Below, one piece after another: positions 1 through 64,000 of a stretch of DNA of 64,000 nucleotides. This DNA is from an uncultured Candidatus Saccharibacteria bacterium (GTDB lineage: Bacteria; Patescibacteriota; Minisyncoccia; Phycocordibacterales; Phycocordibacteraceae): contig CAZJKG010000004.1 of assembly GCA_964546795.1 (NCBI GenBank), forward strand, positions 18,994 through 82,993, in the 5' to 3' direction. The translations under genes were made by a program, and so were the position numbers. Each line of letters opens with the position of its first letter. Positions within the stretch are counted from its first letter, which is position 1. The notes beneath the pieces are model-generated. The model was not told the DNA's origin. It saw only the letters and a list, made by a program, of their open reading frames with translations, and ran no database searches.

Positions 1-21
1 GGAATCTCGGCTAACCAAGAT

Positions 22-1476
22 TTATCTTGGTATATCTTTTATGTCCTTTTCTATCTCCTGTTCCGATTGGTCAAGCAACTTCTTGAATCGGGCGATAATC
101 TTCTCTTCCTCGCGAGTCAATTCGCGAGCTGATTTCACTCGTTCGAGTTTGAGTACCTCTTCCGTGATGGCATCTTTGAGATTATCGAATTTCTTATGAA
201 TGTGCGTTTCAGTAATGCTGAGTTGATGATTGAGGCGGCGGCGATACGCAGAAAAATGAACGTGGATATACCATGCCGCGAACAGTAGCGTACCGAGTAT
301 CGCAAGCACGATGAATATGAGTGAAATGTAGTTGACGGTTAACCATCCGAACGCAAAGAAATCAAATGGCTCTGGCTGCGCGGTTCCCTCGGTAATGAAG
401 AATCTTCCATTTGCAAGCGAGAAGTTCCCCGCCTTGTCATACGCTCGCACCAGGAGCATATGCGCTCCCGGATCTGCAGATATGGCATACGGCTTACTCC
501 CCTCATCGGCGGTGACTGTGAATTCTTTTCCATCGACTGCAACCTGATAATGGTCAATGCCGGAAAGTTCATCGGTCGCCGCAAAGAGCGCAGAGATCGA
601 ATTCCCGGATGGTGTCGTTGTCCCTTGCGGGAACAGTACCGTAAACGGAAGAGGTGATGCGGTATCAATTTGTATCCTATAGGTACTTATAGGACCCCAT
701 CCGCTTGGATCTCTTTCTTGTACATGGAAGTACCAGATACCGCCATCAAGCTGTAACTCTTTGTGTGATATTGGATCGCTATAGAGAACACTGGGTTTTC
801 CTTCCTCATTTTTATCGTATCCGAGACGTACAGAGGTAACACCTTGTGCATTGGTCCAATCAAACACCGCGTGAGCGAGTTTATACCATTGTGTTTCATT
901 TGGGTGCGTCGACGAAGTGATATGAGCGAGAAGTCCGACACCCGACACTGGAGAAGAAACACTTGGAGGAGGTGGTTCGGACTGCGGCTGGGAAGCGCTA
1001 ATATTTATCGTGGATGATTGGGTCCCCGTTAAAATATTCGTGCCATTGCCATCATTTGCGAGCACTTCGGATGATGAAGAAAATGTAACTGCCGCAGTAC
1101 CCTCTTTCTTCGCACGAAATTGAATTAAAAGAACTTGTCTGCGGCTGCCGATATATCCCGGATTCGGCACAACGCCGCTAAAGGAAATAGTCCCGTCATT
1201 ATTTGAGTAGGTAGGGTCTTGTACCCACAATGATAAAACGGAATTCGTTTTTGATATCGAAACTACTTGCAGGAGGTCTTCCGAGAAAGATAGCGTTCCA
1301 GAAATGGCGTTCATTGCCTGGTCGGCGCTCGTCACCACCACGGTTTCCGTGACGATTGCACCGATACCAATGCTAGTATTTAAGGGCGTTAGCCCAAGTG
1401 TCGCCGCTAGTGCCGAAGTAGGCAGCAAGAAAAACACTATCAGGGCAAGCAGATATGCTCGAAGGTACAATGTCAT
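22..1476 (-). CDS. Cohesin-like domain protein with N-terminal signal peptide, C-terminal transmembrane anchor and cytoplasmic coiled-coil tail
   Basis: Signal peptide MTLYLRAYLLALIVFFLLPTSALA. Beta-rich domain with cohesin-like pattern (ISFSGVVPNPGYIG...LLIQFRAKKEGTAAVTF...NDGNGTNIL). Paralog of the next ORF. C-terminal TM helix (ISLIFIVLAILGTLLFAAWYI) followed by a Lys/Glu-rich coiled coil. Confidence 0.5.
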   Translation of the reverse strand: MTLYLRAYLLALIVFFLLPTSALAATLGLTPLNTSIGIGAIVTETVVVTSADQAMNAISGTLSFSEDLLQVVSISKTNSVLSLWVQDPTYSNNDGTISFSGVVPNPGYIGSRRQVLLIQFRAKKEGTAAVTFSSSSEVLANDGNGTNILTGTQSSTINISASQPQSEPPPPSVSSPVSGVGLLAHITSSTHPNETQWYKLAHAVFDWTNAQGVTSVRLGYDKNEEGKPSVLYSDPISHKELQLDGGIWYFHVQERDPSGWGPISTYRIQIDTASPLPFTVLFPQGTTTPSGNSISALFAATDELSGIDHYQVAVDGKEFTVTADEGSKPYAISADPGAHMLLVRAYDKAGNFSLANGRFFITEGTAQPEPFDFFAFGWLTVNYISLIFIVLAILGTLLFAAWYIHVHFSAYRRRLNHQLSITETHIHKKFDNLKDAITEEVLKLERVKSARELTREEEKIIARFKKLLDQSEQEIEKDIKDIPR

Positions 1477-1482
1477 ACATTC

Positions 1483-2358
1483 TTATCGCCTTCCCCACCA
1501 TCTCCTCCAGAGGAAAACGAGTAACATAAGTATAACTAGAAACGCAAACATTTCATATGCGGTGAGGAGGCGCTGAGGTGGAAAAACACTAAGTCGTTCG
1601 TTACCGGCCCGGTCAACCGCCTTGATGTATATCGTGCTCGTGAGCCGCTGATCGATGATCTTATAAGGGCTTATGTCTTCTTTCCATGAAGGTGGAAAAA
1701 GCCAAAATAGGAACGATGGCAAACGGCTCTCAGTAACGGTATAGCGGTCAATTCCTGAGCCCTTATCAACCGCCGAAAAGGCGAGATAGGACCGACCGTT
1801 AAACAATTGAGGATCGCTTCCTTTGTATACAGTGAAGGGTTCTGGTGGAATCTGATCAGTTGGTTCCGTATATCCTCCAAACGGTTTTGGTTCAATGGAA
1901 AGAGTGAGTGATTTTGTTGTTGTCGGTTCATTTCCTCCTAAGCCGTCATTACGTAGCACTTCGATATCCTTGAGGGAGACCGTGGCTGTACCCGCGGCTT
2001 TCACTCGAAACAGAACTGAAAACAAAGTGCCGTCACTACCGGAAAATCCTCCGGGAGTAATTCCTGCAAATATGATCGGCATATCCGCATGAATCACAGG
2101 GCGAGTGATCCACATATTTATGAGCGAATTGCCATCGCTTATGGTAATCGGTTCCAGTGCGGCTTCGGAATAAAACAGTGTTCCGGAAAAAGCGTTGGCA
2201 GGAACGGTACTCGTAAGAAGAACGTCCACTCGCACCGTATCGCCAGCACCGATATCAGCGGGTTGCGCTTGAAGTGACATACTTGCCGCGGACGCCACCA
2301 TCGGTGACAGTAACGAAAGCAGAACAATGCAGATAGAAATTTGTTTGTGTACAGTCAT
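1483..2358 (-). CDS. Cohesin-like domain protein, membrane anchored (paralog of 22..1476)
   Basis: Start placed at internal Met (MTVHKQISICIVLL, signal peptide); this leaves a 4-nt gap to the upstream gene. Alignable to ORF 22..1476 (TLFYSEAALEPITI / TLSFSEDLLQVVSI; LFRVKAAGTATVSL...NDGLGGNEP). C-terminal TM helix FAFLVILMLLVFLW. Confidence 0.5.
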   Translation of the reverse strand: MTVHKQISICIVLLSLLSPMVASAASMSLQAQPADIGAGDTVRVDVLLTSTVPANAFSGTLFYSEAALEPITISDGNSLINMWITRPVIHADMPIIFAGITPGGFSGSDGTLFSVLFRVKAAGTATVSLKDIEVLRNDGLGGNEPTTTKSLTLSIEPKPFGGYTEPTDQIPPEPFTVYKGSDPQLFNGRSYLAFSAVDKGSGIDRYTVTESRLPSFLFWLFPPSWKEDISPYKIIDQRLTSTIYIKAVDRAGNERLSVFPPQRLLTAYEMFAFLVILMLLVFLWRRWWGRR

Positions 2359-2362
2359 GATG

Positions 2363-3688
2363 TTAGCCCGTCCAACGAGCGGCAAGGATGGAGAAGTCGG
2401 TGAGGTTAACTTTACCGTCGTTATTGAGGTCCGCTTTCGTTCCATTACCAGAAAGTGTTCGTTTATACCAATAGGCCACTATGGAGAAATCAACAAGGTT
2501 GACGCGCGTGTCAGTATTAATATCGCCAATGCTAGTTTTTTTAACCAGTTCCGCTAAGACATTTTTTGTTCCCACTTTGAAATTCACTGCGGGACTGAGT
2601 CCACTTACAAGCTGATTTCCTATAAGTGCTTTTGATTGGGCACTGTGCGAACCATATTCAAGCACCGAACTGTCAAAGTTATACAGATAGACACCGATCT
2701 TATCAGAAATCGTTTTCCCAAAGTATGTTTGGTCCGAATTGACAGAAATGACAATATCGCTTTGCGGGGCCGATTGTCCGAAAAGTGTGATGATATCGCC
2801 TCGATTTACTTCACTCTTGTTCGCCGCAATGGTTGGTGCAATGAAAATACCCGTCACATTCGTTGTAACGCCAGCGGTTAAACTTACGGGAAAAGAGAGG
2901 AGTGCTGAGCGATTGCCGTTATTGTCTTCACTGTACACCGAAAAAATAAAATTTCCCGCGCTGAGATTCGCTACGTTTATCTGAAACGTAGCATCTGGCC
3001 CTGCGATTGATGTGGCTACAACTTGCGCATCCTTGAGAATCGTAACTGTTCTGCTCGGGTATGCTCTGCCGCTAAAGTTTGCGCCGGTGTTTGAGACAGG
3101 AATTATTGCACCGCCTCCTCCTCCGCCACCGCCACCGCCACCTCCTCCGCCACCGCCACTATCAGAAGCTGCGGGGGTTCCCGACGTCTGTGTTGATGTT
3201 GCAATTCTGTTACCAAACGCATCTTTAGGGTTAACGACAAAATAATACGTTGTGCCATTCGTGAGCCCTGTCCTCGTTGAGGAAGTCACATTTCCTAGCG
3301 AAGAATACGTGTAAGGACCGCCAGAGGTTGTGGACTGTCCGACGTCATATCCCGAGACCGTCCAACCTATAAATCCTTCCGAGGCCGTCCAGGTGAGTGC
3401 CACTTGAGCATCGCCGGCCGTCGCGCCAACGGCCGGCGTTGATACGAAAGGATACGCGATAAAACCAGGATTGATACTGAAGGAGGTTGCACTGCTCGTA
3501 CTGTGGGCAAATTCGGAAATACTGCTGAAGAGCGTGAAGCTACTTGAAGTCGCGTATCCGCCTGGATTCATGACCGGGCTAAGCACTTGATAAGTGGTGG
3601 AAGTAAGATCTTCCGCATGAGCGATATCGAATCCGATACTCACGAAGAGCAAGAGAAATGTTCCCCATCGAAAGATTCTTTTACACAT
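2363..3688 (-). CDS. Secreted fibronectin type III / poly-Gly linker / type-I dockerin domain protein
   Basis: Signal peptide. FN3-like segment (ALTWTASEG...GTTYYFVV). 16 consecutive Gly codons. C-terminal tandem Ca-binding dockerin repeats GDINTDTRVNLVDFSIVAYWY and ADLNNDGKVNLTDFSILAARW. Confidence 0.6.
   Translation of the reverse strand: MCKRIFRWGTFLLLFVSIGFDIAHAEDLTSTTYQVLSPVMNPGGYATSSSFTLFSSISEFAHSTSSATSFSINPGFIAYPFVSTPAVGATAGDAQVALTWTASEGFIGWTVSGYDVGQSTTSGGPYTYSSLGNVTSSTRTGLTNGTTYYFVVNPKDAFGNRIATSTQTSGTPAASDSGGGGGGGGGGGGGGGGAIIPVSNTGANFSGRAYPSRTVTILKDAQVVATSIAGPDATFQINVANLSAGNFIFSVYSEDNNGNRSALLSFPVSLTAGVTTNVTGIFIAPTIAANKSEVNRGDIITLFGQSAPQSDIVISVNSDQTYFGKTISDKIGVYLYNFDSSVLEYGSHSAQSKALIGNQLVSGLSPAVNFKVGTKNVLAELVKKTSIGDINTDTRVNLVDFSIVAYWYKRTLSGNGTKADLNNDGKVNLTDFSILAARWTG
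3110..3157 (-). repeat. (GGN)16 simple-sequence tract encoding a poly-glycine linker
   Basis: Plus strand reads ccgcctcctcctccgccaccgccaccgccacctcctccgccaccgcc. Codon phase checked against the ORF end at 2363. Confidence 0.9.
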
Positions 3689-3724
3689 GGAGCAAGCACT
3701 ACATATCGTAGCACGCTACTTCTG

Positions 3725-3809
3725 CGGAGGCGGAGAGATTCGAACTCTCGGAGGGTTGCCCCTCACATGCTTTCCAAGCATGCGCACTAGACCGCTATGC
3801 GACGCCTCC
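3725..3809 (-). tRNA. tRNA-Ser (GGA), class II with long variable arm
   Basis: Hand-folded: acceptor GGAGGCG/CGCCUCC; 3-bp D stem; anticodon stem CAUGC/GCAUG; loop UUGGAAA; variable arm GAGGG-GCAA-CCCUC; T arm GAGAG-UUCGAAU-CUCUC. Confidence 0.8.
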
Positions 3810-3811
3810 TT

Positions 3812-4054
3812 TTATAAACCAAACTCACGTTTGATTTCCTCTCTTTTATACCCTTTTTTGTACTCTCGCTCAAGACGCACAGATTCCATTTCAGATTCAG
3901 TCTCAATAGTTTTCAATAACATAAATGGTGTACGGGATTTTGTGGCAGGCACGGCACCACGATTATGCTCCGCCAAACGTCTTTTGATATCATTGGTCCG
4001 CCCAATATAAAAATGGTTGTCCTTCAAACTCTTCAAGATGTAAACAAAGTACAT
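3812..4054 (-). CDS. GIY-YIG nuclease family protein (small, UPF0213/YhbQ-like)
   Basis: MYFVYILKS...YIGRTNDIKRRLAEHN matches the GIY-YIG core (YIG..RR..EH). One of three paralogs in the window sharing the MYFVYI N-terminus. Confidence 0.8.
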   Translation of the reverse strand: MYFVYILKSLKDNHFYIGRTNDIKRRLAEHNRGAVPATKSRTPFMLLKTIETESEMESVRLEREYKKGYKREEIKREFGL

Positions 4055-4080
4055 ATAAGTTCAAGGTAGTGTACTAGACC

Positions 4081-4116
4081 CCTGCCTGCCGGCAGGCAGG
4101 ACTATGCGACGCCTCC
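4081..4116. repeat. 20-bp perfect palindrome plus 15-bp direct repeat of the tRNA-Ser 5' end
   Basis: 4081-4100 is the palindrome cctgcctgccggcaggcagg. 4102-4116 ctatgcgacgcctcc is identical to 3795-3809 (tRNA-Ser positions 1-15). Together they bracket the GIY-YIG gene. Confidence 0.85.
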
Positions 4117-4243
4117 GTACCCCAAAGGGCCCCGTTAGGGTGTTTCTGTTATAACAGACAAACTTCTTATTTTCCAAGCAAGGCCTTTATTCTTTCTTGA
4201 ATCGGAGGCCGCGCCTACATTCGCGGACTCACTCGGCGCGGCA

Positions 4244-5149
4244 CTAGATGCTTTTGTTTGATCCAAGCAAAGCTTGGATCCTACTTGGAATCGTCGGGTG
4301 TGTGGAGAACATCCCTTCAATCCAACCGCCGATGCTGCTCGATTTTTTCCCAAAAGGATCGCCAATGAAGAGGTGCGCTGTTGCTGTATTGGCACTCTTC
4401 ATTGGCGAAGCATAATTCCCGATTTTTCCGAGCGCGGATGCAAGACCTTCGGGATAGCGAGTAAGCAGAGCGCCTGAAGCATCCGCAAGATATTCACGGC
4501 GGCGCGAGACGGCAAGCTGAATAAGTTTCGCGGCCACAGGCGCGAGCACGATGCCGACGACGGCGAGGACCATTATGAGCGCGTTTCCGTTCTTAGTATC
4601 GCTTCGACCTCCACTATGGAGCGAGATTCGTAAAAAAATATCAGCAACGATAGCAACAAATCCGGCAAGCACTACCGCGATCGTCATGAGAAGCATATCG
4701 CGGTTCTTGATATGCGAAAGTTCATGACCGATGACGCCTTCAAGCTCCGGCCGCGACATCATAGAGAGGAGACCGGTCGTCGCACAGACGACCGCATGTT
4801 GTTCGTCGCGGCCAGTCGCGAATGCGTTCGGCGCCGGATCATCTATCACATAGAGCTTCGGCGTAGGGAGTCCTGCCGTAATCGCGAGGTTCTCCGTAAC
4901 GGTGTAGAAGTCAAAGAATTCTTCTCGGGTCGCCTTTCGTGCATGATTCAAAGAAAGAACGAGTGTGTCCGATGCCCAATACGCATAGAAATTCGTCGCC
5001 ACCGCGATAACGACCGCGATATAGAGAATGGAAGAATCGTTGTAATACCACGAGATCGCATAACCAACAGCGATGACAACTATCAAGAACCCTAGAACGA
5101 GTGCCCAGGTTCGGCGAATATTAGACGTGCGCTGTTCATACAGATTCAT
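4244..5149 (-). CDS. htpX: Zinc metalloprotease HtpX (M48 family)
   Basis: HELSHIKNRD HEXXH motif; N-terminal TM helices; length and architecture typical of HtpX. Confidence 0.9.
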   Translation of the reverse strand: MNLYEQRTSNIRRTWALVLGFLIVVIAVGYAISWYYNDSSILYIAVVIAVATNFYAYWASDTLVLSLNHARKATREEFFDFYTVTENLAITAGLPTPKLYVIDDPAPNAFATGRDEQHAVVCATTGLLSMMSRPELEGVIGHELSHIKNRDMLLMTIAVVLAGFVAIVADIFLRISLHSGGRSDTKNGNALIMVLAVVGIVLAPVAAKLIQLAVSRRREYLADASGALLTRYPEGLASALGKIGNYASPMKSANTATAHLFIGDPFGKKSSSIGGWIEGMFSTHPTIPSRIQALLGSNKSI

Positions 5150-5155
5150 AGAGGT

Positions 5156-5641
5156 TTAATGCCGTTTCCATTCGTATTTCTCGCCCTTTCGTAATGCGTC
5201 CGCCATAGCGAGCTCATCATAGATACCATCAAGAAGTTCGTACTGCTTTGCCTCTTCAGTATTCACCCATTCGTAGGCATCGGCCTCTTCCTTCTGAAGC
5301 GTGATGTCTCCATCGACATAATCGGCCAAGCAGGAAAGGACTATCGAAGCGGCACCGTCCTTATGTTCTGTAGCGAGAGAGGTAACGTATCTCACATTCC
5401 CTATCGTGAGGCCGACTTCTTCCTGTATCTCCCGTGTGAGGGCTTTTTCCAAGACGTTGTACCAATAATGCTCAGTATCTTTGGGATAACTCATGAAGTC
5501 GGAGGGTTCCAGGTGCCCGCCCGGTACCGTCCACTTCCCCGGGAACCGCGACTTGGCCATTGAACGGCGCGTAATGAGATACTTTCCTTCTTTTTGAATT
5601 ATCGCCGTTATCACCACCTCAAATGGACTGTACTTACTCAC
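5156..5641 (-). CDS. NUDIX hydrolase
   Basis: Nudix box GGHLEPSDF...ALTREIQEEVGL. Confidence 0.8.
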   Translation of the reverse strand: MSKYSPFEVVITAIIQKEGKYLITRRSMAKSRFPGKWTVPGGHLEPSDFMSYPKDTEHYWYNVLEKALTREIQEEVGLTIGNVRYVTSLATEHKDGAASIVLSCLADYVDGDITLQKEEADAYEWVNTEEAKQYELLDGIYDELAMADALRKGEKYEWKRH

Positions 5642-5646
5642 GATGG

Positions 5647-6213
5647 CTAGAATCGCACATTTACCGGATTGGCCGCCGCAGCATCGTCCGCGGTAAGTTC
5701 AAAAAGGTCCATCGGCTTAAATCCGAACGAAGAGGCAATAAGATTGCCTGGAAATGCCTGTTCCGCGGTATTGAGTGCCATGACAGTGGAATTATAAAAG
5801 CGGCGGGCGGCTTGTATTTTATCTTCGGTGTCGGACAACTCCTGCTGCAACCGCAGGAAGTTCTGATTCGCCTTCAGATCCGGATAGGCCTCTGAAACGG
5901 CAAAGAGCGTCTTTAGCGCTCCCGAAAGCTGATTCTCAGCGCGGGCCTGCGAAGAGGGGTTTGAACTGGAGGCGCCCATCGCTGCGGCGCGTGCTTTAGT
6001 AACGTTCTCAAAAGCGCCGGATTCGTGGGCCGCGTAGCCCTTCACCGTCTCCACCAGATTCGGGATGAGGTCATAGCGGCGCTTCAGCTGCACATTGATG
6101 TCAGCCCACGCCTCCTTCGCTTGATTAACGAGCGTTACAAGGCGGTTATAAGCAAAAATGACCCAGAGCACGACAAGTGCGATAACTATAAGAACGATTG
6201 TGGAGGTGGACAT
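5647..6213 (-). CDS. lemA: LemA family membrane protein
   Basis: N-terminal TM followed by the LemA consensus (AYNRLV...QAKEAWADINVQLKRRYDLIPNLVETVKGYA). Confidence 0.85.
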   Translation of the reverse strand: MSTSTIVLIVIALVVLWVIFAYNRLVTLVNQAKEAWADINVQLKRRYDLIPNLVETVKGYAAHESGAFENVTKARAAAMGASSSNPSSQARAENQLSGALKTLFAVSEAYPDLKANQNFLRLQQELSDTEDKIQAARRFYNSTVMALNTAEQAFPGNLIASSFGFKPMDLFELTADDAAAANPVNVRF

Positions 6214-6279
6214 AGACAGAGTATATCCTATGTATGTTAGGATTCAAGCACGTTACTTTACTTAAAATAATTCATAGGT

Positions 6280-6771
6280 ATGAATGGAAATGTCATAGGG
6301 ACTGTTATTGTTTTGATCATTGTCATTGCTGGCGGTTGGTTTCTATTTTCGAAAACTCCGGCAAATGCCCCATCCACAATCACGACAGAAGAGGCGGCTG
6401 TGACGAGCACAACTATCGACGTGTCGCCTACGACGCCTACGACAGTCGTTTACAGCGATCAAGGATTCTCACCGGCAAGCATCACTGTCACTCTCGGTAC
6501 AACTGTAACGTTCGTGAATCAAAGTTCGGATGATATGTGGGTCGCTTCGGCTATGCATCCAGCGCATACCGTCTACAGCGGCACCAGTTTGAGCCAGCAT
6601 TGTCCTGATACGGATAGTTCTGCGTTCGATGAGTGCAAAGGTGATACATCCGGAAGTTCCTACTCCTTCACATTCAATAAAGAAGGTGTCTGGAAATATC
6701 ACGATCACCTAAATCCAACTCGATTTGGCACTATCATCGTGACTGCCGCACCAGCAGCTACACCGATCTAA
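6280..6771 (+). CDS. Membrane-anchored cupredoxin-like domain protein
   Basis: N-terminal TM, Thr/Pro-rich linker, then a beta-domain with TVTFVNQSSDDMWVASAMHPAH and YHDHLNPTRFGTIIV. Paralog of 58706..59113. Confidence 0.5.
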   Translation: MNGNVIGTVIVLIIVIAGGWFLFSKTPANAPSTITTEEAAVTSTTIDVSPTTPTTVVYSDQGFSPASITVTLGTTVTFVNQSSDDMWVASAMHPAHTVYSGTSLSQHCPDTDSSAFDECKGDTSGSSYSFTFNKEGVWKYHDHLNPTRFGTIIVTAAPAATPI

Positions 6772-6790
6772 ATTGGAGAGAAATGCCGTC

Positions 6791-7927
6791 CTAGCGCACT
6801 GCTCGCGCGACGGCCGTGACTACGCGCGGGTCAAGGAGGTCGGGAATAATCTTAGCGGAAGAGGGTTTGGGGACAAGCGCCGCGAGCGCGCGGGCGGCGC
6901 GTATCTTGGTCTCTTGCGTTATTTTCTTGATGCCTTTGTCGAGCGCGCCGCGAAAGATGCCCGGAAATACGAGAGCATTGTTGATCTGGTTGGGATAATC
7001 GGAACGGCCGGTCGCGATGACTGCCGCTCCCGCCCTTCTCGCAGCATCCGGAAGGATTTCCGGATCGGGATTCGCCATAGCAAAGACGATTCCACGAGGA
7101 GCCATCAGTGCGACATGTTCGGCTTTAAGGAGTCCCTTCCCGGAGACGCCGATAAAAACGTCTGCATCTTTCATCGCTTCGGCGAGGCCTCCGCGCACTT
7201 TGCGCGGATTCGTGAGTTCAGCCAACTCGGCTTTGTGCGCATTCAACTCGGGGCGTTTCTTATAGATCGCGCCTGCGCGATCAAGGAGAATAATATCGGT
7301 GGCGCCCGCGGCGATGAGAAGTTTGGCAACCGCCGTGCCTGCCGCTCCCGCGCCGCTGATAACGACCCGTATCTTTCTGATATTCTTCTTCACCACCTTC
7401 ACTGCATTGAGCAGACCGGCAAGTACAACGATAGCCGTACCGTGCTGATCATCGTGCATTACGGGAATATTCAATTCCTCGACAAGCCGCCGTTCAATAT
7501 CAAAACATTTTGGCGCGGCGATGTCCTCAAGATTGATTCCGCCGAAAGCAGGCGCGATGGCCTTCACGATTCTCACTATCTCATCCGGGTCTTGCGTGTC
7601 GAGTACGAGAGGCCACGCATCGATATCCGCTTTTTCTTTAAAGATGAGCGCCTTCCCTTCCATGACGGGAAGCGCTCCGTATGGGCCGATGTTCCCTAGA
7701 CCGAGCACGGCGGAACCATCGGAGACGACTGCGACACTATTCCTCTTTATCGACATCGTTCGCGCGTCCGCAGGATGTTTTGCTAGATGTACGGATGCGG
7801 CACCGACGCCCGGCGTGTACCAGAGCGAGAAATCTTTTCTCCCAGCAAGCTTCACGCGAGCTTTTGTTCCTATCCGAGCGCCCTGCCTTTTGAAAGCAGC
7901 CAGTATCTTTTTCGATTTCGCGTCCAT
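6791..7927 (-). CDS. NAD(P)-dependent malic enzyme (short form)
   Basis: FSLWYTPGVGAAS, VSDGSAVLGLGNIGP and the Rossmann motif ISGAGAAGTAVAKLL are characteristic of malic enzyme. Confidence 0.85.
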   Translation of the reverse strand: MDAKSKKILAAFKRQGARIGTKARVKLAGRKDFSLWYTPGVGAASVHLAKHPADARTMSIKRNSVAVVSDGSAVLGLGNIGPYGALPVMEGKALIFKEKADIDAWPLVLDTQDPDEIVRIVKAIAPAFGGINLEDIAAPKCFDIERRLVEELNIPVMHDDQHGTAIVVLAGLLNAVKVVKKNIRKIRVVISGAGAAGTAVAKLLIAAGATDIILLDRAGAIYKKRPELNAHKAELAELTNPRKVRGGLAEAMKDADVFIGVSGKGLLKAEHVALMAPRGIVFAMANPDPEILPDAARRAGAAVIATGRSDYPNQINNALVFPGIFRGALDKGIKKITQETKIRAARALAALVPKPSSAKIIPDLLDPRVVTAVARAVR

Positions 7928-7963
7928 AAGAGACCGCTAGTATACCCCGGTTATACTATAAAA

Positions 7964-10144
7964 GTGAATCCAGAAGATATTCTAGAGAAGCATTTTACGC
8001 GCCTGAAAACTGAGCAGAAACGGGCGTTGCATAAGCTTGGGATACGGACCGTGCGCGACCTGCTCTACCACTTTCCGGCCCGCTATGAATCGAGCGGATC
8101 GCTGGGAACAATAGCCGGGGTGGCGGCTGGAGCGGAAGTGACGCTCTACGGTACGGTAAGAAAGCCCGATATCAGGAAGACGTGGAAAAGCCGCCGGCCG
8201 ATAGCAGAGGCATGGCTTGAGGATGCCTCGGGGAAAATAAAGATGATGTGGTTCTCGCAGCCATACATCGCGAAGACACTGCATGACGGCATGCTTGTGA
8301 AAGTCAGCGGCCGAGTAGCGGGCCAAGGCGCAAAGGTATATCTCGCGAATCCAGCTATTGATAGGACACCTATTGATCCTGAGGAAGCGCATGATTCTCT
8401 CTTTCATCAGGGTCGAACCTTGCAACAAGGTTCGACCCTGGATTCAGCACTCTATCCCATCTATCCGGAGAGTCAGGGCGTCTCGTCGCTATGGTTATTG
8501 CATGCGGTCAGAAAGGTCTTTGAGACGGGGACACATGAACGCCTGGAAGATCCCATTCCGAAAGAAATCCTCATTCGCTACAAACTCCCTTCACTCTCTT
8601 CGGCTCTTGTATTCATACACGCGCCGCGGCGGCTCGCAGACAGCGCGGCGGCGCGCAAACGTTTCGCTTTTGAAGAAGTTTTTGCGCTCCAAGTCGTGAT
8701 GCAACAGCGCCGGCGCACTCTTGCAGCACAGAGCGCGCTTTCGGTCGCGGTGGACCGACAGGCGCTTGCGGACTTTGTCGCATCCTTCCCTTTCCCAGCG
8801 ACCGCCGCGCAGATGCGCGCGATAGAGGCCATCGTTGCCGACTTCAAGAAAACACATCCGATGCTCCGCCTCCTGGAGGGCGATGTGGGGAGCGGCAAGA
8901 CCGCAGTGGCGGCGGCGACCGCATATCTTGTCGCCACGTCGCTGCCGAAGGGCCGCATTGCCGGAACGCTCCAGGTCGCCTATCTAGTCCCTACCGAGAT
9001 TCTCGCCAAACAGCATTTCTCCACATTCGTTTCCTATTTTAAGGACCATCCCATCCCGATCGGCCTTATTACGGGAAGCGAGTGCCGGAAGTTCCCTTCC
9101 AGAGTCAGGTATGAGGAATCCGCAAAACTATCAAAGGCGGCATTCAAGAAAATGGTGGCGAACGGCGAGATTCCCATCGTTATCGGCACGCACGCGCTCA
9201 TTGAGAAATCGCTTTCATTCAAATATTTCGCTTATGCCATCATTGACGAACAGCACCGCTTCGGCACTATGCATCGGCAGAAACTCGCAACAAAAGGTGA
9301 GACAATGCCGCATCTCCTGTCCATGACGGCAACGCCAATTCCACGGACGCTTGCCCTCACTCTGTACGGCGATCTTGACCTCACTCTACTCGACGAAATG
9401 CCCTCGGGCAGAAAACCGGTTGCAACCCAAGTGCTTGGACCGAAAGAACGCGACATCGCGTACGAGCGCGTGCGCAAGGAGCTGGCCGCCGGTCACCAAG
9501 TATATGTCATCTGTCCGCGCATTGATGAACCTGATCCAGCGAAGGAACTTGCGCTCCAGGCCAAGTCGGTCAAGGCGGAGGCGGCACGGCTCTCGCGTGA
9601 GGTATTCAAGAACGCGACGATAGATATTCTGCACAGCAAGATGCGGCCGTCGGAGAAAGAAGAGGCGATGAAGAAATTCGAGAACAGGAAAATTGATATT
9701 CTCGTGGCGACATCCGTCGTTGAAGTTGGCGTCAATGTCCCGAATGCAACCGTTATCCTAATAGAAGGTGCCGAACGCTTCGGACTCGCGCAACTCCACC
9801 AATTGCGCGGCCGAGTGCTGCGCTCCACGCATCAGTCCTATTGTTTCGCACTGCCCGAATCATTCGGCACCGCGACCAGAGAACGCATGAAAGCCCTTTC
9901 CTCGGCGAAAAATGGGTTTGAACTCGCCGAGTATGATCTCGCATTGCGCGGCGCCGGAGAGCTCGCGGGCGGCAAGCAATGGGGTATTTCGGACATAGCA
10001 ATGGAAGCGCTGAAAAACATCAAGTTGGTGGAGGCGGCGCGTGCAGAGGCGGCGCGCCTTGTTGCTCTCGACCCTGCGTTAAAAAACCATCCCGCACTTT
10101 CTCTGCGCGCTCTCACGGCCGACCGCGAGATGCATTTGGAGTAG
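7964..10144 (+). CDS. recG: ATP-dependent DNA helicase RecG
   Basis: Walker A LEGDVGSGKTAVA; DEQHRFG (DEQH box); helicase C motifs. The longest ORF starts at 7787 but overlaps malic enzyme antisense, so the start was moved to GTG 7964 (VNPEDILEKHF...LGIRTVRDLLYHFPARYE). Confidence 0.8.
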   Translation: MNPEDILEKHFTRLKTEQKRALHKLGIRTVRDLLYHFPARYESSGSLGTIAGVAAGAEVTLYGTVRKPDIRKTWKSRRPIAEAWLEDASGKIKMMWFSQPYIAKTLHDGMLVKVSGRVAGQGAKVYLANPAIDRTPIDPEEAHDSLFHQGRTLQQGSTLDSALYPIYPESQGVSSLWLLHAVRKVFETGTHERLEDPIPKEILIRYKLPSLSSALVFIHAPRRLADSAAARKRFAFEEVFALQVVMQQRRRTLAAQSALSVAVDRQALADFVASFPFPATAAQMRAIEAIVADFKKTHPMLRLLEGDVGSGKTAVAAATAYLVATSLPKGRIAGTLQVAYLVPTEILAKQHFSTFVSYFKDHPIPIGLITGSECRKFPSRVRYEESAKLSKAAFKKMVANGEIPIVIGTHALIEKSLSFKYFAYAIIDEQHRFGTMHRQKLATKGETMPHLLSMTATPIPRTLALTLYGDLDLTLLDEMPSGRKPVATQVLGPKERDIAYERVRKELAAGHQVYVICPRIDEPDPAKELALQAKSVKAEAARLSREVFKNATIDILHSKMRPSEKEEAMKKFENRKIDILVATSVVEVGVNVPNATVILIEGAERFGLAQLHQLRGRVLRSTHQSYCFALPESFGTATRERMKALSSAKNGFELAEYDLALRGAGELAGGKQWGISDIAMEALKNIKLVEAARAEAARLVALDPALKNHPALSLRALTADREMHLE

Positions 10145-10167
10145 CGGTGCGTTACAGTACAGATACA

Positions 10168-10241
10168 CCGCCCCTAGCTCAGCTGGTTAGAGCATCGAGC
10201 TTATACCTCGAGGGTCCTTGGTTCGAGTCCAAGGGGGCGGA
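10168..10241 (+). tRNA. tRNA-Ile (UAU)
   Basis: Acceptor CCGCCCC/GGGGCGG; U8A9; D arm GCUC-AGCUGGUUA-GAGC; anticodon stem UCGAG/CUCGA; loop CUUAUAC; T arm CUUGG-UUCGAGU-CCAAG; discriminator A. Confidence 0.8.
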
Positions 10242-10250
10242 CAAAACAAG

Positions 10251-12227
10251 TTATGCGATATCGCCTGCCTCCGCGGACAGGCCTGAACCGAGTGGCGCGA
10301 TGACGATTCCCTCTTCCTCGCGTTTTTTTGGCGTGATACCGTTGGCAATGAGTATCTTCTCAAATTCGGCGCGTTCAATAGTTTCCTTCTCGATGAGCTC
10401 CTTTGCGATGGCATCGAGCGCGCCGCGATGCTCGGTGATGACTATCTTCGCACGCGCTTTTGCCTCCTCAATGATACGCGCCACCTCGGCGTCTATCTCA
10501 GCCGCGACACGCTCGGAGTATGGCTCGTTACCGAGCTGTCGTTCGCCGAAAGCGATGGGTCCCATTTTCTCGCTCATGCCGTAGCGCACGACCATGTCGC
10601 GTGCGAGCGCCGTGATGACCATGAGATCATTACTCGGCCCCGTGGTTACGTCGTCAAAAAGCATTTCTTCCGCGACGTAGCCGCCGAGCGTCGCGGCGAT
10701 ATCGTCAAGGAATTGTTTTTTGGAATGCATCTTCCTGTCCTCAAAAGGAAGCTTCAATGTGTAGCCGGCAGCGCGCCCGCGACTGATGATGGAAATCTTA
10801 TGCACCGGATCGGCGTTCGGGAGCACCGAAGAAACGAGTGCATGTCCGGCCTCGTGATATGACGTGAGTTCTTTTTCCTTCTTGGAGAGCAGGTGGCTTT
10901 TGCGTTCCGGGCCGAGCATCACTTTTTCTATGGAGCGGATGAGGTCGTACTGTGTCACTTCGGTCCTGTTCTCCCGCGCTGCAAGAATAGCCCCTTCATT
11001 CATAAGCGAGTAGAGCTCGGCTCCTGAGAAACCGGGCGTGCGCTCGGCGATGACCGACAACGTTACATCCGGTCCCAAGGGCTTCTTGCGCGCATGTATC
11101 TGCAGTATCTCCTCGCGATCCTTCCTGTCCGGAAGGTCAATGGTAACGCGCCTATCAAAACGCCCCGGGCGCAACAATGCCGGATCAAGGACGTCGGGCC
11201 TATTGGTCGCTGCCATGACCACCACCTTTTCGGTTGGCTCGAAACCGTCCATTTCAACGAGTATCTGATTGAGTGTTTGTTCGCGCTCGTCATTGCCGCC
11301 ACCGACTCCCGCGCCGCGCACGCGCCCGACCGCGTCTATCTCGTCCACAAAAATGATGGCCGGGGCGGCTTTCTTCGCCAATTGAAAGAGATCGCGCACT
11401 CTTGAAGCCCCGACGCCGACAAACATCTCCACAAACTCGGAACCCGATATGGAGAAAAACGGTACGCCTGCTTCGCCGGCGACCGCGCGCGCCAAGAGCG
11501 TCTTGCCCGTACCTGGCGCGCCCATGAGGATGATACCTTTCGGGATGCGCGCGCCTATATCCAAAAATTTCTTCGGGCTCTTGAGGAAGTCCACGATCTC
11601 CAGAAGTTCTTCTTTCGCTTCGCGTGCGCCCGCGACATCCGCGAAGGTAACCCGCTGCGAAGAGTCGGCGGGGTCAATGACGCGCGCTTTTGATTGTCCG
11701 AAGCTGAAGGCCTGCATGCCCGCCCCCTTGACTTGTCGTGAGAGAAACCAAAAGAGAAACGCAATAAAAATAAGTGGCAGAAGAACCGGCGCAAGTGTGA
11801 GGAACCAGAATTGGAATCCCGATTGTCCTTGTATCGTGATGGACACTTTGGAAAGTTCCCCGGGCGTGACACCGTACGTCGCAAGCGTCTCCGGAAGACC
11901 GGCGGAAGGGTCCTTGCGTGACGTTTTATTGGAATCGTCGATGTAGACAAGTTTGAGTGAATCCCCGTTCACAATAATCGAACTTACTTTCCCCGCCGCG
12001 ACATCCGCCGCGACGACCGAGAGCGGAACATCGCTTGTCGGCTCCGTAAAACTCGCTATGAGCGAATACACGCTCATGAGGAGAAGGAAAATAAGAACCG
12101 TGGTTGTGAGATTGCCGAAAAACGAAGGGCCGCCCAAAAACGAGCGCCAGCCACGGCGTGCATTCCCTTTCAAATGAGAAGGGGGTGTCGCGCTCTGTTT
12201 CTGTTTCTTTGCCAGTACAAAAGACAT
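10251..12227 (-). CDS. ftsH: ATP-dependent zinc metalloprotease FtsH
   Basis: AAA+ Walker A GAPGTGKT; SRH region; HEAGHALV zinc-binding motif; two N-terminal TM helices. Confidence 0.95.
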
Positions 12228-12283
12228 GTGAAGGAGTATACAGAAAAACGCCCGATTTTCCTATTTTTCGCTATACTCACGCT

Positions 12284-12727
12284 ATGACGCTTGTGAAAAA
12301 CAAAAAAGCTCATCTGAAATATGCGCCGCTTGAGAGTTTCTCGGCGGGTCTTGAACTTCTTGGTTCAGAAGTGAAGTCGCTGCGAAATAAGAACGGGTCG
12401 CTTGATGGCGCGCGCGTGGTGGTGCGCGGTGGCGAGGCGTTTCTCGTCGGCATGACGATTCCGCCGTATCAGACGGCGAATATGCCGAAGAGTTACGACC
12501 CAGAACGGTCGCGACGTCTCCTTTTGACAAAGAAAGAAATAGCCACACTCGCCCTCGCCGAGTCCAAGAAGGGATTGACAATTATCCCACTTGAGGTATA
12601 TACTGCGGGTAGATTCGTGAAGGTGCGCATCGCCATCGCTCGCGGTAAAGGTAAGTCCGACAAACGCGAGGACTTGAAGAAGCGTGATGCGCTACGCGAA
12701 ACAGGGCGCGTCTTAAAAAATCGTTAA
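12284..12727 (+). CDS. smpB: SsrA-binding protein SmpB
   Basis: Internal Met start (MTLVKNKKA...) gives a typical ~147-aa SmpB with GSEVKSLR and a C-terminal basic tail. Confidence 0.9.
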   Translation: MTLVKNKKAHLKYAPLESFSAGLELLGSEVKSLRNKNGSLDGARVVVRGGEAFLVGMTIPPYQTANMPKSYDPERSRRLLLTKKEIATLALAESKKGLTIIPLEVYTAGRFVKVRIAIARGKGKSDKREDLKKRDALRETGRVLKNR

Positions 12728-12780
12728 GAACGAAACGTTGATCAGTCGCAGAAAGTACACGATGGTATCATGTGTTTTCT

Positions 12781-13202
12781 GGGGGTGACCGGCTTTGACG
12801 GTCTGTACCTTGAAAGACGTGCGACGCAGTGCACTCCCGTCATCACTTAAAAACGCGGGAAAACAAACTTGCCAAGAACACTCTTGCAAGCGCAATGAAG
12901 TCGCCTTACTTCGGTAAGGTTGGCGACATCGCGTTCGCCTACGCGACGGCTCGCGGCTAACGCCCGACGCCCTCGCCCAGCGCGACGTTCATCCTCTCGA
13001 GTTCCCGCAGTCGGAGGCATGGGCGGAATTATCTGCGTGATCGTCCCTCGCGTTCCCACGCGTTGGGATTAAATAAGGGATCGAGCAGGAATGGTTTCGT
13101 CTGCGTTCCTCGCATCCTGTTTTAGACACTAACGCTGACTATGCGTCGTAGAAGCGCTTTCATAGACGGATTCGGACCGGAGTTCAACTCTCCGCACCTC
13201 CA
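12781..13202 (+). ncRNA. ssrA: tmRNA (ssrA)
   Basis: 5' end GGGGGUGACCGGCUUUGACGG resembles E. coli GGGGCUGAUUCUGGAUUCGACGGG. 3' end UUCGGACCGGAGUUCAACUCUCCGCACCUCCAC resembles UUCGGACGCGGGUUCAACUCCCGCCAGCUCCACCA. Acceptor GGGGGUG/CACCUCC has G3:U70. Lies immediately downstream of smpB. Confidence 0.8.
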
Positions 13203-13282
13203 CAAAATAACGAGTCCTTCCGAGGACGACTATATTTTGTGAGAATCCCGAGCGTACTCGCGAGGGGCTCCACAACAAACAT

Positions 13283-13309
13283 AAAACCTGCTCGGCTGAG
13301 CAGGTTTTA
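13283..13309 (+). terminator. Rho-independent terminator hairpin, bidirectional-looking
   Basis: aaaaCCTGCTCggctGAGCAGGtttt: stem 7 bp, loop 4 nt, flanked by an A-tract and a T-tract. Lies between tmRNA and a minus-strand small ORF. Confidence 0.6.
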
Positions 13310-13333
13310 TGGGGAACTATATACAAAGCTACC

Positions 13334-13537
13334 CTAGCGTTTAGAGGCATTTTTCTCGATTAAATATTGGTTTATTTGTTCTAGTTGAGCGACCTTATCC
13401 TCTAACTCACGAATGCGCTTCTTCCCAAACAAGTTGCTTATAGTGTCGCCAATATCGTCTAATAGCTTTAGTAGTAGAGCCACTGGATATAAAAAGATAA
13501 AAGCCAAAAACTTTTTCATATTTACCAAAAATGCCAC
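13334..13537 (-). CDS. Small membrane/coiled-coil protein (hypothetical)
   Basis: Hydrophobic helix FLAFIFLYPVALLLKLL, then a heptad-like tail ELEDKVAQLEQINQYLIEK. A second 38-aa TM mini-ORF lies immediately upstream at about 13529..13645 (minus strand). Confidence 0.3.
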   Translation of the reverse strand: MAFLVNMKKFLAFIFLYPVALLLKLLDDIGDTISNLFGKKRIRELEDKVAQLEQINQYLIEKNASKR

Positions 13538-13688
13538 AGAGCAATAAGACCGAGGACGACGAGACCGCCTGCCGAGGCGACCAAGATATTGATGTTGCTC
13601 TGTATTTCTTTCAGTTGTTCAAGTATGCGTTGTTCCATACCCACATTCTACCGTACCCTATCGGTTATCCACACATCAGAATATCCCC

Positions 13689-13713
13689 TTGACAGGTCAG
13701 TAAGGTGTATAAT
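13689..13713 (+). promoter_or_regulatory. Promoter-like element (TTGACA ... TATAAT)
   Basis: ttgaca at 13689-13694 and tataat at 13708-13713. The spacer is only 13 bp (atypical), but TG lies directly upstream of the -10. Predicted start about 13720, matching the candidate ncRNA 5' end. Confidence 0.4.
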
Positions 13714-13720
13714 GCGCATA

Positions 13721-14085
13721 GGTAATTGCCTCACGTTTGGCGACATGAGGCGGGCGGCGAAAGCCACGGAAGTCCGTAGAGGGTGGTCTTGCGAGGAGCG
13801 AAAGCTCCGCAAGCCAAACTGCGGGAGCTTTCAAACGGGGAAACCCAAACTTGAAATCCCTCCTGCAAGGCCGCCCCCTGCGGATTTTTCATTGCCTAAT
13901 AAACGAACCGCCCCCAAAGTGGGGGCAGTAGCGCGACTAGTAGGGGCCAGTCAAGACCAAAACGTGGTGAGGGTCGGGAGACATACCCGATATTAAACCT
14001 TACAAGTGTCTGGAAGCTTCTAGACTTCAACAACTCTGCAGAGTAAATCTAGCGTGTCTAGTGCCTCTTCGTTGTGAGCGATTAT
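13721..14085 (+). ncRNA. rnpB: Candidate RNase P RNA (rnpB)
   Basis: Non-coding ~365 nt. Has GGAAGUCCG (compare P4 GGAAAGUCCGG); GGGGAAACCCAAAC (compare GGGGAAACCCA of P15-16 region); GCAAGGCCGCC; a P12-like hairpin UCGGG-AGACAUA-CCCGA. Terminal pairing UAAUUGCCUCAC (13724-13735) with GUGAGCGAUUA (14074-14084) is P1-like. Fold not verified. Confidence 0.4.
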
Positions 14086-14170
14086 GTGCTGGTGGCGGAA
14101 GCGGTATACGCATCTACTTTGTGAGTAGGTATCCTGCGCGGATGTGCGGGTTCAAGTCCCGTCCAGTACA
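14086..14170 (+). tRNA. Atypical class II tRNA: Leu-type body with UGU (Thr) anticodon, G3:U70, A73
   Basis: Acceptor GUGCUGG/CCAGUAC with G3:U70; D arm UGGCGGAAGCGGUAUACGC (compare E. coli tRNA-Leu UGGCGGAAUUGGUAGACGC); anticodon stem UCUAC/GUAGG; loop UUUGUGA; 16-nt variable stem-loop; T arm GCGGG-UUCAAGU-CCCGU; discriminator A. Abuts the candidate rnpB 3' end. Confidence 0.55.
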
Positions 14171-14464
14171 CATCATTACAGCAGAGTAGTGGCGAGTTTC
14201 CTATTAAAATCTACCCTGTAGGGAAAGTATACCCCACCCGTTGAGCGTTATCCACATCCTTACCCGAGGGATTAAGATAGACCTATGAACAACTTCAAGA
14301 ACCTAGCCGACTTTAATAGAGGGGTGTGGACAACGTGTGGTAAGTCGTATACACTATCTGTATATTAATAACTAGGAAGTTGTGAATTTTTGCGGGAGTG
14401 AAAAATTGCAGAAAGGCTCTACTGCGGGGTGTAATTAGGCTAGCGCGAGCTAGAATCGAAAGCA

Positions 14465-15043
14465 CTACGATGAAGGAGTGCCGCCCTTCCACTCCCACAA
14501 AAGTTCGTAACTCTTTAGATAGTTTTCGTCCGTTCTGAAGAAAGTAACTACTTCACAAACAGGAGGCTGGTCGTCTTTAATTGTGGTCTCCAGAGAGCAT
14601 AGGCATTTATAATTATTTATCTCCTTCACAAAACAGTAAGCTCCTCGTTTCCCATCTTTATTCTTGTACACCTTGTCTGGGTACTTCAGGATAACGTGAA
14701 GATTTGCAACCCAAAAGTCAAACTCTTCGGCAGTGCGCTTATCGTAAATATGTTTGATAACGCGCGTATTTAGATAGACTTTATTGCACGAAGCATCAAT
14801 GCCTTTTACCACAGCAACAGTGAAGTGACATATAAATATCTGTACAAACTGAACGATTGCCTTCTTAGGCGTTCCGCGCACATATTTCTTGTATAGTTGG
14901 GCGAACATCGTCTGATTATTACACTTATTCATAAAAAGGAAATGCTCACAATCATAGGGTAACGTTGTATATAGTTCCCGTTTTATGTTTGTTGACTTCC
15001 CTACTGTTTTTACGTAGTGTGACCGCGGAACGGAAGGATTCAC
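14465..15043 (-). CDS. Hypothetical protein in an AT-richer segment
   Basis: 192-aa ORF with no recognisable motif. Local composition is visibly AT-richer than flanking genes. True start is uncertain; internal Mets exist. Confidence 0.35.
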   Translation of the reverse strand: MNPSVPRSHYVKTVGKSTNIKRELYTTLPYDCEHFLFMNKCNNQTMFAQLYKKYVRGTPKKAIVQFVQIFICHFTVAVVKGIDASCNKVYLNTRVIKHIYDKRTAEEFDFWVANLHVILKYPDKVYKNKDGKRGAYCFVKEINNYKCLCSLETTIKDDQPPVCEVVTFFRTDENYLKSYELLWEWKGGTPSS

Positions 15044-15080
15044 CGACCGTCGCTCATTACAAAAACAAGGAGGGTATCCA

Positions 15081-15794
15081 ATGCCAAGCAGAATCTGTCT
15101 GGCTCTCGATTGTCCAACGACTGCGCAAGCTTATCGCCTCACCAGAGCGCTCGGTAAACGATGCTATGCGGTCAAAATCCACAGTTTGTTCGACGCCGAG
15201 GGAGGACGACGTATTGTCGGCACATTATTGAATGCTGGCGCTAAACGAGTGTGGGTTGATGCGAAACTCCATGACACTCCGAAAGCGGCGGCTAAACGCG
15301 CAGCAGCAATCGCTTGTTATGGCGCTCATATCATCTCGGTACATGCAAGCGGCGATGTTCCGATGATGAAAGCGGTTGTGGACCGGCTTAACACGACTTT
15401 TGGATCGGGCGCTGTGTCGGTGTGGGCGATCACTCTTCTGACGTCACTTGAGTCGCGGGGAATTGCTCGTATCTACGGCAGGGGACGGACGCCACAAGAG
15501 ATCGTGACCGAACTCGCCCTGATGGCGAAGGAGGCCGGATTAAAATGTGTCGTTTGTTCACCATGGGAGGTCAAACTACTTTCCAAGCATCCGAACCTCC
15601 AAGGGTTGGAGTTGGTGACGCCCGCTGTCCGTTCTGAGAAAGTGAATGCTGGCGATCACAAGCGGTTCAGCACTCCAAAGAAAGCCATCGACAGTGGCGC
15701 GAACCTCATTGTCGTCGGCGAAGAAGTGACCGAGGCAGAAGATCCGGTGGCGGCATTCAACGCCATTGAGAAAGAAATTGCTGACATCTCATAA
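15081..15794 (+). CDS. pyrF: Orotidine 5'-phosphate decarboxylase
   Basis: LALD...VWVDAKLHDTPKAA (DxKxxDIP motif) and GANLIVVG. A Shine-Dalgarno aaggagg lies 7 nt upstream. Confidence 0.85.
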   Translation: MPSRICLALDCPTTAQAYRLTRALGKRCYAVKIHSLFDAEGGRRIVGTLLNAGAKRVWVDAKLHDTPKAAAKRAAAIACYGAHIISVHASGDVPMMKAVVDRLNTTFGSGAVSVWAITLLTSLESRGIARIYGRGRTPQEIVTELALMAKEAGLKCVVCSPWEVKLLSKHPNLQGLELVTPAVRSEKVNAGDHKRFSTPKKAIDSGANLIVVGEEVTEAEDPVAAFNAIEKEIADIS

Positions 15795-15816
15795 TCAACG
15801 CTGATGGGAGGAAACC

Positions 15817-16494
15817 ATGCTACGCAAAAATACTCCGGGCCAAGAATTCCTTCAATGTGCACTGCGCACCGGCGCGCTTGAGTTCATCCCGGAGGGACGG
15901 AAACTGGAGAGCGGTCGACTGTCGCCCTACTTCTTCAACTCCGGAAAATTCGATAGCGGTAGAACGATGTTGCAGCTGGTCTCTGCATACGCCAAAGTCA
16001 TTCGTGCGAATATCGGCACCGGACTCGAATTTGACCTTCTGTACGGCCCGCCATACAAAGGGACGATCCTTGTTCCCGCCATCGCCATAAAGCTCGAAAC
16101 CATCGGCTGCGGCAATATCCGTTTCTGCACAAGCCGCAAGGAGGCCAAGGATCATGGCGAGGGAGGTTCCCTCATCGGAGCTCCAATAAAAGACACGAGC
16201 CGTGTTCTTATCATTGACGATGTCATTACTGATGGAGGAACGAAACGAGAAGCCGTAGAGTTCATCCGCCAGCAAGGCGGTGAACCCGTCGGTCTCATCA
16301 TAGCTTTCGACCGGCAGGAACGGGGGACGGGAAAACTTTCAGCCGTTCAGGAGTTCGAACGGAAATACAACATTCCTGTGTACGCCATTGCGACGTTGGC
16401 TGACCTGATGTCATTTACGCTCGGTATAGACAACAAGGACATGCCGAATCTCAGGAAGATCATCGACTATAAAGAGAGGTACGGGGTGTTGTGA
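15817..16494 (+). CDS. pyrE: Orotate phosphoribosyltransferase
   Basis: PRPP-binding motif VLIIDDVITDGGTKREAVEF; typical PyrE length. Confidence 0.9.
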   Translation: MLRKNTPGQEFLQCALRTGALEFIPEGRKLESGRLSPYFFNSGKFDSGRTMLQLVSAYAKVIRANIGTGLEFDLLYGPPYKGTILVPAIAIKLETIGCGNIRFCTSRKEAKDHGEGGSLIGAPIKDTSRVLIIDDVITDGGTKREAVEFIRQQGGEPVGLIIAFDRQERGTGKLSAVQEFERKYNIPVYAIATLADLMSFTLGIDNKDMPNLRKIIDYKERYGVL

Positions 16495-16560
16495 TGCTTC
16501 GGCCTCAAAAGCAAATGGGACGAAAAGGGGCTGCGACCTGCAAGGTTGCAGCCCTTCTTT

Positions 16561-17934
16561 TTATCCCGGGTCGCGGGCTGGCACGTCAAAAATTGACTCC
16601 TCGACTTTTTCACCCACAAGGTGTCGTGCGATCTCCCGTCCGCCGTGGAGCGAAGGTAGTATCCCGACTCCATTGCAGCCGAGATTATAGAGGAGTACCG
16701 GATTCTTGGGCTCGGGGCCTATGAGACGAACACCGTTCTTGGTGTATCCCATGAGTCCGTGCCATGTGAAGAGATAATCAATTTTCTTATTCGGTTCGGT
16801 ATCGTAGACGCGGCGAACAAAGGTATCTATCACTTCTTCCATCTCGTCGGGAAAATCGTCCTCGGGCGAATACGTTTCAGTATCTGTAACCGATACGTCC
16901 GGACCGCCGACTGAAATCAAGTTGTGCTCTACTCCTTTTTCGTATTCGTAGCCGCGGCGGGTGAGATAAAAATAAGCATTATCCGGATCCGTGCTCGGGT
17001 CGGTGAAATAACTGATGGCGATGGGCTGTTTATCGAGCTTTTCAAGGTAACCGGACATATACCCGATCTTGCCCGAAAGGAGATGATGGTATTTGGCGTC
17101 TATATCAAGACCCGTTTCATTCAAGATATGGATATGTTCAAAGCCGTTCGTGCAGAGGACGACGCGTCCTGCGCGCACTTCGTGCTCACCTCCGTCCAGG
17201 AACGCGTAGCCGTGTTTGAGCACCAGTTTGCGAATGGTCGTGTGTTCATAGAATGTGAATCGTTCCGGATAGATGCGCGTTAGATACGTGGCTATCTCTT
17301 CGGTGAAGAGTGCGCTATTGACGCATCCCTTTTGGTATGAGAGGGCGGCAATAAAATCATTCGTCGCGGTTTCAAGAATGTCTCGTATCTCCTCAGGCGA
17401 CACGAGCGTATAGAGGCCCTGATACGTATCGGAAATGCTTTCAGCAAAATCAACGAGGGAAGAAATTCGAATGGTCTCCTGGGTCAGGCCGGCTGCGCGA
17501 CGGAGCCGATTGCTTTCCAGATGAGTAAAAACTTGTTCCCGACTTGAAAGCCCGGCATGCCCGATAAAACGCGAGAACGGTATATCGAGACCGGCATCGG
17601 TGTACATCTCGTCAAGAAGGTGCCAAGCGTCTTCAACGGCCTTTTGTCCACGAGCGGCTTTGGAAAGACCGAATTCTTCTACCAAGCTTGCGAATCCTCG
17701 TTCAAAATAACTGGTAATCTGTCCCGCATTGTGGCCAGTGGCGCCATGCGCGAGCTTGAAGCGCTCGAGAAGCGTAACGCTTAGGTTCGTGTATTTGAGC
17801 GCATAAAAAGCGCTTGTGATGCCGGCGATGCCGCCGCCCACAATAGCAACATCGGTCGTTAGGTCCGCCGCGAGCGTCCGGCGCTCGCGGTCCTGATGCA
17901 GTTGATAGAGCCACGGCGAGCGGTTCTTTTTCAT
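16561..17934 (-). CDS. FAD-dependent oxidoreductase (DAO family)
   Basis: N-terminal dinucleotide-binding motif VAIVGGGIAGITSAF. Confidence 0.75.
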   Translation of the reverse strand: MKKNRSPWLYQLHQDRERRTLAADLTTDVAIVGGGIAGITSAFYALKYTNLSVTLLERFKLAHGATGHNAGQITSYFERGFASLVEEFGLSKAARGQKAVEDAWHLLDEMYTDAGLDIPFSRFIGHAGLSSREQVFTHLESNRLRRAAGLTQETIRISSLVDFAESISDTYQGLYTLVSPEEIRDILETATNDFIAALSYQKGCVNSALFTEEIATYLTRIYPERFTFYEHTTIRKLVLKHGYAFLDGGEHEVRAGRVVLCTNGFEHIHILNETGLDIDAKYHHLLSGKIGYMSGYLEKLDKQPIAISYFTDPSTDPDNAYFYLTRRGYEYEKGVEHNLISVGGPDVSVTDTETYSPEDDFPDEMEEVIDTFVRRVYDTEPNKKIDYLFTWHGLMGYTKNGVRLIGPEPKNPVLLYNLGCNGVGILPSLHGGREIARHLVGEKVEESIFDVPARDPG

Positions 17935-17972
17935 ACGGAAAGTATAGCAAGAGGCCGACTCTTTCTTTTTTC

Positions 17973-18081
17973 ATTCCAACCGCGCCTACAAAACGTGCGA
18001 CGTCCGCGCCTGGCTGGCGCGGCGCCTTACTCTCGGCTCGTCATCCTCCGAGCCAACACGTTTTGCAGGCGCGATTGGAAT
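17973..18081. promoter_or_regulatory. Long imperfect inverted repeat (25-bp arms) enclosing two internal palindromes
   Basis: attccaaccgcgcctacaaaacgtg (17973-17997) versus cacgttttgcaggcgcgattggaat (18057-18081), 23/25 complementary. Inner ccgcgcc...ggcgcgg and ctcgg...ccgag stems. Sits between the typA 3' end and the oxidoreductase start. Confidence 0.6.
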
Positions 18082-18085
18082 ATGT

Positions 18086-19870
18086 TTAGCGGCGCGCCTT
18101 TGCGCGATCGTTCTCGGTAAGGAATTGTTTGCGTAGCCGGACGGAGGTGGGCGTTATCTCCAGGTATTCGTCGTCCGCCATAATCTCCATGCCGCGCTCA
18201 ATCGATAGGTCAAATATCGGCACCAGAGTGAGGGCTTCGTCCATACCGGAAGAACGGACGTTCGACTGGTTCTTGCCCTTCGTCGGATTCGCAAGCATCT
18301 CTTCGCCTTTTGACGTATTGCCGATGACCATACCTTCGTACACCTCGGTCGCCGGTTTGATATAGAGCTGGCCACGGTCCTGAAGATACCAGAGCGAATA
18401 GCCGAGCGCTTTGCCGGCAGCCATTGATATCATTGAGCCAACTTGGCGTTTCTTTATTTCCCCCGCATACGGCTTGAAGCCGAGCACGCGTGAAGAGAGA
18501 ATGCCTTCGCCCTTCGTATCAATAATGAACATGTTCTTGTAGCCGAGCAGACCGCGCGTCGGACCTTCGAGTGTGAGTCGTACGATGTTGCCATGCTGAG
18601 TAAGATTCTGTAGTACGAAAGCTCGCGCACCGAGCTTTTCAATGATGGCCCCCTGGAATTCTGATGGCGTATCAATGATGACTTCTTCGAACGGTTCTAG
18701 CTTCACACCATTCTCTTCGCGAATGATGACTTGCGGCTGAGAAACCTGGAGTTCGTAGCCCTCGCGACGCATATTTTCAAGGAGTACCGCGATATGAAGC
18801 TCTCCTCGACCGGACACGCGAAATACTTCTGCACTCCCGAAATCTATCTTTAAACCGACGTTGACCTCAAGCTCTTTGGTGAGCCGGTCGCGTATCTGCC
18901 GGCTCGTCACATACTTCCCTTCCCGTCCGGCAAACGGCGAATTATTGACGAGGAAGTTGAGCGCGATGGTCGGCTCGTCCACCGCGATTGCCGGCAAGGG
19001 CGCTGCCGACTCATCGGTCGTCACGGTCTCGCCGATATAAATGTCGGGAAGGCCTGCGATAAGGGCGATGTCCCCCGCCGATGCTTCGGTTGCCTCAACA
19101 CGTTCAAGTCCTTTGAAAGTAAAGACCTTGGTGGTACGTCCGGTGCGGGTCTCGCCGTCCGGCTTCTTGATAAAAACCTGCTGATTCGGGCGGACGGTTC
19201 CCGCATAAATGCGACCGACCGCAAGCCGGCCCATGAAGTTATCGTATGCGAGATTGAACGGCTGAAGCATGAGAGCTGCGCCCGCATCGGCATTACTGTT
19301 CGCTGGCGACACTTTCTCAAGAATGCTATCAAGCAATGGAGTAAGGTCCTTGCGCTCATCGGCGAGATTTTTTATCGCAATACCCTCGCGCCCTATTGAA
19401 TAGATGACCGGAAAATCGGACTGTTCATCCGAGGCACCAAGCTCAAGGAAGAGTTCCAAGACCTGTTCTTCGGAACGGGCCGGGTTGGCTGCGGGCTTGT
19501 CTATCTTGTTGAGGACGACAATGGGCTTCAAGCCGAGTTCCAGGGATTTCTTCAGTACGAAACGGGTCTGCGGCATCGGACCTTCCTGCGCATCCACGAC
19601 CAGAAGCACCGAATCGATGGAACGCAGTACGCGCTCAACCTCGCTACCAAAATCCGCGTGCCCGGGAGTGTCCACGATGTTTATCTTCGTGCCCTTATAT
19701 TCAACCGCCGCGTTCTTGGCATAAATGGTAATACCGCGCTCAAGCTCGAGCGCGTTGCTGTCCATCGAAGTCCCTTCTACCGCCGCACCGGTCTGTTTGA
19801 GGATGGCGTCAGTGAGCGCGGTCTTTCCGTGGTCCACGTGCGCGATGATCGCGATATTACGAATTTCCAT
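18086..19870 (-). CDS. typA: Translational GTPase TypA/BipA
   Basis: [20 protein letters not shown]1 motif; DTPGHADF; NKIDK; full-length EF-G-like architecture with the BipA C-terminal domain. Start set at the internal Met preceding [11 protein letters not shown]. Confidence 0.9.
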
Positions 19871-19924
19871 ACAAATAAAAATGGCCGCAAGGGCCGATGA
19901 GTCCAATATACAACAGATGGACTT

Positions 19925-20704
19925 TTATGCAAGAAGAACGCCGCCGTCGGCCACTATCTGCGAGCCAGTCATATACGAAGAGAGGTCGGAAGCGAGGAAG
20001 AGTGCGACCTTGCCTATCTCATCGGCATCGGCCATGCGATGCATTGGAATCTTCTTGAGAAATGGTTCTGTCGTGGCCGCAAGAGCCGGGTCGACGGGCT
20101 TCCCGAGGCCTGTCCCGGGCGTAAGGACGCCGCCCGGCGCGATAGCATTCACCCATATCTTGTGTGGCGCGAGCTCAAGCGCAAGATTCTTCGTGAAGCC
20201 CCAGAGACCGTGCTTGCTGGCATCGTAGAATGCGAGACCGATTGAAGAAGGGTGGAGCGCATCAATGGAAGTGATGTTGATGATCTTTCCACCTCTTCCT
20301 TGCACAATCATCTGTTTGGCTACGGCCTGTGCCGCAAGGAATGCTCCTATGAGATTCACGTGGAGTATCTTCTCAAAATCCTCCTTCGTCGCCGCGAGCG
20401 CGGGCACGGTCGGGTAAATGCCGGCATTGTTGACGAGGATATCCACACCGCTGAATTCACTTACCGCTTTTGCGACCATCGCTTCCACCTGTGCTCCATC
20501 GGAAACGTCCGCGGATATCGCGATTCCGTCGAGCTTTGCGGCCGCCGCCGAGGCGGCGGCCGCATCCTTATCCGCGACAAGCACTTTTGCACCCGCCTCC
20601 GCGAGCCGCGCGGCGATAGCATACCCGATACCCATCGCGCCGCCCGTCACAATGGCGACTTTCCCCGAGAGATCCATCGATGCTGAAATCGATTTCTGTT
20701 CCAT
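19925..20704 (-). CDS. SDR family NAD(P)-dependent oxidoreductase
   Basis: VAIVTGGAMGIGYAIA (TGxxxGxG) and catalytic YDASKHGLWGF (YxxxK). An alternative GTG start at 20722 would overlap the upstream gene. Confidence 0.85.
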   Translation of the reverse strand: MEQKSISASMDLSGKVAIVTGGAMGIGYAIAARLAEAGAKVLVADKDAAAASAAAAKLDGIAISADVSDGAQVEAMVAKAVSEFSGVDILVNNAGIYPTVPALAATKEDFEKILHVNLIGAFLAAQAVAKQMIVQGRGGKIINITSIDALHPSSIGLAFYDASKHGLWGFTKNLALELAPHKIWVNAIAPGGVLTPGTGLGKPVDPALAATTEPFLKKIPMHRMADADEIGKVALFLASDLSSYMTGSQIVADGGVLLA

Positions 20705-20718
20705 GCGAGAAGTATATC

Positions 20719-22098
20719 TCACATCAGCAACGTTATGATGGCGGCGATACCTGAGACCGCCATCACACCGATGGTTATCCAGCCGATCAAGGAAACGAAC
20801 GGATGATTTGCGTATTCGCCCATGAGGCGCTTGTCGCTTGAGAGGCGCACGACGAAGAAAAGGATGAAAGGTGCGATGATGCCATTGGCGACGGCGGCGT
20901 AAATGAGGCCGCGTATCGGGTCAAGGTGCGCGAAGTTCGCAACGATACCGATGAACATTGAGACGATGATGACACCGTAGAATGCATAGGCCTGCTTCAA
21001 TTTATGATGCAGGCCGTGCGTCCACCCGAAACTCTCGGCAAGGGCGTAGGCACTCGAGCCCGCAAGTACCGGTACTGCCAGAAGTCCGGTCCCGACGATG
21101 CCGAGCGCGAAGAGTAGGAAAGCAAACTCTCCAAAGGGGCGTAGCGCCAAAGCGGCCTGATCAGCCGTGACGATGTCCGTGATGCCGTTCGCATAGAGTG
21201 TGCCGGCGCAGGCAGCAAATATGAAGAAGGATATGAGGTTTGAAAAGAACATCCCGCTCCACACATCCGTGCGCATGCGCCGCAAGGAATGTCCGTTCAT
21301 CTGCTCGCGACGCGCTTCAATGGTCGTCTCCCCTTTCATGATTCTCTCTTCCACTTCTTGGGAGGTCTGCCAGAAGAAGAGATAGGGAGAGATGGTGGTT
21401 CCGAGTATGGCGCAGACGAGGAAGATTTGATCTTTGGAAAAAGTCATCGAGGGAATGAGGGTGTGGCGGAGCACGTCGCCCCAGTCGAGTCCTACAGAAA
21501 ATGCAACGACCGCATACGAGAGTAGCGCGAGTGCTAGATATTTCAGATACTTTGAATATCGCGCATAAGTGGTGAATATCTGGAGCATCAAGCTGAGGAG
21601 TGCAAAAATGATAACGAATAGTTCTAATCCAATATGTGGAAACAGGAGACGCGATGCCGCCGCCATCGCGCCAAGATCAGCAGCGATATTGAGCGCATTG
21701 GCGAAAAAGAGAAGCGCTGTTGCTATGTAGAGCACGTGCGGGGTATATTCACGCCGGATATTCGCCGCAAGCCCCTGGCCCGAGACGATACCGATGCGTG
21801 CGCACATCTCCTGCACGACGGCCATGAATGGATAGGTGAAGAGAGAAAGCCAGATGAGTTGAAGCCCGTAGCGGGCACCGGCTTGAGAATAGGTGGCGAT
21901 GCCGGACGGATCATCATCGGCGGCGCCGGTCGTGAGTCCGGGACCGAGCGTGTCCCAATATTGCTCTGCGAGCTTGAATGGTTTCTTACTAAGAAGAATT
22001 TTCTCTTCTTTCTCCACAAACTCAACGCCCTCTTCGAGGATTTTCGCAGGCGCTTCAAACGTTTCCACAAATTCTTCTTGAAATTCTTTCTTCTCCAT
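20719..22098 (-). CDS. mntH: NRAMP family divalent metal cation transporter
   Basis: GPGLTTGAADDDPSGIATYSQAGA matches the Nramp signature; multiple TM helices; ~460 aa. Confidence 0.85.
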   Translation of the reverse strand: MEKKEFQEEFVETFEAPAKILEEGVEFVEKEEKILLSKKPFKLAEQYWDTLGPGLTTGAADDDPSGIATYSQAGARYGLQLIWLSLFTYPFMAVVQEMCARIGIVSGQGLAANIRREYTPHVLYIATALLFFANALNIAADLGAMAAASRLLFPHIGLELFVIIFALLSLMLQIFTTYARYSKYLKYLALALLSYAVVAFSVGLDWGDVLRHTLIPSMTFSKDQIFLVCAILGTTISPYLFFWQTSQEVEERIMKGETTIEARREQMNGHSLRRMRTDVWSGMFFSNLISFFIFAACAGTLYANGITDIVTADQAALALRPFGEFAFLLFALGIVGTGLLAVPVLAGSSAYALAESFGWTHGLHHKLKQAYAFYGVIIVSMFIGIVANFAHLDPIRGLIYAAVANGIIAPFILFFVVRLSSDKRLMGEYANHPFVSLIGWITIGVMAVSGIAAIITLLM

Positions 22099-22131
22099 AA
22101 TACTCTCACTATAGCACCGCATGATGCTATG

Positions 22132-23592
22132 TTATTTTCCCAAATCGAGGATTTCGTCAATACGTATCTGTGCCACGAACTCCGGCACGTGGGAAACGAG
22201 AATCATTGCCCCGAGATAGGCGTCTAATGCCTTCGCGATAACGGGCAGATGGCGGAAGTTGATATGGTTAGTCGGTTCATCAAGGATAAGGAGTCCGGGC
22301 CGCTCTAATACGAGCGAAGCAAAGGCGACGAGGCCTTTCTGCCCTTCGGAAAGATTCTCAATTTTTGTCTCCAGTATGTCGGCAGTGAGCAGGAATCCTG
22401 CCGCGATTGCGCGAAGCTTCTGTTCATCCGGCTGCCCCATCGCTATCCGGAGCGCAGCGAGGACAGTTTGATTGAAATCAAGTGTGGAAAAATCTTGCCT
22501 ATAATAACCGAGTTTCACCCCCTTTGTTATGCCTATTCCTTCAAAAGTTCCGTATGCTATGTGCTCCAAGAGTGTACTCTTCCCAATACCATTCGGTCCT
22601 TTCAGGAGAAGGTGTTGATTCTTCCGAAGTGATATGTTTGCTTTTTTCTTCGCAATCTTTTTACCTTTCAGAATAGTATACGCCGAGAGCGAGAGCACGA
22701 CGCCACTTAACTCCGACTGGGTGGGAATGACAAATGGTCGGATGGTCCTATCCTCTTTGCGCACGTCCACTTTCGCTTCTTCCATTTCTTCCACCTCGGT
22801 GCGCATCTTCTTCGCCACGAGTCGCATCTTTCCTCCTTTCTGTGCAAAGAAGTTCGCTTTATCCTTATTATCCTGGATCTTTTTTTCAAGCTGCGCATTC
22901 TTTCTATTCTCTTTCTCAATACGCGCCGAGATGTCGCGGAGGACGTCGTGATAATTCCCGGGATACTGCTCTACTTTGCGCGTGAACACGTCCAGATAGA
23001 GAACGCCGGTGGTAAACGCGTTCAGGAATTCTGCATCGTGCGAAATGACGATGCAGGTTTTCGGATACTCAACGAGAAACTTCGTGAGATGTTCGATGCC
23101 GGCCGTGTCTAGATTATTCGTTGGTTCGTCAAGGAGAAGCAAATCGGGGTTCTGAATGAGCGCCGAAGCCAGGAGGAGCCGCGCCTGCTGTCCGCCCGAA
23201 AAACTCTTCATCACCCGGTCGTGCAATTTCTCGTGATATTTTAAATTCACCACCTCAAGTGCCTCATCTATTCGGGGATCTATGTCATAGACCGGCCCCG
23301 AGAAACACTTCTGGAAGAATGCACGTACCGTGAGTTCCATTTGATCGCGCGGAATGACCTGCGGGGCCGTCGCTATCGTCATGCCGCGCGACACATGTAT
23401 CTCGCCGGATTCCGGGGCAAGTGTTCCCGACATAAGAGCGAAGAGTGTGGACTTCCCTGCGCCGTTTTGACCCATCACCGCCATCTTCATTCCGCGGCGT
23501 ATGGGGAAATCCACCTCGTCAAGGATCGGCTTATTATGCCCGTATTGGAATGATACTTTCTCAAAGCGAATAACGCTTTCTTCTCTGGCCAT
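22132..23592 (-). CDS. ABC-F family ATPase (tandem ABC domains, no TMD)
   Basis: Two Walker A (GQNGAGKST; GPNGIGKST), two signature motifs (LSGGQQ; LSEGQK), two Walker B (LLLDEPTN; LILDEPTN), with a charged linker between them. Confidence 0.9.
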   Translation of the reverse strand: MAREESVIRFEKVSFQYGHNKPILDEVDFPIRRGMKMAVMGQNGAGKSTLFALMSGTLAPESGEIHVSRGMTIATAPQVIPRDQMELTVRAFFQKCFSGPVYDIDPRIDEALEVVNLKYHEKLHDRVMKSFSGGQQARLLLASALIQNPDLLLLDEPTNNLDTAGIEHLTKFLVEYPKTCIVISHDAEFLNAFTTGVLYLDVFTRKVEQYPGNYHDVLRDISARIEKENRKNAQLEKKIQDNKDKANFFAQKGGKMRLVAKKMRTEVEEMEEAKVDVRKEDRTIRPFVIPTQSELSGVVLSLSAYTILKGKKIAKKKANISLRKNQHLLLKGPNGIGKSTLLEHIAYGTFEGIGITKGVKLGYYRQDFSTLDFNQTVLAALRIAMGQPDEQKLRAIAAGFLLTADILETKIENLSEGQKGLVAFASLVLERPGLLILDEPTNHINFRHLPVIAKALDAYLGAMILVSHVPEFVAQIRIDEILDLGK

Positions 23593-23685
23593 CGTTCCAC
23601 CCTAACGTACTTCGTCTAAAAAAGGAAAAGACGTTATAGTGCCGTTATGCCGAAGACCGCACCTCGTACTGCAGATGCCTATCCG

Positions 23686-24369
23686 ATGCGCATTAATAAA
23701 TACCTCGCGCGCGAGGGTATCGCCACACGCCGCGGGGCGGATGAGCTTGTGGCGAGGGGAAAAGTGCTTATCAATGGCCGTGTCGCCGTGATAGGACAGA
23801 AGATCAGTAAAGGCGACAAAGTGGAAATGCGCGACACAAACACTCGGAAGAAATATCTCTATTACGCCTACAACAAGCCGACTGGTGTCATCACGCACTC
23901 GCCGCAACTTGGAGAGAAAGATATCAAGCAGAGCGTTCCTCTGGATGTGTTCCCTGTGGGCCGCCTGGATAAGGATTCGAGCGGACTCATTATTCTCACG
24001 AATGACGGGCGCATAACCGACCGGCTTCTGAACCCGCTCTTTGACCACGACAAGGAGTATCAGGTGCGCACCTCCGAGCCACTCCGCGAGGCCTTCAAGA
24101 AAACGATGGAGGCGGGCGTCAATATCGAGGGGTATATGACGAAGCACTGCACGGTGCGGAAGACCGGCCCGAAGAGTTTCAACATCACGCTCACCGAGGG
24201 CAAGAAGCATCAGATACGCCGTATGGTTGCGACACTTCACAACACCGTCGTCGCGCTTGAACGAACGCGCATACTGAATATACGGCTTGAGAATCTGAAA
24301 GTAGGCGCATGGCGTCCTATTGAGGGCAAAGAACTCGAGATATTCCTTTCACAGATAGGGATGAAATGA
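23686..24369 (+). CDS. Pseudouridine synthase (RsuA/RluB family) with S4 domain
   Basis: S4-like MRINKYLAREGIATRRGADELV and catalytic GRLDKDSSGLIILTNDG. Confidence 0.85.
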   Translation: MRINKYLAREGIATRRGADELVARGKVLINGRVAVIGQKISKGDKVEMRDTNTRKKYLYYAYNKPTGVITHSPQLGEKDIKQSVPLDVFPVGRLDKDSSGLIILTNDGRITDRLLNPLFDHDKEYQVRTSEPLREAFKKTMEAGVNIEGYMTKHCTVRKTGPKSFNITLTEGKKHQIRRMVATLHNTVVALERTRILNIRLENLKVGAWRPIEGKELEIFLSQIGMK

Positions 24370-24389
24370 TTTGATACGAGAAAATCATT

Positions 24390-25529
24390 TCATCCAAATG
24401 TGAATGCGTAGAGACGAACTTTCCCTTTTATCTTCAGCTCGAGCACATGCTCTCCAGGTTCCGGGTTATGAATCAACGTATAGAGTCGGCTTTCTTTCAT
24501 CATGACAACGCCATCTGCATTCACATCCGCACCGGCAGACATCCCGACCATCTTCCCGTCTTGCAGCACCTCCACTACGACCGGAGTATTTGCATCGGCT
24601 ACGATGTACACTTCTTTCGCATTGTATCGATAAACGACTGATGCATCGGAAGCCGATTCGGCATATTCAAGAGTTATGTTCCACGTTCCGTTAAGATAGA
24701 GAGTGTCCGATGCGAAATCCTGCGGCAATAAGAAGGTCTGTTCTCCCAAACGTCCCGGTATCCCGTTCGCGAGATAGGAATTTCGAAGTGAACCGAAATA
24801 GGTCTCAGGGCTTTTAGCGACATTTGTACCTTGTGGCACCGTCGAAACGGCAAGAGTTTTATCCATGTCTGATGTACCCATGCCGAGTACCTCGGCACGC
24901 TCTGCAAGCAATTCACGGATTTTCATTTCCGTCTCTTCATAGCCACCTTCCCCGATATGGTCATAGACGACATTGCCATATATGTCGATAATATATTTTC
25001 TCGGCCAATATCGGTTTCCATAAGCGTTCCATGTTGCATAGTTGTTATCGAGCACAATTGGATGCGTGATGTCGAATTTTTTCATCGCCTCTCGTACGTT
25101 GCCAATATCTTTTTCAAACGCAAATTCCGGTGTGTGTATACCGATGATCTCGAGTCCCTGATTCTTATATTTTTCATACCATGCGTTTAAATAAGGGAAT
25201 GTACGCTGGCAATTGATACAGCTATAAGTCAGGAAGTCCACTATTATCACTTTCTTGCCGATAAGTTCTTTAAGAGTAATGCTGTCGATATTCACGAAGC
25301 CAGAGGGATTCATTATTTCCGTATAGGGAATTCCTTTCGGTGTCGCTTTTTTCTGCTTTGCAGCAAATGTGGAAGAAGTTTCTGCGCCTAGAATTGTTGA
25401 TGTGGTCGCAGAAGAGATTCTCGTATCTTGCTGTATCGGTAATGTTGGTGAGGGCACGGAGTAAAGGTACGCTAGTCCTGCGAGAACAAATCCGCCAACG
25501 ACTGCGCCAATGGTGTATTCCGCTTTCAT
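24390..25529 (-). CDS. Thioredoxin-like thiol-disulfide oxidoreductase (DipZ C-terminal-type)
   Basis: N-terminal TM; thioredoxin fold with SCINCQ (CxxC) and ...YWPRKYIID... Immediately downstream of ccdA, as in split DipZ/ResA systems. Confidence 0.7.
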   Translation of the reverse strand: MKAEYTIGAVVGGFVLAGLAYLYSVPSPTLPIQQDTRISSATTSTILGAETSSTFAAKQKKATPKGIPYTEIMNPSGFVNIDSITLKELIGKKVIIVDFLTYSCINCQRTFPYLNAWYEKYKNQGLEIIGIHTPEFAFEKDIGNVREAMKKFDITHPIVLDNNYATWNAYGNRYWPRKYIIDIYGNVVYDHIGEGGYEETEMKIRELLAERAEVLGMGTSDMDKTLAVSTVPQGTNVAKSPETYFGSLRNSYLANGIPGRLGEQTFLLPQDFASDTLYLNGTWNITLEYAESASDASVVYRYNAKEVYIVADANTPVVVEVLQDGKMVGMSAGADVNADGVVMMKESRLYTLIHNPEPGEHVLELKIKGKVRLYAFTFG

Positions 25530-25530
25530 A

Positions 25531-26256
25531 TTATTTCACTTTTTTGAGAAGATTCTGTTCGATTTTTGTAATATCGAAGTATCCGCTGTCCAAAATTACT
25601 ATCTCAAGTTTTTTTTCGTATCCGGTTATAATGAAAAGTCCGAGGACGACAAAAAGGATGCCGATTATTCGTTTGAAATAGCCACGAGGATCCGATACTT
25701 CCGAGAGATGATCGGCAAATCGCTGGCCGAGAAGCGCAATGAGGAGGAGAATTAATGAGAGACCAAGAACATAGGCGAGGATGTACGTCGTGCCAAGAGC
25801 AAACGAGACGGGCAACACCGATGCTAGGATGACGAAATACGTCGGTGAACAAGTCGAGAACACTGGTCCGAGCGCAGCACCGATGAGTATGTCTCCGGCG
25901 ACGCTTTTGCGCTCATACCCCCTGCCGACGAGCTTGTTTGAACCGGCCGCAAATCTTGAAAGACCGGGAAGCTTCTCCCATAGGGATGGAAAAACAAGTG
26001 TGAGACCGAAGAACAGTACGATGCCACCGGACAGATACGTCCACACTTGTGGCGGTACCATGATGAATGCTGTTGACCACTTGAGAAGATAGGTGAAGAG
26101 GATAATGGAGACCGCCAACGACCCCACTACTATGTAGGGCGTCGAGCGGCTTCTTCCCGAAGCAGATGAGCCAATGATAACGGGTAAAATTGGTAGGATG
26201 CAGGGCGCAAGCACCGTCAACACCCCTGCGATGAATGAGACAATGAGAAACGTCAT
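25531..26256 (-). CDS. ccdA: Cytochrome c-type biogenesis / disulfide-reductant transporter CcdA (DsbD beta-domain family)
   Basis: MTFLIVSFIAGVLTVLAPCILPILP with the conserved Cys in TM1; six TM helices. Confidence 0.85.
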   Translation of the reverse strand: MTFLIVSFIAGVLTVLAPCILPILPVIIGSSASGRSRSTPYIVVGSLAVSIILFTYLLKWSTAFIMVPPQVWTYLSGGIVLFFGLTLVFPSLWEKLPGLSRFAAGSNKLVGRGYERKSVAGDILIGAALGPVFSTCSPTYFVILASVLPVSFALGTTYILAYVLGLSLILLLIALLGQRFADHLSEVSDPRGYFKRIIGILFVVLGLFIITGYEKKLEIVILDSGYFDITKIEQNLLKKVK

Positions 26257-26257
26257 G

Positions 26258-26809
26258 CTATGTTACTTCCAAAACGAGCGCCGCGAGCGTAGGACTTCCG
26301 CTCCATTTCTTGATGAGGTTGCCCTGCGCATCTACTTGAACAAAGGTATGCTGATAGGTCACGCCGTATTGTTGTTTGAGAGAGGTTGAATCGTCATAAT
26401 TGACATCAAGGATGGTCAGATCAGACGGGATGTTTTTGAGATTCGCCTTAATATCAGCATCGACAGTACGACATGTCGGACACCAGCTTGCTCTGAAAAA
26501 TAGTACGACGTTACCTGTCCCCGCTTTCGCGATCTTATCTGCGCTATACGGCTCGTATGAGCCGGTCTTCATCATAGTTTCCGTTGCAGCCATCGTTGTT
26601 CCTTCGTCCTTCTTCATCATGGTCTCATCGCTCGTGTCCGTCATGACGGTGTCTTTCTTTTCCATGGTGGTATCGTCTTTCTGCACCACATTCTCCTCCT
26701 TCTGCATCATGACATCATCCTTGATGCTTTGATTAGAAAATGCAAACCATCCTATGCCACCGAAAATAAGTATGATCGCGCCGATGCCAAGTGTTTTTGT
26801 CATGTCCAT
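26258..26809 (-). CDS. Membrane-anchored thioredoxin-family protein with Met-rich linker
   Basis: N-terminal TM; Met/Thr/Asp-rich segment (TMEKKDTVMTDTSDETMMKKDEGTTMAATETMMKTG); then a thioredoxin fold with WCPTC. Confidence 0.7.
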   Translation of the reverse strand: MDMTKTLGIGAIILIFGGIGWFAFSNQSIKDDVMMQKEENVVQKDDTTMEKKDTVMTDTSDETMMKKDEGTTMAATETMMKTGSYEPYSADKIAKAGTGNVVLFFRASWCPTCRTVDADIKANLKNIPSDLTILDVNYDDSTSLKQQYGVTYQHTFVQVDAQGNLIKKWSGSPTLAALVLEVT

Positions 26810-26884
26810 ATATCTATATGTTATGTAAGATTATGTCCCTAGTATATGAGGCATGGTCTGTAATGTAAAGTCGGTTTTACACAG

Positions 26885-27271
26885 CTATCGGTAGTATTCT
26901 GAATAGAGTCGCGCAAAAAGCTTGGAGACGACCATGACCCCGAGCGCGGTAGATACCCACGGATCAATAGCGTGCGCAAACCCTTGGAAGATCAAAGCGA
27001 GAGTGAGGACGGCAATGCCGGAGAGATACGCGATGCGCCCCGCATGCATTTTGTGCAGCATTTCCCGCTCATCATCCGCTCGTTCATACATGACAAATCC
27101 TGCCCATACACATGCGAGTACCGCCGCTCCAAGAATGACCGCCATTTGCGCCTCTGCCGGCATCCACAGCATGAATGGATCGGAGAGAAGCATGAGAAGG
27201 GCGATCAACACTACCGCTGTACCGATATGAAAGAATTTATTTGCCATATGAAATATGAAAGATGTTCTCAA
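26885..27271 (-). CDS. Small polytopic membrane protein (DUF2178-like, partner of the XRE regulator)
   Basis: Four predicted TM helices. Sits directly downstream of, and overlaps, the XRE-family HTH gene, a recurrent pair in Firmicutes-like genomes. Confidence 0.5.
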   Translation of the reverse strand: MRTSFIFHMANKFFHIGTAVVLIALLMLLSDPFMLWMPAEAQMAVILGAAVLACVWAGFVMYERADDEREMLHKMHAGRIAYLSGIAVLTLALIFQGFAHAIDPWVSTALGVMVVSKLFARLYSEYYR

Positions 27272-27449
27272 CCGGGACCTTAAAGATCGAAGATATTTTA
27301 AGAGCCAACAGCACCGAGGGCGTGTAGTTCCCCTTCTCGATAGAAATGACCGTCTGGCGAGTGATGCCGGCTTTCTCTGCCAATTCTTCCTGGGTCAGGC
27401 CTTTTGAGGTGCGTAGGGTATACACAGAATTTATAATTTTTTCTGTCAT
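27237..27449 (-). CDS. XRE-family helix-turn-helix transcriptional regulator
   Basis: LTQEELAEKAGITRQTVISIEKGNYTPSVLLALKIS is a canonical Cro/C1-type HTH. Confidence 0.8.
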   Translation of the reverse strand: MTEKIINSVYTLRTSKGLTQEELAEKAGITRQTVISIEKGNYTPSVLLALKISSIFKVPVENIFHISYGK

Positions 27450-27565
27450 GCTCTTGCTCGTGTCGATACAGCGTAGCTGTGCCGAATTGGTATGTCAAGA
27501 GCGTTTTACATCAGGATTAAAATGGAAAGATCTCTCAAAATGTAGTAGGATAAATATAAATAGAT

Positions 27566-27636
27566 TGCCAGATCGTCTAATGGTAGGACCTCAGACTCTG
27601 AATCTGAGTATCTTGGTTCGAATCCAAGTCTGGCAG
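27566..27636 (+). tRNA. tRNA-Gln (CUG)
   Basis: Acceptor UGCCAGA/UCUGGCA; D arm GUCU-AAUGGUA-GGAC; anticodon stem UCAGA/UCUGA; loop CUCUGAA; T arm CUUGG-UUCGAAU-CCAAG; discriminator G. Confidence 0.85.
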
Positions 27637-27818
27637 CTGACGAACGAAGGTGAGGAGGTACTGAGGCCAGCAACTGGGCGAGAGCGAAGGCGTACTGAGC
27701 CCAGCAGGCCGAATGTGCAGAGCGAAGTGCTGTATTCGACGAATGAAGGTTTCGTGCCTAATCTGGGTCATTCTTTCTTACTTCAGAACCCGTTGAACCT
27801 AGGATATACTGACGCTCT

Positions 27819-28739
27819 ATGAAGAAATGGTTGCTATCCGGACTTGGAATCGGGGTTCTTATTGTCGGAGGATTTTTCATCTTACATTCGTATGGGTATG
27901 ACGAAAAGCAGATCATCGCAGTGGCAGATTATAAAGATGCGGAATATGTCATAGACGGCCGGCGCGTACAGCTCGAGGATGGAGTTGCCGAAACCGACGC
28001 TGCCCCCGGCTCGGCATCCAAGGTCATCACGCGCTATTTCGGTAACGAAGTGGTAACCGATCTTGATGATGACGGTCGGGAGGATATTGTCTTCCTACTT
28101 TCACAAGAGACCGGCGGGAGCGGCATCTTTTATTATGTAGTCGCAGCACTCAACACCGAGCGAGGATATGCAGGGTCCGAAGGAATCTTCCTCGGCGACC
28201 GTATCGCGCCGCAGACCACCGAGCTGAGCCAAAACCCGAACCACCAGAACGTCATTATCGTTAACTATGCGGAACGCGCACTCGGAGAACCTATGACTGC
28301 GCGCCCTTCCATCGGGAAAAGCATATGGCTCAAGCTTGATCCTCAGATGATGCAATTTGGCGAAGTGGCACAGAACTTTGAAGGAGAAGCGGACCCTTCT
28401 CGCATGACTCTCGGTATGAAGACATGGGATTGGATACAGACCATGTATAATAACGACACGACCGTCACACCGCTCGCGGTAAAAAAGTTCACTCTCACGT
28501 TTAAGGACGGACAAACCTTCTCTGCGACAACGGATTGCAATGGCGTAGGCGGCGACTATGCAGTGAATGGTAATGCAATTATCTTTACCAACATGTTATC
28601 GACGCTTATGTACTGCATTGACTCACAAGAACAAGATTATACAAAAATGTTGAATCAGGTCCAGAGTTATCAGTTCACCTCAAAAGGCGAGCTCATTTTT
28701 GATTTGAAAATGGATAGTGGCTCAATGATTTTCAGATAA
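27819..28739 (+). CDS. Secreted/membrane protein with C-terminal META (HslJ-like) domain
   Basis: Signal/TM at the N-terminus. C-terminal segment (KKFTLTFKDGQTFSATTDCNGVGGDYAVNGNAIIFTNMLSTLMYC) fits the META-domain pattern. Confidence 0.5.
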   Translation: MKKWLLSGLGIGVLIVGGFFILHSYGYDEKQIIAVADYKDAEYVIDGRRVQLEDGVAETDAAPGSASKVITRYFGNEVVTDLDDDGREDIVFLLSQETGGSGIFYYVVAALNTERGYAGSEGIFLGDRIAPQTTELSQNPNHQNVIIVNYAERALGEPMTARPSIGKSIWLKLDPQMMQFGEVAQNFEGEADPSRMTLGMKTWDWIQTMYNNDTTVTPLAVKKFTLTFKDGQTFSATTDCNGVGGDYAVNGNAIIFTNMLSTLMYCIDSQEQDYTKMLNQVQSYQFTSKGELIFDLKMDSGSMIFR

Positions 28740-28775
28740 GAAGGTTCCCGCGAGGAGATACTGTATTCTTGATAC

Positions 28776-29012
28776 ATGTATTTTGTATATATAATGGAGT
28801 GCAAGGATGGCTCTCTCTATACCGGCATAACAACGAACATAAAGCGCCGCTTCGCAGAACATAAGAGTGGGATTGGAGGCCATTACACAAGATCGAAAGA
28901 GGTCATGAAGGTCGTATATACGGAACAATATCCTGACAGATCATCGGCCTCAAAAAGAGAATCAGAAATCAAAAGTTGGCGTCGCGAAAAAAAGTTAGGT
29001 TTATTCAAATAA
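28776..29012 (+). CDS. GIY-YIG nuclease family protein (paralog 2)
   Basis: MYFVYIMECKDGSLYTGITTNIKRRFAEHK. Confidence 0.8.
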   Translation: MYFVYIMECKDGSLYTGITTNIKRRFAEHKSGIGGHYTRSKEVMKVVYTEQYPDRSSASKRESEIKSWRREKKLGLFK

Positions 29013-29077
29013 GATTCCACCTTCGTACCACGCGCGATCAGATAGTCAAATCATCCTCGTATTGTATACTCTTTGCA

Positions 29078-29566
29078 ATGTCTGAATCCGAAATCTTTGA
29101 GACGCTATTCAAAGTCGCGCGGTCGGCTAATTCTGAACGTGGTGCCGTTGCTGCGTGTTTGGTTCGCAACGGAGTCATTCTTGTGATTAAAGCAAGTATA
29201 GATAATCCGAACCGGCACGCAGAAGATCTCTTGCTTGAGGAGATTCAGCAAAAAGGGATGCCTATTGGGAGTGGGGATATTTTATATTCAACAATTCAAC
29301 CCTGCGGCGAGAGAACTCCGGGTGGTGGTGGGGAGATGTTTGGAGATTGTGCGACGAAAATAATCAACTCCCCTATCAAGCGTGTCGTCTACGCAATGCC
29401 CGACATGCACTATTCTGTGAAGGTAAACGAGAGATTTGCGGCGGCAGGGATTACGGCTAGTCCAGTTAACGATTCCGTTCTTACCGAAAAGTCGCGCAGA
29501 ATCTTTAATGACACGATGTTAGATACTGAGTACATCAAGCAAAAAGGAAATCGGGCATTTTTGTAA
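29078..29566 (+). CDS. Cytidine/deoxycytidylate deaminase-family zinc enzyme
   Basis: HAE...PCGER (H[AC]E and PCxxC zinc ligands). Start moved to the internal Met (MSESEIFETLFK) to avoid overlap with the GIY-YIG gene. Confidence 0.65.
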   Translation: MSESEIFETLFKVARSANSERGAVAACLVRNGVILVIKASIDNPNRHAEDLLLEEIQQKGMPIGSGDILYSTIQPCGERTPGGGGEMFGDCATKIINSPIKRVVYAMPDMHYSVKVNERFAAAGITASPVNDSVLTEKSRRIFNDTMLDTEYIKQKGNRAFL

Positions 29567-29607
29567 TTCCTGTTCTAATATCGTACCGTGCAGCCAATCA
29601 ACAATCC

Positions 29608-30201
29608 ATGAAGAAACTTCTCATCTTTGACTTTGACGGAGTAGTGGAAGATTCCTTCGAGCTTAGTTTCAAATTCTTCAAAGAACAATTCGATACTCTC
29701 ACCCACGACGATTATCGCAGTTGGTTTGATGGAAATTTTTACAAAACGATTAAGGAGAAAAATATACCGATTGATATCAATCTCTACTATGAGAACTATG
29801 CAGCAGCACTGAAAGAAAGGATTATCGCGCCAGAAATGAAAAAGGTATTAATCCGGCTCAATAAGATTTTCTCTCTTTCAATCGTATCCTCAAGTCATGA
29901 TGACGCTATAAACGAATATTTGCAGAGAAACAACATTGAAGGACTTTTTGATCAGGTTTGGGGAGTAAACAAACATGCAAGTAAAGTTGAGAAGTTGGAA
30001 GGACTCATCAGTGAGCATTCTATTCCCAAAGAGGATTGTTATTTTATTACTGATACTTTAGGCGATATTCGCGAGTCAAATGAAGTTGGCATTAAGGCCA
30101 TTGCCGTTACTTGGGGCTTCCATCCGAGAGAACGTCTTGAACAAGGGCATCCTGCGGTTATTGTTGATACGCCGCAAGAATTACTGGATTTCCTCTTATA
30201 A
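29608..30201 (+). CDS. HAD-superfamily hydrolase
   Basis: Motif I LIFDFDGVVEDS (DxDG); later FITDTLGDI (motif IV-like). Confidence 0.8.
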   Translation: MKKLLIFDFDGVVEDSFELSFKFFKEQFDTLTHDDYRSWFDGNFYKTIKEKNIPIDINLYYENYAAALKERIIAPEMKKVLIRLNKIFSLSIVSSSHDDAINEYLQRNNIEGLFDQVWGVNKHASKVEKLEGLISEHSIPKEDCYFITDTLGDIRESNEVGIKAIAVTWGFHPRERLEQGHPAVIVDTPQELLDFLL

Positions 30202-30236
30202 AAATTCCAACATCGCACCATCCAGAGACATCATAA

Positions 30237-31895
30237 CTACTTCTTTCTCTTGCGTGCGATGGCGGCCTGAAGAAAAGCAGTGAACAAGGGATGCGGGGTA
30301 AGAGGGCGGGCCTGAAACTCGGGATGGAATTGTGTCCCAAGCATGAAGGGATGCATAGAGCGCGGAAGCTCGGCTATTTCCATCAGTACGCCATCGGGGC
30401 TCGTGCCGGAGAAAACGAAGCCGGCGGTCTCGAGCGGCTTCACGTAGGCGGGATTGATTTCATAGCGGTGGCGGTGACGCTCTTCCACAAGCTCTTTTTT
30501 GTATGCGGCGCGCGCCATAGTACCCTTTTTGAGGTAGCAGGGATAGACGCCAAGACGCATCGTGCCGCCGTATTTGTTATCGGCGAGATGTTTCTTCTGT
30601 TCCAGCATCACGTCAACCACCGGATCGGCAGTGCTTTTCTTGATCTCGGTCGTGTTCGCGTCCTTCAGCCCGAGTACATGGCGAGCGTATTCGATGACCA
30701 TGAGCTGCATGCCGTAGCAAAGGCCGAAATAAGGAATCTTCTTTTCGCGCGCAAATTGTATCGCCCGTATTTTCCCCTCGGTGCCGGTCTCGCCGAAGCC
30801 GCCCGGGACGATGATGCCATTGAACTTCGCGAGCTTGGCGGCGGCCTTGGCGCCGCCGCGCTCTAGATCCTTTGAATTGACCCAGGCGATATTCGCCCGG
30901 CGTCGGAGCTTGGCGGCGGAGAACTTGATGGCCTCGATGACCGAGAGATACGCGTCGGAAAGTACGAAATCGCCCGTATCGAAATATTTGCCGACGATGG
31001 CGATATTGATTTCCGGTGCTTTCATATTCGTCGCCGCGAGCGAGAATTTCTTCCATGCGGCAAGCGATGCTCTTCGTTTCTCGGGCAGGCGCAGCGCACT
31101 CAAAAGCGCGTCGCCGAGTTTGTCCTTTTCAAAATTGAGCGGCGCTTCGTAGATACTATCTATGTTCGGTGCGGCGATGATGCGATCTTTGCGCACGTTG
31201 CACCAGATGGCAAGCTTTCCTTTGCGTTTCTCATCAATGGGCTCTTTGGAGCGTGCGATGATGAAGTCCGGCTGTACACCATAAGAGTTCAGGTCGCGCA
31301 CCGCCGTCTGGGTGGGCTTCGTTTTCATCTCGCCGATGGTGCCGGGTGTTGGCAGATACGACACCATCACGAAAAGCACGTCTTCCGGACGCTCCATCTT
31401 AAGCACGCGAGCCGCTTCAATAAAAAGCGCGTTCTGAAAGTCGCCTATCGTGCCGCCGATCTCAATAACCGAGATGCGGCTGCCGTTGTATGCGGTCGCG
31501 GCCTCGATACGCCGAAGGATCTCGTCGCGCACATGCGGAATGGCCTCCACACACGTACCGCCGTACCCAAGCGCGCGCTCGCGCGCGATGACCGACTGAT
31601 ATACCATGCCGCTCGTCATGTAGTCCTCAGGCGTGAGGTCGCGCCCCAGAAAACGTTCATAATTTCCCATATCCTGGTCGGTCTCGAGCCCGCTTCGCAG
31701 CACGAACACTTCGCCATGTTCGGTCGGGTTCATCGTGCCTGCATCAACATTCAGGTACGGATCGACCTTCACCAAATTCATGGAATACCCTTTCTGCTGC
31801 AGAAGAAGGCCTATGGAACTGGTCACTACGCCCTTGCCGACGCCGCTCATCACCCCGCCCAACACGAATATATATTTATGACCTTCCTTTGCCAT
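30237..31895 (-). CDS. pyrG: CTP synthase
   Basis: N-terminal KYIFVLGGVMSGVGKGVVTSSIG; glutamine amidotransferase domain with GLCYGMQ; 552 aa. Confidence 0.95.
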   Translation of the reverse strand: MAKEGHKYIFVLGGVMSGVGKGVVTSSIGLLLQQKGYSMNLVKVDPYLNVDAGTMNPTEHGEVFVLRSGLETDQDMGNYERFLGRDLTPEDYMTSGMVYQSVIARERALGYGGTCVEAIPHVRDEILRRIEAATAYNGSRISVIEIGGTIGDFQNALFIEAARVLKMERPEDVLFVMVSYLPTPGTIGEMKTKPTQTAVRDLNSYGVQPDFIIARSKEPIDEKRKGKLAIWCNVRKDRIIAAPNIDSIYEAPLNFEKDKLGDALLSALRLPEKRRASLAAWKKFSLAATNMKAPEINIAIVGKYFDTGDFVLSDAYLSVIEAIKFSAAKLRRRANIAWVNSKDLERGGAKAAAKLAKFNGIIVPGGFGETGTEGKIRAIQFAREKKIPYFGLCYGMQLMVIEYARHVLGLKDANTTEIKKSTADPVVDVMLEQKKHLADNKYGGTMRLGVYPCYLKKGTMARAAYKKELVEERHRHRYEINPAYVKPLETAGFVFSGTSPDGVLMEIAELPRSMHPFMLGTQFHPEFQARPLTPHPLFTAFLQAAIARKRKK

Positions 31896-31897
31896 AA

Positions 31898-32824
31898 CTA
31901 GACCTTCAGATATCTACGAATGGCAAGCACAGAAGCGACCGCACCAAGCACAATGCCAGAACACATGAGTATGGAGAAAATGAGAGCGAAATGATCAGTG
32001 TAATAATTCGCGACATTGAACCCTCCGAACCACCCCGCCGTTTGCATGCCCGCGTACCACGTCGCCGGCCATAATAGGAGCAGAACGAGAATCGCTGCGG
32101 TAACGCCGGTAATGACACCGGTGATGATGAACGGTCCTTGGATATATGTATTGCTCGCGCCCACAAGCCGCATGACCGCGATCTCGTCCTTGGCGGTATA
32201 AATCGCAAGACGGATAGTCGCGAGCGCAATGAGAATTGAAGCAATCGCAAAGAGAATGACTATCGCAAAACCTATCTCGCGCGTCGCCTGTATCGCAAGA
32301 GCAAGGCGGTCGATGACATCCTTGTTCTGTGCATAGTTGATACGGTCTATGAGAGACGTGCCGCCAGCAGAGAGTGCGGGCGAGGCCTCAAGAAAATGCA
32401 CGATGCTTTCATATTCGGAAGGATTCTTAGCCCGCACGGAGAGCGAAGCATCCAGAGGATTCCCGCCGAGCTCGTTAAGCGCTTGGAGGGTAAGTTGGTC
32501 ATTCGCGTGCCGTTCGCGGAAAGCCGCCAGGGCGTCGGTGGCGGAAGTGTAAATGACGCTCTCCACCTGCGGCAATTTCTCGATTTGATCCTTCACGGCG
32601 AGGATTTGGGGCTCAGTCGCGGCGGTAACAAAGTAGACCGAAACATTCACTTTATCCTTGATAGTGTTCAGCGTGAAGGAAAGGAGGGAGGAAAGAAAGA
32701 TCAAAGAGGCGATGATGCCGAGGGTTACGGTCATGATGAGCACTGTCGCCACTGCGACCGCGCCGCCGCGCATAAAGTTCTTGCCGCCGCCCACGAGCAT
32801 CCGCTTCACAACCATCCAGGTCAT
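31898..32824 (-). CDS. ftsX: Cell-division ABC transporter permease FtsX
   Basis: Four TM segments with a large periplasmic loop; located immediately downstream of ftsE. Confidence 0.85.
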   Translation of the reverse strand: MTWMVVKRMLVGGGKNFMRGGAVAVATVLIMTVTLGIIASLIFLSSLLSFTLNTIKDKVNVSVYFVTAATEPQILAVKDQIEKLPQVESVIYTSATDALAAFRERHANDQLTLQALNELGGNPLDASLSVRAKNPSEYESIVHFLEASPALSAGGTSLIDRINYAQNKDVIDRLALAIQATREIGFAIVILFAIASILIALATIRLAIYTAKDEIAVMRLVGASNTYIQGPFIITGVITGVTAAILVLLLLWPATWYAGMQTAGWFGGFNVANYYTDHFALIFSILMCSGIVLGAVASVLAIRRYLKV

Positions 32825-32918
32825 AGGTCTATTATAGCAGTCGCCTCAATTTTTTGGCAGGAGGAAACCAGAAAATTATCGGCATCTAACGAAAACATAG
32901 CCGCTACGCTCGTTGTTT

Positions 32919-33596
32919 TCATAAGATATACTTCCCGCCCGCATCGTCGCGCACCATCCTCCCGCGGTCTATGGTGATGACACGCTTGCCGATGGCGTCG
33001 ACCACATCCTTATTGTGCGTCGTGATGACAATGGTCGTGCCAAGCTGATTTATTTTCTTCAGTATTTCAACGACCTCATAGGCATTTATGGGATCGAGAT
33101 TGCCGGTCGGCTCATCCGCAACGATGAGCTCCGGCTGGTTGATGATTGCGCGGCCGATGGCGATGCGCTGCTTCTCGCCTCCCGAGAGCTGATCGGGAAA
33201 ATGCGTCGCCTTATCGGCGAGATTCACCAGTTCAAGGATATGCGGTACGTCAGTCGCTATCTCCTCGTCCGAGCGGCCGGCGGCTTCCATCGCAAAAGCG
33301 ATGTTCTCATAGGCGGTCTTGTTGGGGATGAGACGGAAATCCTGAAATACCATGCCGATCTTTCGGCGATAGTAATGCAGCGCCGAGCTCGGCAGGTCGT
33401 TTACATCTATGGATTCAAAAAAAACGTTGCCGTCGGTCGGCTTTTCTTCAACAAGGAGGAGTTTCAGAAGCGTTGTCTTGCCCGCGCCCGAGTGGCCGAC
33501 GACGGAGACGAATTCTTTTGGCGCGACGGAGAGGGTAATTCCCTCAAGTGCTACCGTATCCCCGTATCGCTTCGTCACCTTGTCGAAATAGATCAT
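32919..33596 (-). CDS. ftsE: Cell-division ABC transporter ATP-binding protein FtsE
   Basis: [13 protein letters not shown] Walker A; LSGGEKQR signature; [13 protein letters not shown] Walker B. Confidence 0.9.
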
Positions 33597-33608
33597 GTGT
33601 TCCGCCTA

Positions 33609-33839
33609 TTATACCCTATCCTTGTTCAAAATCTCAACCATGCTCCGCAAGCGGTAGGTATTCCCATGGCTTAAAAGGCCGAGATAGGATTGAATTGTCT
33701 CTTTTTTGCCATTCACTTCTCTTATTCTCTTGAACATCCTGTGTTTCGTAGCTGTGCGAAGTACGCGATGGCCTGGGAAATGCACCCAACCGAGGAAATC
33801 GACACCGGAAGCGAATGAAGAAAGATACCTTATGAGCAA
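33609..33839 (-). pseudogene. Possible C-terminal fragment of a reverse transcriptase (RT motif 7 / thumb-like)
   Basis: VDFLGWVHFPGHRVLR resembles the FLG[FY] motif that follows YADD in group II intron/retron RTs. No upstream RT motifs are present, so this is a remnant at best. Confidence 0.2.
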
Positions 33840-33930
33840 GGACTACCCTTGCTCACTTGCTCATAAAAAGAAATACCGGCTCAAAGATACGAAGTATCTA
33901 GGAGCCGGCAATTCGAAAAGCGAACAAGGA

Positions 33931-34401
33931 TTAGTTGCGAACGAACACCCGATAGCCCGCGCCCCAGCCGTCGTCGTCGAGCCTCCACGCGAGCACGCCC
34001 CACTCGCGGTAGGCGGCGCGCCAGCGCACGCGCACCACGTACCCCGGAACATAGAACAAGTTGGCATCTCCGTTGTTCAGAAGGTCGCCTTTCTTGCCGT
34101 TCGGTTGTTGCTCGATCATCTGGGCGATGCGTGCGCAAACTTCCGATGCGTTCCACTCGTACCCTTCGGGAAGTTCCATCTTGATCTCGCGATCGTAGGC
34201 GTTCTTCTTCAGGTTGTAGGAGGAGCAGGTTCCGCTATCGAGCTTGTTCACAATACTTGCTTGCGAGAGAATACAGCTTTCGAACTCGTCCGAGACCCAG
34301 AGACCGTCCCGCGTCTTCAGGACTGCGTGCGGATCGAAGGGGCTCGTGAGAGCGGGCAGCGTAATGCTGTCATTCTCGAGCGCGAGGAGAGTTGTTTTCA
34401 T
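33931..34401 (-). CDS. Hypothetical protein (accessory island)
   Basis: 156-aa ORF with no recognisable motif, between the RT-like fragment and hicAB. The long antisense ORF 33706..34542 is judged spurious. Confidence 0.35.
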   Translation of the reverse strand: MKTTLLALENDSITLPALTSPFDPHAVLKTRDGLWVSDEFESCILSQASIVNKLDSGTCSSYNLKKNAYDREIKMELPEGYEWNASEVCARIAQMIEQQPNGKKGDLLNNGDANLFYVPGYVVRVRWRAAYREWGVLAWRLDDDGWGAGYRVFVRN

Positions 34402-34557
34402 GTGATGCCTCCGTCGATGACAGTTGTGAAATGCTGTTCAAGCTCGCCCGTATTCGGGTTTGCCACAGCGGAGAAAAGCCCAGTATTTGAGCCGCTTTCT
34501 GCTATGGCAAACCACAGATATATCAAAGAACTATCTTTTTAGTGTACACGAGATTTA

Positions 34558-34615
34558 TTTACTGTCAAGTGCCGTAGCATCAATGAAATCATCAAGGGAG
34601 CCGTCGAGGGCCTCA
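34558..34615 (-). pseudogene. Remnant of a release factor 2 C-terminus
   Basis: Encodes ...ALDGSLDDFIDATALDSK*. Compare E. coli RF2 C-terminus VLDGSLDQFIEASLKAGL and the intact local prfB C-terminus [17 protein letters not shown]. Lies directly downstream of the hicA stop. Confidence 0.3.
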
Positions 34616-34804
34616 TTTCGGTGGCCACGGGACGGCGAGCTGGCGACAGATGGCGCGGGCGGTATTTTCCAATAAGTTTGCGTGCCGAGGTACCGATGTC
34701 TGAACGCCAGTAACAAGGTTGCGGTAGATAGAATGCTTCGCACCCTCCCGCAAGAGAATACAGTCGTTTTGAAGGAGGTGTGCGACGAGTTTCGTGCGCC
34801 TCAT
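34613..34804 (-). CDS. hicA: HicA-family toxin (type II TA mRNA interferase)
   Basis: KLVAHLLQNDCILLREGAKHSIYRN...TSVPRHANLLENTARAICRQLAV follows the HicA pattern (G.....GSHh...P.H...L...T...I.RQ). Overlaps the upstream hicB by 4 nt. Confidence 0.7.
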   Translation of the reverse strand: MRRTKLVAHLLQNDCILLREGAKHSIYRNLVTGVQTSVPRHANLLENTARAICRQLAVPWPPK

Positions 34805-35049
34805 GCAACCACGTGTACTGGAAATGAAATCGACGAGCGCTCAACGTCTCCTTCTACGCCTTTGAAAGACATGATGCGGTTCGTCTCGAGCATGAGTTCG
34901 AGAGCATCTTTTATGTTTATTTTTGCTTCGGCTTTCGTCTTGCCTTCAGAGATGACATTTGGCATCTCTTCGATCCATGTCGTATACCCGCCGCGCACCT
35001 TCTGAAAGACGGCAGTAAAGGTATTTACTTTCTGTGACCCCTTATTCAT
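34801..35049 (-). CDS. hicB: HicB-family antitoxin (UPF0150)
   Basis: FTAVFQKVRGGYTTWIEEMPNVISEGKTKAEAKINIKDALELMLE is the typical HicB N-terminal RNase-H-like fold. Confidence 0.7.
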   Translation of the reverse strand: MNKGSQKVNTFTAVFQKVRGGYTTWIEEMPNVISEGKTKAEAKINIKDALELMLETNRIMSFKGVEGDVERSSISFPVHVVA

Positions 35050-35059
35050 ACGGTTAATA

Positions 35060-35929
35060 CTATGCGCTCTTGACTACTGCGTCAATGAAGCCGTCCAGAT
35101 CGCCCTCGAGGACCTTATCTGGATTGGAGGATTCGTGGCCCGTACGATGGTCTTTGACCATTTTGTAGGGGTGGAGGACATAGGAGCGGATCTGGCTCCC
35201 CCACTCGTTGGCGGTCGTCGCAGCGATAGAGCGGCCCTTCGCTTCGCTCTGGCGCTGTGCCTCTTCCTTTGTGAATATTTTTGCCTTCAAAAGTTCGATT
35301 GCCCGCTCCCGATTTGCTAGCTGACTGCGTTCGCTTGAGACATGCACTGAAAGATTGGTCGGGACGTGGAGGATGCGCACAGCCGTCTCGCGTTTATTCA
35401 CGTTTTGGCCGCCGGCGCCGCCCGAACGCGCGAATTGTATCTCCAGGTCGTCCGGCTTGAGGTCTACTTTGTCGGTCGCAACCAGGGTCGGCAACACTTC
35501 CACGAGCGCAAAACTCGTCTGACGCTTCGCATTCGCGTTGAAGGGCGATTGGCGCACCAAGCGATGCACACCCGCTTCGTGTTTTAAACGGCCATAGGCA
35601 CCAGCACCAGTTATTTCAAGCATGACGTTACGATACCCGCCCTGATCGTTCTCATTCGCGTGTAGTTCGCGTACGCGCCAACCCTTCTGCGCCGCATATC
35701 CTTCATACATGCGGCGGAGCATGCGTGCGAAATCCTCGGCATCATCCCCGCCTGCGCCCGCGAGGATGGCAAGCGTTGCGTTGCCGGCATCATGCGAATC
35801 GCCGCTACCACCCTCCTTCAGATTCTGATATTCTTGTACGAGTTCCTGTGCTTTGTTCTTGTCCGACCAGAAATCAGGCGATGCCATCATCGCTTCCAGT
35901 TCTGACAGTCGCTTCTCGTTTTCCTTCAT
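35060..35929 (-). CDS. prfB: Peptide chain release factor 2 (N-terminally short, no programmed frameshift)
   Basis: SPF tripeptide motif (RQSPFNA) and GGQ ([10 protein letters not shown]). The start is 1 nt from tRNA-Thr, leaving no room for the canonical +1 frameshift segment. Confidence 0.9.
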
Positions 35930-35930
35930 G

Positions 35931-36003
35931 AGCCGGAGATCGGATTCGGACCGATGGCCTACCCCTTACGAAGGGGTTGCTCTACCAACTGAGCTACTCC
36001 GGC
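35931..36003 (-). tRNA. tRNA-Thr (CGU)
   Basis: Acceptor GCCGGAG/CUCCGGC; D arm GCUC-AGUUGGUA-GAGC; anticodon stem ACCCC/GGGGU; loop UUCGUAA; T arm AUCGG-UCCGAAU-CCGAU. Confidence 0.85.
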
Positions 36004-36025
36004 AGGTGAGTATATGAAGAAATTA

Positions 36026-36478
36026 TCATGATTTCTTCTTTCTAGCGAGAAGTTTTCCTTCTTGTGCCCGCTTACTTGGTGCCCGTGATGACCTTCCGTT
36101 TCCCTTATTTGAACCTCCATATGTTGGATTCAACGCATCGCAATTCGGACATACGAGACGGAGATTTTCTTCAGAATTATTACGCCAATTGCCATCAATA
36201 TGGTCAGCGACCAGCGGTACAAGATTTGTCTTTGGGTTAACTCTCGCCCACCCGCAGAGTAGACATCTGTTGTCGAACTTCTCCCGAAGATATTTCTTTA
36301 CCGGTTTCGAAACCAATCCTATAGAACTCAGACCGCTTATATTACCACTTTTCCATCGCTTTATATATTCCCGGTATTGGAATTCATGCTGACAATTATT
36401 ACTGCAATATCTGTAAAATGAGCGAGCAGGTTCTTTGTCGCATACAGGACATTTTGGTCTCGGTTTCTTCGGATTCAT
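36026..36478 (-). CDS. HNH endonuclease
   Basis: CPVCDK...C..NC zinc knuckle plus HNH core DHIDGNWRNNSEENLRLVCPNCDALN. Sits between two tRNA genes. Confidence 0.75.
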   Translation of the reverse strand: MNPKKPRPKCPVCDKEPARSFYRYCSNNCQHEFQYREYIKRWKSGNISGLSSIGLVSKPVKKYLREKFDNRCLLCGWARVNPKTNLVPLVADHIDGNWRNNSEENLRLVCPNCDALNPTYGGSNKGNGRSSRAPSKRAQEGKLLARKKKS

Positions 36479-36563
36479 TCATGCATTATAGCTGAAACGC
36501 AGACCATTTTTGTCATATAACAATGGTCGTATGTTGATAACGAAGTTGACCTACCTTTGATTC

Positions 36564-36824
36564 TGGAGCCGAGAGTCGGGATTGAACCGACGACCTCGTC
36601 CTTCGCTTTTACCTTCTCTCCTTATGCCGCGTAAAGAAGGGCTAGACTGTATCTTTGCCCCTAGGGGGCACCCTTGTCAGTCGTTCGGGCCTTCAAAAAG
36701 AGTGCCACGGTCTTGGCCAGCGGGGCTATTAACCGTTATTCGGGATTCATCCCAGTATTGCTATTAGGATGGGCGGAGTTTGCGACCCACCATGGACGTG
36801 CTCTACCAACTGAGCTATCTCGGC
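36564..36824 (-). tRNA. tRNA-Thr (GGU) interrupted by a 185-nt intron in the anticodon loop; CCA encoded
   Basis: Exon 1 is 36789-36824: GCCGAGA-UA-GCUC-AGUUGGUA-GAGC-A-CGUCC-AUGGU. Exon 2 is 36564-36603: AA-GGACG-AGGUC-GUCGG-UUCAAUC-CCGAC-UCUCGGC-U-CCA. Acceptor halves are exactly complementary, and the joined loop AUGGUAA is the canonical Thr loop. Confidence 0.7.
36604..36788 (-). other. Intron in tRNA-Thr(GGU), inserted between anticodon positions 36 and 37; group-I-like splice-site rules
   Basis: 5' exon ends in U36. Intron begins GGGUCGCAAAC and ends ...AAAAGCG with a terminal G. Length is 185 nt and it has no internal ORF. Fold not verified. Confidence 0.5.
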
Positions 36825-36842
36825 TTCATGCACCTCTACATA

Positions 36843-37439
36843 CTAACGGAGTTCTTTCATTCTTTCAATTTCGCCGATCAAAATATTACGTAATTTTTTA
36901 TTATTAAAATAAACAGTGAGCACTCCATGCTTGGACTTCGTCCGGTAAGTTCCGATACTACCAGAGCGAGTATTGATAATTTTATAGAACTGTCGTGGGG
37001 AAACTTTGAGAAAACGCTGCCAGAATTGTTCTTCTTTCACCTGATCCATATCGCGAAAAATTTGCAGGCCGAAACGAAGACGAGATTCATCAATAGCGTA
37101 AGCTTTTCTTAAAAAGAGGATGAAAGACCGTACTAGATAAGGATCGGTATTGCCAAGTCGTACGGATGTTGGGTTCATTTTAGTACCTTCACCCCAATAT
37201 AAACCGAGACCAAGACCGAAAAGAAATGATTCTTTATTTGTTCGGTGGATTTGAAGCGAAAAAGGATCTCCATGTGGATTGTGTTTCGTATATATCGCCT
37301 CGCTAATCGAACGCTTTGAAATAGAATATTTATCTAGCCAATAATTTATCTTTCCATCGGAACAATGAAATGCTTGAGCGATATCGTGCACCGATTTTCG
37401 ATCGCGAATGTACCAATGCTCCAACAATTTCTTATTCAT
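36843..37439 (-). CDS. LAGLIDADG-type homing-endonuclease-like protein with N-terminal HTH, free-standing
   Basis: FLFGLGLGLYWGEGTK is a LAGLIDADG-motif variant. N-terminal HTH-like segment (SVHDIAQAFHCSDGKINYWL). Paralog of 61048..61815. Lies immediately upstream of the intron-containing tRNA-Thr. Confidence 0.65.
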   Translation of the reverse strand: MNKKLLEHWYIRDRKSVHDIAQAFHCSDGKINYWLDKYSISKRSISEAIYTKHNPHGDPFSLQIHRTNKESFLFGLGLGLYWGEGTKMNPTSVRLGNTDPYLVRSFILFLRKAYAIDESRLRFGLQIFRDMDQVKEEQFWQRFLKVSPRQFYKIINTRSGSIGTYRTKSKHGVLTVYFNNKKLRNILIGEIERMKELR

Positions 37440-37502
37440 TACTGCTAGTATCCCAACTATGATCTATTTAGTAAAGTAGTACCTGTGGATATATAAACTC
37501 TA

Positions 37503-37832
37503 CTAATACAGCAACACCCCAATCACGACCACGCTGTTGAAAACAGCCATAAGCATGTTCGCGAAGAAAATATGTTTGTCTTTATGCACGGCGCCATATG
37601 TCGCCCAAAGCGTGTTAAATAAAATGAAAAGAAGCCAAGTCGGAAGCGCTAGTCCGGCACCGCTCTTCGTCGTATAGATTTGCAGGATTTGCGGCACGAG
37701 CGCCAGTGGCGCGAAGATGCCGACGCCGTACATAACATAATCAAGAGTGCGTTTCCACGCATTCTTAGATGGAAACGGTTCAAGACCATTTGTAGCACGA
37801 ATACGCGCCCCTATGTGGTGAAAACCGAGCAT
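37503..37832 (-). CDS. SemiSWEET / PQ-loop small transporter
   Basis: About 109 aa with three TM helices and the PQ motif LALVPQILQIY. Confidence 0.6.
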   Translation of the reverse strand: MLGFHHIGARIRATNGLEPFPSKNAWKRTLDYVMYGVGIFAPLALVPQILQIYTTKSGAGLALPTWLLFILFNTLWATYGAVHKDKHIFFANMLMAVFNSVVVIGVLLY

Positions 37833-37910
37833 GGATTAAGAGCTTCTTGTAAATATAGCACGACAAAACTCTCGCATCACGAGAAAAAATCTTTTTGGGG
37901 AAATACGGTG

Positions 37911-37984
37911 CGCGAGAGACGGGACTTGAACCCGCAACCTCCGCCGTGACAGGGCGGCGCTCTAACCAGTTGAGCTACTCCCGC
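37911..37984 (-). tRNA. tRNA-Asp (GUC)
   Basis: Acceptor GCGGGAG/CUCUCGC (G4:U69); D arm GCUC-AACUGGUUA-GAGC; anticodon stem CCGCC/GGCGG; loop CUGUCAC; T arm GCGGG-UUCAAGU-CCCGU; discriminator G. Confidence 0.85.
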
Positions 37985-38158
37985 AAGCGAGGAGAAATCT
38001 ACAAGCTCGCTTGTATGTTCTCCGAGCGCAGCGGGAGCAAGCTTGCCTCAAGCTTACTACCGCAGCATTCGGATGTATCCTACCAAAATCCTTTAAAAAT
38101 GTCGTGTGCGACCAAGAAAACAAGGAGCGGAGCGATTATGTTTTCTGAAGTACTCTTG

Positions 38159-38235
38159 TGGTGCCGGCGGAAGGACTTGCACCTTCGACCTTGGCTTTAT
38201 GAATGCCATGCTCTAACTACCTGAGCTACGCCGGC
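38159..38235 (-). tRNA. tRNA-Met (CAU), elongator type; CCA encoded
   Basis: Acceptor GCCGGCG/CGCCGGC (G1-C72); D arm GCUC-AGGUAGUUA-GAGC; anticodon stem UGGCA/AGCCA; loop UUCAUAA; T arm GAAGG-UGCAAGU-CCUUC; A73 then CCA. Confidence 0.8.
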
Positions 38236-38344
38236 GAGTGAGGGCACATGGAATATATGTCTGCATATATTCCATGCTTCCCGAACGAGCCAAACGAACG
38301 GCTCGCTCCACAGACAGTAACAAAAGCATCCCTTTGAGACAATG

Positions 38345-39883
38345 TTAGGCGGCAAGACCGGGGAAAAAATCTGTTTTAATGGCGAAGCGCGAAATACCAA
38401 GATTGATAAGCACGACTTTCATCACGTCCACCATGCCGGGCGGGCCGGAGACATAGAACAGACGTTCGGCATAATCGGGAACTTCCTTTTTTATGAGCTC
38501 GGCATCAATGAATCCCTGATGGGTGCCGGGGAGGATTGGGGTTTCGCCAGAAATAACATAGACGGTACGCCAGCCGAATCGTCCCGCATTCGTGAACACG
38601 TCCTGATAGGCGATCTCGTCTGTTTTGCGACTGGAATAGAGCAATATTGCGTCACGCGACTCTCCCGCAGCTATGCAATGCCGCGCCATGCTGGCAAAGG
38701 GCGTTACACCGATACCGCCTGCAATGAAAACAAGTTTGCGTTCCTTATTTTCCGGCATTGTGAATTCGCCCGCAAGCGCGGTGGCGGAAATAACTCCCCC
38801 TACGGGAAGCTCCGCGAGCGTGCGCTTGAATGCACTCGGTTTGTCGTAGAAACGTACTCCGAGCGCAAGCATCATACTCTCGGGTGCCGACGCGATGGTG
38901 AAGAATCGACGATTGCCGCGGGTATCATTCGGCACCGAACCCAGCGTCCATTCAAGATATTGCCCGGGTGAAAAACTGAGTTGGCGATTGCTACGGAACA
39001 TATATTCGTAGATACCACTCGCGAGGGGATGGCGTTCAACGAGAGAAAGCGTATAGCGTCCCTTCGGACTCACGACATAGGAGAACAGATTTCCCACGAT
39101 GAGGGAGAATTCGGGAGAAAAATAGAAAGAACCGATATGCGGTGCCTGTATAAAGAGAGTGCCGATCAAGACGCCGTAGACAACGCGGAGCACGCGCGTG
39201 GGCGGCGTCGTGAGCGGCTCGGTGAGCATCACGAATGCGAAGAAGAATAAGACGGAATAGAGGAGCGTGGCTTGTATTCCGGCAATGGGATTGGAAGAGG
39301 TGAACGCAACGGCGGCGAGGGCGGCAATACCAAACGAGAGTACGAGGTCAAAACGTCGCAGTTTGTAAACGACGATCAATCCGCCGACAACAACAAAGGG
39401 GAGAAGTGCGGTATTCCCTGCGACCCACCACGACGCGGAAACACCGAGTACGAATGTAGAGAGTACCGCGGCGAGCGCGGCTGGATTGAATACATGTTTC
39501 TTCCATGGAGCAATGAGATATTTTGGTGCGATCGCCAGTAGCGCAATCACCGCAAGTCCTGCGGTTCCCACTGCATCGGTGGGCATGACCGACGGCATAA
39601 TGAGCGTAAGTATGAATGCCGTAATATAGATGGATTCAGTATTGGTGACTGCACAAAACATCCAAGCAAAGAAAGTGTTGGCCGCCCGTGACGCGGTTAT
39701 AAGAACCCCAGCCGACCAGAAAAGTGCGATTGGAGAATAAGGCAAGACACCAATTGCGCCAAAACAGAGCGCGGCGACAAAAAGCACGAGCAGATAATAG
39801 AGCATCAACCGATACGTCGTCGTACGGTCTATGAACTCTTTCAGTACTTTCTCTCCCCAGACGAAAGTGTTATTCCCCGGCAT
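38345..39883 (-). CDS. Membrane-bound FAD/NAD(P)-binding oxidoreductase (ferredoxin-NADP reductase-like C-terminal domain fused to a polytopic membrane domain)
   Basis: About 300 aa of TM helices, then RRFFTIAS (RxYS-type FAD site) and GGIGVTPFASMARH (NAD(P)-binding GxGxxP). Confidence 0.65.
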   Translation of the reverse strand: MPGNNTFVWGEKVLKEFIDRTTTYRLMLYYLLVLFVAALCFGAIGVLPYSPIALFWSAGVLITASRAANTFFAWMFCAVTNTESIYITAFILTLIMPSVMPTDAVGTAGLAVIALLAIAPKYLIAPWKKHVFNPAALAAVLSTFVLGVSASWWVAGNTALLPFVVVGGLIVVYKLRRFDLVLSFGIAALAAVAFTSSNPIAGIQATLLYSVLFFFAFVMLTEPLTTPPTRVLRVVYGVLIGTLFIQAPHIGSFYFSPEFSLIVGNLFSYVVSPKGRYTLSLVERHPLASGIYEYMFRSNRQLSFSPGQYLEWTLGSVPNDTRGNRRFFTIASAPESMMLALGVRFYDKPSAFKRTLAELPVGGVISATALAGEFTMPENKERKLVFIAGGIGVTPFASMARHCIAAGESRDAILLYSSRKTDEIAYQDVFTNAGRFGWRTVYVISGETPILPGTHQGFIDAELIKKEVPDYAERLFYVSGPPGMVDVMKVVLINLGISRFAIKTDFFPGLAA

Positions 39884-39902
39884 TATACCCTACTATAGCA
39901 GT

Positions 39903-40904
39903 ATGATTCATTATTTTGGGGGCGAACCGTGGGAAACGGATTATGTGCGCGCGAAGCTCCCAAACGAAAACATTGTTTTCCATGATGGCTCTATCGCGGC
40001 ACACCCGGACGCTGCGGATTCTAACGCATCGATGCTCTGCATCTTTGTAGAGGCACACGTCGGCGAGGACGAGCTCAAGCGATTTCCCGCCGTGAAGCTC
40101 ATCGCAACCCGGTCAACCGGCTTTGATCATATTGACCTAAGCGCGGCGGCCGCGCGCGGTATCACCGTGGTAAATGTTCCCTCGTATGGCGAGAACACCG
40201 TCGCCGAATTCGCGTTCGCACTCCTCCTCGCGCTCTCACGCCGCATTATTGACGCCGATGAGCGCGTGCGCGAGACCGGCACCTTCTCGCCGAGCGGGCT
40301 ACGTGGCTTTGACCTCGCCGGGAAAACCATCGGCGTCATCGGCACCGGTCATATCGGCATTCATGTTGTCCGTATGGCACAGGGCTTTGGCATGAAAGTC
40401 ATCGCATGCGATCCCTACCCGAATACGGAACTCGCCCGAACACTTCATTTTAACTACGTTCCTCTTGGTGATTTGCTTGCGGCCTCCGATATCGTCACTA
40501 TCCATGTCCCCTACAACAAACAAACGCATCATCTCATCAATAAAGAGAATATAAGGAACATAAAGAAAGGTGCCTATATCATAAATACCGCTCGCGGTGC
40601 GGTCATGGAAACACAGGCGCTTATCGAAGCACTGGAGAGCGGAATAGTCGCAGGTGCCGGACTTGACGTGCTGGAGGAGGAAGGTCAGCTAGCGGAAGAA
40701 GTGGCGCTTCTGACCGCACCACATCCAAATGAAGAAGGCCTCAAAATGGTGCTCGAAAATCACTATCTTATCAGCCATCCGCGCGTCATCGTGACGCCGC
40801 ACTTGGCATTCAATACGACGGAGGCCGTAGAGCGCATCCTCGATACGACCATAGAGAATATAGAGAACTTCAGAGCCGGCTTGCCGACCAACATCGTTAC
40901 ATAG
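39903..40904 (+). CDS. D-isomer-specific 2-hydroxyacid dehydrogenase
   Basis: GKTIGVIGTGHIGIHVVRMAQGFGMKVIACD Rossmann motif; catalytic region ...ARGAVMET...; typical length. Start moved to the internal Met to avoid overlap with the upstream gene. Confidence 0.85.
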   Translation: MIHYFGGEPWETDYVRAKLPNENIVFHDGSIAAHPDAADSNASMLCIFVEAHVGEDELKRFPAVKLIATRSTGFDHIDLSAAAARGITVVNVPSYGENTVAEFAFALLLALSRRIIDADERVRETGTFSPSGLRGFDLAGKTIGVIGTGHIGIHVVRMAQGFGMKVIACDPYPNTELARTLHFNYVPLGDLLAASDIVTIHVPYNKQTHHLINKENIRNIKKGAYIINTARGAVMETQALIEALESGIVAGAGLDVLEEEGQLAEEVALLTAPHPNEEGLKMVLENHYLISHPRVIVTPHLAFNTTEAVERILDTTIENIENFRAGLPTNIVT

Positions 40905-40952
40905 GGCTATATACAGATACCTGCACATACGCATGCGTGCAATATGGTGACC

Positions 40953-41000
40953 GAAGCCATCCACAACTTGTAGCTATAGCGACAAGTTGTGGATGGCTTC
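40953..41000. repeat. Palindromic repeat, copy 1 (48 bp, one mismatch)
   Basis: gaagccatccacaacttgtagctatagcgacaagttgtggatggcttc. Core shared with copies 2 and 3: tccacaacttgtagctatagc(t)acaagttgtgga. Confidence 0.9.
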
Positions 41001-41021
41001 TGTTTTCATCTATCATCTATT

Positions 41022-41606
41022 TTATTCAAAAGGGAGTGCAAAATACTCGCGCAAGTACTTGTCGCGTTCGAGACGTTCGACAATCATATACAATACATCG
41101 GCACCGATACGGAAATTAGTTTTCACCAAGGCGATGAGATCTTCACAATCATACGGATAGATCCACACGCTGTCCTGAAGTCGTACGAATCCGTATTCCC
41201 CCATAAAACGTCGGAGACGGGTTCGTATGCTTTTGCGTTTCTCAGGAATATCAAATATGACCACTCGCCATCGTCGATCCCATTTTTTCTTTTCTTCCAT
41301 TATTCCTCGCTCGGTTTCTATCTGGAGCATTCGTTTCCCTTTTTCAGTTATACGTGCATAACGTTTACCGTTTTCTTCTACAAACACGACGCATCCTTTT
41401 GCTGCAAGGCGCCCGAGTGCGGACTTTGCTTGATAGTTAAATTTCGCACCTTTTTTGTATCCAGGAAAATATTTGAGGAGCCGGACGGCGTTCGGCATCG
41501 TTGCAGCAATCAACACCACTCCGCCGACCGCAGCCGCAGCAAGCAACGTCTGTTGAAATATGCCCCATCTTCTTTCCCTTTTTACATCCTTTTCCATCAT
41601 TCCCAT
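41022..41606 (-). CDS. PaaX-like transcriptional regulator (wHTH plus Cas2-fold PaaX_C-like domain)
   Basis: wHTH-like LGRLAAKGCVVFVEENGKRYARITEKGKRML. C-terminal W..VVIFDIPEKRKSIRTRLRRFMGEYGFVRLQDSVWIYP matches the PaaX C-terminal/Cas2-like pattern. Flanked on both sides by the palindromic repeat. Confidence 0.5.
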   Translation of the reverse strand: MGMMEKDVKRERRWGIFQQTLLAAAAVGGVVLIAATMPNAVRLLKYFPGYKKGAKFNYQAKSALGRLAAKGCVVFVEENGKRYARITEKGKRMLQIETERGIMEEKKKWDRRWRVVIFDIPEKRKSIRTRLRRFMGEYGFVRLQDSVWIYPYDCEDLIALVKTNFRIGADVLYMIVERLERDKYLREYFALPFE

Positions 41607-41626
41607 CCGACTATTCTACCGCTCAC

Positions 41627-41668
41627 ACTATCCACAACTTGTAGCTATAGCTACAAGTTGTGGATAGT
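41627..41668. repeat. Palindromic repeat, copy 2 (42 bp, perfect)
   Basis: actatccacaacttgtagctatagctacaagttgtggatagt, located 21 bp upstream of the PaaX-like start codon. Confidence 0.9.
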
Positions 41669-41843
41669 ACGCATAGATTAGATTAATATGGCGTGAATGG
41701 ATAGAATGTTCGACAGAATCTAAATGGGCTGGAAGAAGATCTGGGTCACATTGATGTGGATGATGGATAGTAGGAATGCTGTATGTAAAATGTAGGGGTT
41801 TTGGTTCCTATGACACTTTGAGATGATGTTCCCAGATGGTTGT

Positions 41844-41875
41844 CTCGGATTTTTGCCTACAGGCGAAAATCCGAG
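41844..41875. other. Hairpin-forming inverted repeat between palindrome copies 2 and 3
   Basis: ctcggatttttgcctacaggcgaaaatccgag: 10/11 complementary arms and a self-complementary loop. Confidence 0.6.
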
Positions 41876-41909
41876 GCAGATGTGAACATGCAATGTACGT
41901 GTGATGACT

Positions 41910-41945
41910 ATCAACAACTTGTAGCTATAGCTACAAGTTGTGGAT
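41910..41945. repeat. Palindromic repeat, copy 3 (36 bp, one mismatch)
   Basis: atcaacaacttgtagctatagctacaagttgtggat. Confidence 0.9.
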
Positions 41946-42030
41946 GGTTGTACTAACTTAGTGAATGAGTATGGCTTGGGGGTATAAAAGAGAGCCGCCG
42001 CGTCGGGAGACGCGGCGAGTTAGAACGGTT

Positions 42031-42714
42031 TTATGTGCTTTGCTTTGATTCGTCCGGCTGCTTTTTGATTTGCTCAGCCGGCTTCTGTTCGCTTGGCTTC
42101 TTCTGTACTTGCTGGAAAATCGAGAAGGTAAAGACCCGATATGGAAGTATCATTTGGGCGAATTCCTCCGGGGTAATCGTCTCGTTTGCAGCGGCTTTGT
42201 CGATCCATGCATATACCAGTACATCTGGTTTTGGTATGAACACCATACCGAAGAAGTTTTGGTCACCGCGCGTTACGTAACGAAGCGAATCCGTTGCGAC
42301 TGCACCAGAACGAAGTTCACCCATAATGTGCCAACCGCGTAATTTTTCTTTTGCACTGGAAGAGAAGACGAAAATGGTTGTGAATTGAACCTCCTTTTCT
42401 TTTCCATCTTCCCCCACGATCAGCCGCGAACCGATTTGTTCCAGGTATACCGCTTTGTCCGCCGGTGGATTCTTCCAGAGATTGCGAATAAACGTCACTG
42501 CGCTGTCCCCAGAATTGATACTCGGGATACCTGCTCCCCGGTACATTCTGTCACCGTTGATGCTAAGAATCACGAGATTTTTTGTAATCGAACCTTCAGG
42601 AAGAAAAATCGCTCTGGGAGACACTTTTTCGATCCCTTGTTTCGGTTCCGAGGCGCATCCCGCACCGAATATCACCAGAAACAGAACGAGCGCTGGCTGT
42701 AGCATGGGAATCAC
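42031..42714 (-). CDS. Lipoprotein (hypothetical)
   Basis: Signal peptide with lipobox VIFGAGC; C-terminal Lys/Gln/Pro-rich tail. Confidence 0.55.
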   Translation of the reverse strand: MIPMLQPALVLFLVIFGAGCASEPKQGIEKVSPRAIFLPEGSITKNLVILSINGDRMYRGAGIPSINSGDSAVTFIRNLWKNPPADKAVYLEQIGSRLIVGEDGKEKEVQFTTIFVFSSSAKEKLRGWHIMGELRSGAVATDSLRYVTRGDQNFFGMVFIPKPDVLVYAWIDKAAANETITPEEFAQMILPYRVFTFSIFQQVQKKPSEQKPAEQIKKQPDESKQST

Positions 42715-42838
42715 CCCCTTTGTTTTGCGAAGTTATGAAGGACCAAAAGCACCTGCGATTACCGTACACCTAGATAGATAAAAAGTCAATAGTTATCAAC
42801 AAGATGCCAGAAAACCCTTATTCTTCAACATTTTTTGC

Positions 42839-44092
42839 CTAACCCGTTACCTCAAATGTGGTATTGAGCTTCGGTAGGAGTTTTTCAATGGGTTCGTACT
42901 TGAGTTTGAAATCAGCGTACAATTTCTTGAATTTCGTTCCCATGAGTCCCGCAAGGCAATTGTCCACGAATTCCAGAGGTGCTTCCTCGCAGAGCTTTGC
43001 GTATCCGGTCAGGCGTTCAATATCGGTCACAGAAGAAGTGTATTCGCCGCTGCTGTATTCGGAATCAATGAAGAGGCCAATCCCGCCACCAATGCCGATG
43101 TAGCAGTGTGTGCGGAGATCGGATGTGTTGGATACCCCAAGTGCCTCTATTTGGCGTATGACATCGGTGCAAATGCTATTCCCCGCTGCGAAATTAGTAT
43201 CCAGGAACCGCGGGGCACCCTCGTTAATACCTATGCGGTACAGGAGGAAAGCGAAACAATTCTCGCGGTTCTCTTCCGATATTGTGCTACACTCGCGGAA
43301 TTGCGAGGCAAATCCGTCGGGTGAGAATTCTGAGAAGAGAAATAGATTATGGCCGACTCCCGTGTAACACTGACGTATCAAGTCAGGTTTGGATATCGGA
43401 ATGATCTCTTCGCATTCTTCAAATGGAGCGTTCAGGTCGGTCGAGGATGATACGGCATACCGATACGTTTTCGGATAGGTAAGACCATAGTCACGTTCGG
43501 AAACCGAATCAATAATCTTCAGAACCGAGTACGTATGCTTGTCGTGGAGCAGATGTCCTATTTCGTGGGAGCACTGGTTTTCCTGCCCTTGCGGGCATAC
43601 GTCATAGAAGGACTTTAGGAGCGCTGTAGAATATCCATCCGCAAGCGCAAGCCGCTTATACACGCCCATAGTGTATCCCGCGGTGCATTTCCCAGAATTA
43701 TAGGAAAGGAGTTCCTGAAGCGGCTTGTCCCCGGCATGTGTCGCCGCAAAATCACCCACCGCATGATAGAACGTGTGGCAATTGGTGCCGAAAATCGCAT
43801 AGGCCTGATTGTCCACCGTCTTGAGGGATAGTTCGGTATTTTTCTCCAGAGTCCGGACGTATTGTCCAGTATCATCCGCCTGGGGAAAATGGTTCTCAAG
43901 AGTGACACGGTAACATGAGAACCGGAGGTGTGGCTTTGCCCTGTTGCAAGAGTAGACATCTTTCTCAAATGTATGAGTAGTTGTAGCGTAAAAGTAGAAG
44001 GAAGTTCCAAAAGAGATGATGAGAATAAAAACAAAGAAATATATTCTATGTGGGGATAGGGCCATGTCTAACATGCTCCACATACCACGCAT
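42839..44092 (-). CDS. Membrane-anchored Cys-rich zinc metalloprotease (HEXXH)
   Basis: N-terminal TM (IYFFVFILIISF); HEIGHLLHD zinc-binding motif; about 20 cysteines, suggesting an extracellular disulfide-rich fold. Co-oriented directly downstream of the giant surface-protein gene. Confidence 0.55.
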   Translation of the reverse strand: MRGMWSMLDMALSPHRIYFFVFILIISFGTSFYFYATTTHTFEKDVYSCNRAKPHLRFSCYRVTLENHFPQADDTGQYVRTLEKNTELSLKTVDNQAYAIFGTNCHTFYHAVGDFAATHAGDKPLQELLSYNSGKCTAGYTMGVYKRLALADGYSTALLKSFYDVCPQGQENQCSHEIGHLLHDKHTYSVLKIIDSVSERDYGLTYPKTYRYAVSSSTDLNAPFEECEEIIPISKPDLIRQCYTGVGHNLFLFSEFSPDGFASQFRECSTISEENRENCFAFLLYRIGINEGAPRFLDTNFAAGNSICTDVIRQIEALGVSNTSDLRTHCYIGIGGGIGLFIDSEYSSGEYTSSVTDIERLTGYAKLCEEAPLEFVDNCLAGLMGTKFKKLYADFKLKYEPIEKLLPKLNTTFEVTG

Positions 44093-44095
44093 CTA

Positions 44096-44512
44096 TTATC
44101 GCGGAGGTAATTCAAATGCGTCAGGCGGAATAAATAGATTCTGTGACATGGTTTCCAACTGTTCCTTGACTGTCGGGTTGGTATTCACGCGGGGGTCAAT
44201 GAGTGCGGTGGGCGTCTGAGATGCTCGTACATCTGCCATTTTCTTTTTCTCTTCAAGAACCGGTTTTTCTTCTTCCAGTGCTGCGCCAAATTCCTGTGTT
44301 TGCGTATTAATCTCCTCGACGGCGGCCGGGGAAAATACCCGTTCCTCGTAGTGTCCCTCCGGGTTCACAGATACGCGACGCGTGGCGTACCACGTACCGA
44401 GCACGATAAGAAAAAGTAGGGCAAGGACACCAAGCCCTACTGTGAGACGCTCTTTCGGAGTATATCGCTCGATTATCTTATGAAATTGTCCTGTAAAGGT
44501 GTCGTAATTCAT
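44096..44512 (-). CDS. Single-pass membrane protein (hypothetical)
   Basis: One TM helix (LTVGLGVLALLFLIVLGTWYA) followed by a charged extracytoplasmic tail. Lies between the giant gene and the metalloprotease. Confidence 0.45.
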   Translation of the reverse strand: MNYDTFTGQFHKIIERYTPKERLTVGLGVLALLFLIVLGTWYATRRVSVNPEGHYEERVFSPAAVEEINTQTQEFGAALEEEKPVLEEKKKMADVRASQTPTALIDPRVNTNPTVKEQLETMSQNLFIPPDAFELPPR

Positions 44513-44516
44513 AGCT

Positions 44517-47500
44517 TTAATGGGAGATTTCTCTGAACTTCGGAGGCCCCGACAATACCTTCACCGTGAGCGGTACGTCAACCGATCTCGTGATGCCTGC
44601 CGCAAGGCCGGTGACGCGCACGACGTATGTTGTAGCGGGGTCAAGCGTTGCGCCTGCGGCAAAGTGTAGCACGGGGACGGTGCCGACTGCGTATTCTTCG
44701 GGAGAGAAGGAGTCCTTCTCGAGGGTGACAGTGACTCCCTCGACCGCGGGGACGAGCTCGGTAGAAAGAACAATCGTCGTGGCGAAGCCGCCTTGCGCGA
44801 TTCCCCATACACGCACGTCCTTCGGCACCACGGACGTCGTACCGCCGGAACGAGAGACCTCAAAGAGTCCTTCGGAGCGTAGGAGGTAATTCGATTCTAT
44901 GACCGATACGGTAACTGCGTCATCCACTGTGCCGGTTTGATTTGAACAGGTCAACGTATACGTGGCCGTTTCCTGCAGATTCGAAATCGTCTCGGTGAAG
45001 GTGCCGTTGGCGGTCTTTGCGCCAGACCAGCTGCCGGAGGCGAGACAGCTGTCTGCATTTTCAGAAGTCCAGGTTAGGATTATTGATTCTCCTTGGTTTA
45101 TTGTCGTTTGATTGGCAGAGAGAGTTACTGTCGGGAGTACGGATGGCGGAGGAATAATGGATTCGCATGAAGTATTATCGGCGCTTTGTATGAATCCTGG
45201 GTTGCAAGTCCACCCTAGATAATATGTAGTGTCATTGCATGAGCCCGCAGGAGATGAGGAACAGAATTGCTGTCCCACAAAAGAGGAGTTTGCGGGCTTC
45301 ATCGTGACCGCTCCAGATGGTTTGACAATATTGCACAGATTGAAACATTGGTCTGTCACGGTCACTATAGGTGCCGTACTGGGGATATTAGGAATATCTT
45401 GAATAAAGGAATAAGGAGGCGCATACTGAAGTGAAGATGGCTCAGTAGTATCTACTATTGGTGCCGGACCAAGATAATCAAGTTGCTGATCTCCAGAAAC
45501 ATAACCAATGAAAGCCGCCGCTACAGTACCAGTTACATAACCAGGGAGAGCTAACCCGACAAGGCTAGCACCGCGCTGGAGATTGAGTGAGATGGTCGTC
45601 TGGTCCACTACAGAGTTTATTGCGAGACCGGTAGCTTCAGCACCAAATCTTATAGCTTTATTATGATCGGATTCGAGACAACCACAGAAAAAATTAGTAA
45701 CAGATTTTAACTTAACAATTGTTGATGAAAAGAGTCCTAATTCACTTCGTTCAATCCCCTGGGGCGGATTCCATATTGTGCTTGAATGGAAAGCCACTGC
45801 GCCAACAAAATTTCGATCTATAGCTTGAATTTGCGCATCAATGACACCAAGATCATGTGATAATTGACCAATTCTTGCTTGCAAAAATTCCGGAAAATTA
45901 GGGTCATTAGGGCCCATGACGTCCACGATTTTCTCAAGAACCATGTTAAAATTAAAAGCAGTAAGTGCCTTATCTGCTTCTAGCATAAACCTCCTTATTG
46001 CTAATTGCGCAATATTTAGAGATGTTCTGTCTTCAATTTTGACGCTGTCGACAAGCATCGGGAAGTTTGCTTGTGTTCGATCGGAAAGTTCACGAGCGGC
46101 TTCCGCAGTTAGAGGAGGAAGCTGTTCTGAAAGAACATCTAGTTTTTCTAGTGATGGTGCACTTTCCACGGCATTTATCTCCGAGACCCTGACTTCCAGT
46201 TCGTGAGGCACCTCTTGCGTAGGCGCTAGGCCAAGTTCAGATTTTAATGAAATATTTTGTCTCTCTTCCATCATTTCAGGGGTCACAAGACCTCTTTCCA
46301 AAAGCCAATTGAATTCCAAATCAACTAACTCGTTAGCTGCTACATTACGAGCTACTTTCAAATCTTCTAAGTTTTGTTTTCTTGTGTCCGAAATAGGTAT
46401 ATTGAAGGCCTTCCTGATAGCTGTGCCTGCTTCCGTGTCAGTAATTCGTTGATCGAGGTCCTGAACAAGTGATTTCTTTCCAACTATTTCTAGTGAGAAT
46501 AATTGTTCTGTCGCCTTATCAAACTCTATTGCTCTCAGTTCCGCTTGTTCGGATTTTAATGCGCCAACCCGATCAGAAACATTTATCCTCTCATCATCTG
46601 TAAGCAAGTTATATTTACGACCATATTGTCGGCCCATTGCATTTAATTCATTTCCTATTTCAATCAATCTCGGACCTTCAAGCCCATTCTCCTTAAGCCA
46701 GATGCCCTTCAAAGAATTTGACTCTTTATACAGATTACTCAGATTCTCTTGGACTTCATCAAGTCGTATTTCTAGGTTGATACTAAATTCTCCGCTCCTT
46801 ATCGAATTTATATCCGTTGGGAGTAATGCTGCAGCCAAGGCCTCATTTGCAGCAATCTCCCCGTCTACCTTTAGAATACTTGAGGGGACGCTGTAACGAA
46901 CATTTTGAGAATTGGCATCTGCAAATGCTATCGTTATTAATTCTGCTGCATGAGCATTATTCTCAGTAATTGCAGTTACGTTTTCCACCACAGTATCAGT
47001 TTTTGCACTGTTAAAGCGCAAAGATGTTGCTTGAGGTAGTTCGGCTTTCAAATCCGCAAGTAATAATCCTACGTTTGGATCATAGGGGATTATATGCACA
47101 TCATCAAGAACCGCAAAGTTTTTCCCTTGTGCGTCTTCAACAGAAATCAAGGGTAATAAGCGTGTTACCCCATCCTTACCGGTTTCACCACTGAATTCTG
47201 GAAATAGTATTCGGAAAATCTGACTCTCTGGATTTAATGTCAATCCACCGCCGCAATCTTGAGATACAGCATTAAGGCCTTCGCCAAGCGAGAAACTCCT
47301 TCCTGGTGTTTGTGCAGGCGACAAATCAGATACATCATTAAGAGCCACTCCTCGCGGAACGATTGAACAGAACGTATTTTGCGCTGGAAGTTTATTAACG
47401 GCGACACGGGATATAGTATTTCCCTTTGCAAAAGAAGAGATGGGCGAGAAGAGATTTTCACCTTGTTTCAAAATATCATTTAGTGCAAAGTGTGAGAACG

Positions 47501-50500
47501 AAGTATCTTCCTTTTTCGCAAGACGTATGGCGTCCCAATTTTCAAAGCCAATGCCAGTGGTTCCATTGATATCGGCCGAGAACGCAAAGCGTTCTTTATC
47601 TTCGGAAATGGCTTTCAAGAGAAGTTGGTCGCTGACATCCTTTACTTTAGGATCAATGAGACGAATTCTGTCACCATCGGGATTTTGCGTGCGCGTGATA
47701 AAACCGACATCCACGTGAGTATTCCCTTTTATCCCTCCGTAATCTTTCTCGCCAATGAGTCCGACTTGGGTTAATGCGAAATCAAGCGCGTCTTGGAGCG
47801 GCATCCCAATCGCGGCGTAGAACTTGCTTAACACATTCATAAGGACGCTCGCTTCCACAAACGCAAGGTCTTCGGAGTCCCCAATAATAGGAGATGCTAT
47901 TGTGCCATCGGGATTGACCTGAAGTGTATCGCGTACACTTTTCCACGTATCACTTGTATCATTTTGATCATACACAAAAGAGGGATAAAGCGCGTCATGC
48001 ACCAATTCCGCCATATCGTTCGCGGACTTACTTGCCAAATGGGACTGAGTTAGGAGTATATTACTGCCAAGCTTATCAACTGGCTCAATGAAAGGTTCGA
48101 GATAGGTATTCAAGGTCGAGAGTTTCTTTAGGTAATCAATGTTGAAATCAGGGACGCCATACGTCTGTTGCAATCCGGCAAGCGTAAAGTGCGGGGTCGC
48201 CCAGAATACAAATCCTTCAGGATCGGCAGATGGAGGAAATATAGCGTTAATGGAAGGAGGAATCGAGAAACGTTGAGTTCCTGTTGGTGTGGCGAAGCTC
48301 TGAACCAAGAAATAGGCCCCGAAAATGCCATTGGTGCCGGTTGCGTATGTCCCAAGTGTTACCGGAGAGACCGTATCGGTAGAATCCGTTATTTGTCCTG
48401 CAGTTGCGCCAAGTCCTTTCATAAGTCCGAGGGGCTCAATGAAATACAGCTTGCCGAAAGTATCTTTAAATCCTACGGACGCGTGTCCGGTGCCTGCCCT
48501 ATCGACAATCGGTCCGGCTTTATTGACAAATGCCGACATCGTTCCTACGCGATTTGCGGCATCAGTATTCCCTACGCGCAGGAACAGATTTCGGATCAAA
48601 GCATAAACGAGAATGGCGGAATCATCGCAGTCGCCACCCTTGCGCGCAAGGGTCTGGAACGGCAGCTGGACATTGTCGTAGCGCGCATCAAAACTCGGCG
48701 TATCAAAGAGATAGGTAATTAAATTCAAACTATAGAAATATTTATAGAATTCTTTGATAAGCGCAATCTCGCTTTTCGCCTTTAAATCAACTCCTTTGGC
48801 TGTCATATCTTTCTCAAATTGATCAAGGAGCAAAGCGATTGACGGATCGGTATACGAATTCACTTCATCAAGGGAGAAGAAACCACCTCTTCCGTTATTT
48901 ATCGTCGAGTTGTAGTGGTAGGTCTTGCTGCTATTCGCATCGATAAAAAGACCAGGGCCTTCAAAGGTGGAATCCCATATGTCATGGCGTCGTTCAAACG
49001 CAAGCATGTCATCGTAGCTTGTCGCTCGAAGCATTCGATTGACGCTTGCTACATCCGTCATGTCAATAAATGCCGAGTGCAGGGAACCCATACGCACTGC
49101 GCCGGGCATGATATAAAATCCCTTGAAGTATCCTGTCTGATCCTGACCGGTCCATGCCATCGCCGTCGTCTCAAGATCAAGGTCCGATGTCCATGATTTG
49201 GCCGCCCCCCACGCTCTATATTCAATCGCGTAGATCGCCTGCACCATGCGGCGCGTTGCGTCAAGCCATGCGGTCTGACGCTGAGGGTCCTTAGCGGAGT
49301 CCGTACCGATTGTCTCAAGCCGATTTTTGTAGGATTGCAAAAGATTCTTGGTTACCTGATACAGCGCTTCTTGTTCAGACATACTTACCGGGATGCCGAG
49401 GGATTCAAGGATTTTGATTCCCATATCGCGCTCCACGAATGGGTTCTGGTAGGTGAATTCTTCGGCGGTGTCGGATTGGCCGGGCAGTATTCCCTTCAGT
49501 TTATACCGCACGGTGCGCTTCAGTACTGATTCCTGATTGAAAATCCTGTACGTGGAGACCGTATAGGTTGACGCATCATCGCTGTAGGTATAGCGGTATT
49601 CGGTCCACGGTTTCCCTTCTCCGTCAAAATACCGGATAGTACTTGCCCGCGCCCCGTCAAATACCACTTCCGAAACCAATTCTTCCGCAGGACTGTACCC
49701 CTTGTATGACAACACGGTGAATGCCGCCGTATCGGCGTATTCGTAGACACCTCTACTGAGGAGCGAGCCGTCTGTTTGGTATTTGTCGATTTCGGCGGTT
49801 TTCAGATACCCACTTGGGTGATACGTGTAGCGGGTCTTTGACGTAACGTCGCCTGCGGCACTGTAGAGAAGACGTTCCGCGCCGGAACGCAGCCGCGTGG
49901 GCGTGTAGAAGAACGTATTTTGCGAGCGGAGCTGCGGCGTGTCCCCCGCATAGAGGGGCACCGTGTGGTACACCAATTCATTGTCTTCCAGAGAATACGT
50001 CCGTACGGCCCCCTGGCGGTTCCGCAGAGAAAGACCGACGGTCTCGGAATCATACGTGCCGTTCACGTAATCAATGAGTGTCTTCTCCGACAGTTGTCCG
50101 TTCGTAATTTTTGTCTTGCTGCTTGAAAGGAGCGTGCTGGGGCTCTGCGTTTCGGAGATAATAGTGTTTTCACCGGTCGCTTTGCCGTTTGCATCATAGG
50201 CGGTCTCGGTAAATGAATACTTCGGCTCGGGCGTTTGCGTGTAGGTGCGGACCGACGCGAGCGTACCATCCGCGCCATAGGAATACAGGTGCTTCTCGTA
50301 GCGATTCGCATCGTAATACAGCAAGTCGTCAGAGAGTTGGCCGTCGGGACGATACGTGTAGTTCTTGGACCATTCGTATGCGTTCGTCTGCACATTGAAG
50401 ACGTGGGAATACTGGAGTTTTCCCTGTTCGTCGTAGCGATTATAGCGTTCGCGATCGCCGCGGCGCATGATTTCTTTCCGTATCGTGCCGCTGGGGTAGT

Positions 50501-53500
50501 ACAGCCGGATGTCTTTTTTGGTGACGCCGTCGAGGCCGTAATTAAATTCTTTTTCGGGGCTTCCCTGCTCGCCATAGAACACCTCGCCGGTCTTCGTTGT
50601 GCCGTCCGGAGCGAATATGGTCGTAGAGAGGAGAGAGGAGGTTGAGATATTGTTGCTAGCGTAGGTATTGATAAACGCGACGGTGCCGTCCAGACGGATG
50701 AATGTCTTGGATGCGGGCGCGGCTGATATGGCCGGTTCAGTCGGAGCCGTCAGCGCCGGAGTCGGCAGAAGTTCTATCGATGGGACAAGTTCTCTGAGCG
50801 GCGTCGTTATATCAATGACTGGCGCATCGGCTGGCACATCCGCAAATGCGGCGGTGACGGAGGGGATGCGATTGCGAGTAACTTTTACCGTGCATGATCC
50901 GACTCCCCTACAATCCCCGGTCCATCCGATGAAACGCCCTCTGTTGTTTGCGTAGGAAGCAAGGGTTACTAACTGGTCGTCCGCAAAAAGGCCTTTGCAT
51001 GTTCCCGAGGAACAGGTGATTCCCGAAGGATTTGAGATAACGCTCCCCGAGCCGCGAACCGATACCCGCAATTCAGACACGCCGGACGCAAAGAGAGGTC
51101 TAAAGAGATATGATCTATCCATCTTGAGAGTGCAGAGATCGGTGCTTGGATAACATTCCGATCCGTTCCATCCGATAAACGAGTTTCCTTTTTCAGCGAC
51201 CGGAGTCAGGGTAACGAGCGACCCCACAGGGAATACTGCAGAACACGTCCCCGGACAATCAATGCCGGAAGGAGATGACTTCACGCGCCCTTGTTCTGTA
51301 GTAAGACCTTCTATTGAAATTGAGGGGCGCAGTGTGAAATTGAAAACTGGTCGATTTCCACTAAGGGAACCACATCTATTACCATAACAGTAGTACTCTC
51401 CATTATTAGGGCCATTAAATGCTCCGCCGGCATCAGGATATACCATAACAATCGAAGGTTTACTAAAGCTCGGCGTCGAGCAGACAGGCGGGCAATTAAT
51501 TCCTTTCCCCGTAACATGGCCGCTTCCATTCACCACGACGGAAAAGTCAGACGGTTGTGATCCAGCCCCTCCAATATCAAAAGCGAGCTGCAGATTTTTT
51601 GAGACCTTCACGGTGCATTTCTTGTGCGCCGTTTTCTGTTCCGCGTCTTCCGCACATGGAGAAGGCGTGCTGTACCTATAATTCGAATTGTCCTGTATGT
51701 CCGCCCATGACCATATGACAGTATCGCTGTAGCCGGACCCGGGAAGCATTATAAGCGTTACGTCATTATCCGTTGTAAATGTGGTGCTGCACACTGGGGC
51801 GTCCGATCTAATACCTCCTACTCCTCCAACACCTCCAACACTTCCAACACCTCCTCCCTGCCAACTGCAATTCATTCCCAGCGGATCAGAAATAATGCGC
51901 CCGCTGCTGCCTAGATAAACAACAGATCCGGCGTCCAAACTAAGGGTGCTTACCGTATCACCCCATGCTTCAAGCTCGTCAAGCGCAAAAACAATTGAGC
52001 TATTAAATTCGTCTTTGGCGTCGGGGAAACGCTCCGTCGTTAAACTCCCCGAACCCGTCGCGCGGACGCGCATCTGCGTCACCCCCTCCCACGAACCGAC
52101 CGCTTCAAGCTGTTTTTTTGTATCGGTTGCCTGGCGGGCTATGGGGTTGTTTCTCATCGGACTCTCGTAGGTCGCGACGTCTTTCCAGGCGCCGGACTGG
52201 AACACGGAGAGCGTTATGGTGAAATTCGCGTTGGCGATATAGTTCGGACTTGAGAGGAAGAACATTCCTTCCGTCGGAGCAATGGCTTTAATGCTCTTGA
52301 GCGAAACAGATTTATTGAAATTCACCGTCGCTTCATACGTGAATGAACACGGACTCGATGGAAGCAGGAGACAGAGTCCGTAGTTGCCGACCTGATTGCC
52401 CTGAATGCCGTCTTTGACTCTTGAGAAATTCCTGTAGCGCTCGGAGAATACGGGGTCTGTAGGCATTGACCACGCCGGGCCCGTGAATTGCTGACTGCCG
52501 GTTATCGTTGAGGCGGGATCAAGCACTCGGTTTGGAGCCGACGCTTGATATGTTTTGTCGCTAAAAGATGCAAGGACTTTGAATTCCGAACCTGCCGAAG
52601 GAAACTTGCAGGGACCAAGAGCGGAAAGACATGGTTGCGACCAACCGAGGAATGCTCCTTTTGTCTCAACGGCATCCAAACTCACGGCACCGATATTTCC
52701 GAATTCGGCGGTGCAGCTCACGTTCGGGCAGTCAATGCCCGCCGGAGTGGATACGACGCGGCCGACTCCGTCAAGCGTTACCGAGAGTTTTGTTTTCCCG
52801 AATTTCGCTTTCACGAAACGGTCTTTTGAAAAACTAAAGACGCAGGAAAAATTCGGATATTGCCAGAGTCCGGGTTTATTTTGTGCCGCGTTCCATCCGG
52901 TGCGATAACAGGCATAATCCGATGCTTCCCAGCCCAAAAATACAGAGTCATTCAGTGGGGTCTCGGTAAGATACTGACTCGTAAAGCTGCCGTATTGAGA
53001 ATAAGGAAATAGTGCTCTACAGGTCGGCGGACAGCTAATGCCCGCGGGAACCGATGTTACTTTCCCGTCCCCAACCACCAAGACAGAGATGGAGATCGGT
53101 TCCCCTATTTGGATCGGTTTTGAATATATGTCCAATGTCTTATCCCCGTCCATGGTAATGGTACAGGAGGGGAACGTCGTACCGCTGCATGTTCCGCCCC
53201 ACCCGAGAAATCTTCCTTGAGTACTGACTCCGTCCTGACTGTTATAGCCAAGATTGTATGTAGCGGTTGTAACAGTGCCGGGCGGAAAACGTACTGAGCA
53301 AGTTGATGTCGCTTCAACGCCAGAACCATTATTGAAAGAGCAGCCGTCTAAGGTTCCTGGTTGGAACAGGATGCCGCCAGAAATTGATTCGCCGGGCTTC
53401 AACTTCATGGACAGCGTCAACGTTTTCCCGCTGCCAAAAACGGCTTTCGCTGTTTTATCGCCATCAAGGGTAATGACACACCTACTGAACCAACTCTCAT

Positions 53501-56500
53501 CACCTACACAATCGCCTCCCCAATTGTAAAATGTATCAGATCTGTTATAGGCCCGAAGATCAACGTCGGTTCCCACATTGAATGTGGCACTACAGGTCGG
53601 CGGACAGTCAATACCGCGCGGACCCGAAACATGACCATCTCCTTGAACTTCAATGTTCAACGTCTTGGTTAAGGTTAAATCAAAGTTTGCCGTGACAGAA
53701 GAATCTTGGTTTATCAAAGATATACAGTCAGCGCTATACCCGGTGCAGAATCCGGACCAAGAAGAGAATGATCTTCCGAGAATTGTCAGTGCTTCCGCGT
53801 GTGAACCTCCTTTCGCTGGTGCCTCAAGCATGATTCTTTGATTTTGGGCATATCTTTGCACACAGGTCGTAACTAACGGTTTCTCGGGCGAAGGACAATT
53901 TGTAAGACTTACCTTACCATCTGAATATGCGATTCTCCCGCCTCCAGTGACGTTGATAGTAAGCTTGGGTCCTTGTCCGAATATCACGCTAAAAGATTTA
54001 TTATCATCAACTTTAACGAGACATGCTTGACCCGGTGGAGGAGCAACAAAACACGGCCCTTGTATGGAATTAGAGGATTCTCCCGGATCCGGATATGGTA
54101 CAAGATATAACTGTTCTCCAGGATTGTATTGTGCACTGCAGGTCGGCGGACAATTGATTTCGCTGCCGTGGTAAACACCATTGGACGAAACCTTACCGGG
54201 ACCAGTTACACTGACGGAGATTGTCTTTGTAGGAACCGCCGCAATATTTGCCGTGACGGTTTTGTCCGCATCCATGATGACGAGGCAGGCACTACTGTAT
54301 GGATTACTCTGTGTGCATACGCTTGAAAAGCTCTCTAATTTAAGCCCCGGTTGGGTGAAAGTCGTATAAAGAATGACTTTGGCACCGGGAACAAACTTGT
54401 CTTCGCATTTGTGAGGACACTGTATACTCCCACCTCTACCGTCTGAATATACACGGAATTCTGGGCTATCGGCTCCCGTACCTGTAAGCGACACCTTCAG
54501 TGTCTTTCTCATATCCAGGAAGTTCGCTTCAACCGACTTGCTTGCCTCCATGCTCACCGTGCAGGTGGTCGCGGTGCCAGTGCAGGCGCCGGACCATTCT
54601 TGGAATTGGAACCCCGGAGTCAGACGTACAGTGAGCGTGACGCTGTCGGTTTTGGCAAACCCGAAATGACAATATTTATTATTGTAACGAGTAAGATCGC
54701 AACCATTGCCGTTGGAAAGACCAATATATCCTCCATCCGGGATATTTTGAGAAATTGTCAGTACGGAAAGGTTCGTAAAGGTTGGTTGCAGGCCGATGTC
54801 GTAGAGAGGTGAGGTCGTGACCGTACAAGTTGACAGGGAAGCGTCCGGGCATCCATCAAAGCTGAGTAGAGATATTCCCGGTTTCGGCGTCGCAGTGAGG
54901 TTCACGGATGTGCCGGGGGGAAAATCAAACTCACATGCGGGTGGACAACTGATGCCTTGAGGTGATGAGGTGACACTTCCGGGCGCATTGTCGCCGAGAT
55001 TTCCCACACGGATCTTCCCGACATTCTCAACAAACCAAGGTGTGACGGTAAAGTCGGAGAGGGTTGGCTTGAGCGTACAAGGGTTCAGGTGCCCGACACA
55101 TCCAGGATCGGGACCCCTCCAATCGCGAAACACTTTACCATCGTCTGGAAGCGCGGCGAGGGTGAGCGTCTCGCCGGCGGGCACGCGCACCCTGCATACA
55201 GCGGGCGCGCGGCACTCCTCGGAGGAATCGGCGAGAGTAATGCTACCAAAATTGGTCGGCGTTATGGTGACGAGGCGGTTCGCGGCATTGAATACATTGA
55301 GGTCATAGATATCGGAAAAGATGTCTATGCCTCCTGAAGCGGAACCGGCAGAAACGTTCGCTTGGCCATCGACATGGATCTTCACTCCGCTCACATCCTC
55401 CCACGAGCCGATGATCTCAGGAACCCATCCGCCCATAGTGTCGTCACTCGATGACCGTTCAATGGTACGCACTTCCCTCCACACTCCCCCGATCTTGAGG
55501 GAGGTGGTGATAGTCACCGCTCCTGTGGCTTTGAATCCTCCAGAACCGTTATATCCGTAGTGGATATACTGTCCGCTGTATGTTGACCCTATTTGGCCCA
55601 CCGGAACCGATTGATGGAAATCAAGTTCGGCATCATAGGTGAAGCGGCATGATGTCGGAGTCACGCCCCCGATGGAACAACCTACTCGGTGGCGTGTTTC
55701 ATTCTTGTCATCTGTTATGTCAGCAAAGGTGCCTTCGGTTGATTTGCTGACGGTGATAGTGCCGCTGACGGTGGTTTTCGGGTCGACACTGTAGTTGAGG
55801 ACTGGTGTTGCAAAGGGCGATTTAAATGTCTCTCTTGCGTCCACGAAATTCGCCGTAACCGACTTGCTCGACTCCATGCTGACCGTGCAGGTGGTCGCGG
55901 TGCCGGTGCAGGCGCCGGTCCATTCTTTGAATTTGAAGAACTGGTTCGTATGGGGAAGTGCGGTAATCGTAACGGTAGCGGTCTTGACAAAATCGAAATT
56001 GCAATTTTTATTATTATAACGAGTAAGATCGCAAAAATGGCCGCTGGGAAGACGAACGTATCCTCCATTCGGAATATTTTGAGAAATTGTCAGCACGGAA
56101 AGATTCGTAAATATGGGCTGCATAGAGATGTCGTAGAGAGGTGAGGCCGTGACCGTACAGATTGACAGGGAATAGTCCGGGCATCCATAAAAGGTGAGAA
56201 GAGATGAGCCGGATTTTGGTGTTGCCGTCATGTTCACCGACGTACCGGAAGGGAAATTGAAGGTGCAGGTCGGAGGACACTCAATGCCCGAGGGGGATGA
56301 GGTAGTGATGCCAAGTTCACTACTATAGACCGAGATGCGTCCGACATTGTCGACAAACCATGGATTGACTGTGAGGTCGTAGAGGGTGGGTTTGAGCGTG
56401 CAGGGCTTTGCCGCTCCGACACATCCAGGGTCGGGCCCTCGCCAATCGCGAAGGGTCTTGCCATCGTCCGGAATCGCCGTGAAGGTGATCGTCTCTCCGA

Positions 56501-58592
56501 CGGGTACGTACACTTTGCACTCCGATGGCTCGCGGCAATCCGTGGCGGAGTCGGAAGAGACGATATGACCCGGACCCTGCGGCGTCAGAGTGATGGTGCG
56601 ACTCGGGACGTTGTATACGTTGAGATCGTAGAGGTCGGAATAAAAGTATACGTCTGTATCAGACGTAGCGGCTGCAGAGGTGCGGATGTTCCCTTCGACA
56701 TGCACCTTCACTCCAGTGACCCCTTCCCACGACCCGGTGATTTCGGGAATCCATTCGCCTATTTGTTTTTGTCCTGCAGCCCTTGATTGTTCAGTTTTAT
56801 TTATTTCTTGCCACACTCCCCCGATTTTCAAGAATGTGGTGATGGTATGGGTTGCTGTAATCGGAGCGTAACCGGGAAAGGCGATGTCGCTCCTGTGTCC
56901 GTTATAGGTTGACCCTATCTGACCCACCGGAACCGATTGATGGAAATCCAGTTCAACATCATAGGTGAAGTCGCAATGTCCCAGGGCAGCTCCCTTGATG
57001 CGGCAAGCGACTCGCTGAGATGTTCCTTTATTGTCATCTTTGACGTCATTGAGCGTGCCCGTGGTTGCATGATTCGTGCCGTTCGCGCTCCCGCTGATGG
57101 TTGTCTTGGGATCGATGGTGTAGTTGTGCGGTATGGTGGATCCTTTTGAAAATACGTCTCGTACCATGCTCACATCCAAGAAGTTCGCTTCAACCGACTT
57201 GCTCGCCTCCATGCTGACCGTGCAGGTGGTCGCGGTGCCGGAGCAGGCGCCGGACCAGTTCTGAAATTGAAATCCTCGATAGGGTTTTGCCGTAAGTGTG
57301 ACGGTGGCGGTTTTTTGATACTCCCAGCTGCATCTGGGTCCATACTCACCGGTACAAGAGTAATCGGGACCGGAAATAGATCCTGCACTTCGTATATTCA
57401 TCGAAACCAGCAGCACGGAAAGGCTTGTAAAGGTTGGTTGCAGGCCGATGTCATAGAGAGGTGAGGCCGTGACCGTGCAAGTTGGCAGGTAAACGTCCGA
57501 GCATCCCCAAAATCTCCAAAAAGATGTCCCCGGTTTCGGCGTTGCAGTGAGGGTTACTGACGTACCGGAAGGGAAATTAAAGGTGCACGTTGGCGGGCAG
57601 TTGATGCCCGCGGGAGAGGATGTAACGGTTTCTAATGAATTTTCACCGATTCCTCCTATATTTACGCGTCCGACATTATCAACAAACCAGGGATCGGCTC
57701 TAACGTCATACGATGCGGAAGTGAACGTGCAGGGCTTTGCCGCTCCGACACATCCAGGGTCGGGCCCTCGCCAATCGCGAAGGGTCTTGCCATCGTCCGG
57801 AATCGCCGTGAAGGTGATCGTCTCTCCGACGGGTACGTACACTTTGCACTCCGATGGCTCGCGGCAATCCGTGGCGGAGTCGGAAGAGACGATATGACCC
57901 GGACCCTGCGGCGTCAGAGTGATGGTGCGACTCGGGACGTTGTATACGTTGAGATCGTAGAGGTCGGAATAAAAGTATACGTCTGTATCAGACGTAGCGG
58001 CTGCAGAGGTGCGGATGTTCCCTTCGACATGCACCTTCACTCCAGTGACCCCTTCCCACGACCCGGTGATTTCGGGAATCCATTCGCCTATTTGTTTTTG
58101 TCCTGCAGCCCTTGATTGTTCAGTTTTATTTATTTCTTGCCACACTCCCCCGATTTTCAAGAATGTGGTGATGGTATGGGTTGCTGTAATCGGAGCGTAA
58201 CCGGGAAAGGCGATGTCGCTCCTGTGTCCGTTATAGGTTGACCCTATCTGACCCACCGGAACCGATTGATGGAAATCCAGTTCAACATCATAGGTGAAGT
58301 CGCAATGTCCCAGGGCAGCTCCCTTGATGCGGCAAGCGACTCGCTGAGATGTTCCTTTATTGTCATCTTTGACGTCATTGAGCGTGCCCGTGGTTGCATG
58401 ATTCGTGCCGTTCGCGCTCCCGCTGATGGTTGTCTTGGGATCGATGGTGTGATTGACTACGGTTGCCGCTCGAACGGCATGAGGAAGCAACAACACTATC
58501 GCGCTACACAATAAGAAAATAATTGTCTGGCGGATAAGGGAAACGGTCGCGAGCGCGTATGGCGACAAAGGAGCAATCGTGCTGGAGCGCAT
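44517..58592 (-). CDS. Giant (4691-aa) secreted surface protein: tandem InlB-B-repeat-like Ig domains, RHS/YD-repeat core, coiled-coil and C-terminal Ig-like domains
   Basis: Signal peptide. More than 10 copies of an ~80-aa module (G.G.V.SSP.GI.CPPTC...F..G..V.L.A.P..G..F..W.G.C) matching the divergent InlB B-repeat pattern. YD repeats (YTYRPDGQLS, YDANGKATGE, YEYADTAAF). A GGVGGVGGVGG linker. C-terminal TVTLSANQTTINQGESIILTWTSENADSC Ig-like domain. Confidence 0.85.
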   Translation of the reverse strand: MRSSTIAPLSPYALATVSLIRQTIIFLLCSAIVLLLPHAVRAATVVNHTIDPKTTISGSANGTNHATTGTLNDVKDDNKGTSQRVACRIKGAALGHCDFTYDVELDFHQSVPVGQIGSTYNGHRSDIAFPGYAPITATHTITTFLKIGGVWQEINKTEQSRAAGQKQIGEWIPEITGSWEGVTGVKVHVEGNIRTSAAATSDTDVYFYSDLYDLNVYNVPSRTITLTPQGPGHIVSSDSATDCREPSECKVYVPVGETITFTAIPDDGKTLRDWRGPDPGCVGAAKPCTFTSASYDVRADPWFVDNVGRVNIGGIGENSLETVTSSPAGINCPPTCTFNFPSGTSVTLTATPKPGTSFWRFWGCSDVYLPTCTVTASPLYDIGLQPTFTSLSVLLVSMNIRSAGSISGPDYSCTGEYGPRCSWEYQKTATVTLTAKPYRGFQFQNWSGACSGTATTCTVSMEASKSVEANFLDVSMVRDVFSKGSTIPHNYTIDPKTTISGSANGTNHATTGTLNDVKDDNKGTSQRVACRIKGAALGHCDFTYDVELDFHQSVPVGQIGSTYNGHRSDIAFPGYAPITATHTITTFLKIGGVWQEINKTEQSRAAGQKQIGEWIPEITGSWEGVTGVKVHVEGNIRTSAAATSDTDVYFYSDLYDLNVYNVPSRTITLTPQGPGHIVSSDSATDCREPSECKVYVPVGETITFTAIPDDGKTLRDWRGPDPGCVGAAKPCTLKPTLYDLTVNPWFVDNVGRISVYSSELGITTSSPSGIECPPTCTFNFPSGTSVNMTATPKSGSSLLTFYGCPDYSLSICTVTASPLYDISMQPIFTNLSVLTISQNIPNGGYVRLPSGHFCDLTRYNNKNCNFDFVKTATVTITALPHTNQFFKFKEWTGACTGTATTCTVSMESSKSVTANFVDARETFKSPFATPVLNYSVDPKTTVSGTITVSKSTEGTFADITDDKNETRHRVGCSIGGVTPTSCRFTYDAELDFHQSVPVGQIGSTYSGQYIHYGYNGSGGFKATGAVTITTSLKIGGVWREVRTIERSSSDDTMGGWVPEIIGSWEDVSGVKIHVDGQANVSAGSASGGIDIFSDIYDLNVFNAANRLVTITPTNFGSITLADSSEECRAPAVCRVRVPAGETLTLAALPDDGKVFRDWRGPDPGCVGHLNPCTLKPTLSDFTVTPWFVENVGKIRVGNLGDNAPGSVTSSPQGISCPPACEFDFPPGTSVNLTATPKPGISLLSFDGCPDASLSTCTVTTSPLYDIGLQPTFTNLSVLTISQNIPDGGYIGLSNGNGCDLTRYNNKYCHFGFAKTDSVTLTVRLTPGFQFQEWSGACTGTATTCTVSMEASKSVEANFLDMRKTLKVSLTGTGADSPEFRVYSDGRGGSIQCPHKCEDKFVPGAKVILYTTFTQPGLKLESFSSVCTQSNPYSSACLVIMDADKTVTANIAAVPTKTISVSVTGPGKVSSNGVYHGSEINCPPTCSAQYNPGEQLYLVPYPDPGESSNSIQGPCFVAPPPGQACLVKVDDNKSFSVIFGQGPKLTINVTGGGRIAYSDGKVSLTNCPSPEKPLVTTCVQRYAQNQRIMLEAPAKGGSHAEALTILGRSFSSWSGFCTGYSADCISLINQDSSVTANFDLTLTKTLNIEVQGDGHVSGPRGIDCPPTCSATFNVGTDVDLRAYNRSDTFYNWGGDCVGDESWFSRCVITLDGDKTAKAVFGSGKTLTLSMKLKPGESISGGILFQPGTLDGCSFNNGSGVEATSTCSVRFPPGTVTTATYNLGYNSQDGVSTQGRFLGWGGTCSGTTFPSCTITMDGDKTLDIYSKPIQIGEPISISVLVVGDGKVTSVPAGISCPPTCRALFPYSQYGSFTSQYLTETPLNDSVFLGWEASDYACYRTGWNAAQNKPGLWQYPNFSCVFSFSKDRFVKAKFGKTKLSVTLDGVGRVVSTPAGIDCPNVSCTAEFGNIGAVSLDAVETKGAFLGWSQPCLSALGPCKFPSAGSEFKVLASFSDKTYQASAPNRVLDPASTITGSQQFTGPAWSMPTDPVFSERYRNFSRVKDGIQGNQVGNYGLCLLLPSSPCSFTYEATVNFNKSVSLKSIKAIAPTEGMFFLSSPNYIANANFTITLSVFQSGAWKDVATYESPMRNNPIARQATDTKKQLEAVGSWEGVTQMRVRATGSGSLTTERFPDAKDEFNSSIVFALDELEAWGDTVSTLSLDAGSVVYLGSSGRIISDPLGMNCSWQGGGVGSVGGVGGVGGIRSDAPVCSTTFTTDNDVTLIMLPGSGYSDTVIWSWADIQDNSNYRYSTPSPCAEDAEQKTAHKKCTVKVSKNLQLAFDIGGAGSQPSDFSVVVNGSGHVTGKGINCPPVCSTPSFSKPSIVMVYPDAGGAFNGPNNGEYYCYGNRCGSLSGNRPVFNFTLRPSISIEGLTTEQGRVKSSPSGIDCPGTCSAVFPVGSLVTLTPVAEKGNSFIGWNGSECYPSTDLCTLKMDRSYLFRPLFASGVSELRVSVRGSGSVISNPSGITCSSGTCKGLFADDQLVTLASYANNRGRFIGWTGDCRGVGSCTVKVTRNRIPSVTAAFADVPADAPVIDITTPLRELVPSIELLPTPALTAPTEPAISAAPASKTFIRLDGTVAFINTYASNNISTSSLLSTTIFAPDGTTKTGEVFYGEQGSPEKEFNYGLDGVTKKDIRLYYPSGTIRKEIMRRGDRERYNRYDEQGKLQYSHVFNVQTNAYEWSKNYTYRPDGQLSDDLLYYDANRYEKHLYSYGADGTLASVRTYTQTPEPKYSFTETAYDANGKATGENTIISETQSPSTLLSSSKTKITNGQLSEKTLIDYVNGTYDSETVGLSLRNRQGAVRTYSLEDNELVYHTVPLYAGDTPQLRSQNTFFYTPTRLRSGAERLLYSAAGDVTSKTRYTYHPSGYLKTAEIDKYQTDGSLLSRGVYEYADTAAFTVLSYKGYSPAEELVSEVVFDGARASTIRYFDGEGKPWTEYRYTYSDDASTYTVSTYRIFNQESVLKRTVRYKLKGILPGQSDTAEEFTYQNPFVERDMGIKILESLGIPVSMSEQEALYQVTKNLLQSYKNRLETIGTDSAKDPQRQTAWLDATRRMVQAIYAIEYRAWGAAKSWTSDLDLETTAMAWTGQDQTGYFKGFYIMPGAVRMGSLHSAFIDMTDVASVNRMLRATSYDDMLAFERRHDIWDSTFEGPGLFIDANSSKTYHYNSTINNGRGGFFSLDEVNSYTDPSIALLLDQFEKDMTAKGVDLKAKSEIALIKEFYKYFYSLNLITYLFDTPSFDARYDNVQLPFQTLARKGGDCDDSAILVYALIRNLFLRVGNTDAANRVGTMSAFVNKAGPIVDRAGTGHASVGFKDTFGKLYFIEPLGLMKGLGATAGQITDSTDTVSPVTLGTYATGTNGIFGAYFLVQSFATPTGTQRFSIPPSINAIFPPSADPEGFVFWATPHFTLAGLQQTYGVPDFNIDYLKKLSTLNTYLEPFIEPVDKLGSNILLTQSHLASKSANDMAELVHDALYPSFVYDQNDTSDTWKSVRDTLQVNPDGTIASPIIGDSEDLAFVEASVLMNVLSKFYAAIGMPLQDALDFALTQVGLIGEKDYGGIKGNTHVDVGFITRTQNPDGDRIRLIDPKVKDVSDQLLLKAISEDKERFAFSADINGTTGIGFENWDAIRLAKKEDTSFSHFALNDILKQGENLFSPISSFAKGNTISRVAVNKLPAQNTFCSIVPRGVALNDVSDLSPAQTPGRSFSLGEGLNAVSQDCGGGLTLNPESQIFRILFPEFSGETGKDGVTRLLPLISVEDAQGKNFAVLDDVHIIPYDPNVGLLLADLKAELPQATSLRFNSAKTDTVVENVTAITENNAHAAELITIAFADANSQNVRYSVPSSILKVDGEIAANEALAAALLPTDINSIRSGEFSINLEIRLDEVQENLSNLYKESNSLKGIWLKENGLEGPRLIEIGNELNAMGRQYGRKYNLLTDDERINVSDRVGALKSEQAELRAIEFDKATEQLFSLEIVGKKSLVQDLDQRITDTEAGTAIRKAFNIPISDTRKQNLEDLKVARNVAANELVDLEFNWLLERGLVTPEMMEERQNISLKSELGLAPTQEVPHELEVRVSEINAVESAPSLEKLDVLSEQLPPLTAEAARELSDRTQANFPMLVDSVKIEDRTSLNIAQLAIRRFMLEADKALTAFNFNMVLEKIVDVMGPNDPNFPEFLQARIGQLSHDLGVIDAQIQAIDRNFVGAVAFHSSTIWNPPQGIERSELGLFSSTIVKLKSVTNFFCGCLESDHNKAIRFGAEATGLAINSVVDQTTISLNLQRGASLVGLALPGYVTGTVAAAFIGYVSGDQQLDYLGPAPIVDTTEPSSLQYAPPYSFIQDIPNIPSTAPIVTVTDQCFNLCNIVKPSGAVTMKPANSSFVGQQFCSSSPAGSCNDTTYYLGWTCNPGFIQSADNTSCESIIPPPSVLPTVTLSANQTTINQGESIILTWTSENADSCLASGSWSGAKTANGTFTETISNLQETATYTLTCSNQTGTVDDAVTVSVIESNYLLRSEGLFEVSRSGGTTSVVPKDVRVWGIAQGGFATTIVLSTELVPAVEGVTVTLEKDSFSPEEYAVGTVPVLHFAAGATLDPATTYVVRVTGLAAGITRSVDVPLTVKVLSGPPKFREISH
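56380..58480. repeat. Near-identical intragenic tandem duplication (~770 bp identical, period 1329 bp) inside the giant gene
   Basis: The six-frame track shows identical translated segments offset by exactly 1329 nt (e.g. 56386-56568 versus 57715-57897; 56565-56786 versus 57894-58115). The protein shows two identical ~260-aa modules and then a third, diverged copy. Confidence 0.85.
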
Positions 58593-58705
58593 ATATGCCC
58601 TATATAATAGAGCATGTGCTTACTGCAAATAGCACTTATCCCCTTCTTACGCTCAATGTAGAACCGAGGTCGGTTATACTGGTCTCTATAATTACACATT
58701 CAAAT

Positions 58706-59113
58706 ATGTACAATATAAATAAATGGATTATCGTGGTTGTTGTTCTAATCATTGTCGGGGTTCTCGTAAACAAGTACGCTCCGGTGCCCGGAAGCACCAA
58801 TGAGAGCCAGACACTCTCGCAAAGCGCATTTCCTCCGCAAATAATCGAGATGACGAAAGACGGATTTAAGCCGGATAATATAGTGATTCCGGTGGGAACT
58901 GTCGTTCGGTTCGTCAATAGTGACACTTCCCCTCACTGGCCTGCCTCAGGAGTACACCCCACCCATGAGCTATGTCCTGGGTTCGACGCATTCCATCCGA
59001 TAATACAAGGCGAGTTCTACGAATTCACATTCAGGGAGGCAAAAATTTGTCCAGTGCATGATCACTTGAATCCCTCATTCACAGGGACGATAACGGTAGG
59101 AAATTTCCAGTAG
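58706..59113 (+). CDS. Membrane-anchored cupredoxin-like domain protein (paralog of 6280..6771)
   Basis: Start set at the internal Met preceding the TM (MYNINKWIIVVVVLIIVGVLV). VRFVNSDTSPHWPASGVHPTH and CPVHDHLNPSFTGTITV align with the 6280 paralog. Confidence 0.5.
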   Translation: MYNINKWIIVVVVLIIVGVLVNKYAPVPGSTNESQTLSQSAFPPQIIEMTKDGFKPDNIVIPVGTVVRFVNSDTSPHWPASGVHPTHELCPGFDAFHPIIQGEFYEFTFREAKICPVHDHLNPSFTGTITVGNFQ

Positions 59114-59223
59114 ACAGCCGAGGGTGAAGTTAAGACAAACAGAAGACCGTCCCGCTTAACAGCGGGACGGTCTTCTGTTTGCTATCCCGGCTTTGACCCA
59201 AAATGTCATTAAAAAGACAAAGT

Positions 59224-59472
59224 TTACTCAGTATAGAAATACTGCCGCAAATCATCTTCTGGCACGTATCGCGCGGCCTGTCGAAAAATGCCGACTACGG
59301 CACCAGTTTTTAATTCTTTATGTTTCGAAATGAGTAATACTTGTTTGTCGTATTGTCCGAAACGGACAAGCTTCACATGACTCCCTCGCTGGCTCTCGAT
59401 TGCAAAACCAAACTGTTTCAATATCTGAACGATATCCGATCCCGAAAGTCGCCTCGGTTTAGGCATGCGCAA
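59224..59472 (-). CDS. hicA: HicA-family toxin
   Basis: RRLSGSDIVQILKQFGFAIESQRGSHVKLVR...LLISKHKELKTGAVVGIFRQAA fits the HicA pattern. Confidence 0.7.
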   Translation of the reverse strand: MRMPKPRRLSGSDIVQILKQFGFAIESQRGSHVKLVRFGQYDKQVLLISKHKELKTGAVVGIFRQAARYVPEDDLRQYFYTE

Positions 59473-59689
59473 GAGTAGGAAGTTCGAAATTTACTAGTAC
59501 TGATGGATCGGTCGCGAAGCCGAGTTTGGACAGATCTTCGTCTTCTACAAACAATCCGACTGCTTCCCGAATATTTTCGGTAAGTTCATCAAGGGTATCC
59601 CCCTGTGTGACAATGGGTACGTTCACACCCTCCGCGACATATCCCCCATCGCTTTCTGTAATCTGAAATTGAATAATATTCCTTTTCAT
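59459..59689 (-). CDS. hicB: HicB-family antitoxin (UPF0150)
   Basis: FQITESDGGYVAEGVNVPIVTQGDTLDELTENIREAVGLFVED. Overlaps the downstream hicA. Confidence 0.7.
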   Translation of the reverse strand: MKRNIIQFQITESDGGYVAEGVNVPIVTQGDTLDELTENIREAVGLFVEDEDLSKLGFATDPSVLVNFELPTLAHA

Positions 59690-59792
59690 AACGACGAGTA
59701 TAACATATTCAGAGTCAAAAACTACACTTCCTCACCTTGTTGTCTGTGTCGGAGGGTTGAGAGGCATGAAATTTGCTATGTAGATGGATGTT

Positions 59793-60188
59793 TTATTCGC
59801 TTGTGACGCCGTCGAAAGGCGCATCGTTCGCCATTGCATCGGCTTTGGTCTTGTGGATGAGACCATCTTTATGATCGGGCGGTGCATAGAGCGTATAGAG
59901 CTTCATCGCCTCGGTAGTGGAGGTATTGATAATGTTGTGGCGCGTACCCTCTGGCACGATGATGACTGAACCGTCTTTAATCGTGTGTTCAACGCCGTTG
60001 AGAACCGCCTTTCCTGTACCCTTTTCAATACGGATGAACTGATCAAGCTGATGCACCTCTTCCCCGATGTCTTCCAAGGGCTTCAGGCACATGACGACCA
60101 GCTGCAAATGTGTATCGGTATACAGCACCTCGCGGAAATAATCGTTGGCGATGGAGCGTTCTTCTATGTTGGTTATATATCCTTTCAT
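59793..60188 (-). CDS. Cupin-domain protein
   Basis: Cupin motif pair (LKPLEDIGEEVHQLDQFIRIEKG ... VIIVPEGTRHNIIN). Confidence 0.7.
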   Translation of the reverse strand: MKGYITNIEERSIANDYFREVLYTDTHLQLVVMCLKPLEDIGEEVHQLDQFIRIEKGTGKAVLNGVEHTIKDGSVIIVPEGTRHNIINTSTTEAMKLYTLYAPPDHKDGLIHKTKADAMANDAPFDGVTSE

Positions 60189-60227
60189 ATCTCGGATTGT
60201 AGCACCTGCAAAACAAATTGTACTTCG

Positions 60228-60476
60228 TCAATTGCGGGTTTTGAAGAGTTTCTTTAGCTCACTACGTCCGCTTCCGCTTTTCCACCATAATTCTCGCGCT
60301 TTAGCTTCTTTCATAGTTGGGAACTCTTCGAGATGAAATATTTTAAGCGGACGACGATGCTTCGTCGCTGTGACTTGCCCAGCATTGTGTTGAGTTAGTC
60401 GCCGCTCGACATTATCGGAGAAACCAACGTAGGTACGTTTATCTTGGTCGCTCATCAAAATGTAAACGAAGTACAT
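60228..60476 (-). CDS. GIY-YIG nuclease family protein (paralog 3)
   Basis: MYFVYILMSDQDKRTYVGFSDNVERRLTQHN. Lies about 150 bp downstream of the intron-containing tRNA-fMet. Confidence 0.8.
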   Translation of the reverse strand: MYFVYILMSDQDKRTYVGFSDNVERRLTQHNAGQVTATKHRRPLKIFHLEEFPTMKEAKARELWWKSGSGRSELKKLFKTRN

Positions 60477-60627
60477 ATATTAACTCTAGCGTATTTTATT
60501 GCGACCACTTAAAGCGAGTTTCGCAACAAGCAAATGAGAAAGCCGCCTTTCGGCGGCCTCTCATTATTGAATCTTCATTGCGGGTCGCCTGTGGCGAACC
60601 TCGCAACAAATTTTCTCTGAAAATTTG

Positions 60628-60950
60628 TTGCGGGGGCCGGAATTGAACCGGCGTCTGGAGGTTATGCTTACCACTACAATTTTCATTGCCCTATGGTTTG
60701 TGGTCTGGACTATGCCTTCACCCCTTATCACTTTCAGTAAGAAAGTGGTAAAGGGTATCTACCGTCTAGTCTCTACACCTTCTCCTTGTCGCTTTCATCA
60801 CTGAAAGTGGTGAAAGTGACAAGGAGCTTGGCTCGGTGTTGCCTTTCGCATTGCGAGAGGGGTTCGCCGAATTTGGCAGATAATCTTATGCGCAATTACT
60901 CACGCACACGCCCGTGAAAGCCTCCCGAGGTACCTCTCCTCTACCCCGCG
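60628..60950 (-). tRNA. Initiator-like tRNA-Met (CAU) interrupted by a 252-nt intron in the anticodon loop
   Basis: Exon 1 is 60919-60950: CGCGGGG-U-A-GAGG-AGAGGUA-CCUC-G-GGAGG-CU. Exon 2 is 60628-60666: CAUAA-CCUCC-AGAC-GCCGG-UUCAAUU-CCGGC-CCCCGCA-A. The joined loop CUCAUAA is the canonical Met loop. C1xA72 is unpaired, a bacterial initiator hallmark, while pairs 2-7 are perfect. Confidence 0.65.
60667..60918 (-). other. Group-I-like intron in tRNA-fMet, inserted between positions 33 and 34
   Basis: 5' exon ends in U33. Intron begins UUCACGGGCG and ends ...GUGGUAAG with a terminal G. Size (252 nt) is typical of bacterial tRNA group I introns. No ORF inside. Fold not verified. Confidence 0.5.
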
Positions 60951-61047
60951 AATGCAAGTATACACGCAAAAATATGCTCGGCAATACTATTTATAGAACC
61001 TGTGTATATCACAATAATATTCATATATAAGTGGTACCATATATACA

Positions 61048-61815
61048 ATGAAAATAATTGCGCGAGCGAAAGCAGAACTGTTAAGACATCAAGGAAAAAG
61101 TATCAAAGAAATTGCTCGTTTAGTTGACGTCAGTCAAGGTACCGCAAGTCGTTGGTGCTCTGGTATCAATCTTTCCCCAGAACAGCATCGCGAGCTTGAA
61201 AAGAAGCGGCGAGAAGCGGGTGCAAAAGCGCTTGCTCCTTGGATACGTAGGAATCGTGAATTGAAACAAAACGATATTAAGAAACAAAAACAGCAAGGTC
61301 GCCAAGATCTTGGTCGGATGACAAAAAAGGATTTATTTATACTTGGTCTTGGTCTTTACTGGGGAGAGGGATATAAACGCGGTAGTCAAGAATGGGGATT
61401 TACGAATTCGGACCCTGGAATGATAGGAGTCATTCTTGTATGGCTTCTCAAATATTATGACGTACCAATTGAACGCATCATCGCCCGACTCACGATAAAT
61501 CAACTTTATAAGAATCAAACTGAGCGTCTTATGAGCGCATGGGCATGCGAAACGGGTATCCCTCTTTCTCAATTCGGAAAACCAACTTTCATAAGCGGCT
61601 ACAACAATTCTAAATTGGATGAACGCACCTATCGAGGTACTCTCCGCATTAAAGTACATCGGGGAACATCACTTCGACGACGTATATTGTCGAGCATCGC
61701 CGAAATACAGAATCAAATCACTTTTAACTCGCGAAAGACGGATTCGAAGCGCGCGATAGTGCGGCGCGCAAGCGATTCTGAAAGATTGAAAGCAGAACCC
61801 TCGTGCGCTATCTGA
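61048..61815 (+). CDS. LAGLIDADG-type homing-endonuclease-like protein with N-terminal HTH (paralog of 36843..37439)
   Basis: N-terminal HTH (KSIKEIARLVDVSQGTASRWC); LFILGLGLYWGEGYK is a LAGLIDADG-motif variant. Free-standing, about 100 bp from the intron-containing tRNA-fMet. Confidence 0.6.
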   Translation: MKIIARAKAELLRHQGKSIKEIARLVDVSQGTASRWCSGINLSPEQHRELEKKRREAGAKALAPWIRRNRELKQNDIKKQKQQGRQDLGRMTKKDLFILGLGLYWGEGYKRGSQEWGFTNSDPGMIGVILVWLLKYYDVPIERIIARLTINQLYKNQTERLMSAWACETGIPLSQFGKPTFISGYNNSKLDERTYRGTLRIKVHRGTSLRRRILSSIAEIQNQITFNSRKTDSKRAIVRRASDSERLKAEPSCAI

Positions 61816-62282
61816 TTACGCACTTTGTGCGCCTCCCAGGCGTCCTGGAGCGTCTTGAGGTCGGCCGGTTCAACGGCCTTTAATTTCTCGCCAACGCCAT
61901 CGCCCACGTAGCCATGCCTCGCCAATACGTCGTCTAACATGATGTCCGCCTCAATGATGGCCTCGCGCCACTCGCTCGCGCTCGTTCCGTTTATGAGCGA
62001 TTCAATGTGCTGCCAGCGTGCACTGACACTGCCCGTCTTCTCCGCCACAGGAAGGAGTGTGCTGTAATATTTTTCCTCGCGCTCCCGCAATTCAAAGAGA
62101 CGTACCGTCGCATAGACGATGACAAAGAGTCCGATAATGGAAAGGATATAGCCGATGACAGTAATCCAGATCCACACATGTGCGAGCGACGCAGAAAGTC
62201 CGGCCGAACCGAAGCATCCGCCATGGAAACAGTCGTAGATGAGACGGAACCAATATTCGACGTTGAGTTGATTGCCGGTCAT
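61713..62282 (-). CDS. Membrane protein (hypothetical)
   Basis: TM helix VWIWITVIGYILSIIGLFVIVYATV and a soluble C-terminal domain. Its 3' end overlaps the convergent LAGLIDADG ORF by about 100 bp. Confidence 0.4.
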   Translation of the reverse strand: MTGNQLNVEYWFRLIYDCFHGGCFGSAGLSASLAHVWIWITVIGYILSIIGLFVIVYATVRLFELREREEKYYSTLLPVAEKTGSVSARWQHIESLINGTSASEWREAIIEADIMLDDVLARHGYVGDGVGEKLKAVEPADLKTLQDAWEAHKVRNQIAHEGSAFNLSESLARRTIARFESVFRELKVI

Positions 62283-62465
62283 TCCCCCTAGTATAGACGA
62301 GAAACCCTAGGAGCCGCGCACTTTCTCCACTGCTTCGCTCCTCCGCTAAGAGCTACGAAGCTACGCAGTGCACAGCACTAACCTATAAGTATTCGGGGGC
62401 GTACTGATTGCAGCGAAACAGTGTCCTTTGAAGCATCGCTTCTTCGAGGGGCGTAGTAGGGCAAT

Positions 62466-63908
62466 TTATCGAGTATTCTCGACGACTTGCCCAATAGTAA
62501 AGAGTACTTCCTCTGCTTGATGTGGCGCGGTGAAATGGATGCCGACTGGCAACTGCTTCCCGTCCCGTTCCACAAAACCCATCGGAATGGAAAGAGCCGG
62601 CATGCCGGTAAGATTTGCAGTAATAGTAAAGATGTCTCCCAAATACATAGAGAGCGGATCGCTCATCTCTCCGAATTTGAACGCCGGGGATGGTGTCGTT
62701 GGAAAAGCGATAACATCGGCTTTCTCAAAAGCCGATATATATTCCTGGCGGAGCACCGAACGCGCCGCGTCCGCCTTGCGGTAATAGGCATCGATATAGC
62801 CGGAAGAGAGCACGAATGTACCGAGCAGGATGCGGCGGCGCGTCTCCTCCCCGAATCCCTCCGTCCGTGAATTGACGTAATCATCAAGCAATGTCTCACC
62901 GTGAGCGGCGAGCCCATAACGCATGCCGTCAAACCGTGCGAGATTGGTCGAGGCCTCGGCAGGCATGATGACATAATATGCCGCGAGCGCGTGGCCACTC
63001 GTCGGGAGCATAACGTCAACGAGCGTATGTCCTGCATGCACCAGCGAATCGAGTGTTGTGTTGAATGCGGCAAGAACATCTTCATCAACGCCTTCATTCA
63101 GGAGATGGCGCGGAACGCCGATGCGCATGTTTTTCGGAATCTTTTGCGCAGGATAGAGGTCGTCGGAAATAGTTGTGGCATCCAGAACGTCTTTCCCGCG
63201 AATTGCTTCGTAGAGAATGTGTGCGTCTTCAATCGTCTTGGTCAAAGGACCGATCTGATCGAGGGATGAACCAAGCGCGATGGCACCCGAGCGCGAGACG
63301 GCACCATAGGTCGGTTTGAATCCTACAAGGCCGGTCAACGCGGAGGGCTGGCGAATGGAACCACCGGTGTCGGTACCGAGTGCGGCGATAGCGAGATGAG
63401 CGGCGACAGCGGCGGCGGAGCCGCCGGAGGAGCCGCCGGGCACGCGAGAGGTATCGTGCGGATTCTTCGCCGGACCGAACGCCGAGTGTTCGGTTGAGGA
63501 ACCCATTGCAAATTCGTCCATATTGGTGCGTCCGAGGAAAAGCGCGCCGACCTCTTTCAATCTTTTCACGACCGTCGCATCATAGGTCGCCCGATAGTTT
63601 TCTAATATTTTTGACCCGGCGCTCGCAATCTTTCCTTCTATCAAAATATTGTCTTTGATCGCGAGCGGAATACCGCAGAGGAACGACATATCGTTTGCAT
63701 CAATGCGCTTCTGCGCGGCGGCGATCGCAGCATCGTCAGCATCAAAAATTTCGAGGAAGGCGTTCAATTCCGGATTCTTCGCGTGCGCCGCAGCGGCGCA
63801 CGCGTCCCAGAGTTCACGCACCGTAACGCGCGCCTGCCTGCCGGCAGGCAGGCGAAGTGCGCGCGCTGCCTCAGTTATCGTCATTTCATTTGGTTTTTTC
63901 ATAGGCAA
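62466..63908 (-). CDS. gatA: Glutamyl-tRNA(Gln) amidotransferase subunit A
   Basis: Amidase signature GGSSGGSAAAVAAHLAIAALGTDTGGSIRQPSALTGLVGFKPTYG with the Ser-cisSer-Lys triad context. Confidence 0.9.
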   Translation of the reverse strand: MPMKKPNEMTITEAARALRLPAGRQARVTVRELWDACAAAAHAKNPELNAFLEIFDADDAAIAAAQKRIDANDMSFLCGIPLAIKDNILIEGKIASAGSKILENYRATYDATVVKRLKEVGALFLGRTNMDEFAMGSSTEHSAFGPAKNPHDTSRVPGGSSGGSAAAVAAHLAIAALGTDTGGSIRQPSALTGLVGFKPTYGAVSRSGAIALGSSLDQIGPLTKTIEDAHILYEAIRGKDVLDATTISDDLYPAQKIPKNMRIGVPRHLLNEGVDEDVLAAFNTTLDSLVHAGHTLVDVMLPTSGHALAAYYVIMPAEASTNLARFDGMRYGLAAHGETLLDDYVNSRTEGFGEETRRRILLGTFVLSSGYIDAYYRKADAARSVLRQEYISAFEKADVIAFPTTPSPAFKFGEMSDPLSMYLGDIFTITANLTGMPALSIPMGFVERDGKQLPVGIHFTAPHQAEEVLFTIGQVVENTR

Positions 63909-63910
63909 GT

Positions 63911-63979
63911 CCGCAATACAAAAATCGGTAGTAGGACTTGGCCTAGCGGCCCGGAGCGCGACCGATTTTTGTATTGCGG
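63911..63979. promoter_or_regulatory. 19-bp-arm inverted repeat upstream of gatA
   Basis: ccgcaatacaaaaatcggt ... accgatttttgtattgcgg are perfectly complementary arms separated by 31 nt. Confidence 0.6.
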
Positions 63980-64000
63980 ACGCAACCGTATATCGTACTT

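Follow-up and report, generated by a model that had tools for sequence, protein, structure and literature searches.

Predicted free-standing nuclease genes and a group I intron in a Patescibacteria tRNA array

Results

Genetic organization of the tRNA locus

The locus lies in a 64,000-nt stretch of DNA from an uncultured Candidatus Saccharibacteria bacterium, referred to here as the window. On the minus strand, the genes are arranged in the order tRNA-Met, tRNA-Asp, SemiSWEET, X198, split tRNA-Thr(GGU), HNH, tRNA-Thr(CGU) and prfB (Table 1). The original prediction had placed tRNA-Thr(CGU), an HNH gene, an intron-containing tRNA-Thr(GGU), a LAGLIDADG-like gene (X198), a SemiSWEET gene, tRNA-Asp and tRNA-Met on one strand, and all of these genes do lie at the predicted positions, on the minus strand. 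The row of tRNA genes, normally compact, is drawn out here to 2.3 kb by three optional inserts, namely the HNH gene, the intron and X198. The X198 stop codon lies 18 nt ahead of tRNA-Thr(GGU), the HNH gene ends 22 nt ahead of tRNA-Thr(CGU), and prfB starts at the base right after tRNA-Thr(CGU). The SemiSWEET gene is an ordinary gene with tRNA-Asp on one side and X198 on the other, and it adjoins X198 in loci L003, L005 and L008 too. Its product has the size (about 100 aa) and the single three-helix PQ-loop/MtN3 unit expected of a SemiSWEET; the score exceeds the Pfam cut-off, and the NCBIfam SemiSWEET models match under theirs.

Table 1. Features of the tRNA locus and of a second intron-bearing tRNA gene in the window.
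Feature	Position	Strand	Evidence and remarks
tRNA-Met(CAU)	38159..38235	-	ARAGORN; Rfam tRNA 61.7 bits; opens the ancestral Met-Asp-Thr-Thr array
tRNA-Asp(GUC)	37910..37984	-	ARAGORN; Rfam tRNA 70.2 bits
SemiSWEET (PQ-loop) transporter gene, 109 aa	37503..37832	-	Pfam MtN3_slv 28.2 bits (cut-off 23.7); NCBIfam SemiSWEET_3 3.5e-16
X198, 198 aa	36843..37439	-	1964 homologues; putative LAGLIDADG-like free-standing endonuclease
tRNA-Thr(GGU) 5' exon (..CCATGGT)	36789..36824	-	ARAGORN intron option; orthologue comparison; last base is anticodon nucleotide 36
ORF-less group I intron, 185 nt	36604..36788	-	Alignment of 61 introns; between tRNA positions 36 and 37
tRNA-Thr(GGU) 3' exon (AAGGACG..CCA)	36564..36603	-	ARAGORN intron option; orthologue comparison
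Predicted free-standing HNH endonuclease gene, 150 aa	36026..36478	-	PHROG HNH 2.8e-17; invariant DH/N/N and Cys pairs
tRNA-Thr(CGU)	35930..36003	-	ARAGORN; Rfam tRNA 69 bits
prfB-like release factor gene	35060..35929	-	Pfam PCRF 3.2e-41, RF-1 1.7e-35
tRNA(CAU) with a 252-nt group I intron	60627..60950	-	ARAGORN intron option; Rfam Intron_gpI 47.5 bits, E=5e-11, 60674-60926
Second X198-superfamily member, 255 aa	61048..61815	+	GLYWGEGYK..FTNSDP; outside the 2.3-kb cluster

tRNA-Thr(GGU) is interrupted by a group I intron

Default ARAGORN and Rfam scans of the window gave no call for the split tRNA-Thr(GGU). With its intron option, ARAGORN reported a split tRNA at 36564-36824 with an intron of 185 nt and typed it as Arg(GCG), a label that arises because the intron boundary is free to slide by 2 nt. 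The 5' exon ends in ..TGGT and the last intron base is G in 61/61 homologous introns, and the intron-less orthologues at the same position (about 50 compared) are tRNA-Thr(GGU). Since both comparisons agree, the Thr(GGU) identity given in the original prediction is correct.

A P1-P9 structure with a P3/P7 pseudoknot was paired in 92.6% of cells across the 61 introns, versus 31-48% when the 3' partners were slid out of register, and both partners have changed in 27 pairs of this alignment. All introns (61/61) carry a U.G pair where the 5' splice site lies, and end in G. With the P1 U.G pair, the terminal G, the P3-P9 core and covariation all in place, the structure identifies a group I intron in tRNA-Thr(GGU) that is predicted to be self-splicing. 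The 61 introns are 165-254 nt long and all lack an ORF. Rfam Intron_gpI gave no match to the window intron at E<=10, so that the gathering score was not reached, and scored only 26.9 bits on the copy in L068; other tRNA introns in the same genomes match this model with 61.7, 47.5 and 38.8 bits.

The intron resembles the bacterial IC3 introns of tRNA genes (Azoarcus tRNA-Ile, cyanobacterial tRNA-Leu, tRNA-fMet) in its insertion in the anticodon loop, its U.G pair at the 5' splice site, its terminal G and its P3-P9 core with pseudoknot. It differs in its sub-threshold Rfam score and in its insertion after position 36 of tRNA-Thr(GGU), and at 185 nt it falls short of the length of the Azoarcus intron. 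A keyword search of the review PMC3984707 gave no mention of tRNA-Thr(GGU) as an intron host.

The HNH gene lies ahead of tRNA-Thr(CGU)

The 150-aa protein matched PHROG HNH families (2.8e-17 to 5.7e-14). Against Pfam HNH_3 it scored 20.4 bits, under the curated cut-off of 24.8, and a precomputed PF13392 match is present on some of its close homologues. D92-H93, N100/N101, N112 and C72/C75/C110/C113 are unchanged across 18 sequences (motif DH..N..N with two CxxC pairs), corresponding to the catalytic His, the Asn and the Zn-binding Cys pairs of the HNH (His-Me finger) motif; an N-terminal zinc finger reads CxxC..CxxxC. The predicted identity of this protein as an HNH nuclease is thus well supported by the PHROG matches and the invariant motif, and as to protein identity the HNH half of the original two-family claim stands.

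Orthologues are located directly 5' of tRNA-Thr(CGU) in seven contexts (the window, L083, L087, L091, L170, L172 and L174), and the gene is not present in L084, L085, L089, L090, L005 and L006. The slot ahead of tRNA-Thr(CGU) is filled by HNH in some genomes, empty in others and taken by an X198-type gene in L061. Viral contigs yielded 546 relatives; all 80 viral loci fetched (80/80) carry tRNA genes, with a tRNA gene <=150 nt downstream of HNH in 45/80, and these viral homologues sit among intron-less tRNA genes. Comparison of tRNA-Thr(CGU) between genomes with and without HNH gave no sequence difference able to explain self-immunity.

X198 belongs to a large, putatively LAGLIDADG-like family

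X198 is a real and highly conserved ORF, with homologues of about 198 aa and 57 invariant columns in an alignment of 16 sequences. It consists of an N-terminal helix-turn-helix (HTH_23 in 105/117 family members) and a C-terminal domain with a near-invariant GLYWGEGxK..N(S/T)DP. In a representative library, 6621 protein clusters match at E<=1e-3 and 1876 at E<=1e-10, some share of which match the common N-terminal helix-turn-helix module only.

Profile and Foldseek searches gave no significant match of X198 to any nuclease family. The window protein has no Pfam and no NCBIfam LAGLIDADG match, and with 117 members searched at E<=10, Pfam LAGLIDADG was absent among the 25 most often matched of 122 families. 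The best profile match among PDB sequences, a weak one, aligned the family motif to LAGLIDADG motif 2 of I-DmoI (GLYVAEGDK..NKN..) at E=0.036; hhalign gave E=1.4e-3 and 18% probability for I-DmoI, and nothing was found for I-CreI. The top TM-scores pointed to intein homing-endonuclease domains, with Foldseek E-values all >=2e-3 and none significant. The aligned part of X198, a possible likeness to LAGLIDADG enzymes, is an alpha-helix closing on G-E-G-x-K with a beta-hairpin, N-S/T-D and a further helix after it. Set against the alpha-beta-beta-alpha-beta-beta-alpha fold of I-DmoI, I-CreI and the intein endonuclease domains, X198 carries extra helices between the later strands and also the N-terminal helix-turn-helix. 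These weak, mutually consistent signals leave "LAGLIDADG-like" an unproven description, and the second half of the two-family claim found no significant backing in Pfam, NCBIfam or fold searches.

X198 genes are positioned directly ahead of tRNA genes

tRNA-Thr(GGU) directly follows X198 in 78/80 loci. The X198 ORF runs into the tRNA in 44/79, and in 34/79 its stop codon is the T8-A9-G10 of the tRNA. Paralogues were found ahead of tRNA-Met (L163, L166, L168, L131, L053), tRNA-Tyr (L019) and tRNA-Trp (L076), and all viral X198-like loci carry tRNA genes (6/6). The X198-type gene of L061 occupies the slot ahead of tRNA-Thr(CGU), not GGU; it is <=58% identical to any other copy, and the prfB of its host is 86% identical to that of the window. 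Decayed copies are present in L140 (frameshift within the GLYWGEG motif) and L094 (C-terminal remnant only).

The second X198-superfamily member in the window is 42% identical (tblastn) to the tRNA-Met-linked paralogue of L131. It is divergent from the split tRNA(CAU) gene, 98 nt apart, whose exons were read by eye as GGAGG-CU/intron/CAUAA-CCUCC.

In dozens of independent genomes, the place of each nuclease gene before its tRNA gene is thus kept, and so the arrangement is no chance co-location. Both families lie directly 5' of tRNA genes wherever found, viral contigs included, which fits the original suggestion that the nucleases are aimed at tRNA loci.

HNH, X198 and the intron are each polymorphic among relatives

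With prfB as an unbiased synteny anchor, 80 loci were compared. Most of these relatives carry a compact Met-Asp-Thr-Thr array without any of the three inserts (examples are L127, L092, L138, L112 and L118), and the Met-Asp pair adjoins the Thr genes in many relatives. The compact Met-Asp-Thr(GGU)-Thr(CGU) array followed by prfB is the ancestral state. In the synteny check that the original prediction proposed, HNH, X198 and the intron all vary in presence; universal conservation at the locus, which would have counted against that prediction, was not observed, though both genes are under purifying selection.

X198 and the intron occur together in 56 loci, X198 alone in 26, the intron alone in 5 and neither in 27, so that all four combinations exist. 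The odds ratio for co-occurrence is 12.6 (56/24 versus 5/27), computed after two loci with X198 alone were dropped and uncorrected for phylogeny and the two sampling schemes. A free-standing nuclease-type gene that co-occurs with an adjacent gene bearing an ORF-less intron is a feature of collaborative homing. Among close relatives (prfB 76-89% identical), both elements are present in the window, L005, L006 and L008 and neither in L084, L089, L090 and L091; both are present in L003 and L007 too, for which, with no prfB match, closeness was judged from X198 identity only (79% and 72%). L003, L005 and L006 share the anticodon arm GCGCCATGGTAAGGCGC with L084 and L089. On intron-less tRNAs, an anticodon arm of the intron-bearing type was found in 5/23 beside intact X198 and in 21/27 without X198, an indirect hint, confounded by lineage, that the target of X198 may coincide with the intron site. 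At least five intron-bearing tRNA-Thr genes lack X198 (L061, L096, L101, L128, L174), and probably that of L172 as well.

Both nuclease-type genes are under purifying selection

pN was 0.12-0.24 versus pS of 0.70-0.87 for HNH and X198, a constraint as strong as that on ordinary host genes. X198 has diverged to a similar degree as SemiSWEET and roughly twice as far as prfB. No trace of recent transfer of either gene was visible in the closest pairs compared, because synonymous sites are saturated even there. At most loci the identities of X198 and prfB go hand in hand, a pattern that fits a mainly vertical descent of X198 with losses.

Discussion

Two free-standing genes, each tied to a tRNA gene, and an ORF-less intron extend the tRNA array of the window, and these three inserts are probably selfish elements. 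The reading we favour, with a probability of about 0.6, is that HNH and X198 are free-standing homing endonuclease genes specialised on tRNA genes, and that X198 may also aid the spread of the intron. HNH and X198 each show presence/absence polymorphism at one locus, as free-standing homing endonuclease genes do, and the pseudogenes of L140 and L094 together with the host-discordant copy of L061 are signs of invasion and decay.

The alternative that survives best, though we consider it unlikely, is that X198 has been domesticated as a DNA-binding protein of the host, for instance one that regulates how tRNAs are transcribed or processed, and that it descends vertically, was lost in many lineages and has ceased to be a mobile nuclease or never was one. 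The frequent HTH_23, the strong purifying selection with SemiSWEET-like divergence, the agreement of X198 with prfB identity and the missing nuclease match all suit such a protein. Against it stand the absence of X198 from most prfB-anchored relatives, close ones included, the pseudogenised copies and the host-discordant L061 copy at a different tRNA. Moreover, the HNH family, certainly of nuclease type, shows the same genomic behaviour, and GLYWGEGxK aligns with the LAGLIDADG catalytic motif.

Still less probable is a role of X198 as a maturase for the tRNA-Thr(GGU) intron, retained since the tRNA depends on it. A maturase role is known for some LAGLIDADG proteins; the intron is present in 56/82 X198-linked tRNAs versus 5/32 without X198, far above expectation, and the second family member in the window also lies beside an intron-bearing tRNA. 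However, intron-less tRNAs follow 26 of the intact, conserved X198 genes, intron-bearing tRNA-Thr genes occur without X198, paralogues stand ahead of intron-less tRNA-Met genes, and the acidic residue of GLYWGEGxK is kept beside intron-bearing and intron-less tRNAs alike.

The original prediction had correctly described both genes as lying outside the intron, and had offered as one explanation that they were former intron residents since expelled; they would have left the tRNA-Thr or another intron for the flanking spacers. LAGLIDADG and HNH enzymes encoded by introns are common, and both genes lie <100 nt from the intron-bearing tRNA gene in the window. This explanation is nevertheless very improbable: no tRNA-Thr intron (0/61) has an ORF, no intron-borne copy of either family was found at the 78 X198-linked tRNA-Thr(GGU) genes or the prfB-anchored loci, HNH is linked to the intron-free tRNA-Thr(CGU), and the viral homologues lie between intron-less tRNA genes. 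Equally hard to credit is an action on RNA, as tRNA-directed nucleases or toxins with the adjacent gene providing a tRNA that is resistant or serves as a replacement: the sole point in its favour is that linkage to particular tRNA genes is tight throughout the families, whereas known anticodon nucleases are unmatched (NCBIfam gave only ZorE of the Zorya anti-phage system for HNH, at 21.3 bits against a cut-off of 600), the helix-turn-helix and zinc-finger modules are typical for DNA binding by homing endonucleases, and the precedent SegB acts on DNA.

For tRNA-specialised homing endonuclease genes, we infer cleavage of DNA, where it is targeted, gene conversion and an effect of RNase P as follows. 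Three separable optional elements would have invaded the compact tRNA array, with HNH entering the spacer ahead of tRNA-Thr(CGU) and X198 settling directly ahead of tRNA-Thr(GGU). Each nuclease would recognise highly conserved tRNA-gene DNA in a genome without the nuclease gene and cut within or beside the tRNA gene, and recombinational repair would copy the nuclease gene into the break, which is proposed as the reason why it always abuts a tRNA gene. The tRNA leader position would supply transcription. Because the ORF often ends within the tRNA, RNase P processing is proposed to sever the message at or ahead of the stop codon, keeping the nuclease at a low level.

It is plausible, but less certain, that X198 is aimed at the place in the anticodon loop where the intron is inserted. 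If so, the resident gene would be shielded by the neighbouring intron, which would be copied along with X198 by collaborative homing. The 26 intact X198 genes ahead of intron-less tRNAs speak against such a target, at least L075 among them having the anticodon arm of intron-bearing alleles. A more far-reaching version, which we regard as tentative and rather doubtful, takes X198-type proteins as an unrecognised and very large group of LAGLIDADG-like homing endonucleases that would cut the anticodon-loop DNA of tRNA genes lacking an intron and spread ORF-less introns by collaborative homing, their dosage limited by RNase P. Their genes would occupy the 5' leaders of Patescibacteria tRNA genes and the tRNA arrays of large viral contigs, and RNase P would take off the intra-tRNA stop codon and leave a non-stop mRNA. 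If true, anticodon-loop cutting would explain such introns in several tRNA genes (Thr, Met, Asp, Tyr).

To our knowledge, phages T4 and T5 are the only cases in which experiments have worked out nuclease genes of tRNA clusters whose messages are cut as tRNAs mature. The F-Tfl endonucleases of T5 are of the HNH type. According to PMC2330249, T4 SegB is a free-standing GIY-YIG homing endonuclease, encoded within the T4 tRNA cluster, that cuts inside tRNA genes at a conserved T-loop motif, and the cut in the segB message, made as the downstream tRNA matures, falls after its last sense codon and before its stop codon. The likeness extends to a free-standing nuclease gene among tRNA genes that is missing from relatives with an otherwise homologous tRNA region, and to message clipping, given the X198 ORFs with their stop at T8-A9-G10. 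In contrast to SegB, the predicted catalytic families here are HNH and LAGLIDADG-like, the genes lie on a Patescibacteria chromosome instead of in a phage, and each is tied to one particular tRNA species.

The T5 genes for F-TflI and F-TflII as well as F-TflIV, cited in PMC2330249 (ref. 18), are likewise embedded in a tRNA array, as is the HNH family in its tRNA-rich viral stretches; the window copy differs in being chromosomal and fixed ahead of tRNA-Thr(CGU), and the likeness drawn here is one of setting. Collaborative homing is described, in PMC3984707, PMC6083498 and PMC2790892, for free-standing F-CphI beside the intron-bearing psbA of cyanophage S-PM2 and for T4 mobE with the I-TevIII intron. 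X198 and the intron similarly co-occur yet also stand apart; here the host gene is a tRNA gene, the nuclease family is another one, and a third of the X198 copies have no adjacent intron.

For annotation, caution is advised: default tRNA and Rfam scans overlook the split tRNA-Thr(GGU), and genomes of this kind would therefore appear to be without it. The tRNA-nesting behaviour known from these phage nucleases appears to be common on Patescibacteria chromosomes, and a testable function is offered for a family of thousands of proteins listed as "hypothetical" or "HTH regulator". If X198-type proteins are site-specific nucleases, they would be a new source of enzymes against tRNA-gene sequences. 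Because X198 and the intron occur in all four combinations, the locus provides a natural test system in which to ask whether a free-standing nuclease spreads together with an ORF-less intron.

Genetic organization of the tRNA cluster

Scans for tRNA genes and domain searches confirmed the predicted cluster of tRNA genes, an HNH gene, X198 (a 198-aa putative LAGLIDADG-like ORF) and a SemiSWEET gene at its place in the window. All elements in 35930-38235 are encoded on the minus strand and are listed in the order of 5' to 3' reading, followed by a second split tRNA gene and its neighbor. Chance co-location of the nuclease and tRNA genes was ruled out by family-wide synteny.

Features of the tRNA cluster and of the locus with a second X198-superfamily member
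Feature	Position	Strand	Evidence or context
tRNA-Met(CAU)	38235-38159	-	ARAGORN, Rfam
tRNA-Asp(GUC)	37984-37910	-	ARAGORN, Rfam
SemiSWEET gene, 109 aa	37832-37503	-	MtN3_slv above cut-off; SemiSWEET_3 3.5e-16
X198, 198-aa ORF	37439-36843	-	1964 homologues
tRNA-Thr(GGU), split by 185-nt intron (36788-36604)	36824-36564	-	ARAGORN with intron option
HNH gene, 150 aa	36478-36026	-	PHROG HNH 2.8e-17
tRNA-Thr(CGU)	36003-35930	-	ARAGORN, Rfam
prfB-like release factor	starts 35929	-	PCRF and RF-1 domains
tRNA(CAU), split by 252-nt group I intron	60627-60950	-	ARAGORN with intron option; Rfam Intron_gpI 47.5 bits
Second X198-superfamily member, 255 aa	61048-61815	+	98 nt from, and divergent to, split tRNA(CAU)

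The first base of the prfB-like ORF lies directly after the 3' end of tRNA-Thr(CGU) (35929/35930), an adjacency kept in many relatives. The ORF is short (289 aa), and its PCRF match covers only the last 100 of 194 model positions. A small gene pair 3' of prfB (34613-35049, minus strand) is probably a toxin-antitoxin pair and consists of an 82-aa ORF with a weak UPF0150 match, which we take to be HicB-like, and an overlapping 63-aa ORF (..REGAKHSIY..), presumably HicA-like. Elsewhere in the window, a tmRNA gene was found at 12781-13205, and an 86-nt 'tRNA-Thr(UGU)' was called by ARAGORN at 14086-14171 (plus strand); the latter scored just 47.4 bits with Rfam tRNA and, given its length, may have a long variable arm or be mistyped. 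A sigma70-like match (TTGAAA-17-TAGTAT, 36868-36840, minus strand) within the last X198 codons, just 5' of tRNA-Thr(GGU), could be the tRNA's own promoter and is taken as a lead only, the counts of promoter and terminator matches in the region being not above shuffle expectation.

A group I intron splits tRNA-Thr(GGU)

The split tRNA was not detected by default ARAGORN or Rfam. With the intron option, ARAGORN detected it; the typing as Arg(GCG) reflects a 2-base ambiguity in the position of the intron boundary. Across 61 homologous introns, the 5' exon ends in ..TGGT and the intron in G without exception, and the intron-less orthologues at the same position are tRNA-Thr(GGU); the Thr(GGU) typing of the original prediction is therefore correct.

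A group I fold drawn by hand, with P1 and its extension, P2, P3-P9 and the P3/P7 pseudoknot, was tested on the 61 aligned tRNA-Thr introns, which are 165-254 nt long. Standard pairs occupied 92.6% of cells versus 31-48% when the 3' partners were slid by 1-3 columns, and changes on both sides occurred in 27 of 45 pairs. P4 and P7 were invariant, and all 61 introns have a U.G pair at the 5' splice site and end in G. The Rfam group I model did not reach E<=10 on the window tRNA-Thr intron, and no ORF was found in any of the 61.

Covariation also links the CGC loop of the P1 extension (window intron nt 5-7, 36784-36782) to the GCG that closes the intron (nt 183-185, 36606-36604) and includes the terminal G; the two triplets are columns 12-14 and 310-312 of the 61-intron alignment. 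Variants were CAC/GTG and CGT/ACG, 98% of cells were paired, and two of the three pairs changed on both sides. Judging from this covariation, the interaction may serve to position the 3' splice site, either by docking or as an alternative pairing.

The Rfam group I model recognizes other tRNA introns of this organism group, those of tRNA-Tyr in the relative L068 (61.7 bits) and tRNA-Asp in L005 (38.8 bits). Further introns of ~200-250 nt were seen in Asp(GUC), Tyr(GUA) and Met(CAU) tRNA genes of relatives (L005:497-777, L100:349-639, L068:3129-3423, L131:695-983 and L144:215-536), two of which reach or approach the Rfam group I score. Such introns seem common in this group and overlooked by default tRNA scans. 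The tRNA(CAU) intron of the window scored just below the Rfam gathering score, and ARAGORN typed its tRNA as Glu(UUC). Read by eye, the exons are GGAGG-CU and CAUAA-CCUCC, and the group I intron, which is Azoarcus-like, separates positions 33 and 34. No tRNA was found 3' of the neighboring X198-superfamily member.

X198 is tied to the 5' end of tRNA genes

Among 80 species-level genomes encoding X198, tRNA-Thr(GGU) directly follows it on the same strand in 78. Beyond the X198-tRNA junction, which is the sole constant, the context varies by lineage: Kaiserbacteria-like genomes have Met-Asp...Thr(CGU)-prfB, and others have Thr(UGU)-Tyr-[X198]-Thr(GGU)...Trp. The ORF runs into the tRNA in 44/79 cases, and in 34/79 its first in-frame stop is the tRNA's own T8-A9-G10; in the window the stop lies 18 nt 5' of the tRNA.

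Paralogues with 22-31% identity were located directly 5' of tRNA-Tyr (L019), tRNA-Met (L053, L131) and tRNA-Trp (L076). A search based on paralogues returned at least 1594 further proteins of ~225 aa, and all three inspected, chosen for long contigs, abut tRNA-Met with gaps of 38, -39 and 1 nt. Neighboring tRNA genes were likewise found for the six distant relatives on viral contigs. The slot 5' of tRNA-Thr(CGU) contains HNH in some genomes and is empty in others. In L061 it is occupied by an X198-type gene whose identity to other copies does not exceed 58% and whose nearest relatives are in distant hosts, despite a prfB in L061 86% identical to that of the window.

X198 and the intron often occur together, and each also occurs alone

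A second sample of 80 metagenomic loci was anchored on prfB and is unbiased regarding the inserts. In most of those showing the tRNA region, Thr(GGU) and Thr(CGU) are adjacent without X198, intron or HNH; their spacing is just 2-30 nt in some, and in L127 the entire Met-Met-Asp-Thr-Thr array fits in ~600 nt. With both samples pooled, the intron was present at 56 and absent at 26 loci with X198, and present at 5 and absent at 27 without it. The association is strong (odds ratio 12.6, on 56/24 versus 5/27), a value that ignores phylogeny and the two sampling schemes.

Relatives with prfB 76-89% identical include loci with both X198 and the intron (the window, L005, L006 and L008) and loci with neither (L084, L089, L090 and L091). 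L003 and L007, which also have both elements but gave no prfB match, were counted as close by X198 identity alone. The anticodon arm of L084 and L089 is exactly that of the intron-bearing L003, L005 and L006. Two decayed X198 copies in the prfB-anchored sample, one with a frameshift in the GLYWGEG motif (L140) and one reduced to a C-terminal remnant (L094), are both beside intron-less tRNAs. The intron-bearing type of anticodon arm was found in 5/23 intron-less tRNAs beside intact X198 versus 21/27 without X198, counts that are confounded by lineage and point toward X198 cutting anticodon-loop DNA.

The HNH gene and its relatives flank tRNA genes

The HNH gene is under the Pfam HNH_3 cut-off; the 18 homologues compared all retain its DH..N..N motif, two CxxC pairs and N-terminal zinc finger unchanged, and close homologues number more than 1000. 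In seven orthologue contexts (window, L083, L087, L091, L170, L172/173 and L174) the gene ends 5-42 nt before tRNA-Thr(CGU) or overlaps it, and the gene is absent from the similarly related L084, L085, L089, L090, L005 and L006. More distant homologues flank tRNA-Thr(UGU) (L017, L023, L079). With regard to self-immunity, no sequence difference in tRNA-Thr(CGU) or its 5' flank separated genomes with and without HNH.

IMG/VR contains at least 546 relatives. All 80 fetched viral loci carry tRNA genes, usually in dense arrays, and 45/80 HNH genes have one within 150 nt downstream. On some viral contigs, ARAGORN with the intron option called tRNA halves enclosing an HNH homologue, with 'introns' of 565-633 nt (L250, L251, L252 and L254, 2941-3667; L192/L193, 2831-3471; L204, 2652-3360); these could be chance calls or real intron-borne copies.

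X198 represents a very large protein family

X198 has 1964 homologues at E<=1e-3, nearly all ~198 aa with 55-86% identity, and 57 columns are invariant in an alignment of 16 sequences. The matches are mostly nameless, the named ones mostly hypothetical, and the source names mainly those of Parcubacteria or Minisyncoccota metagenome-assembled genomes. When 1.84 billion representatives were searched with a profile, 6621 clusters matched at E<=1e-3, of which 1876 reached E<=1e-10; some of these clusters may match the HTH module alone. This module forms the N-terminal 50 residues (HTH_23 in 105/117 relatives) and is common to phage 'HNH endonuclease' PHROGs. Longer proteins of 400-820 aa (P0370, P0374, P0375 and others) contain 5-14 tandem copies of this ~48-residue module, much like the repeated DNA-binding modules found in some phage nucleases.

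For the C-terminal domain, neither Pfam nor NCBIfam gave a match. Searches of Pfam, NCBIfam, PHROGs and PDB sequences with X198 alone returned only the HTH and some chance nanobody matches, and hhalign against I-CreI gave nothing. AlphaFold modelled the domain confidently from a deep alignment (pLDDT 92). No Foldseek match in PDB or BFVD fell below E=1e-3. TM-scores peaked at 0.36-0.46 for intein homing-endonuclease domains and annotated homing endonucleases, with equally weak matches to OmpA-like and IspF proteins. The best non-HTH match of the family profile among PDB sequences was I-DmoI, at a weak E=0.036. The near-invariant GLYWGEGxK..N(S/T)DP..helix aligns with its second LAGLIDADG motif, GLYVAEGDK..NKN..helix, an alignment that hhalign reproduced with 18% probability. 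The weak alignment and low TM-scores thus make 'LAGLIDADG-like' a reasonable lead rather than an established membership.

Both genes persist under purifying selection

X198 and HNH are under purifying selection (pN 0.12-0.24, pS 0.70-0.87), with non-synonymous divergence about twice that of prfB and similar to that of SemiSWEET. Synonymous sites are saturated in all available pairs, the closest included; dN/dS therefore shows only purifying selection, and recent transfer is not judgeable from it. X198 identity mostly tracks prfB identity. The pattern is one of long persistence with frequent absence, not of a recent sweep.

Putative homing endonucleases specialized on tRNA genes

The simplest account of these comparisons is that X198 and HNH are putative free-standing homing endonuclease genes specialized on tRNA genes. 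The proposed synteny check, presence or absence of HNH, X198 and intron across relatives, supports the predicted reading that the nucleases target tRNA loci. Should X198 cut anticodon-loop DNA, which is plausible but less certain, its tight linkage to the tRNA gene would favor co-conversion, and the intron would confer immunity against cutting. What we infer here comprises cleavage, target sites, gene conversion and an RNase P effect.

A domesticated regulator, which we regard as unlikely, would fit the strong constraint on X198 and its having no significant match to a nuclease. A maturase for the tRNA-Thr(GGU) intron is improbable: loci with X198 or the intron alone led us to reject this as the main function of X198. 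Expulsion from the intron, the other predicted origin, is very unlikely, with no intron-borne copy at the 78 X198-linked tRNA-Thr(GGU) genes or the prfB-anchored loci; that the proteins act on RNA and not DNA we also hold to be highly improbable.

Systems of this kind are already known from phages. In phage T4, the tRNA cluster contains segB, which related phages lack and which is preferentially inherited in crosses, and SegB cuts within tRNA genes at a conserved T-loop motif; the T5 enzymes F-TflI and F-TflII are likewise encoded in a tRNA cluster (PMC2330249). The segB message is cut between its last sense codon and stop codon during processing of the downstream tRNA, which its authors proposed to hold expression low. 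X198 ORFs ending in the tRNA's T8-A9-G10 repeat this stop/tRNA arrangement. X198 and an ORF-less intron are often paired, which is reminiscent of collaborative homing, where an intron insertion site is the target of a free-standing nuclease (PMC3984707).

In the literature searched, we found no account, for Patescibacteria, of group I introns in tRNA genes or of nuclease genes beside them. The novelty lies in the location on Patescibacteria chromosomes, in a very large uncharacterized family, LAGLIDADG-like as a lead, that sits at the 5' ends of tRNA genes, and in its partial coupling to ORF-less tRNA introns.

Follow-up and report, generated by a model that had tools for sequence, protein, structure and literature searches.

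The classic group I intron of a bacterial tRNA gene is that of tRNA-Ile(CAU) in Azoarcus sp. BH72, reportedly described by Reinhold-Hurek and Shub in 1992 along with other bacterial IC3 tRNA introns. It is about 205 nt long and compact, running from P1 to P9 without peripheral domains, it is inserted in the anticodon loop 3' of the anticodon, and its fold is held by tetraloop-receptor contacts while the exons are held by the anticodon stem. A further kind has been surveyed by Nakagawa et al. (2026, mSystems, PMC13011429) in tRNA-Thr genes of Patescibacteria under the name 'divergent group I introns', a term that these authors credit to Castelle et al. (2018, Nat Rev Microbiol). The Rfam model RF00028 fails on these introns, whereas a model specific for tRNA introns, gpI_bact_tRNA.cm of tFind (Williams 2020), detects them (PMC13011429). 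The published genomes with such Thr introns are GCA_001029635.1, GCA_016700375.1 and GCA_030583745.1, and those that were looked up are assigned to the class Paceibacteria. In the survey of Nakagawa et al. the Thr introns fall on a long branch inside subgroup IA, and bacterial tRNA group I introns range from 184 to 894 nt (184-894 nt) in length; the splicing assays of their paper concern the Asn and Asp introns only (PMC13011429).

In the window, by which we mean the whole stretch of 64,000 nucleotides analysed here, a tRNA-Thr(GGU) gene on the minus strand is split in a comparable manner. The 5' exon (36789..36824, 36 nt, GCCGAGAUAGCUCAGUUGGUAGAGCACGUCCAUGGU) comprises tRNA positions 1-36 and ends in U36, the 3' exon (36564..36603, 40 nt, AAGGACG...CUCGGCUCCA) comprises positions 37-76 with the CCA encoded, and the two are separated by a group I intron of 185 nt (36604..36788, minus strand, GGGUCGC...AAAAGCG), in which position i corresponds to window coordinate 36789 - i. 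The initial annotation had called the two tRNA halves unambiguous, and ARAGORN indeed joins the exons into a canonical tRNA-Thr(ggt) of 76 nt with a 7-bp acceptor stem, the anticodon stem CGUCC/GGACG and the loop AUGGUAA. The annotation's further claims of a split after U36 by 185 nt, with U as the last nucleotide of the exon and G as that of the intron, agree with at least 117 homologues, and the absence of an ORF from the intron (36788..36604) was likewise borne out. Formally, G..GCG repeats allow the exon/intron junction to be shifted by up to 3 nt, and ARAGORN with the option -i favours an Arg(GCG) tRNA split at 34/35. We regard this as a miscall, and Thr(GGU) at 36/37 as the right one, because the tRNA body closely resembles that of the neighbouring tRNA-Thr(CGU), with which D arm and U73 are identical, because position 20 is U and tRNA-Arg has A20, because the intron-less orthologues of relatives are tRNA-Thr(GGU), and because an exon-final U together with an intron-final G arises only with the 36/37 junction. 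Scans of the window with ARAGORN at default settings and with the Rfam tRNA model did not detect the split gene, and the tRNA scan found no second tRNA-Thr(GGU) in the window. Default tRNA and Rfam scans thus miss the only tRNA-Thr(GGU) found there, which matters for the scoring of genome completeness.

The intron has tRNA, anticodon, insertion site (36/37) and host phylum in common with the Thr introns of Nakagawa et al., which are likewise miscalled by ARAGORN as Arg(GCG) 34/35 and likewise escape RF00028. Since all of these features match, we regard the window intron as another member of the published kind; this match rests on tRNA, site and tool behaviour, while sequence homology was established with at least 117 other CPR copies. 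At 185 nt and without an intron-encoded ORF it lies at the lower end of the published range of lengths. The covariance-model scan proposed in the initial annotation was run with Rfam RF00028 (Intron_gpI) and returned no match at E<=10, neither in the window nor in a 230-nt homologue (L008). We take this to be a limitation of the model and not counter-evidence, because the same failure is reported in the literature for these very introns. With considerable confidence, then, we view the locus as a tRNA-Thr(GGU) gene split by a compact, ORF-less group I intron of a family known in Patescibacteria. The intron itself changes little, as it adds a further copy to a family that had been noted in CPR genomes before.

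The family is nevertheless large in the collections searched. Homologous copies are present in at least 117 other contigs, so that at least 118 are resolved in total, and all of these lie in tRNA-Thr(GGU), are inserted after U36 and end in G, the final G being due in part to the construction of the parser and the exon boundaries being set by the tRNA fold. A scan of metagenomes with a core pattern yielded at least 120 contigs with the intron, BLAST found six homologues among 80 prfB-anchored loci of GTDB genomes, and no further copy of the intron core was found elsewhere in the window. The occurrence is patchy: relatives carry intron-less alleles in which the order tRNA-Thr(GGU) - tRNA-Thr(CGU) - prfB is maintained. 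Evidently the split is not due to chance, as the identical split at the identical position recurs in the other contigs. A tRNA pseudogene broken by a non-splicing insertion, the outcome that the initial annotation had envisaged should no core be foldable and no spliced reads be found, would agree with the fact that standard tRNA finders pass over the locus and that Rfam reports no intron. However, the two exons are undamaged, their stems being perfect and the CCA encoded, the window holds no other tRNA-Thr(GGU), and the split has been kept in all those copies with compensatory changes throughout the intron and at five of five pairs of the anticodon stem in the family alignment. We therefore reject the pseudogene, whose probability we consider very small.

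The 111 distinct intron sequences collected are 169-256 nt long with a median near 195 nt, and 185 nt is an ordinary length for the tRNA-Thr(GGU) intron family of Patescibacteria. The initial annotation had set the intron below the smallest classic bacterial tRNA group I introns. It is indeed shorter than the Azoarcus intron with its 205 nt or so, but it is no outlier, neither within its family nor against the published range. With 111 sequences as compared to three published Thr examples the set could seed a covariance model, and the family offers very small natural group I ribozymes, down to 169 nt, for biochemistry.

The secondary structure of the intron is supported by covariation. When our own model of 58 pairs was laid on a MAFFT alignment of the 111 sequences, 92.7% of the cells were paired, as compared to 33-46% with the partners slid by 1-3 columns, compensatory changes were seen at 41 of the 58 pairs, and none of 500 shuffles reached any of five measures. 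RNAalifold independently recovered the anticodon stem, P1, P2, P4, P5, P6, P7, P8 and P9, with compensatory changes at 34 of its 48 pairs. The minimum free energy fold of the single sequence was no more stable than those of shuffled sequences (z = -0.94) and is uninformative. A group I core can therefore be folded, as the comparison recovers P1 to P9, P9.0 and the P3-P7 pseudoknot, and the compact, ORF-less group I intron after U36 of the initial annotation stands. Since the alignment restores the full core, its suggestion of a 'minimised' group I intron is not upheld, and the unspecified 'something else' is rejected.

All elements lie on the minus strand. The 5' strand of P1 (36786..36791) consists of G34, G35 and U36 of the exon and G1-G3 of the intron and faces the internal guide sequence UCCGCC (intron 12-17, 36772..36777); the exon pairs, two G-C and the splice-site wobble U36·G15, are invariant in 111 of 111 sequences, and the intron part covaries between GGG/CCC and AAA/UUU. 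P2 (intron 18-41, 36748..36771) is a 10-bp hairpin closed by a GCAA (GNRA) tetraloop and shows compensatory changes at all ten pairs. The P3 strands CCC (intron 45-47, 36742..36744) and GGG (intron 116-118, 36671..36673), which form a pseudoknot with P7, are paired in 99.4% of cases; one pair covaries (CCU/AGG), namely the third, at which the search pattern allowed R. The P4-P5-P6 domain occupies its canonical place between the 5' strands of P3 and P7. It is composed of P4 (6 bp, ACGGUU/GACCGU) around the P5 hairpin (intron 53-82, 36707..36736) and of the P6 hairpin (intron 83-101, 36688..36706). P4 is invariant, P5 covaries at three of three pairs, and the three outer pairs of P6 covary, occurring as G-C, A-U, C-G and U-A. 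The 5' strand of P7, A[C]GACUG with C106 bulged (intron 105-111, 36678..36684), finds its partner CAGUCU directly behind J8/7 (AAGAUA), the two together spanning 36644..36655, a segment that resembles the classical group I 'S' element. P7 is 100% paired. No variation is seen in P7, in J8/7 or at the two inner pairs of P3 (CC/GG). In the metagenome set this follows from the way the search pattern was built, but the six copies found by BLAST, independently of that pattern, have the same sequence there. As neither P4 nor P7 ever varies, the two provide no covariation evidence. P8 (UGCCCC-CUA-GGGGCA, intron 119-133, 36656..36670) covaries at six of six modelled pairs, of which the four outer ones are well paired and the two inner ones in about 50%. 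Finally, P9.0 and the P9 hairpin lead to the terminal G185 (36604..36642, with G185 at 36604); the two P9.0 pairs, which bracket the terminal G, are 100% paired and both covary (GC/GC and AU/AU), and P9 covaries at six of six pairs.

A tertiary contact is suggested by the proposed docking of L2 into P8: a P8 resembling the 11-nt receptor (CUAAG..UAUG) is present in 41 of 56 sequences in which L2 is GAAA as compared to seven of 55 with other loops (Fisher p = 6e-11, with kinship ignored). A first manual fold had paired GGCACUCUU (intron 83-91) with AAGGGUGCC (114-122) as P3, which left no space for P4-P6 and hinted at a ribozyme with a deleted core. According to the homologues this pairing is a coincidence of one sequence, 83-101 being the variable P6 hairpin and P3 being CCC/GGG.

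The same helices bear on the class of the intron. A short insert in an anticodon loop might also be an intron of the archaeal or eukaryal bulge-helix-bulge type, which a protein endonuclease removes, or else a group II intron. The insertion is at 36/37, however, and not at 37/38, the host is bacterial by its tmRNA, FtsEX and RF2, the helices conserved in the family belong to group I and not to a bulge-helix-bulge motif, and the Rfam search of the window gave no RF00029-type match. A length of 185 nt is, moreover, far below group II size. Either class seems to us even more improbable than the pseudogene.

From the conserved anatomy of the group I intron, and from the pathway established for group I introns, we infer that it is catalytic and autonomous from proteins. 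Splicing would begin with the guide sequence UCCGCC pairing with G34-G35-U36 and intron G1-G3 to form P1, so that the U36·G15 wobble would mark the 5' splice site. This site would then be attacked by an exogenous guanosine bound at the proposed pair G107-C144 of P7, which is invariant in the family and is given this role by analogy only, its setting (A105-U145, bulged C106, G107-C144) fitting the canonical guanosine-binding pattern. Subsequently G185, the last nucleotide of the intron, for which the 2-bp P9.0 would provide the position, would take the place of the guanosine, and the 3'-OH of exon 1 would attack the 3' splice site. Both exons would be kept together by the anticodon stem of the tRNA, and the compact P1-P9 fold would be stabilised by the docking of the L2 tetraloop into P8.

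In its layout, its place of insertion, its tetraloop-receptor contacts and the holding of the exons by the anticodon stem the intron shares the properties given above for the Azoarcus intron. With a P2 GNRA loop docking to P8 and neither P7.1/P7.2 nor P2.1, it looks like a minimal Azoarcus-type intron, and for this reason we do not adopt the published assignment to subgroup IA. The core sequences, on the other hand, differ from those of Azoarcus and IC3 introns, and the Rfam model does not score the window intron: the J6/7-P7 segment reads CGAACGACUG here, where J8/7 reads AAGAUAC, and (C)AGAGACUAGA in IC3-like introns. IC3-like introns were found in tRNA-fMet genes of the same bacterial group (L041, L144 and L210-L213), and to judge from the sequences the Thr-type and IC3-like families coexist in Patescibacteria.

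How, then, would an intron without an ORF persist in strongly reduced genomes? Flanking genes lie outside the survey of Nakagawa et al. (2026) and were considered here. Directly upstream of the split tRNA, with its stop 18 nt away, lies ORF198 (36843..37439, minus strand), which consists of an N-terminal HTH and a conserved C-terminal domain with the motif GLGLYWGEGTK. Of 95 intron-containing loci whose flank measures at least 700 nt, 47 have a homologue directly upstream and on the same strand, mostly 0-160 nt from the tRNA; of 34 intron-less tRNA-Thr(GGU) alleles none has one directly upstream, kinship being ignored in both counts. Among the 118 copies listed, the gene was full length in 38, partial or stop-carrying in 18 and missing in 47. 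Five of five further family members sampled are directly upstream of a tRNA-Thr gene, and the intron is visible in the three that have enough downstream sequence. A paralogue subfamily with about 27% identity lies 90-130 nt from split tRNA-fMet genes with an Azoarcus-like intron. That such a gene adjoins the split tRNA in roughly half of the loci related to this one appears to be unreported.

Then again, the intron may be immobile and vertically inherited, and ORF198 may either be an HTH protein that has nothing to do with it or, as a selfish gene, target tRNA flanks independently of the intron. Nakagawa et al. infer limited mobility, as most tRNA introns have no endonuclease (PMC13011429), and a recognisable nuclease domain is missing from ORF198. 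Furthermore, a gene of the paralogue subfamily also lies directly upstream of an intron-less tRNA-Met(CAU), and tRNA flanks would be a general hotspot, because integrase genes also adjoin the split tRNA in eight loci. Such independence would not readily explain why ORF198 accompanies intron-containing but not intron-less tRNA-Thr(GGU) genes, why the two subfamilies each flank a different intron-bearing tRNA gene, or why close relatives differ in the presence of the intron, and we consider it rather unlikely.

The protein itself belongs to a large family with an invariant GLGLYWG(E/D)G..K motif in the C-terminal domain. At 90% identity the larger collection holds about 2,000 clusters of it, and the representative library about 2,000 clusters at 50% identity and E<=1e-10, which include long proteins matched via the HTH only. 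Neither Foldseek, Pfam, hhalign nor a comparison with PDB sequences allowed a nuclease fold or family to be assigned to it. Foldseek searches of PDB and BFVD with the full model and with the C-terminal domain gave at best E ~1e-3 and TM ~0.3, the viral matches spanning just the 45-57-residue HTH of phage endonucleases; PDB sequences yielded only spurious 'YWGQGT' matches of nanobodies, and NCBIfam yielded nothing. A LAGLIDADG enzyme had been a candidate, since the motif looked right: as in these enzymes, a helix ends in GLGLYWG(E/D)G and is followed by a beta-strand, and ORF198 is near the single-motif enzymes in size. The candidate was dropped because its predicted topology is a-b-a-b-a-b-b-a as opposed to a-b-b-a-b-b-a, Pfam LAGLIDADG_3 gave weak, sub-threshold matches in five of 39 family members, hhalign saw no similarity to four local LAGLIDADG_3 proteins or to I-CreI, and the 50 PDB matches that Foldseek listed for each of the two models include no LAGLIDADG enzyme.

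The Foldseek neighbours of the C-terminal domain include protein subunits of RNase P/MRP and L7Ae (probabilities 0.2-0.6). Weak as they are, these neighbours would suit an intron that splices poorly alone and a dedicated splicing cofactor, be it a maturase or an RNA chaperone, in place of a DNA endonuclease, as would the tight linkage of ORF198 to the intron-containing gene and the compactness of an intron that diverges from standard models. Yet about half of the intron-containing loci do without ORF198 and several contain remnants only, intron length and L2 type are alike in loci with and without the gene, the N-terminal HTH is of a DNA type common to phage endonuclease families, and the paralogue subfamily accompanies an Azoarcus-like IC3 intron. 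Azoarcus-like IC3 introns self-splice without protein. A cofactor role thus strikes us as improbable.

We tend instead to regard ORF198 as a candidate for a free-standing homing endonuclease. In collaborative homing, an established pathway (reviewed in PMC3984707; further work in PMC6083498 and PMC2790892), the known systems likewise combine an ORF-less intron with a gene adjoining the interrupted gene, a patchy distribution of the pair and degraded flanking copies. They differ in that the host is a phage protein gene, and here it is a cellular tRNA gene, and the likeness of ORF198 is one of position and distribution only. ORF198 would cut intron-less tRNA-Thr(GGU) genes, and the intron would shield the allele that carries it. 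That the Thr intron spreads or persists with ORF198 in this manner seems to us a serious possibility, if a tentative one. Slightly more tentatively, the whole family may constitute new free-standing homing endonucleases that act on tRNA genes of Patescibacteria, at the anticodon region or in the flanks, and mobilise ORF-less group I introns in trans, both of the Thr type and of the IC3-like type in tRNA-fMet. Mobilisation in trans, if true, would overturn the published inference of little mobility from the absence of endonucleases. Were ORF198 an endonuclease, the few types of homing endonuclease would gain a new protein family, and its action would explain the persistence and spread of ORF-less tRNA introns in strongly reduced genomes.

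Several minor observations concern the surroundings of the split tRNA. About half of the intron-containing loci, as judged from contigs, have no ORF198, and a copy elsewhere in the genome is possible for these. At 36868..36840 there are sigma-70-like hexamers, whose frequency does not exceed chance. Downstream, between the split tRNA-Thr(GGU) and the intron-less tRNA-Thr(CGU) (35931..36003, minus strand), a conserved neighbour directly followed by prfB, lies an HNH endonuclease gene of 150 aa (36026..36478, minus strand). It carries the HNH/treble-clef motif DHIDGNWRNN...NLRLVCPNCD and matches PHROG HNH families with E-values of 2.8e-17, 4.9e-14 and 5.7e-14, its score for Pfam HNH_3 being below the cutoff (20.4 as compared to 24.8 bits). 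Other loci, too, have endonuclease genes in the tRNA flanks, of the GIY-YIG type in eight, of the HNH type in five and of the LAGLIDADG type in seven, the last being bona fide LAGLIDADG_3.

The split tRNA gene lies on the minus strand and consists of a 5' half of 36 nt (GCCGAGAUAGCUCAGUUGGUAGAGCACGUCCAUGGU, 36824..36789), an intervening sequence of 185 nt (36788..36604) and a 3' half of 40 nt (AAGGACGAGGUCGUCGGUUCAAUCCCGACUCUCGGCUCCA, 36603..36564), as read on the reverse complement of 36860..36530. When the two halves are joined in silico, ARAGORN returns a canonical 76-nt tRNA-Thr(GGU), which bears out the initial annotation of a tRNA-Thr(GGU) gene interrupted by 185 nt after U36. In the window the split gene is detected neither by default ARAGORN nor by the Rfam tRNA model, and with introns permitted ARAGORN puts the junction at 34/35 and calls the tRNA Arg(GCG), an artefact caused by the G...GCG repeats at both junctions. 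We reject the Arg(GCG) identity, as the tRNA body is that of tRNA-Thr: its D arm and U73 discriminator are shared with the adjacent tRNA-Thr(CGU) (36003..35931), and where relatives have the orthologous gene without an intron it is tRNA-Thr(GGU). Moreover, only the 36/37 junction yields an exon ending in U together with an intron ending in G.

A covariance-model scan with cmscan, as suggested by the initial annotation, gave no Intron_gpI match at E<=10 for the split gene or for a 230-nt homologue, and the single-sequence fold of the intron is not better than that of shuffles (z = -0.94); a first hand fold was wrong and was discarded. BLAST searches of the pre-tRNA against 80 prfB-anchored loci identified six homologous interrupted genes of 68-75% identity (loci L008, L013, L034, L038, L058 and L069), and an uninterrupted gene is present in the prfB loci of many relatives. 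When the two core strings of highest conservation, GAACGACTGACAARGG ... AGATACAGTCTA, were used to screen JGI/ENA metagenome contigs, at least 120 contigs matched. Among the BLAST-found loci and the metagenome matches listed, intron boundaries could be set for 118 copies, representing 111 distinct sequences; all have tRNA-Thr(GGU) as host, the site after U36 and a terminal G. Intron length among these listed copies is 169-256 nt with a median near 195, so that 185 nt is ordinary for the family and the small size which had seemed unusual is not. Copies of only 169-172 nt (L094, 4722..4907; L101, L165, L112, L124, L132) retain all helices and are shorter than the 184-nt minimum of a published bacterial tRNA-intron survey.

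A pairing model derived from the window sequence was projected on the MAFFT alignment A1. In this model exon GGU and intron GGG pair with UCCGCC to form P1, P2 is a 10-bp helix closed by a GNRA loop, P3 is CCC/GGG, J3/4 is GAAUAA, P4 is ACGGUU/GACCGU, P5, P6 and P8 are hairpins, P7 is A[C]GACUG/CAGUCU, J8/7 is AAGAUA, P9.0 is GC/GC, and P9 is a hairpin followed by the terminal G. Standard pairs occupy 92.7% of 6,402 cells as compared to 33-46% after a shift of the 3' partners by 1-3 columns, both sides change at 41 of the 58 modelled pairs, and none of 500 column shuffles attains any of the five pairing measures. Covariation is seen at all pairs of P2, P5, P8, P9.0, P9 and the anticodon stem; the P6 pairs covary too, but the two inner pairs that the window model gives this helix are poorly conserved. 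The U·G at the splice site does not vary in the alignment. P4 and P7 are without any variation and are therefore uninformative on pairing, for or against; P7 was fixed by the search pattern in the metagenome set, and the six BLAST-found copies carry an identical P7. RNAalifold, which was not given this model, likewise recovers the anticodon stem, P1, P2, P4, P5, P6, P7, P8 and P9, and 34 of its 48 pairs are compensatory.

These comparative data, that is, homologous copies and covariation, support the reading of the interrupting sequence as a group I intron, as had been proposed: helices P1 to P9 are recovered from the alignment, including a foldable P3-P7 core (P7 being invariant). The suggestion that the intron is minimised does not hold, as the core is complete and the intron is short because each peripheral hairpin is short. 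In copies with a GAAA L2 loop, P8 contains a CUAAG...UAUG motif resembling the 11-nt receptor in 41 of 56 cases, whereas with GYAA or other L2 loops (GCAA in the window) P8 is plain and G-C-rich and receptor-like in only 7 of 55 (Fisher p = 6e-11, without correction for phylogeny). We take this covariation to reflect the contact between L2 and P8 known from the Azoarcus-type architecture.

The gene split, the family and the helices are shown by the sequence analysis; the splicing steps are modelled on the established group I pathway. Exogenous guanosine, bound at G107-C144 of P7 next to the bulged C106, would attack after U36, and G185, held by P9.0, would then occupy the guanosine site, leading to ligation of the exons. 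These may be kept in place by the anticodon stem, all five pairs of which covary, instead of a strong P10.

Nakagawa et al. (2026, mSystems, PMC13011429) report three complete Patescibacteria genomes in which tRNA-Thr(GGU) carries a group I intron at 36/37. According to that study, RF00028 misses these Thr introns and gpI_bact_tRNA.cm of tFind (Williams 2020) detects them, two of the three are called Arg(GCG) 34/35 by ARAGORN, and they fall on a long branch inside subgroup IA; tRNA introns measure 184 to 894 nt, splicing assays concern Asn and Asp introns at 35/36 only, and the name 'divergent group I introns' is credited to Castelle et al. 2018. Compared by published description, the window intron closely matches these Thr introns in standard-tool behaviour, and since host tRNA, site and tool behaviour all fit, it is a member of this already described family. 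What merits further work is the linkage with ORF198.

ORF198 (198 aa, 37439..36843, minus strand) ends with its stop codon 18 nt upstream of the tRNA and has no Pfam or NCBIfam family assignment in profile searches. Of 95 intron-containing loci whose upstream flank measures 700 nt or more, 47 have a tblastn homologue placed and oriented like ORF198, in most cases 0-160 nt from the tRNA, and none of 34 intron-less tRNA-Thr(GGU) genes of the prfB loci with comparable flank has one directly upstream; across the 118 copies listed the gene is full length in 38, partial or with in-frame stops in 18 and absent in 47, all counts being uncorrected for phylogeny. Several of the partial or interrupted copies have ample flank and are thus remnants. 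Loci with and without ORF198 do not differ in intron length or L2 type. The family comprises 1,964 clusters (90% identity) at E<=1e-3, all labelled 'hypothetical'; the 50%-identity library yields 117 representatives at E<=1e-30, and 1,968 if the cutoff is E<=1e-10. Five more members, of 56-61% identity, each lie directly upstream of a tRNA-Thr gene on their own contig, and the Thr-type intron was found in all three of those contigs with enough downstream sequence. Family members are located at L128 766..1359, L139 2183..2776, L201 2501..3112, L202 2501..3094 and L208 1501..2097. Sigma-70-like hexamers (TTGAAA, 17 nt, TAGTAT; 36840..36868, minus strand) lie within the ORF198 3' end and finish about 15 nt before the tRNA start, at a frequency not above that in shuffles.

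But what might ORF198 do? Its first ~50 residues are an HTH with weak Pfam matches to HTH_23 and HTH_28; PHROG 'HNH endonuclease' families match in this segment only, and phage endonuclease models superpose on it with low rmsd. Proteins of 400-820 aa (P0248, P0253, P0259, P0276 and others) contain 6-14 tandem HTH modules of this N-terminal type and no C-terminal domain. A second domain, predicted with good confidence (pLDDT 87-89, topology a-b-a-b-a-b-b-a), spans residues ~65-198; GLGLYWGEG-K, R..GN.D, Q, D, K and HG are among its invariant residues. The family motif GLGLYWGEGTK looks similar to LAGLIDADG, but membership is unsupported by Pfam, hhalign and Foldseek: LAGLIDADG_3 matches weakly in 5 of 39 family members, hhalign detected no similarity to I-CreI or to four bona fide LAGLIDADG_3 proteins encoded in this set of loci, and Foldseek against PDB and BFVD found nothing significant (best E about 1e-3, TM about 0.3, OmpA-like and IspF folds).

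In some loci without ORF198 the split-tRNA flanks carry genes of recognised endonuclease families, namely GIY-YIG (8 loci, Pfam 1e-13), LAGLIDADG_3 (7 loci, 4e-10) or the HNH family of 36478..36026 (5 loci). The pairing of an ORF-less intron with an endonuclease encoded next to it is known as 'collaborative homing', an established arrangement (PMC3984707). The pattern of presence, remnants and absence, together with the strict tie to the intron-bearing allele, fits a homing cycle and is not predicted if ORF198 were an essential splicing factor. We tentatively regard ORF198 as a candidate endonuclease-like selfish gene, a reading that is possible rather than probable: no nuclease fold was matched, and limited mobility was deduced in PMC13011429 from introns without endonuclease genes, in an analysis that did not extend to flanking genes.

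In each of five examined loci (L041, L210-L213), a member of a paralogue subfamily (260 matches, ~225 aa, ~27% identical to ORF198, motif GLGLYWG[E/D]G) is separated by 90-130 nt from a split initiator-type tRNA-Met. This tRNA carries a classical Azoarcus-like IC3 intron (...GUCAAAUUCGG.GAAA...GUGUAGAGACUAGA.GG...AUAGUCC...). Positions at the split tRNA-Met loci include L041 (2622..2917, minus, and 2989..3663, plus), L210, L212 and L213 (about 1100..2181) and L144 (3402..3713, minus); the split tRNA of L144 is without the paralogue, which thus flanks five of six cases. L041 additionally has a LAGLIDADG gene. The position of two subfamilies beside two unrelated introns in two tRNAs points to a function linked to intron-bearing tRNA genes. 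Genes of the second subfamily also occur directly upstream of intron-less tRNA-Met(CAU), which counts against the endonuclease-like reading.

A free-standing HNH endonuclease gene (36026..36478, minus strand) lies 88 nt after the split tRNA and 22 nt before tRNA-Thr(CGU). Homologues occupy the same place in L008, L120 and L140; in L012, where no tRNA-Thr(GGU) was detected, the homologue immediately precedes tRNA-Thr(CGU), and L018 and L064 have a homologue and no intron copy. In eight loci (L082, L092, L129, L133, L138, L168, L184, L198) tyrosine recombinase genes (phage integrase family) lie 33-61 nt directly downstream of the split tRNA-Thr, which suggests that it doubles as an attachment site for integrative elements.

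Genes near the split tRNA encode CTP synthase, FtsX, FtsE, a short RF2 and SemiSWEET. The prfB-anchored GTDB loci are all from Patescibacteria (labels Paceibacteria, Parcubacteria, Kaiserbacteria etc.), with protein identity up to 94%. The RF2 ORF (prfB, 289 aa, 35060..35929, minus strand) starts 1 nt after tRNA-Thr(CGU), and it matches PCRF from position 95 of the profile onward; as prfB matches or called genes in relatives have ~260-305 aa, an N-terminally short RF2 may be normal for this lineage. The tmRNA gene (12781..13205, plus strand) has 425 nt as compared to the 374 positions of the model and carries additional sequence 3' of the tag-coding region. An 86-nt tRNA called Thr(UGU) by ARAGORN (14086..14171, plus strand) has an apparent long variable arm and a type-II-like D arm, features unusual for tRNA-Thr, and the lowest Rfam score among the window tRNAs (47.4 bits). 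Finally, the window contains a tRNA-Ile with anticodon UAU (10168..10242, plus strand), which is rare in bacteria.

Follow-up and report, generated by a model that had tools for sequence, protein, structure and literature searches.

Cas2 is a stand-alone protein of ~90-100 aa encoded beside cas1 and a CRISPR array. RAYT transposases are flanked by their own REPs, elements that are also found clustered in E. coli, as BIMEs. In PaaX, the regulator linked to phenylacetate catabolism (paa), the C-terminal effector domain PaaX_C binds phenylacetyl-CoA. E. coli PaaX is a repressor at every known target; its operator is TGATTC-N27-GAATCA, and it represses its own promoter by steric hindrance (PMC9493321). 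Here we compare these systems with a locus of an uncultured Candidatus Saccharibacteria bacterium, in which a gene for a small PaaX-like protein lies between copies of a long palindrome. By "the window" we mean the whole 64,000-nucleotide stretch of DNA that was analysed.

Three palindrome copies around one gene

A preliminary description of the window had reported three palindromes sharing a core, at 40953-41000, 41627-41668 and 41910-41945. Both the positions and the core were correct, and in a common 42-nt register the features of the locus are the following:

39831-40904, plus strand: 2-hydroxyacid dehydrogenase gene, convergent with the regulator gene
40956-40997, no strand: palindrome copy 1 (downstream site), 42-nt register, 88% identical to copy 2
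41022-41606, minus strand: regulator gene "mini-PaaX" (194 aa), between copies 1 and 2; its product comprises a probable winged helix-turn-helix (~residues 14-87), a linker helix and the Cas2-like PaaX_M domain (~residues 107-190)
41613-41618, minus strand: probable -10 box TAGAAT, read from the sequence, ending 6 nt before the ATG
41627-41668, no strand: palindrome copy 2 (presumed main operator), 42 bp
41841-41878, plus strand: separate hairpin with an 18-bp stem, found by inverted-repeat search; not a palindrome copy
41907-41948, no strand: palindrome copy 3 (presumed auxiliary operator), 95% identical to copy 2
42031-42714, minus strand: upstream gene, with a terminator flagged at 42018-41995 by an intrinsic-terminator scan

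The palindrome consists of outer hexamers, TATCCA-N26-TGGATA, and a conserved inner part, TTGT..CTATAG..ACAA. Copy 2 is perfect, as had been claimed, its 21+21 arms matching fully; it does lie upstream of the start codon, but ends 20 nt rather than 21 bp before the first ATG (41606). Copy 1, rightly placed just past the stop codon, begins 24 nt after it in the 42-nt form, or 18 nt after it in an extended form in which self-complementarity reaches 27-nt arms (40950-41003, 93%). With the 2-hydroxyacid dehydrogenase gene converging on the regulator gene, it sits between the two stop codons, 671 nt downstream of copy 2. Copy 3, just inside the terminator of the upstream gene, had been put 240 bp further upstream, beyond a hairpin; the hairpin (41841-41878) is indeed in between, and the gap to copy 2 is 238 nt (280 nt start to start).

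When the window was searched with the 30-nt core, allowing up to three mismatches, exactly three matches were obtained (0 in 100 shuffles), and the 14-nt half-site was found solely in the six arms (0.22 expected). Another assembly of this organism, independent of the first (L001), has the same three-copy arrangement. Copy 3 is the sole extra cognate copy within 10 kb either side of ~80 family loci, and is thus peculiar to this genome. Scanning the exact core against 185,579 species genomes gave no match, a result that is little informative because the site sequence is lineage-specific. Inspection of the sequence and its repeats revealed no direct repeats flanking the palindrome copies. We also considered a replication origin or terminus at the locus, and a remnant gene in the 238-nt spacer between copies 2 and 3; both were rejected, as GC skew shows no switch there and the spacer has no homologue in the fetched loci except in the same organism. 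As for the separate hairpin, it folds better as plus-strand RNA (-29.5 kcal/mol, with G-U pairs completing the stem) than as minus-strand RNA (-20.2), and has no homologue in the other loci and no Rfam family; it may form the 3' end of a short transcript of the plus strand, heading away from the regulator gene.

A protein between PaaX and Cas2

We examined the regulator, whose public annotation begins three codons later (P0001, 191 aa), using profile and structure comparisons. The Cas2-like central domain of PaaX, PaaX_M (Pfam PF20803), matched at 68.8 bits (E = 4.4e-19, cut-off 24), while PaaX_C (PF08223) was absent by Pfam, the protein stopping at residue 194, right behind the central domain. 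The NCBIfam PaaX model (TIGR02277) scored 38.5 bits against a cut-off of 264.55, far below equivalog level, and its alignment put residues 61-157 on profile positions 38-133, spanning the recognition helix and wing. The AlphaFold2 model (overall pLDDT 73, replacing an earlier one from a shallow alignment that was set aside at pLDDT 53) shows, at pLDDT above 85, a helix and then a beta hairpin across residues 63-86. In the Foldseek ranking for this model, E. coli PaaX (8a39, E = 2e-4) came before Rv0674 and then Cas2 proteins; 3kfw also matched.

Confidence is low for the first 60 residues of the model (pLDDT below 50 at residues 6-60), and the PaaX N-terminal Pfam model found no match in the regulator at E < 0.01. 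A membrane anchor at hydrophobic residues 15-37 was considered and rejected: family members have K/E inside this segment (e.g., LETVKVAG), and in an alignment to a winged helix it corresponds to helix 1, strand 1 and helix 2, a part where the model is poor.

Most likely, then, the regulator is a PaaX-type protein cut down to a winged helix-turn-helix and a Cas2-like dimerisation domain. It resembles PaaX of E. coli and Pseudomonas in having PF20803 behind a probable winged-helix region, and differs from it in lacking the effector domain and a paa context. Its neighbours in the window are the 2-hydroxyacid dehydrogenase, an NQR/Rnf-like oxidoreductase and proteins without a family match, with no paa gene among them; a PD-(D/E)XK nuclease gene was looked for in the window and not found. 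The term PaaX-like used in the preliminary description therefore fits the central domain, but not the missing PaaX_C, the gene context or the equivalog score.

Database entries often label members of this family "CRISPR-associated endonuclease Cas2". The C-terminal half does have the ferredoxin-like Cas2 fold and keeps the strand-1 aspartate (D119, at the end of the strand), which occupies the Cas2 metal-binding position and is invariant in the family; the cas2 model TIGR01573 is just passed (27.9 vs 24.5). However, this match spans 38 residues only, and mini-PaaX, at twice the length of Cas2, has a probable DNA-binding domain in addition. No cas1 was found among the called genes around L001, L003 and L006. 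The window has no CRISPR array and no spacer-separated, CRISPR-like direct repeats, its other repeats all being internal to a 4,691-aa gene; the palindromes do not form spacer-separated arrays, in agreement with the earlier statement that they are not CRISPR. The Cas2 label is not supported by this evidence.

Palindrome-bracketed genes across Patescibacteria

Homologues of the regulator, 71-87% identical, are found across Patescibacteria, and we compared 79 related Patescibacteria loci (37-82% identity). In ~80% of the family genes a palindrome lies upstream and another right behind the stop, the latter, as a rule of this family, having no counterpart in PaaX. Of 86 genes, 71 have arm complementarity of at least 12/17 on the upstream side, and of 87 genes, 67 have it on the downstream side, as opposed to 22 of 600 background windows; the downstream centres lie 12-82 nt past the stop, mostly 20-47 nt. 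The palindromy is perfect over 42 bp here, and in L063 it reaches 58 bp. The family has many paralogues and is, unlike PaaX, confined to Patescibacteria; clustering at 50% identity gives at least 484 groups (E <= 1e-30), and clustering at 90% gives more than 4,000. A gene bracketed by its own ~40-bp palindrome is thus a recurrent arrangement in a large, undescribed regulator family of Patescibacteria.

Each protein is associated with a palindrome of its own. Within a locus, the identity between upstream and downstream copy is 0.83, compared with 0.47 between loci, and paralogues within one genome bear different palindromes, as in L003, where one paralogue's own site is TGTATCAAATT..CCTATAGG. 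When the loci are grouped, a shared recognition-helix sequence goes with a shared arm sequence. Arm similarity follows the winged-helix region (rho 0.51, partial 0.36) more closely than the Cas2-like domain (partial 0.15). The 6-bp centre is nearly invariant (CTATAG, or CGGTCG/CGACCG). Such a centre, together with 42 bp of perfect palindromy, exceeds what a two-hexamer operator would need.

Gene contexts vary among the relatives, which adjoin rpoD, PD-(D/E)XK nuclease, RNase HII and ComEC genes. Sites also occur away from family genes: the dispersal check that the preliminary description had proposed found the core confined to the locus within 64 kb, but related genomes carry a few further copies, adjoining genes for a PD-(D/E)XK nuclease, RNase HII, ComEC and DprA, among others, as well as aminoacyl-tRNA synthetase and IF-2 genes. 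A 693-kb contig contained 4 strict site matches, and ~1.2 Mb around 80 family genes contained 3 stray sites. Some of the sites away from family genes (L123, L135, L139) lie just upstream of full TTGACA-N17-TATAAT promoters, with their centre at ~-58, and some, as in L125 and L130, have convergent genes on their two sides. Tandem arrangements of palindromes of different types are frequent (L090 6211-6328, L107, L130, L135, L144). With so few sites at other genes, a small regulon seems more plausible than a REP-like swarm, and the enrichment of DNA-metabolism genes beside them is suggestive. Among 2.9 million viral contigs there was no site match and one partial protein match only, on which grounds we discarded phage or plasmid cargo as an explanation.

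Predicted operator function and its alternatives

The palindromes hold a fixed register with promoter elements across the family. At the regulator gene, TAGAAT lies 9 nt past copy 2 and ends 6 nt short of the ATG, which points to an mRNA without a leader and to autoregulation; as read from the sequence, the transcript would start at or next to the A of the ATG. TAGAAT, TAGGAT or TAAAAT stands at the same distance in L003, L007-L012, L016-L018, L020, L024, L026 and L028. When -10-like hexamers were counted relative to site centres, 18, 11 and 11 matches fell at +5, +9 and +29, the background being 2.1 at each offset. Copy 2, whose centre is at -41.5 when counted from the A of the ATG, covers the expected -35 position. 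The upstream palindrome is centred at ~-41 in close relatives, where the downstream site abuts the next gene's -10 box (centre ~-35), and at -17 in distant paralogues, where the proximal arm includes TATAAT and terminates in the ATG itself.

Taken together, these results lead us to propose, with a probability of roughly two in three, that the palindrome is the cognate duplex-DNA operator for the product of the gene lying between copies 1 and 2, and that it is autoregulatory. The comparison shows a specific association of protein and palindrome throughout the family and its set register with promoter elements; binding itself, the regulatory sign and looping we infer. The protein would bind as a dimer, with one recognition helix on each outer hexamer (TATCCA and TGGATA, 26 bp apart), assisted by the inner TTGT..CTATAG..ACAA through extra contacts or bending. 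As copy 2 covers the -35 region of the promoter with the TAGAAT box, its occupancy would control the regulator's own leaderless transcript, most likely through repression by steric hindrance, as in E. coli PaaX. The likeness to the PaaX operator is one of geometry and position only: both operators measure ~39 bp, with two inverted hexamers about three helical turns apart, and both place a site over the regulator's own promoter, autoregulation being known for PaaX and predicted for mini-PaaX; the mini-PaaX hexamers differ, and its spacer is palindromic and conserved, with a near-invariant CTATAG/CGGTCG centre. The autoregulatory operator offered in the preliminary description as one of two readings is therefore well supported by the family-wide layout, the co-variation with the winged helix, the PaaX geometry and the -10 box register.

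Our best guess for copies 1 and 3 is that they are auxiliary operators, which could act by looping with copy 2 or by increasing occupancy locally; the downstream copy of relatives may also gate the next gene's promoter. A promoter site accompanied by copies 280 nt upstream and 671 nt downstream recalls the looping repressors of lac (O1/O2/O3) and gal (OE/OI), except that the downstream mini-PaaX site is found past the end of the gene and not within the first structural gene, and that looping and oligomerisation beyond the dimer are only putative here. The downstream copy is kept in the window and at 23 other loci where the next gene is convergent; there it cannot be a promoter operator, and looping is a guess.

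The same sites could also serve an activator. The protein would then bind them and activate its own promoter, in class II style like CRP, which would agree with copy 2 being centred exactly at -41.5 from the inferred start, with the lack of a -35-like hexamer at proper spacing from TAGAAT, and with the sites of L123, L135 and L139 upstream of complete promoters. Against this speak the repression of all known E. coli PaaX targets (PMC9493321) and the repressor geometries in the family, where sites cover the -10 box and start in distant paralogues or abut the next gene's -10 box in close relatives; we regard activation as unlikely. The inferred centres, at ~-17, -35, -41.5 and -58, are not uniform, so the regulatory sign may differ among sites. 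Even less probable, in our judgement, is that the elements work as RNA hairpins, be they terminators, stabilisers of mRNA ends or targets of a Cas2-like ribonuclease. Copy 1 would form a very stable hairpin (-41.5 kcal/mol on the plus and -38.3 on the minus strand, z-scores -9.4 and -7.9), is the sole structured element between two convergent genes and is followed by UGUUUUCAU on the plus strand. The invariant 4-nt core (TATA, GGTC or GACC) is closed by a C:G pair and resembles the loop of a hairpin, since its GGTC and GACC forms lack self-complementarity. Yet the upstream copies lie outside the inferred transcript, given a -10 box 6 nt before the ATG, and the mismatches between arms are uncompensated, which makes duplex recognition the better fit: among 73 sites of this type, G-T wobble is possible in just 44 of 325 arm mismatches, and the low-information positions -13 and -12 differ in 51 and 47 sites, respectively. 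Moreover, an ordinary terminator follows the downstream palindrome in L003 and L026, the downstream copies at convergent loci have no U-run behind them on the regulator strand, and the Rfam search gave only generic hairpin matches, none near the gathering score. Canonical intrinsic termination was rejected for the palindromes of the window as well, as the scan flags 42018-41995 but no palindrome, and none is followed by a U-run on the regulator strand.

The other reading of the preliminary description, in which the palindromes are REP/MITE-like, would make the bracketed gene a mobilising enzyme, its Cas2-like domain acting by analogy as a nuclease on the extruded hairpin. As in REP/RAYT systems (REPINs, BIMEs), the gene has palindromes of its own on both sides, each paralogue has a separate palindrome family, and additional intergenic copies exist, some between convergent genes and some in mixed tandem clusters reminiscent of E. 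coli BIMEs; the module also stands in differing genomic contexts among relatives, and D119 is invariant. What the protein matches, however, is PaaX and Cas2 and no HUH/Y1 or other transposase-type enzyme; the sites are few per genome, in contrast to tens to hundreds of REPs (three in 64 kb, all at the regulator); the stem is not kept by compensatory change; the register with -10 boxes, and even with the start codon, is fixed; and the family is missing from the viral contigs bar that single partial match. This reading is poorly supported, and we hold it to be very unlikely. A related possibility, to which we give slightly less credence still, is that palindrome-gene-palindrome forms a self-contained duplicating module, whose Cas2-like domain, by means of its invariant aspartate, would cut or join DNA at the invariant 4-nt centre of an extruded cruciform or hairpin. 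This would account for the bracketing of every gene, the one palindrome per paralogue and the mixed tandem arrays and, if true, would reveal an unknown REP/RAYT-like or recombination system with a Cas2 fold, specific to Patescibacteria.

Patescibacteria (the Candidate Phyla Radiation) do not grow in culture on their own and, to our knowledge, their gene regulation is almost wholly uncharacterised. The operator reading would give every protein in this large family of small regulators a concrete predicted binding site, and such sites could allow regulons to be predicted straight from metagenomes. Tentatively, the theme of the regulon is DNA uptake and processing (Cas4-like PD-(D/E)XK nuclease, RNase HII, ComEC, DprA). 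More generally, this family indicates that the long PaaX-type operator geometry predates phenylacetate catabolism and occurs more widely.

Palindromes and neighbouring features in the window

The preliminary description had reported three near-perfect palindromes bracketing a PaaX-like regulator gene, and our analysis of the window recovered all three as 42-nt copies. The relevant features are listed below.

35930-38235, minus strand: tRNA cluster (Thr-CGT, Asp-GTC, Met-CAT), just upstream of the studied region
40956-40997: palindrome copy 1, 42 nt, 88% identical to the middle copy
41022-41606, minus strand: regulator ORF, 194 aa, Pfam PaaX_M
41627-41668: palindrome copy 2 (middle), 42 nt, perfect, 21-nt arms
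41702-41707, plus strand: TAGAAT, a sign of a possible short divergent transcript
41724-41795, plus strand: 23-codon ORF, MGWKKIWVTLMWMMDSRNAVCKM
41841-41878: separate 18-bp hairpin between copies 2 and 3
41907-41948: palindrome copy 3, 42 nt, 95% identical to the middle copy
44517-58592, minus strand: giant ORF, 4,691 aa, with three tandem internal repeats of ~1.33 kb each (54.5-58.4 kb)

The 30-nt core occurs exactly three times in the 64 kb (allowing up to 3 mismatches) and had no match in 100 shuffles, and a 14-nt half-site is restricted to the six arms of the three copies. Copy 1 extends its self-complementarity to 27-nt arms (40950-41003). No CRISPR-like array is present in the window, and we detected neither a GC-skew switch at the locus nor an Rfam match near threshold in the window.

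Between copies 2 and 3, a short plus-strand transcript may run away from the regulator gene (41702-41878); the hairpin at 41841-41878 folds better as plus-strand RNA (-29.5 versus -20.2 kcal/mol) by virtue of G-U pairs. In two relatives (L003 and L006), the region upstream of the regulator gene carries a small hydrophobic ORF on the opposite strand. The window has seven tRNA genes overall, and its giant ORF is followed by two small ORFs; very large proteins of this surface type are frequent in Patescibacteria.

Bracketing palindromes across the family

Many Patescibacteria have homologues of the regulator that are 71-87% identical to it, and a profile search returned a large set of clusters: more than 4,346 at 90% identity, and 484 at 50% identity with E ≤ 1e-30. 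A search of the full-text literature found no paper describing the family or its sites. We refer here to our own set of 79 loci from species-representative genomes (37-82% identity to the regulator), all of them from Patescibacteria (Kaiser-, Nomura-, Zambryski-, Adler- and Niyogibacteria, Paceibacterota and others). Their flanks share a near-universal layout, with a 34-42-bp palindrome shortly 5' of the start and a second directly 3' of the stop. When a palindrome was called at ≥12/17 complementary arm positions, the upstream element was found at 71 of 86 family genes and the downstream one at 67 of 87, against 22 of 600 random windows from the same loci. Likewise, 58 of the 97 long palindromes in 1.25 Mb sit no more than 130 nt from an end of a family gene, the remainder mostly resembling ordinary terminators. 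The downstream copy is kept despite a convergent next gene at 23 loci with a clear site. In L003 and L006 (genes 10001-10585), L025, L124 and L143, dnaG-rpoD (primase and primary sigma factor) lies directly 5' of the regulator gene, which has a different setting in the window; the module has thus changed neighbourhood with both palindromes kept.

The palindromes are specific to their regulator: the two at one locus share an identity of 0.83, compared with 0.47 between loci, and paralogues within one genome bear different palindromes. On the L003 contig, for instance, gene 10001-10585 has a ATCCACAA-type palindrome, and gene 5671-6252 is flanked on both sides by TGTATCAAATT..CCTATAGG. When loci were sorted by protein similarity, a shared recognition-helix sequence went with a shared arm sequence.

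Recognition helices and the palindrome arms that accompany them
Recognition helix: RFNYQAKSALGRL; arm: ATCCA
Recognition helix: NLKYSINxSFTRL; arm: TTACCTAA
Recognition helix: RQKEFINxSRxRL; arm: ACGTTA

Arm similarity correlated with winged-helix similarity (rho 0.51; partial 0.36 with the Cas2-like domain controlled for) and more weakly with the Cas2-like domain (partial 0.15), values that are meaningful in direction only, since locus pairs are not independent. The site centre, CTATAG in most cases and CGGTCG or CGACCG in most others, is nearly invariant even across groups with different arm specificity. In a logo built from 146 window-type half-sites, a conserved TATC(C/A)A on the outside is followed inward by a pair of variable positions, then by a conserved TGT and the invariant centre; 26 bp separate the outer hexamers. 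E. coli PaaX, which represses its own promoter through steric hindrance, binds TGATTC-N27-GAATCA (PMC9493321), so the unusual palindrome length would reflect the requirement of a PaaX-type dimer. In contrast to the E. coli operator, the spacer here is itself palindromic and conserved, which is the new feature.

The sites also stand in register with promoter elements. For the window and its closer relatives, TAGAAT (or TAGGAT, TAAAAT) lies ~9 nt past the site and ends 6 nt before the ATG, leaving no room for a ribosome-binding site and hence implying a leaderless mRNA; copy 2 is then centred at -41.5. Distant paralogues have their site centred at -17, with TATAAT inside the proximal arm and the ATG itself as the palindrome end. 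The -10-like hexamers around 148 distinct sites show peaks at +5, +9, +21 to +23, +29 and +46 from the centre (background 2.1 hits per offset). Close relatives of the window gene frequently have the downstream site immediately next to the -10 box of the following same-strand gene (GGATAGTCTATAAT); in 12 loci that following gene encodes a PD-(D/E)XK nuclease.

Could the palindromes instead be maintained as RNA stems? Copy 1 would form a very stable hairpin (-41.5 and -38.3 kcal/mol), and no other structured element lies between the two convergent genes there; it may have terminating the dehydrogenase transcript as a secondary role. The upstream copies, however, fall outside the inferred transcript. 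Among 73 sites of the window's type, the arms differ at position -13 in 51 and at -12 in 47, G-T wobbles are possible for only 44 of 325 arm mismatches, and the half-site variants ATCCACAACTTGT and ATC(C/A)AAGACTTGT recur; judged by sequence, this pattern is that of degenerate positions in a protein half-site rather than of a selected stem. REP/MITE-like elements, the other reading originally offered, are unlikely. The family-wide layout, regulator-specific palindromes, the covariation of arm and winged helix, a PaaX-like geometry and the promoter register all support operators, as had been proposed for autoregulation here, and this reading can be extended to a large family. By analogy with lac O2 and O3, the downstream copy and copy 3 would serve as auxiliary operators.

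Sites away from the family genes

Copy 3 of the window was the sole extra cognate copy within 10 kb either side of ~80 family genes, and it is peculiar to this genome. The idea that the site is confined to its locus holds within the window, with its three copies, but not on related metagenome contigs: a degenerate pattern scan returned 68 stretches, and ~44 full palindromes among these do not adjoin a family gene, proportions that are biased because the scan selects for sites. On a 693-kb contig, four strict matches comprised two flanking the gene and two elsewhere (L123, L131). Stray sites are frequently immediate neighbours of palindromes belonging to other paralogue types. At L090, three palindrome types follow one another with no spacer between them (6211-6328; centres CTATAG, CGGTCG, CGGTCG), directly 5' of a 286-aa PD-(D/E)XK nuclease gene with Cas4-like cysteines, with a DUF262-like gene before and a RecD/Pif1-like helicase gene after; several paralogous regulators appear, by prediction, to converge on one promoter. 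A further palindrome type, AATGTCCTTATTATTGACGACCGTCAAAGATAAGGACATT, is present in two copies on a 7-kb stretch of one contig that also has a window-type site (L104 4680, 7591, 11136), giving a local density of family-type sites of up to ~1 per 4 kb, and was also seen in L099 and L151.

According to mechanical ORF calls, gene starts facing stray sites include those of ComEC (several contigs), DprA, RNase HII, a PLD-type nuclease, a LexA-methylase fusion, aminoacyl-tRNA synthetases and IF-2; some sites sit between convergent genes (L125, L130). A theme of DNA uptake and processing is a lead only.

Identity of the regulator

The 194-aa protein matches Pfam PaaX_M ('PaaX central Cas2-like domain', 4.4e-19) and has no Pfam PaaX_C domain. 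Its AlphaFold2 model (85-sequence alignment, pLDDT 73) shows a confident helix-plus-wing at residues 63-86, followed by a linker helix and a ferredoxin-like domain (113-188), with residues 6-60 poorly modelled. Foldseek against the PDB ranked E. coli PaaX first (8a39, E = 2e-4), followed by M. tuberculosis Rv0674 and several Cas2 structures. Charged residues in family members speak against a membrane anchor in the hydrophobic stretch at residues 15-37; we read this stretch as the putative helix 1, strand 1 and helix 2 of the winged helix. The label 'PaaX-like' fits only in part, through domain and fold, and on DNA the protein is predicted to act as PaaX does. It is nevertheless distinct from PaaX, since the effector domain is missing, no paa genes lie nearby and the equivalog score is 38.5 bits against an NCBIfam cut-off of 264.55.

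Nor is it Cas2. The cas2 model TIGR01573 scores barely above cut-off (27.9 versus 24.5 bits) and covers only 38 residues, and because this partial match passes, relatives are often called 'CRISPR-associated endonuclease Cas2' in public records. This looks like a systematic mis-annotation, and 'orphan cas2' genes may be overcounted in Patescibacteria as a result.
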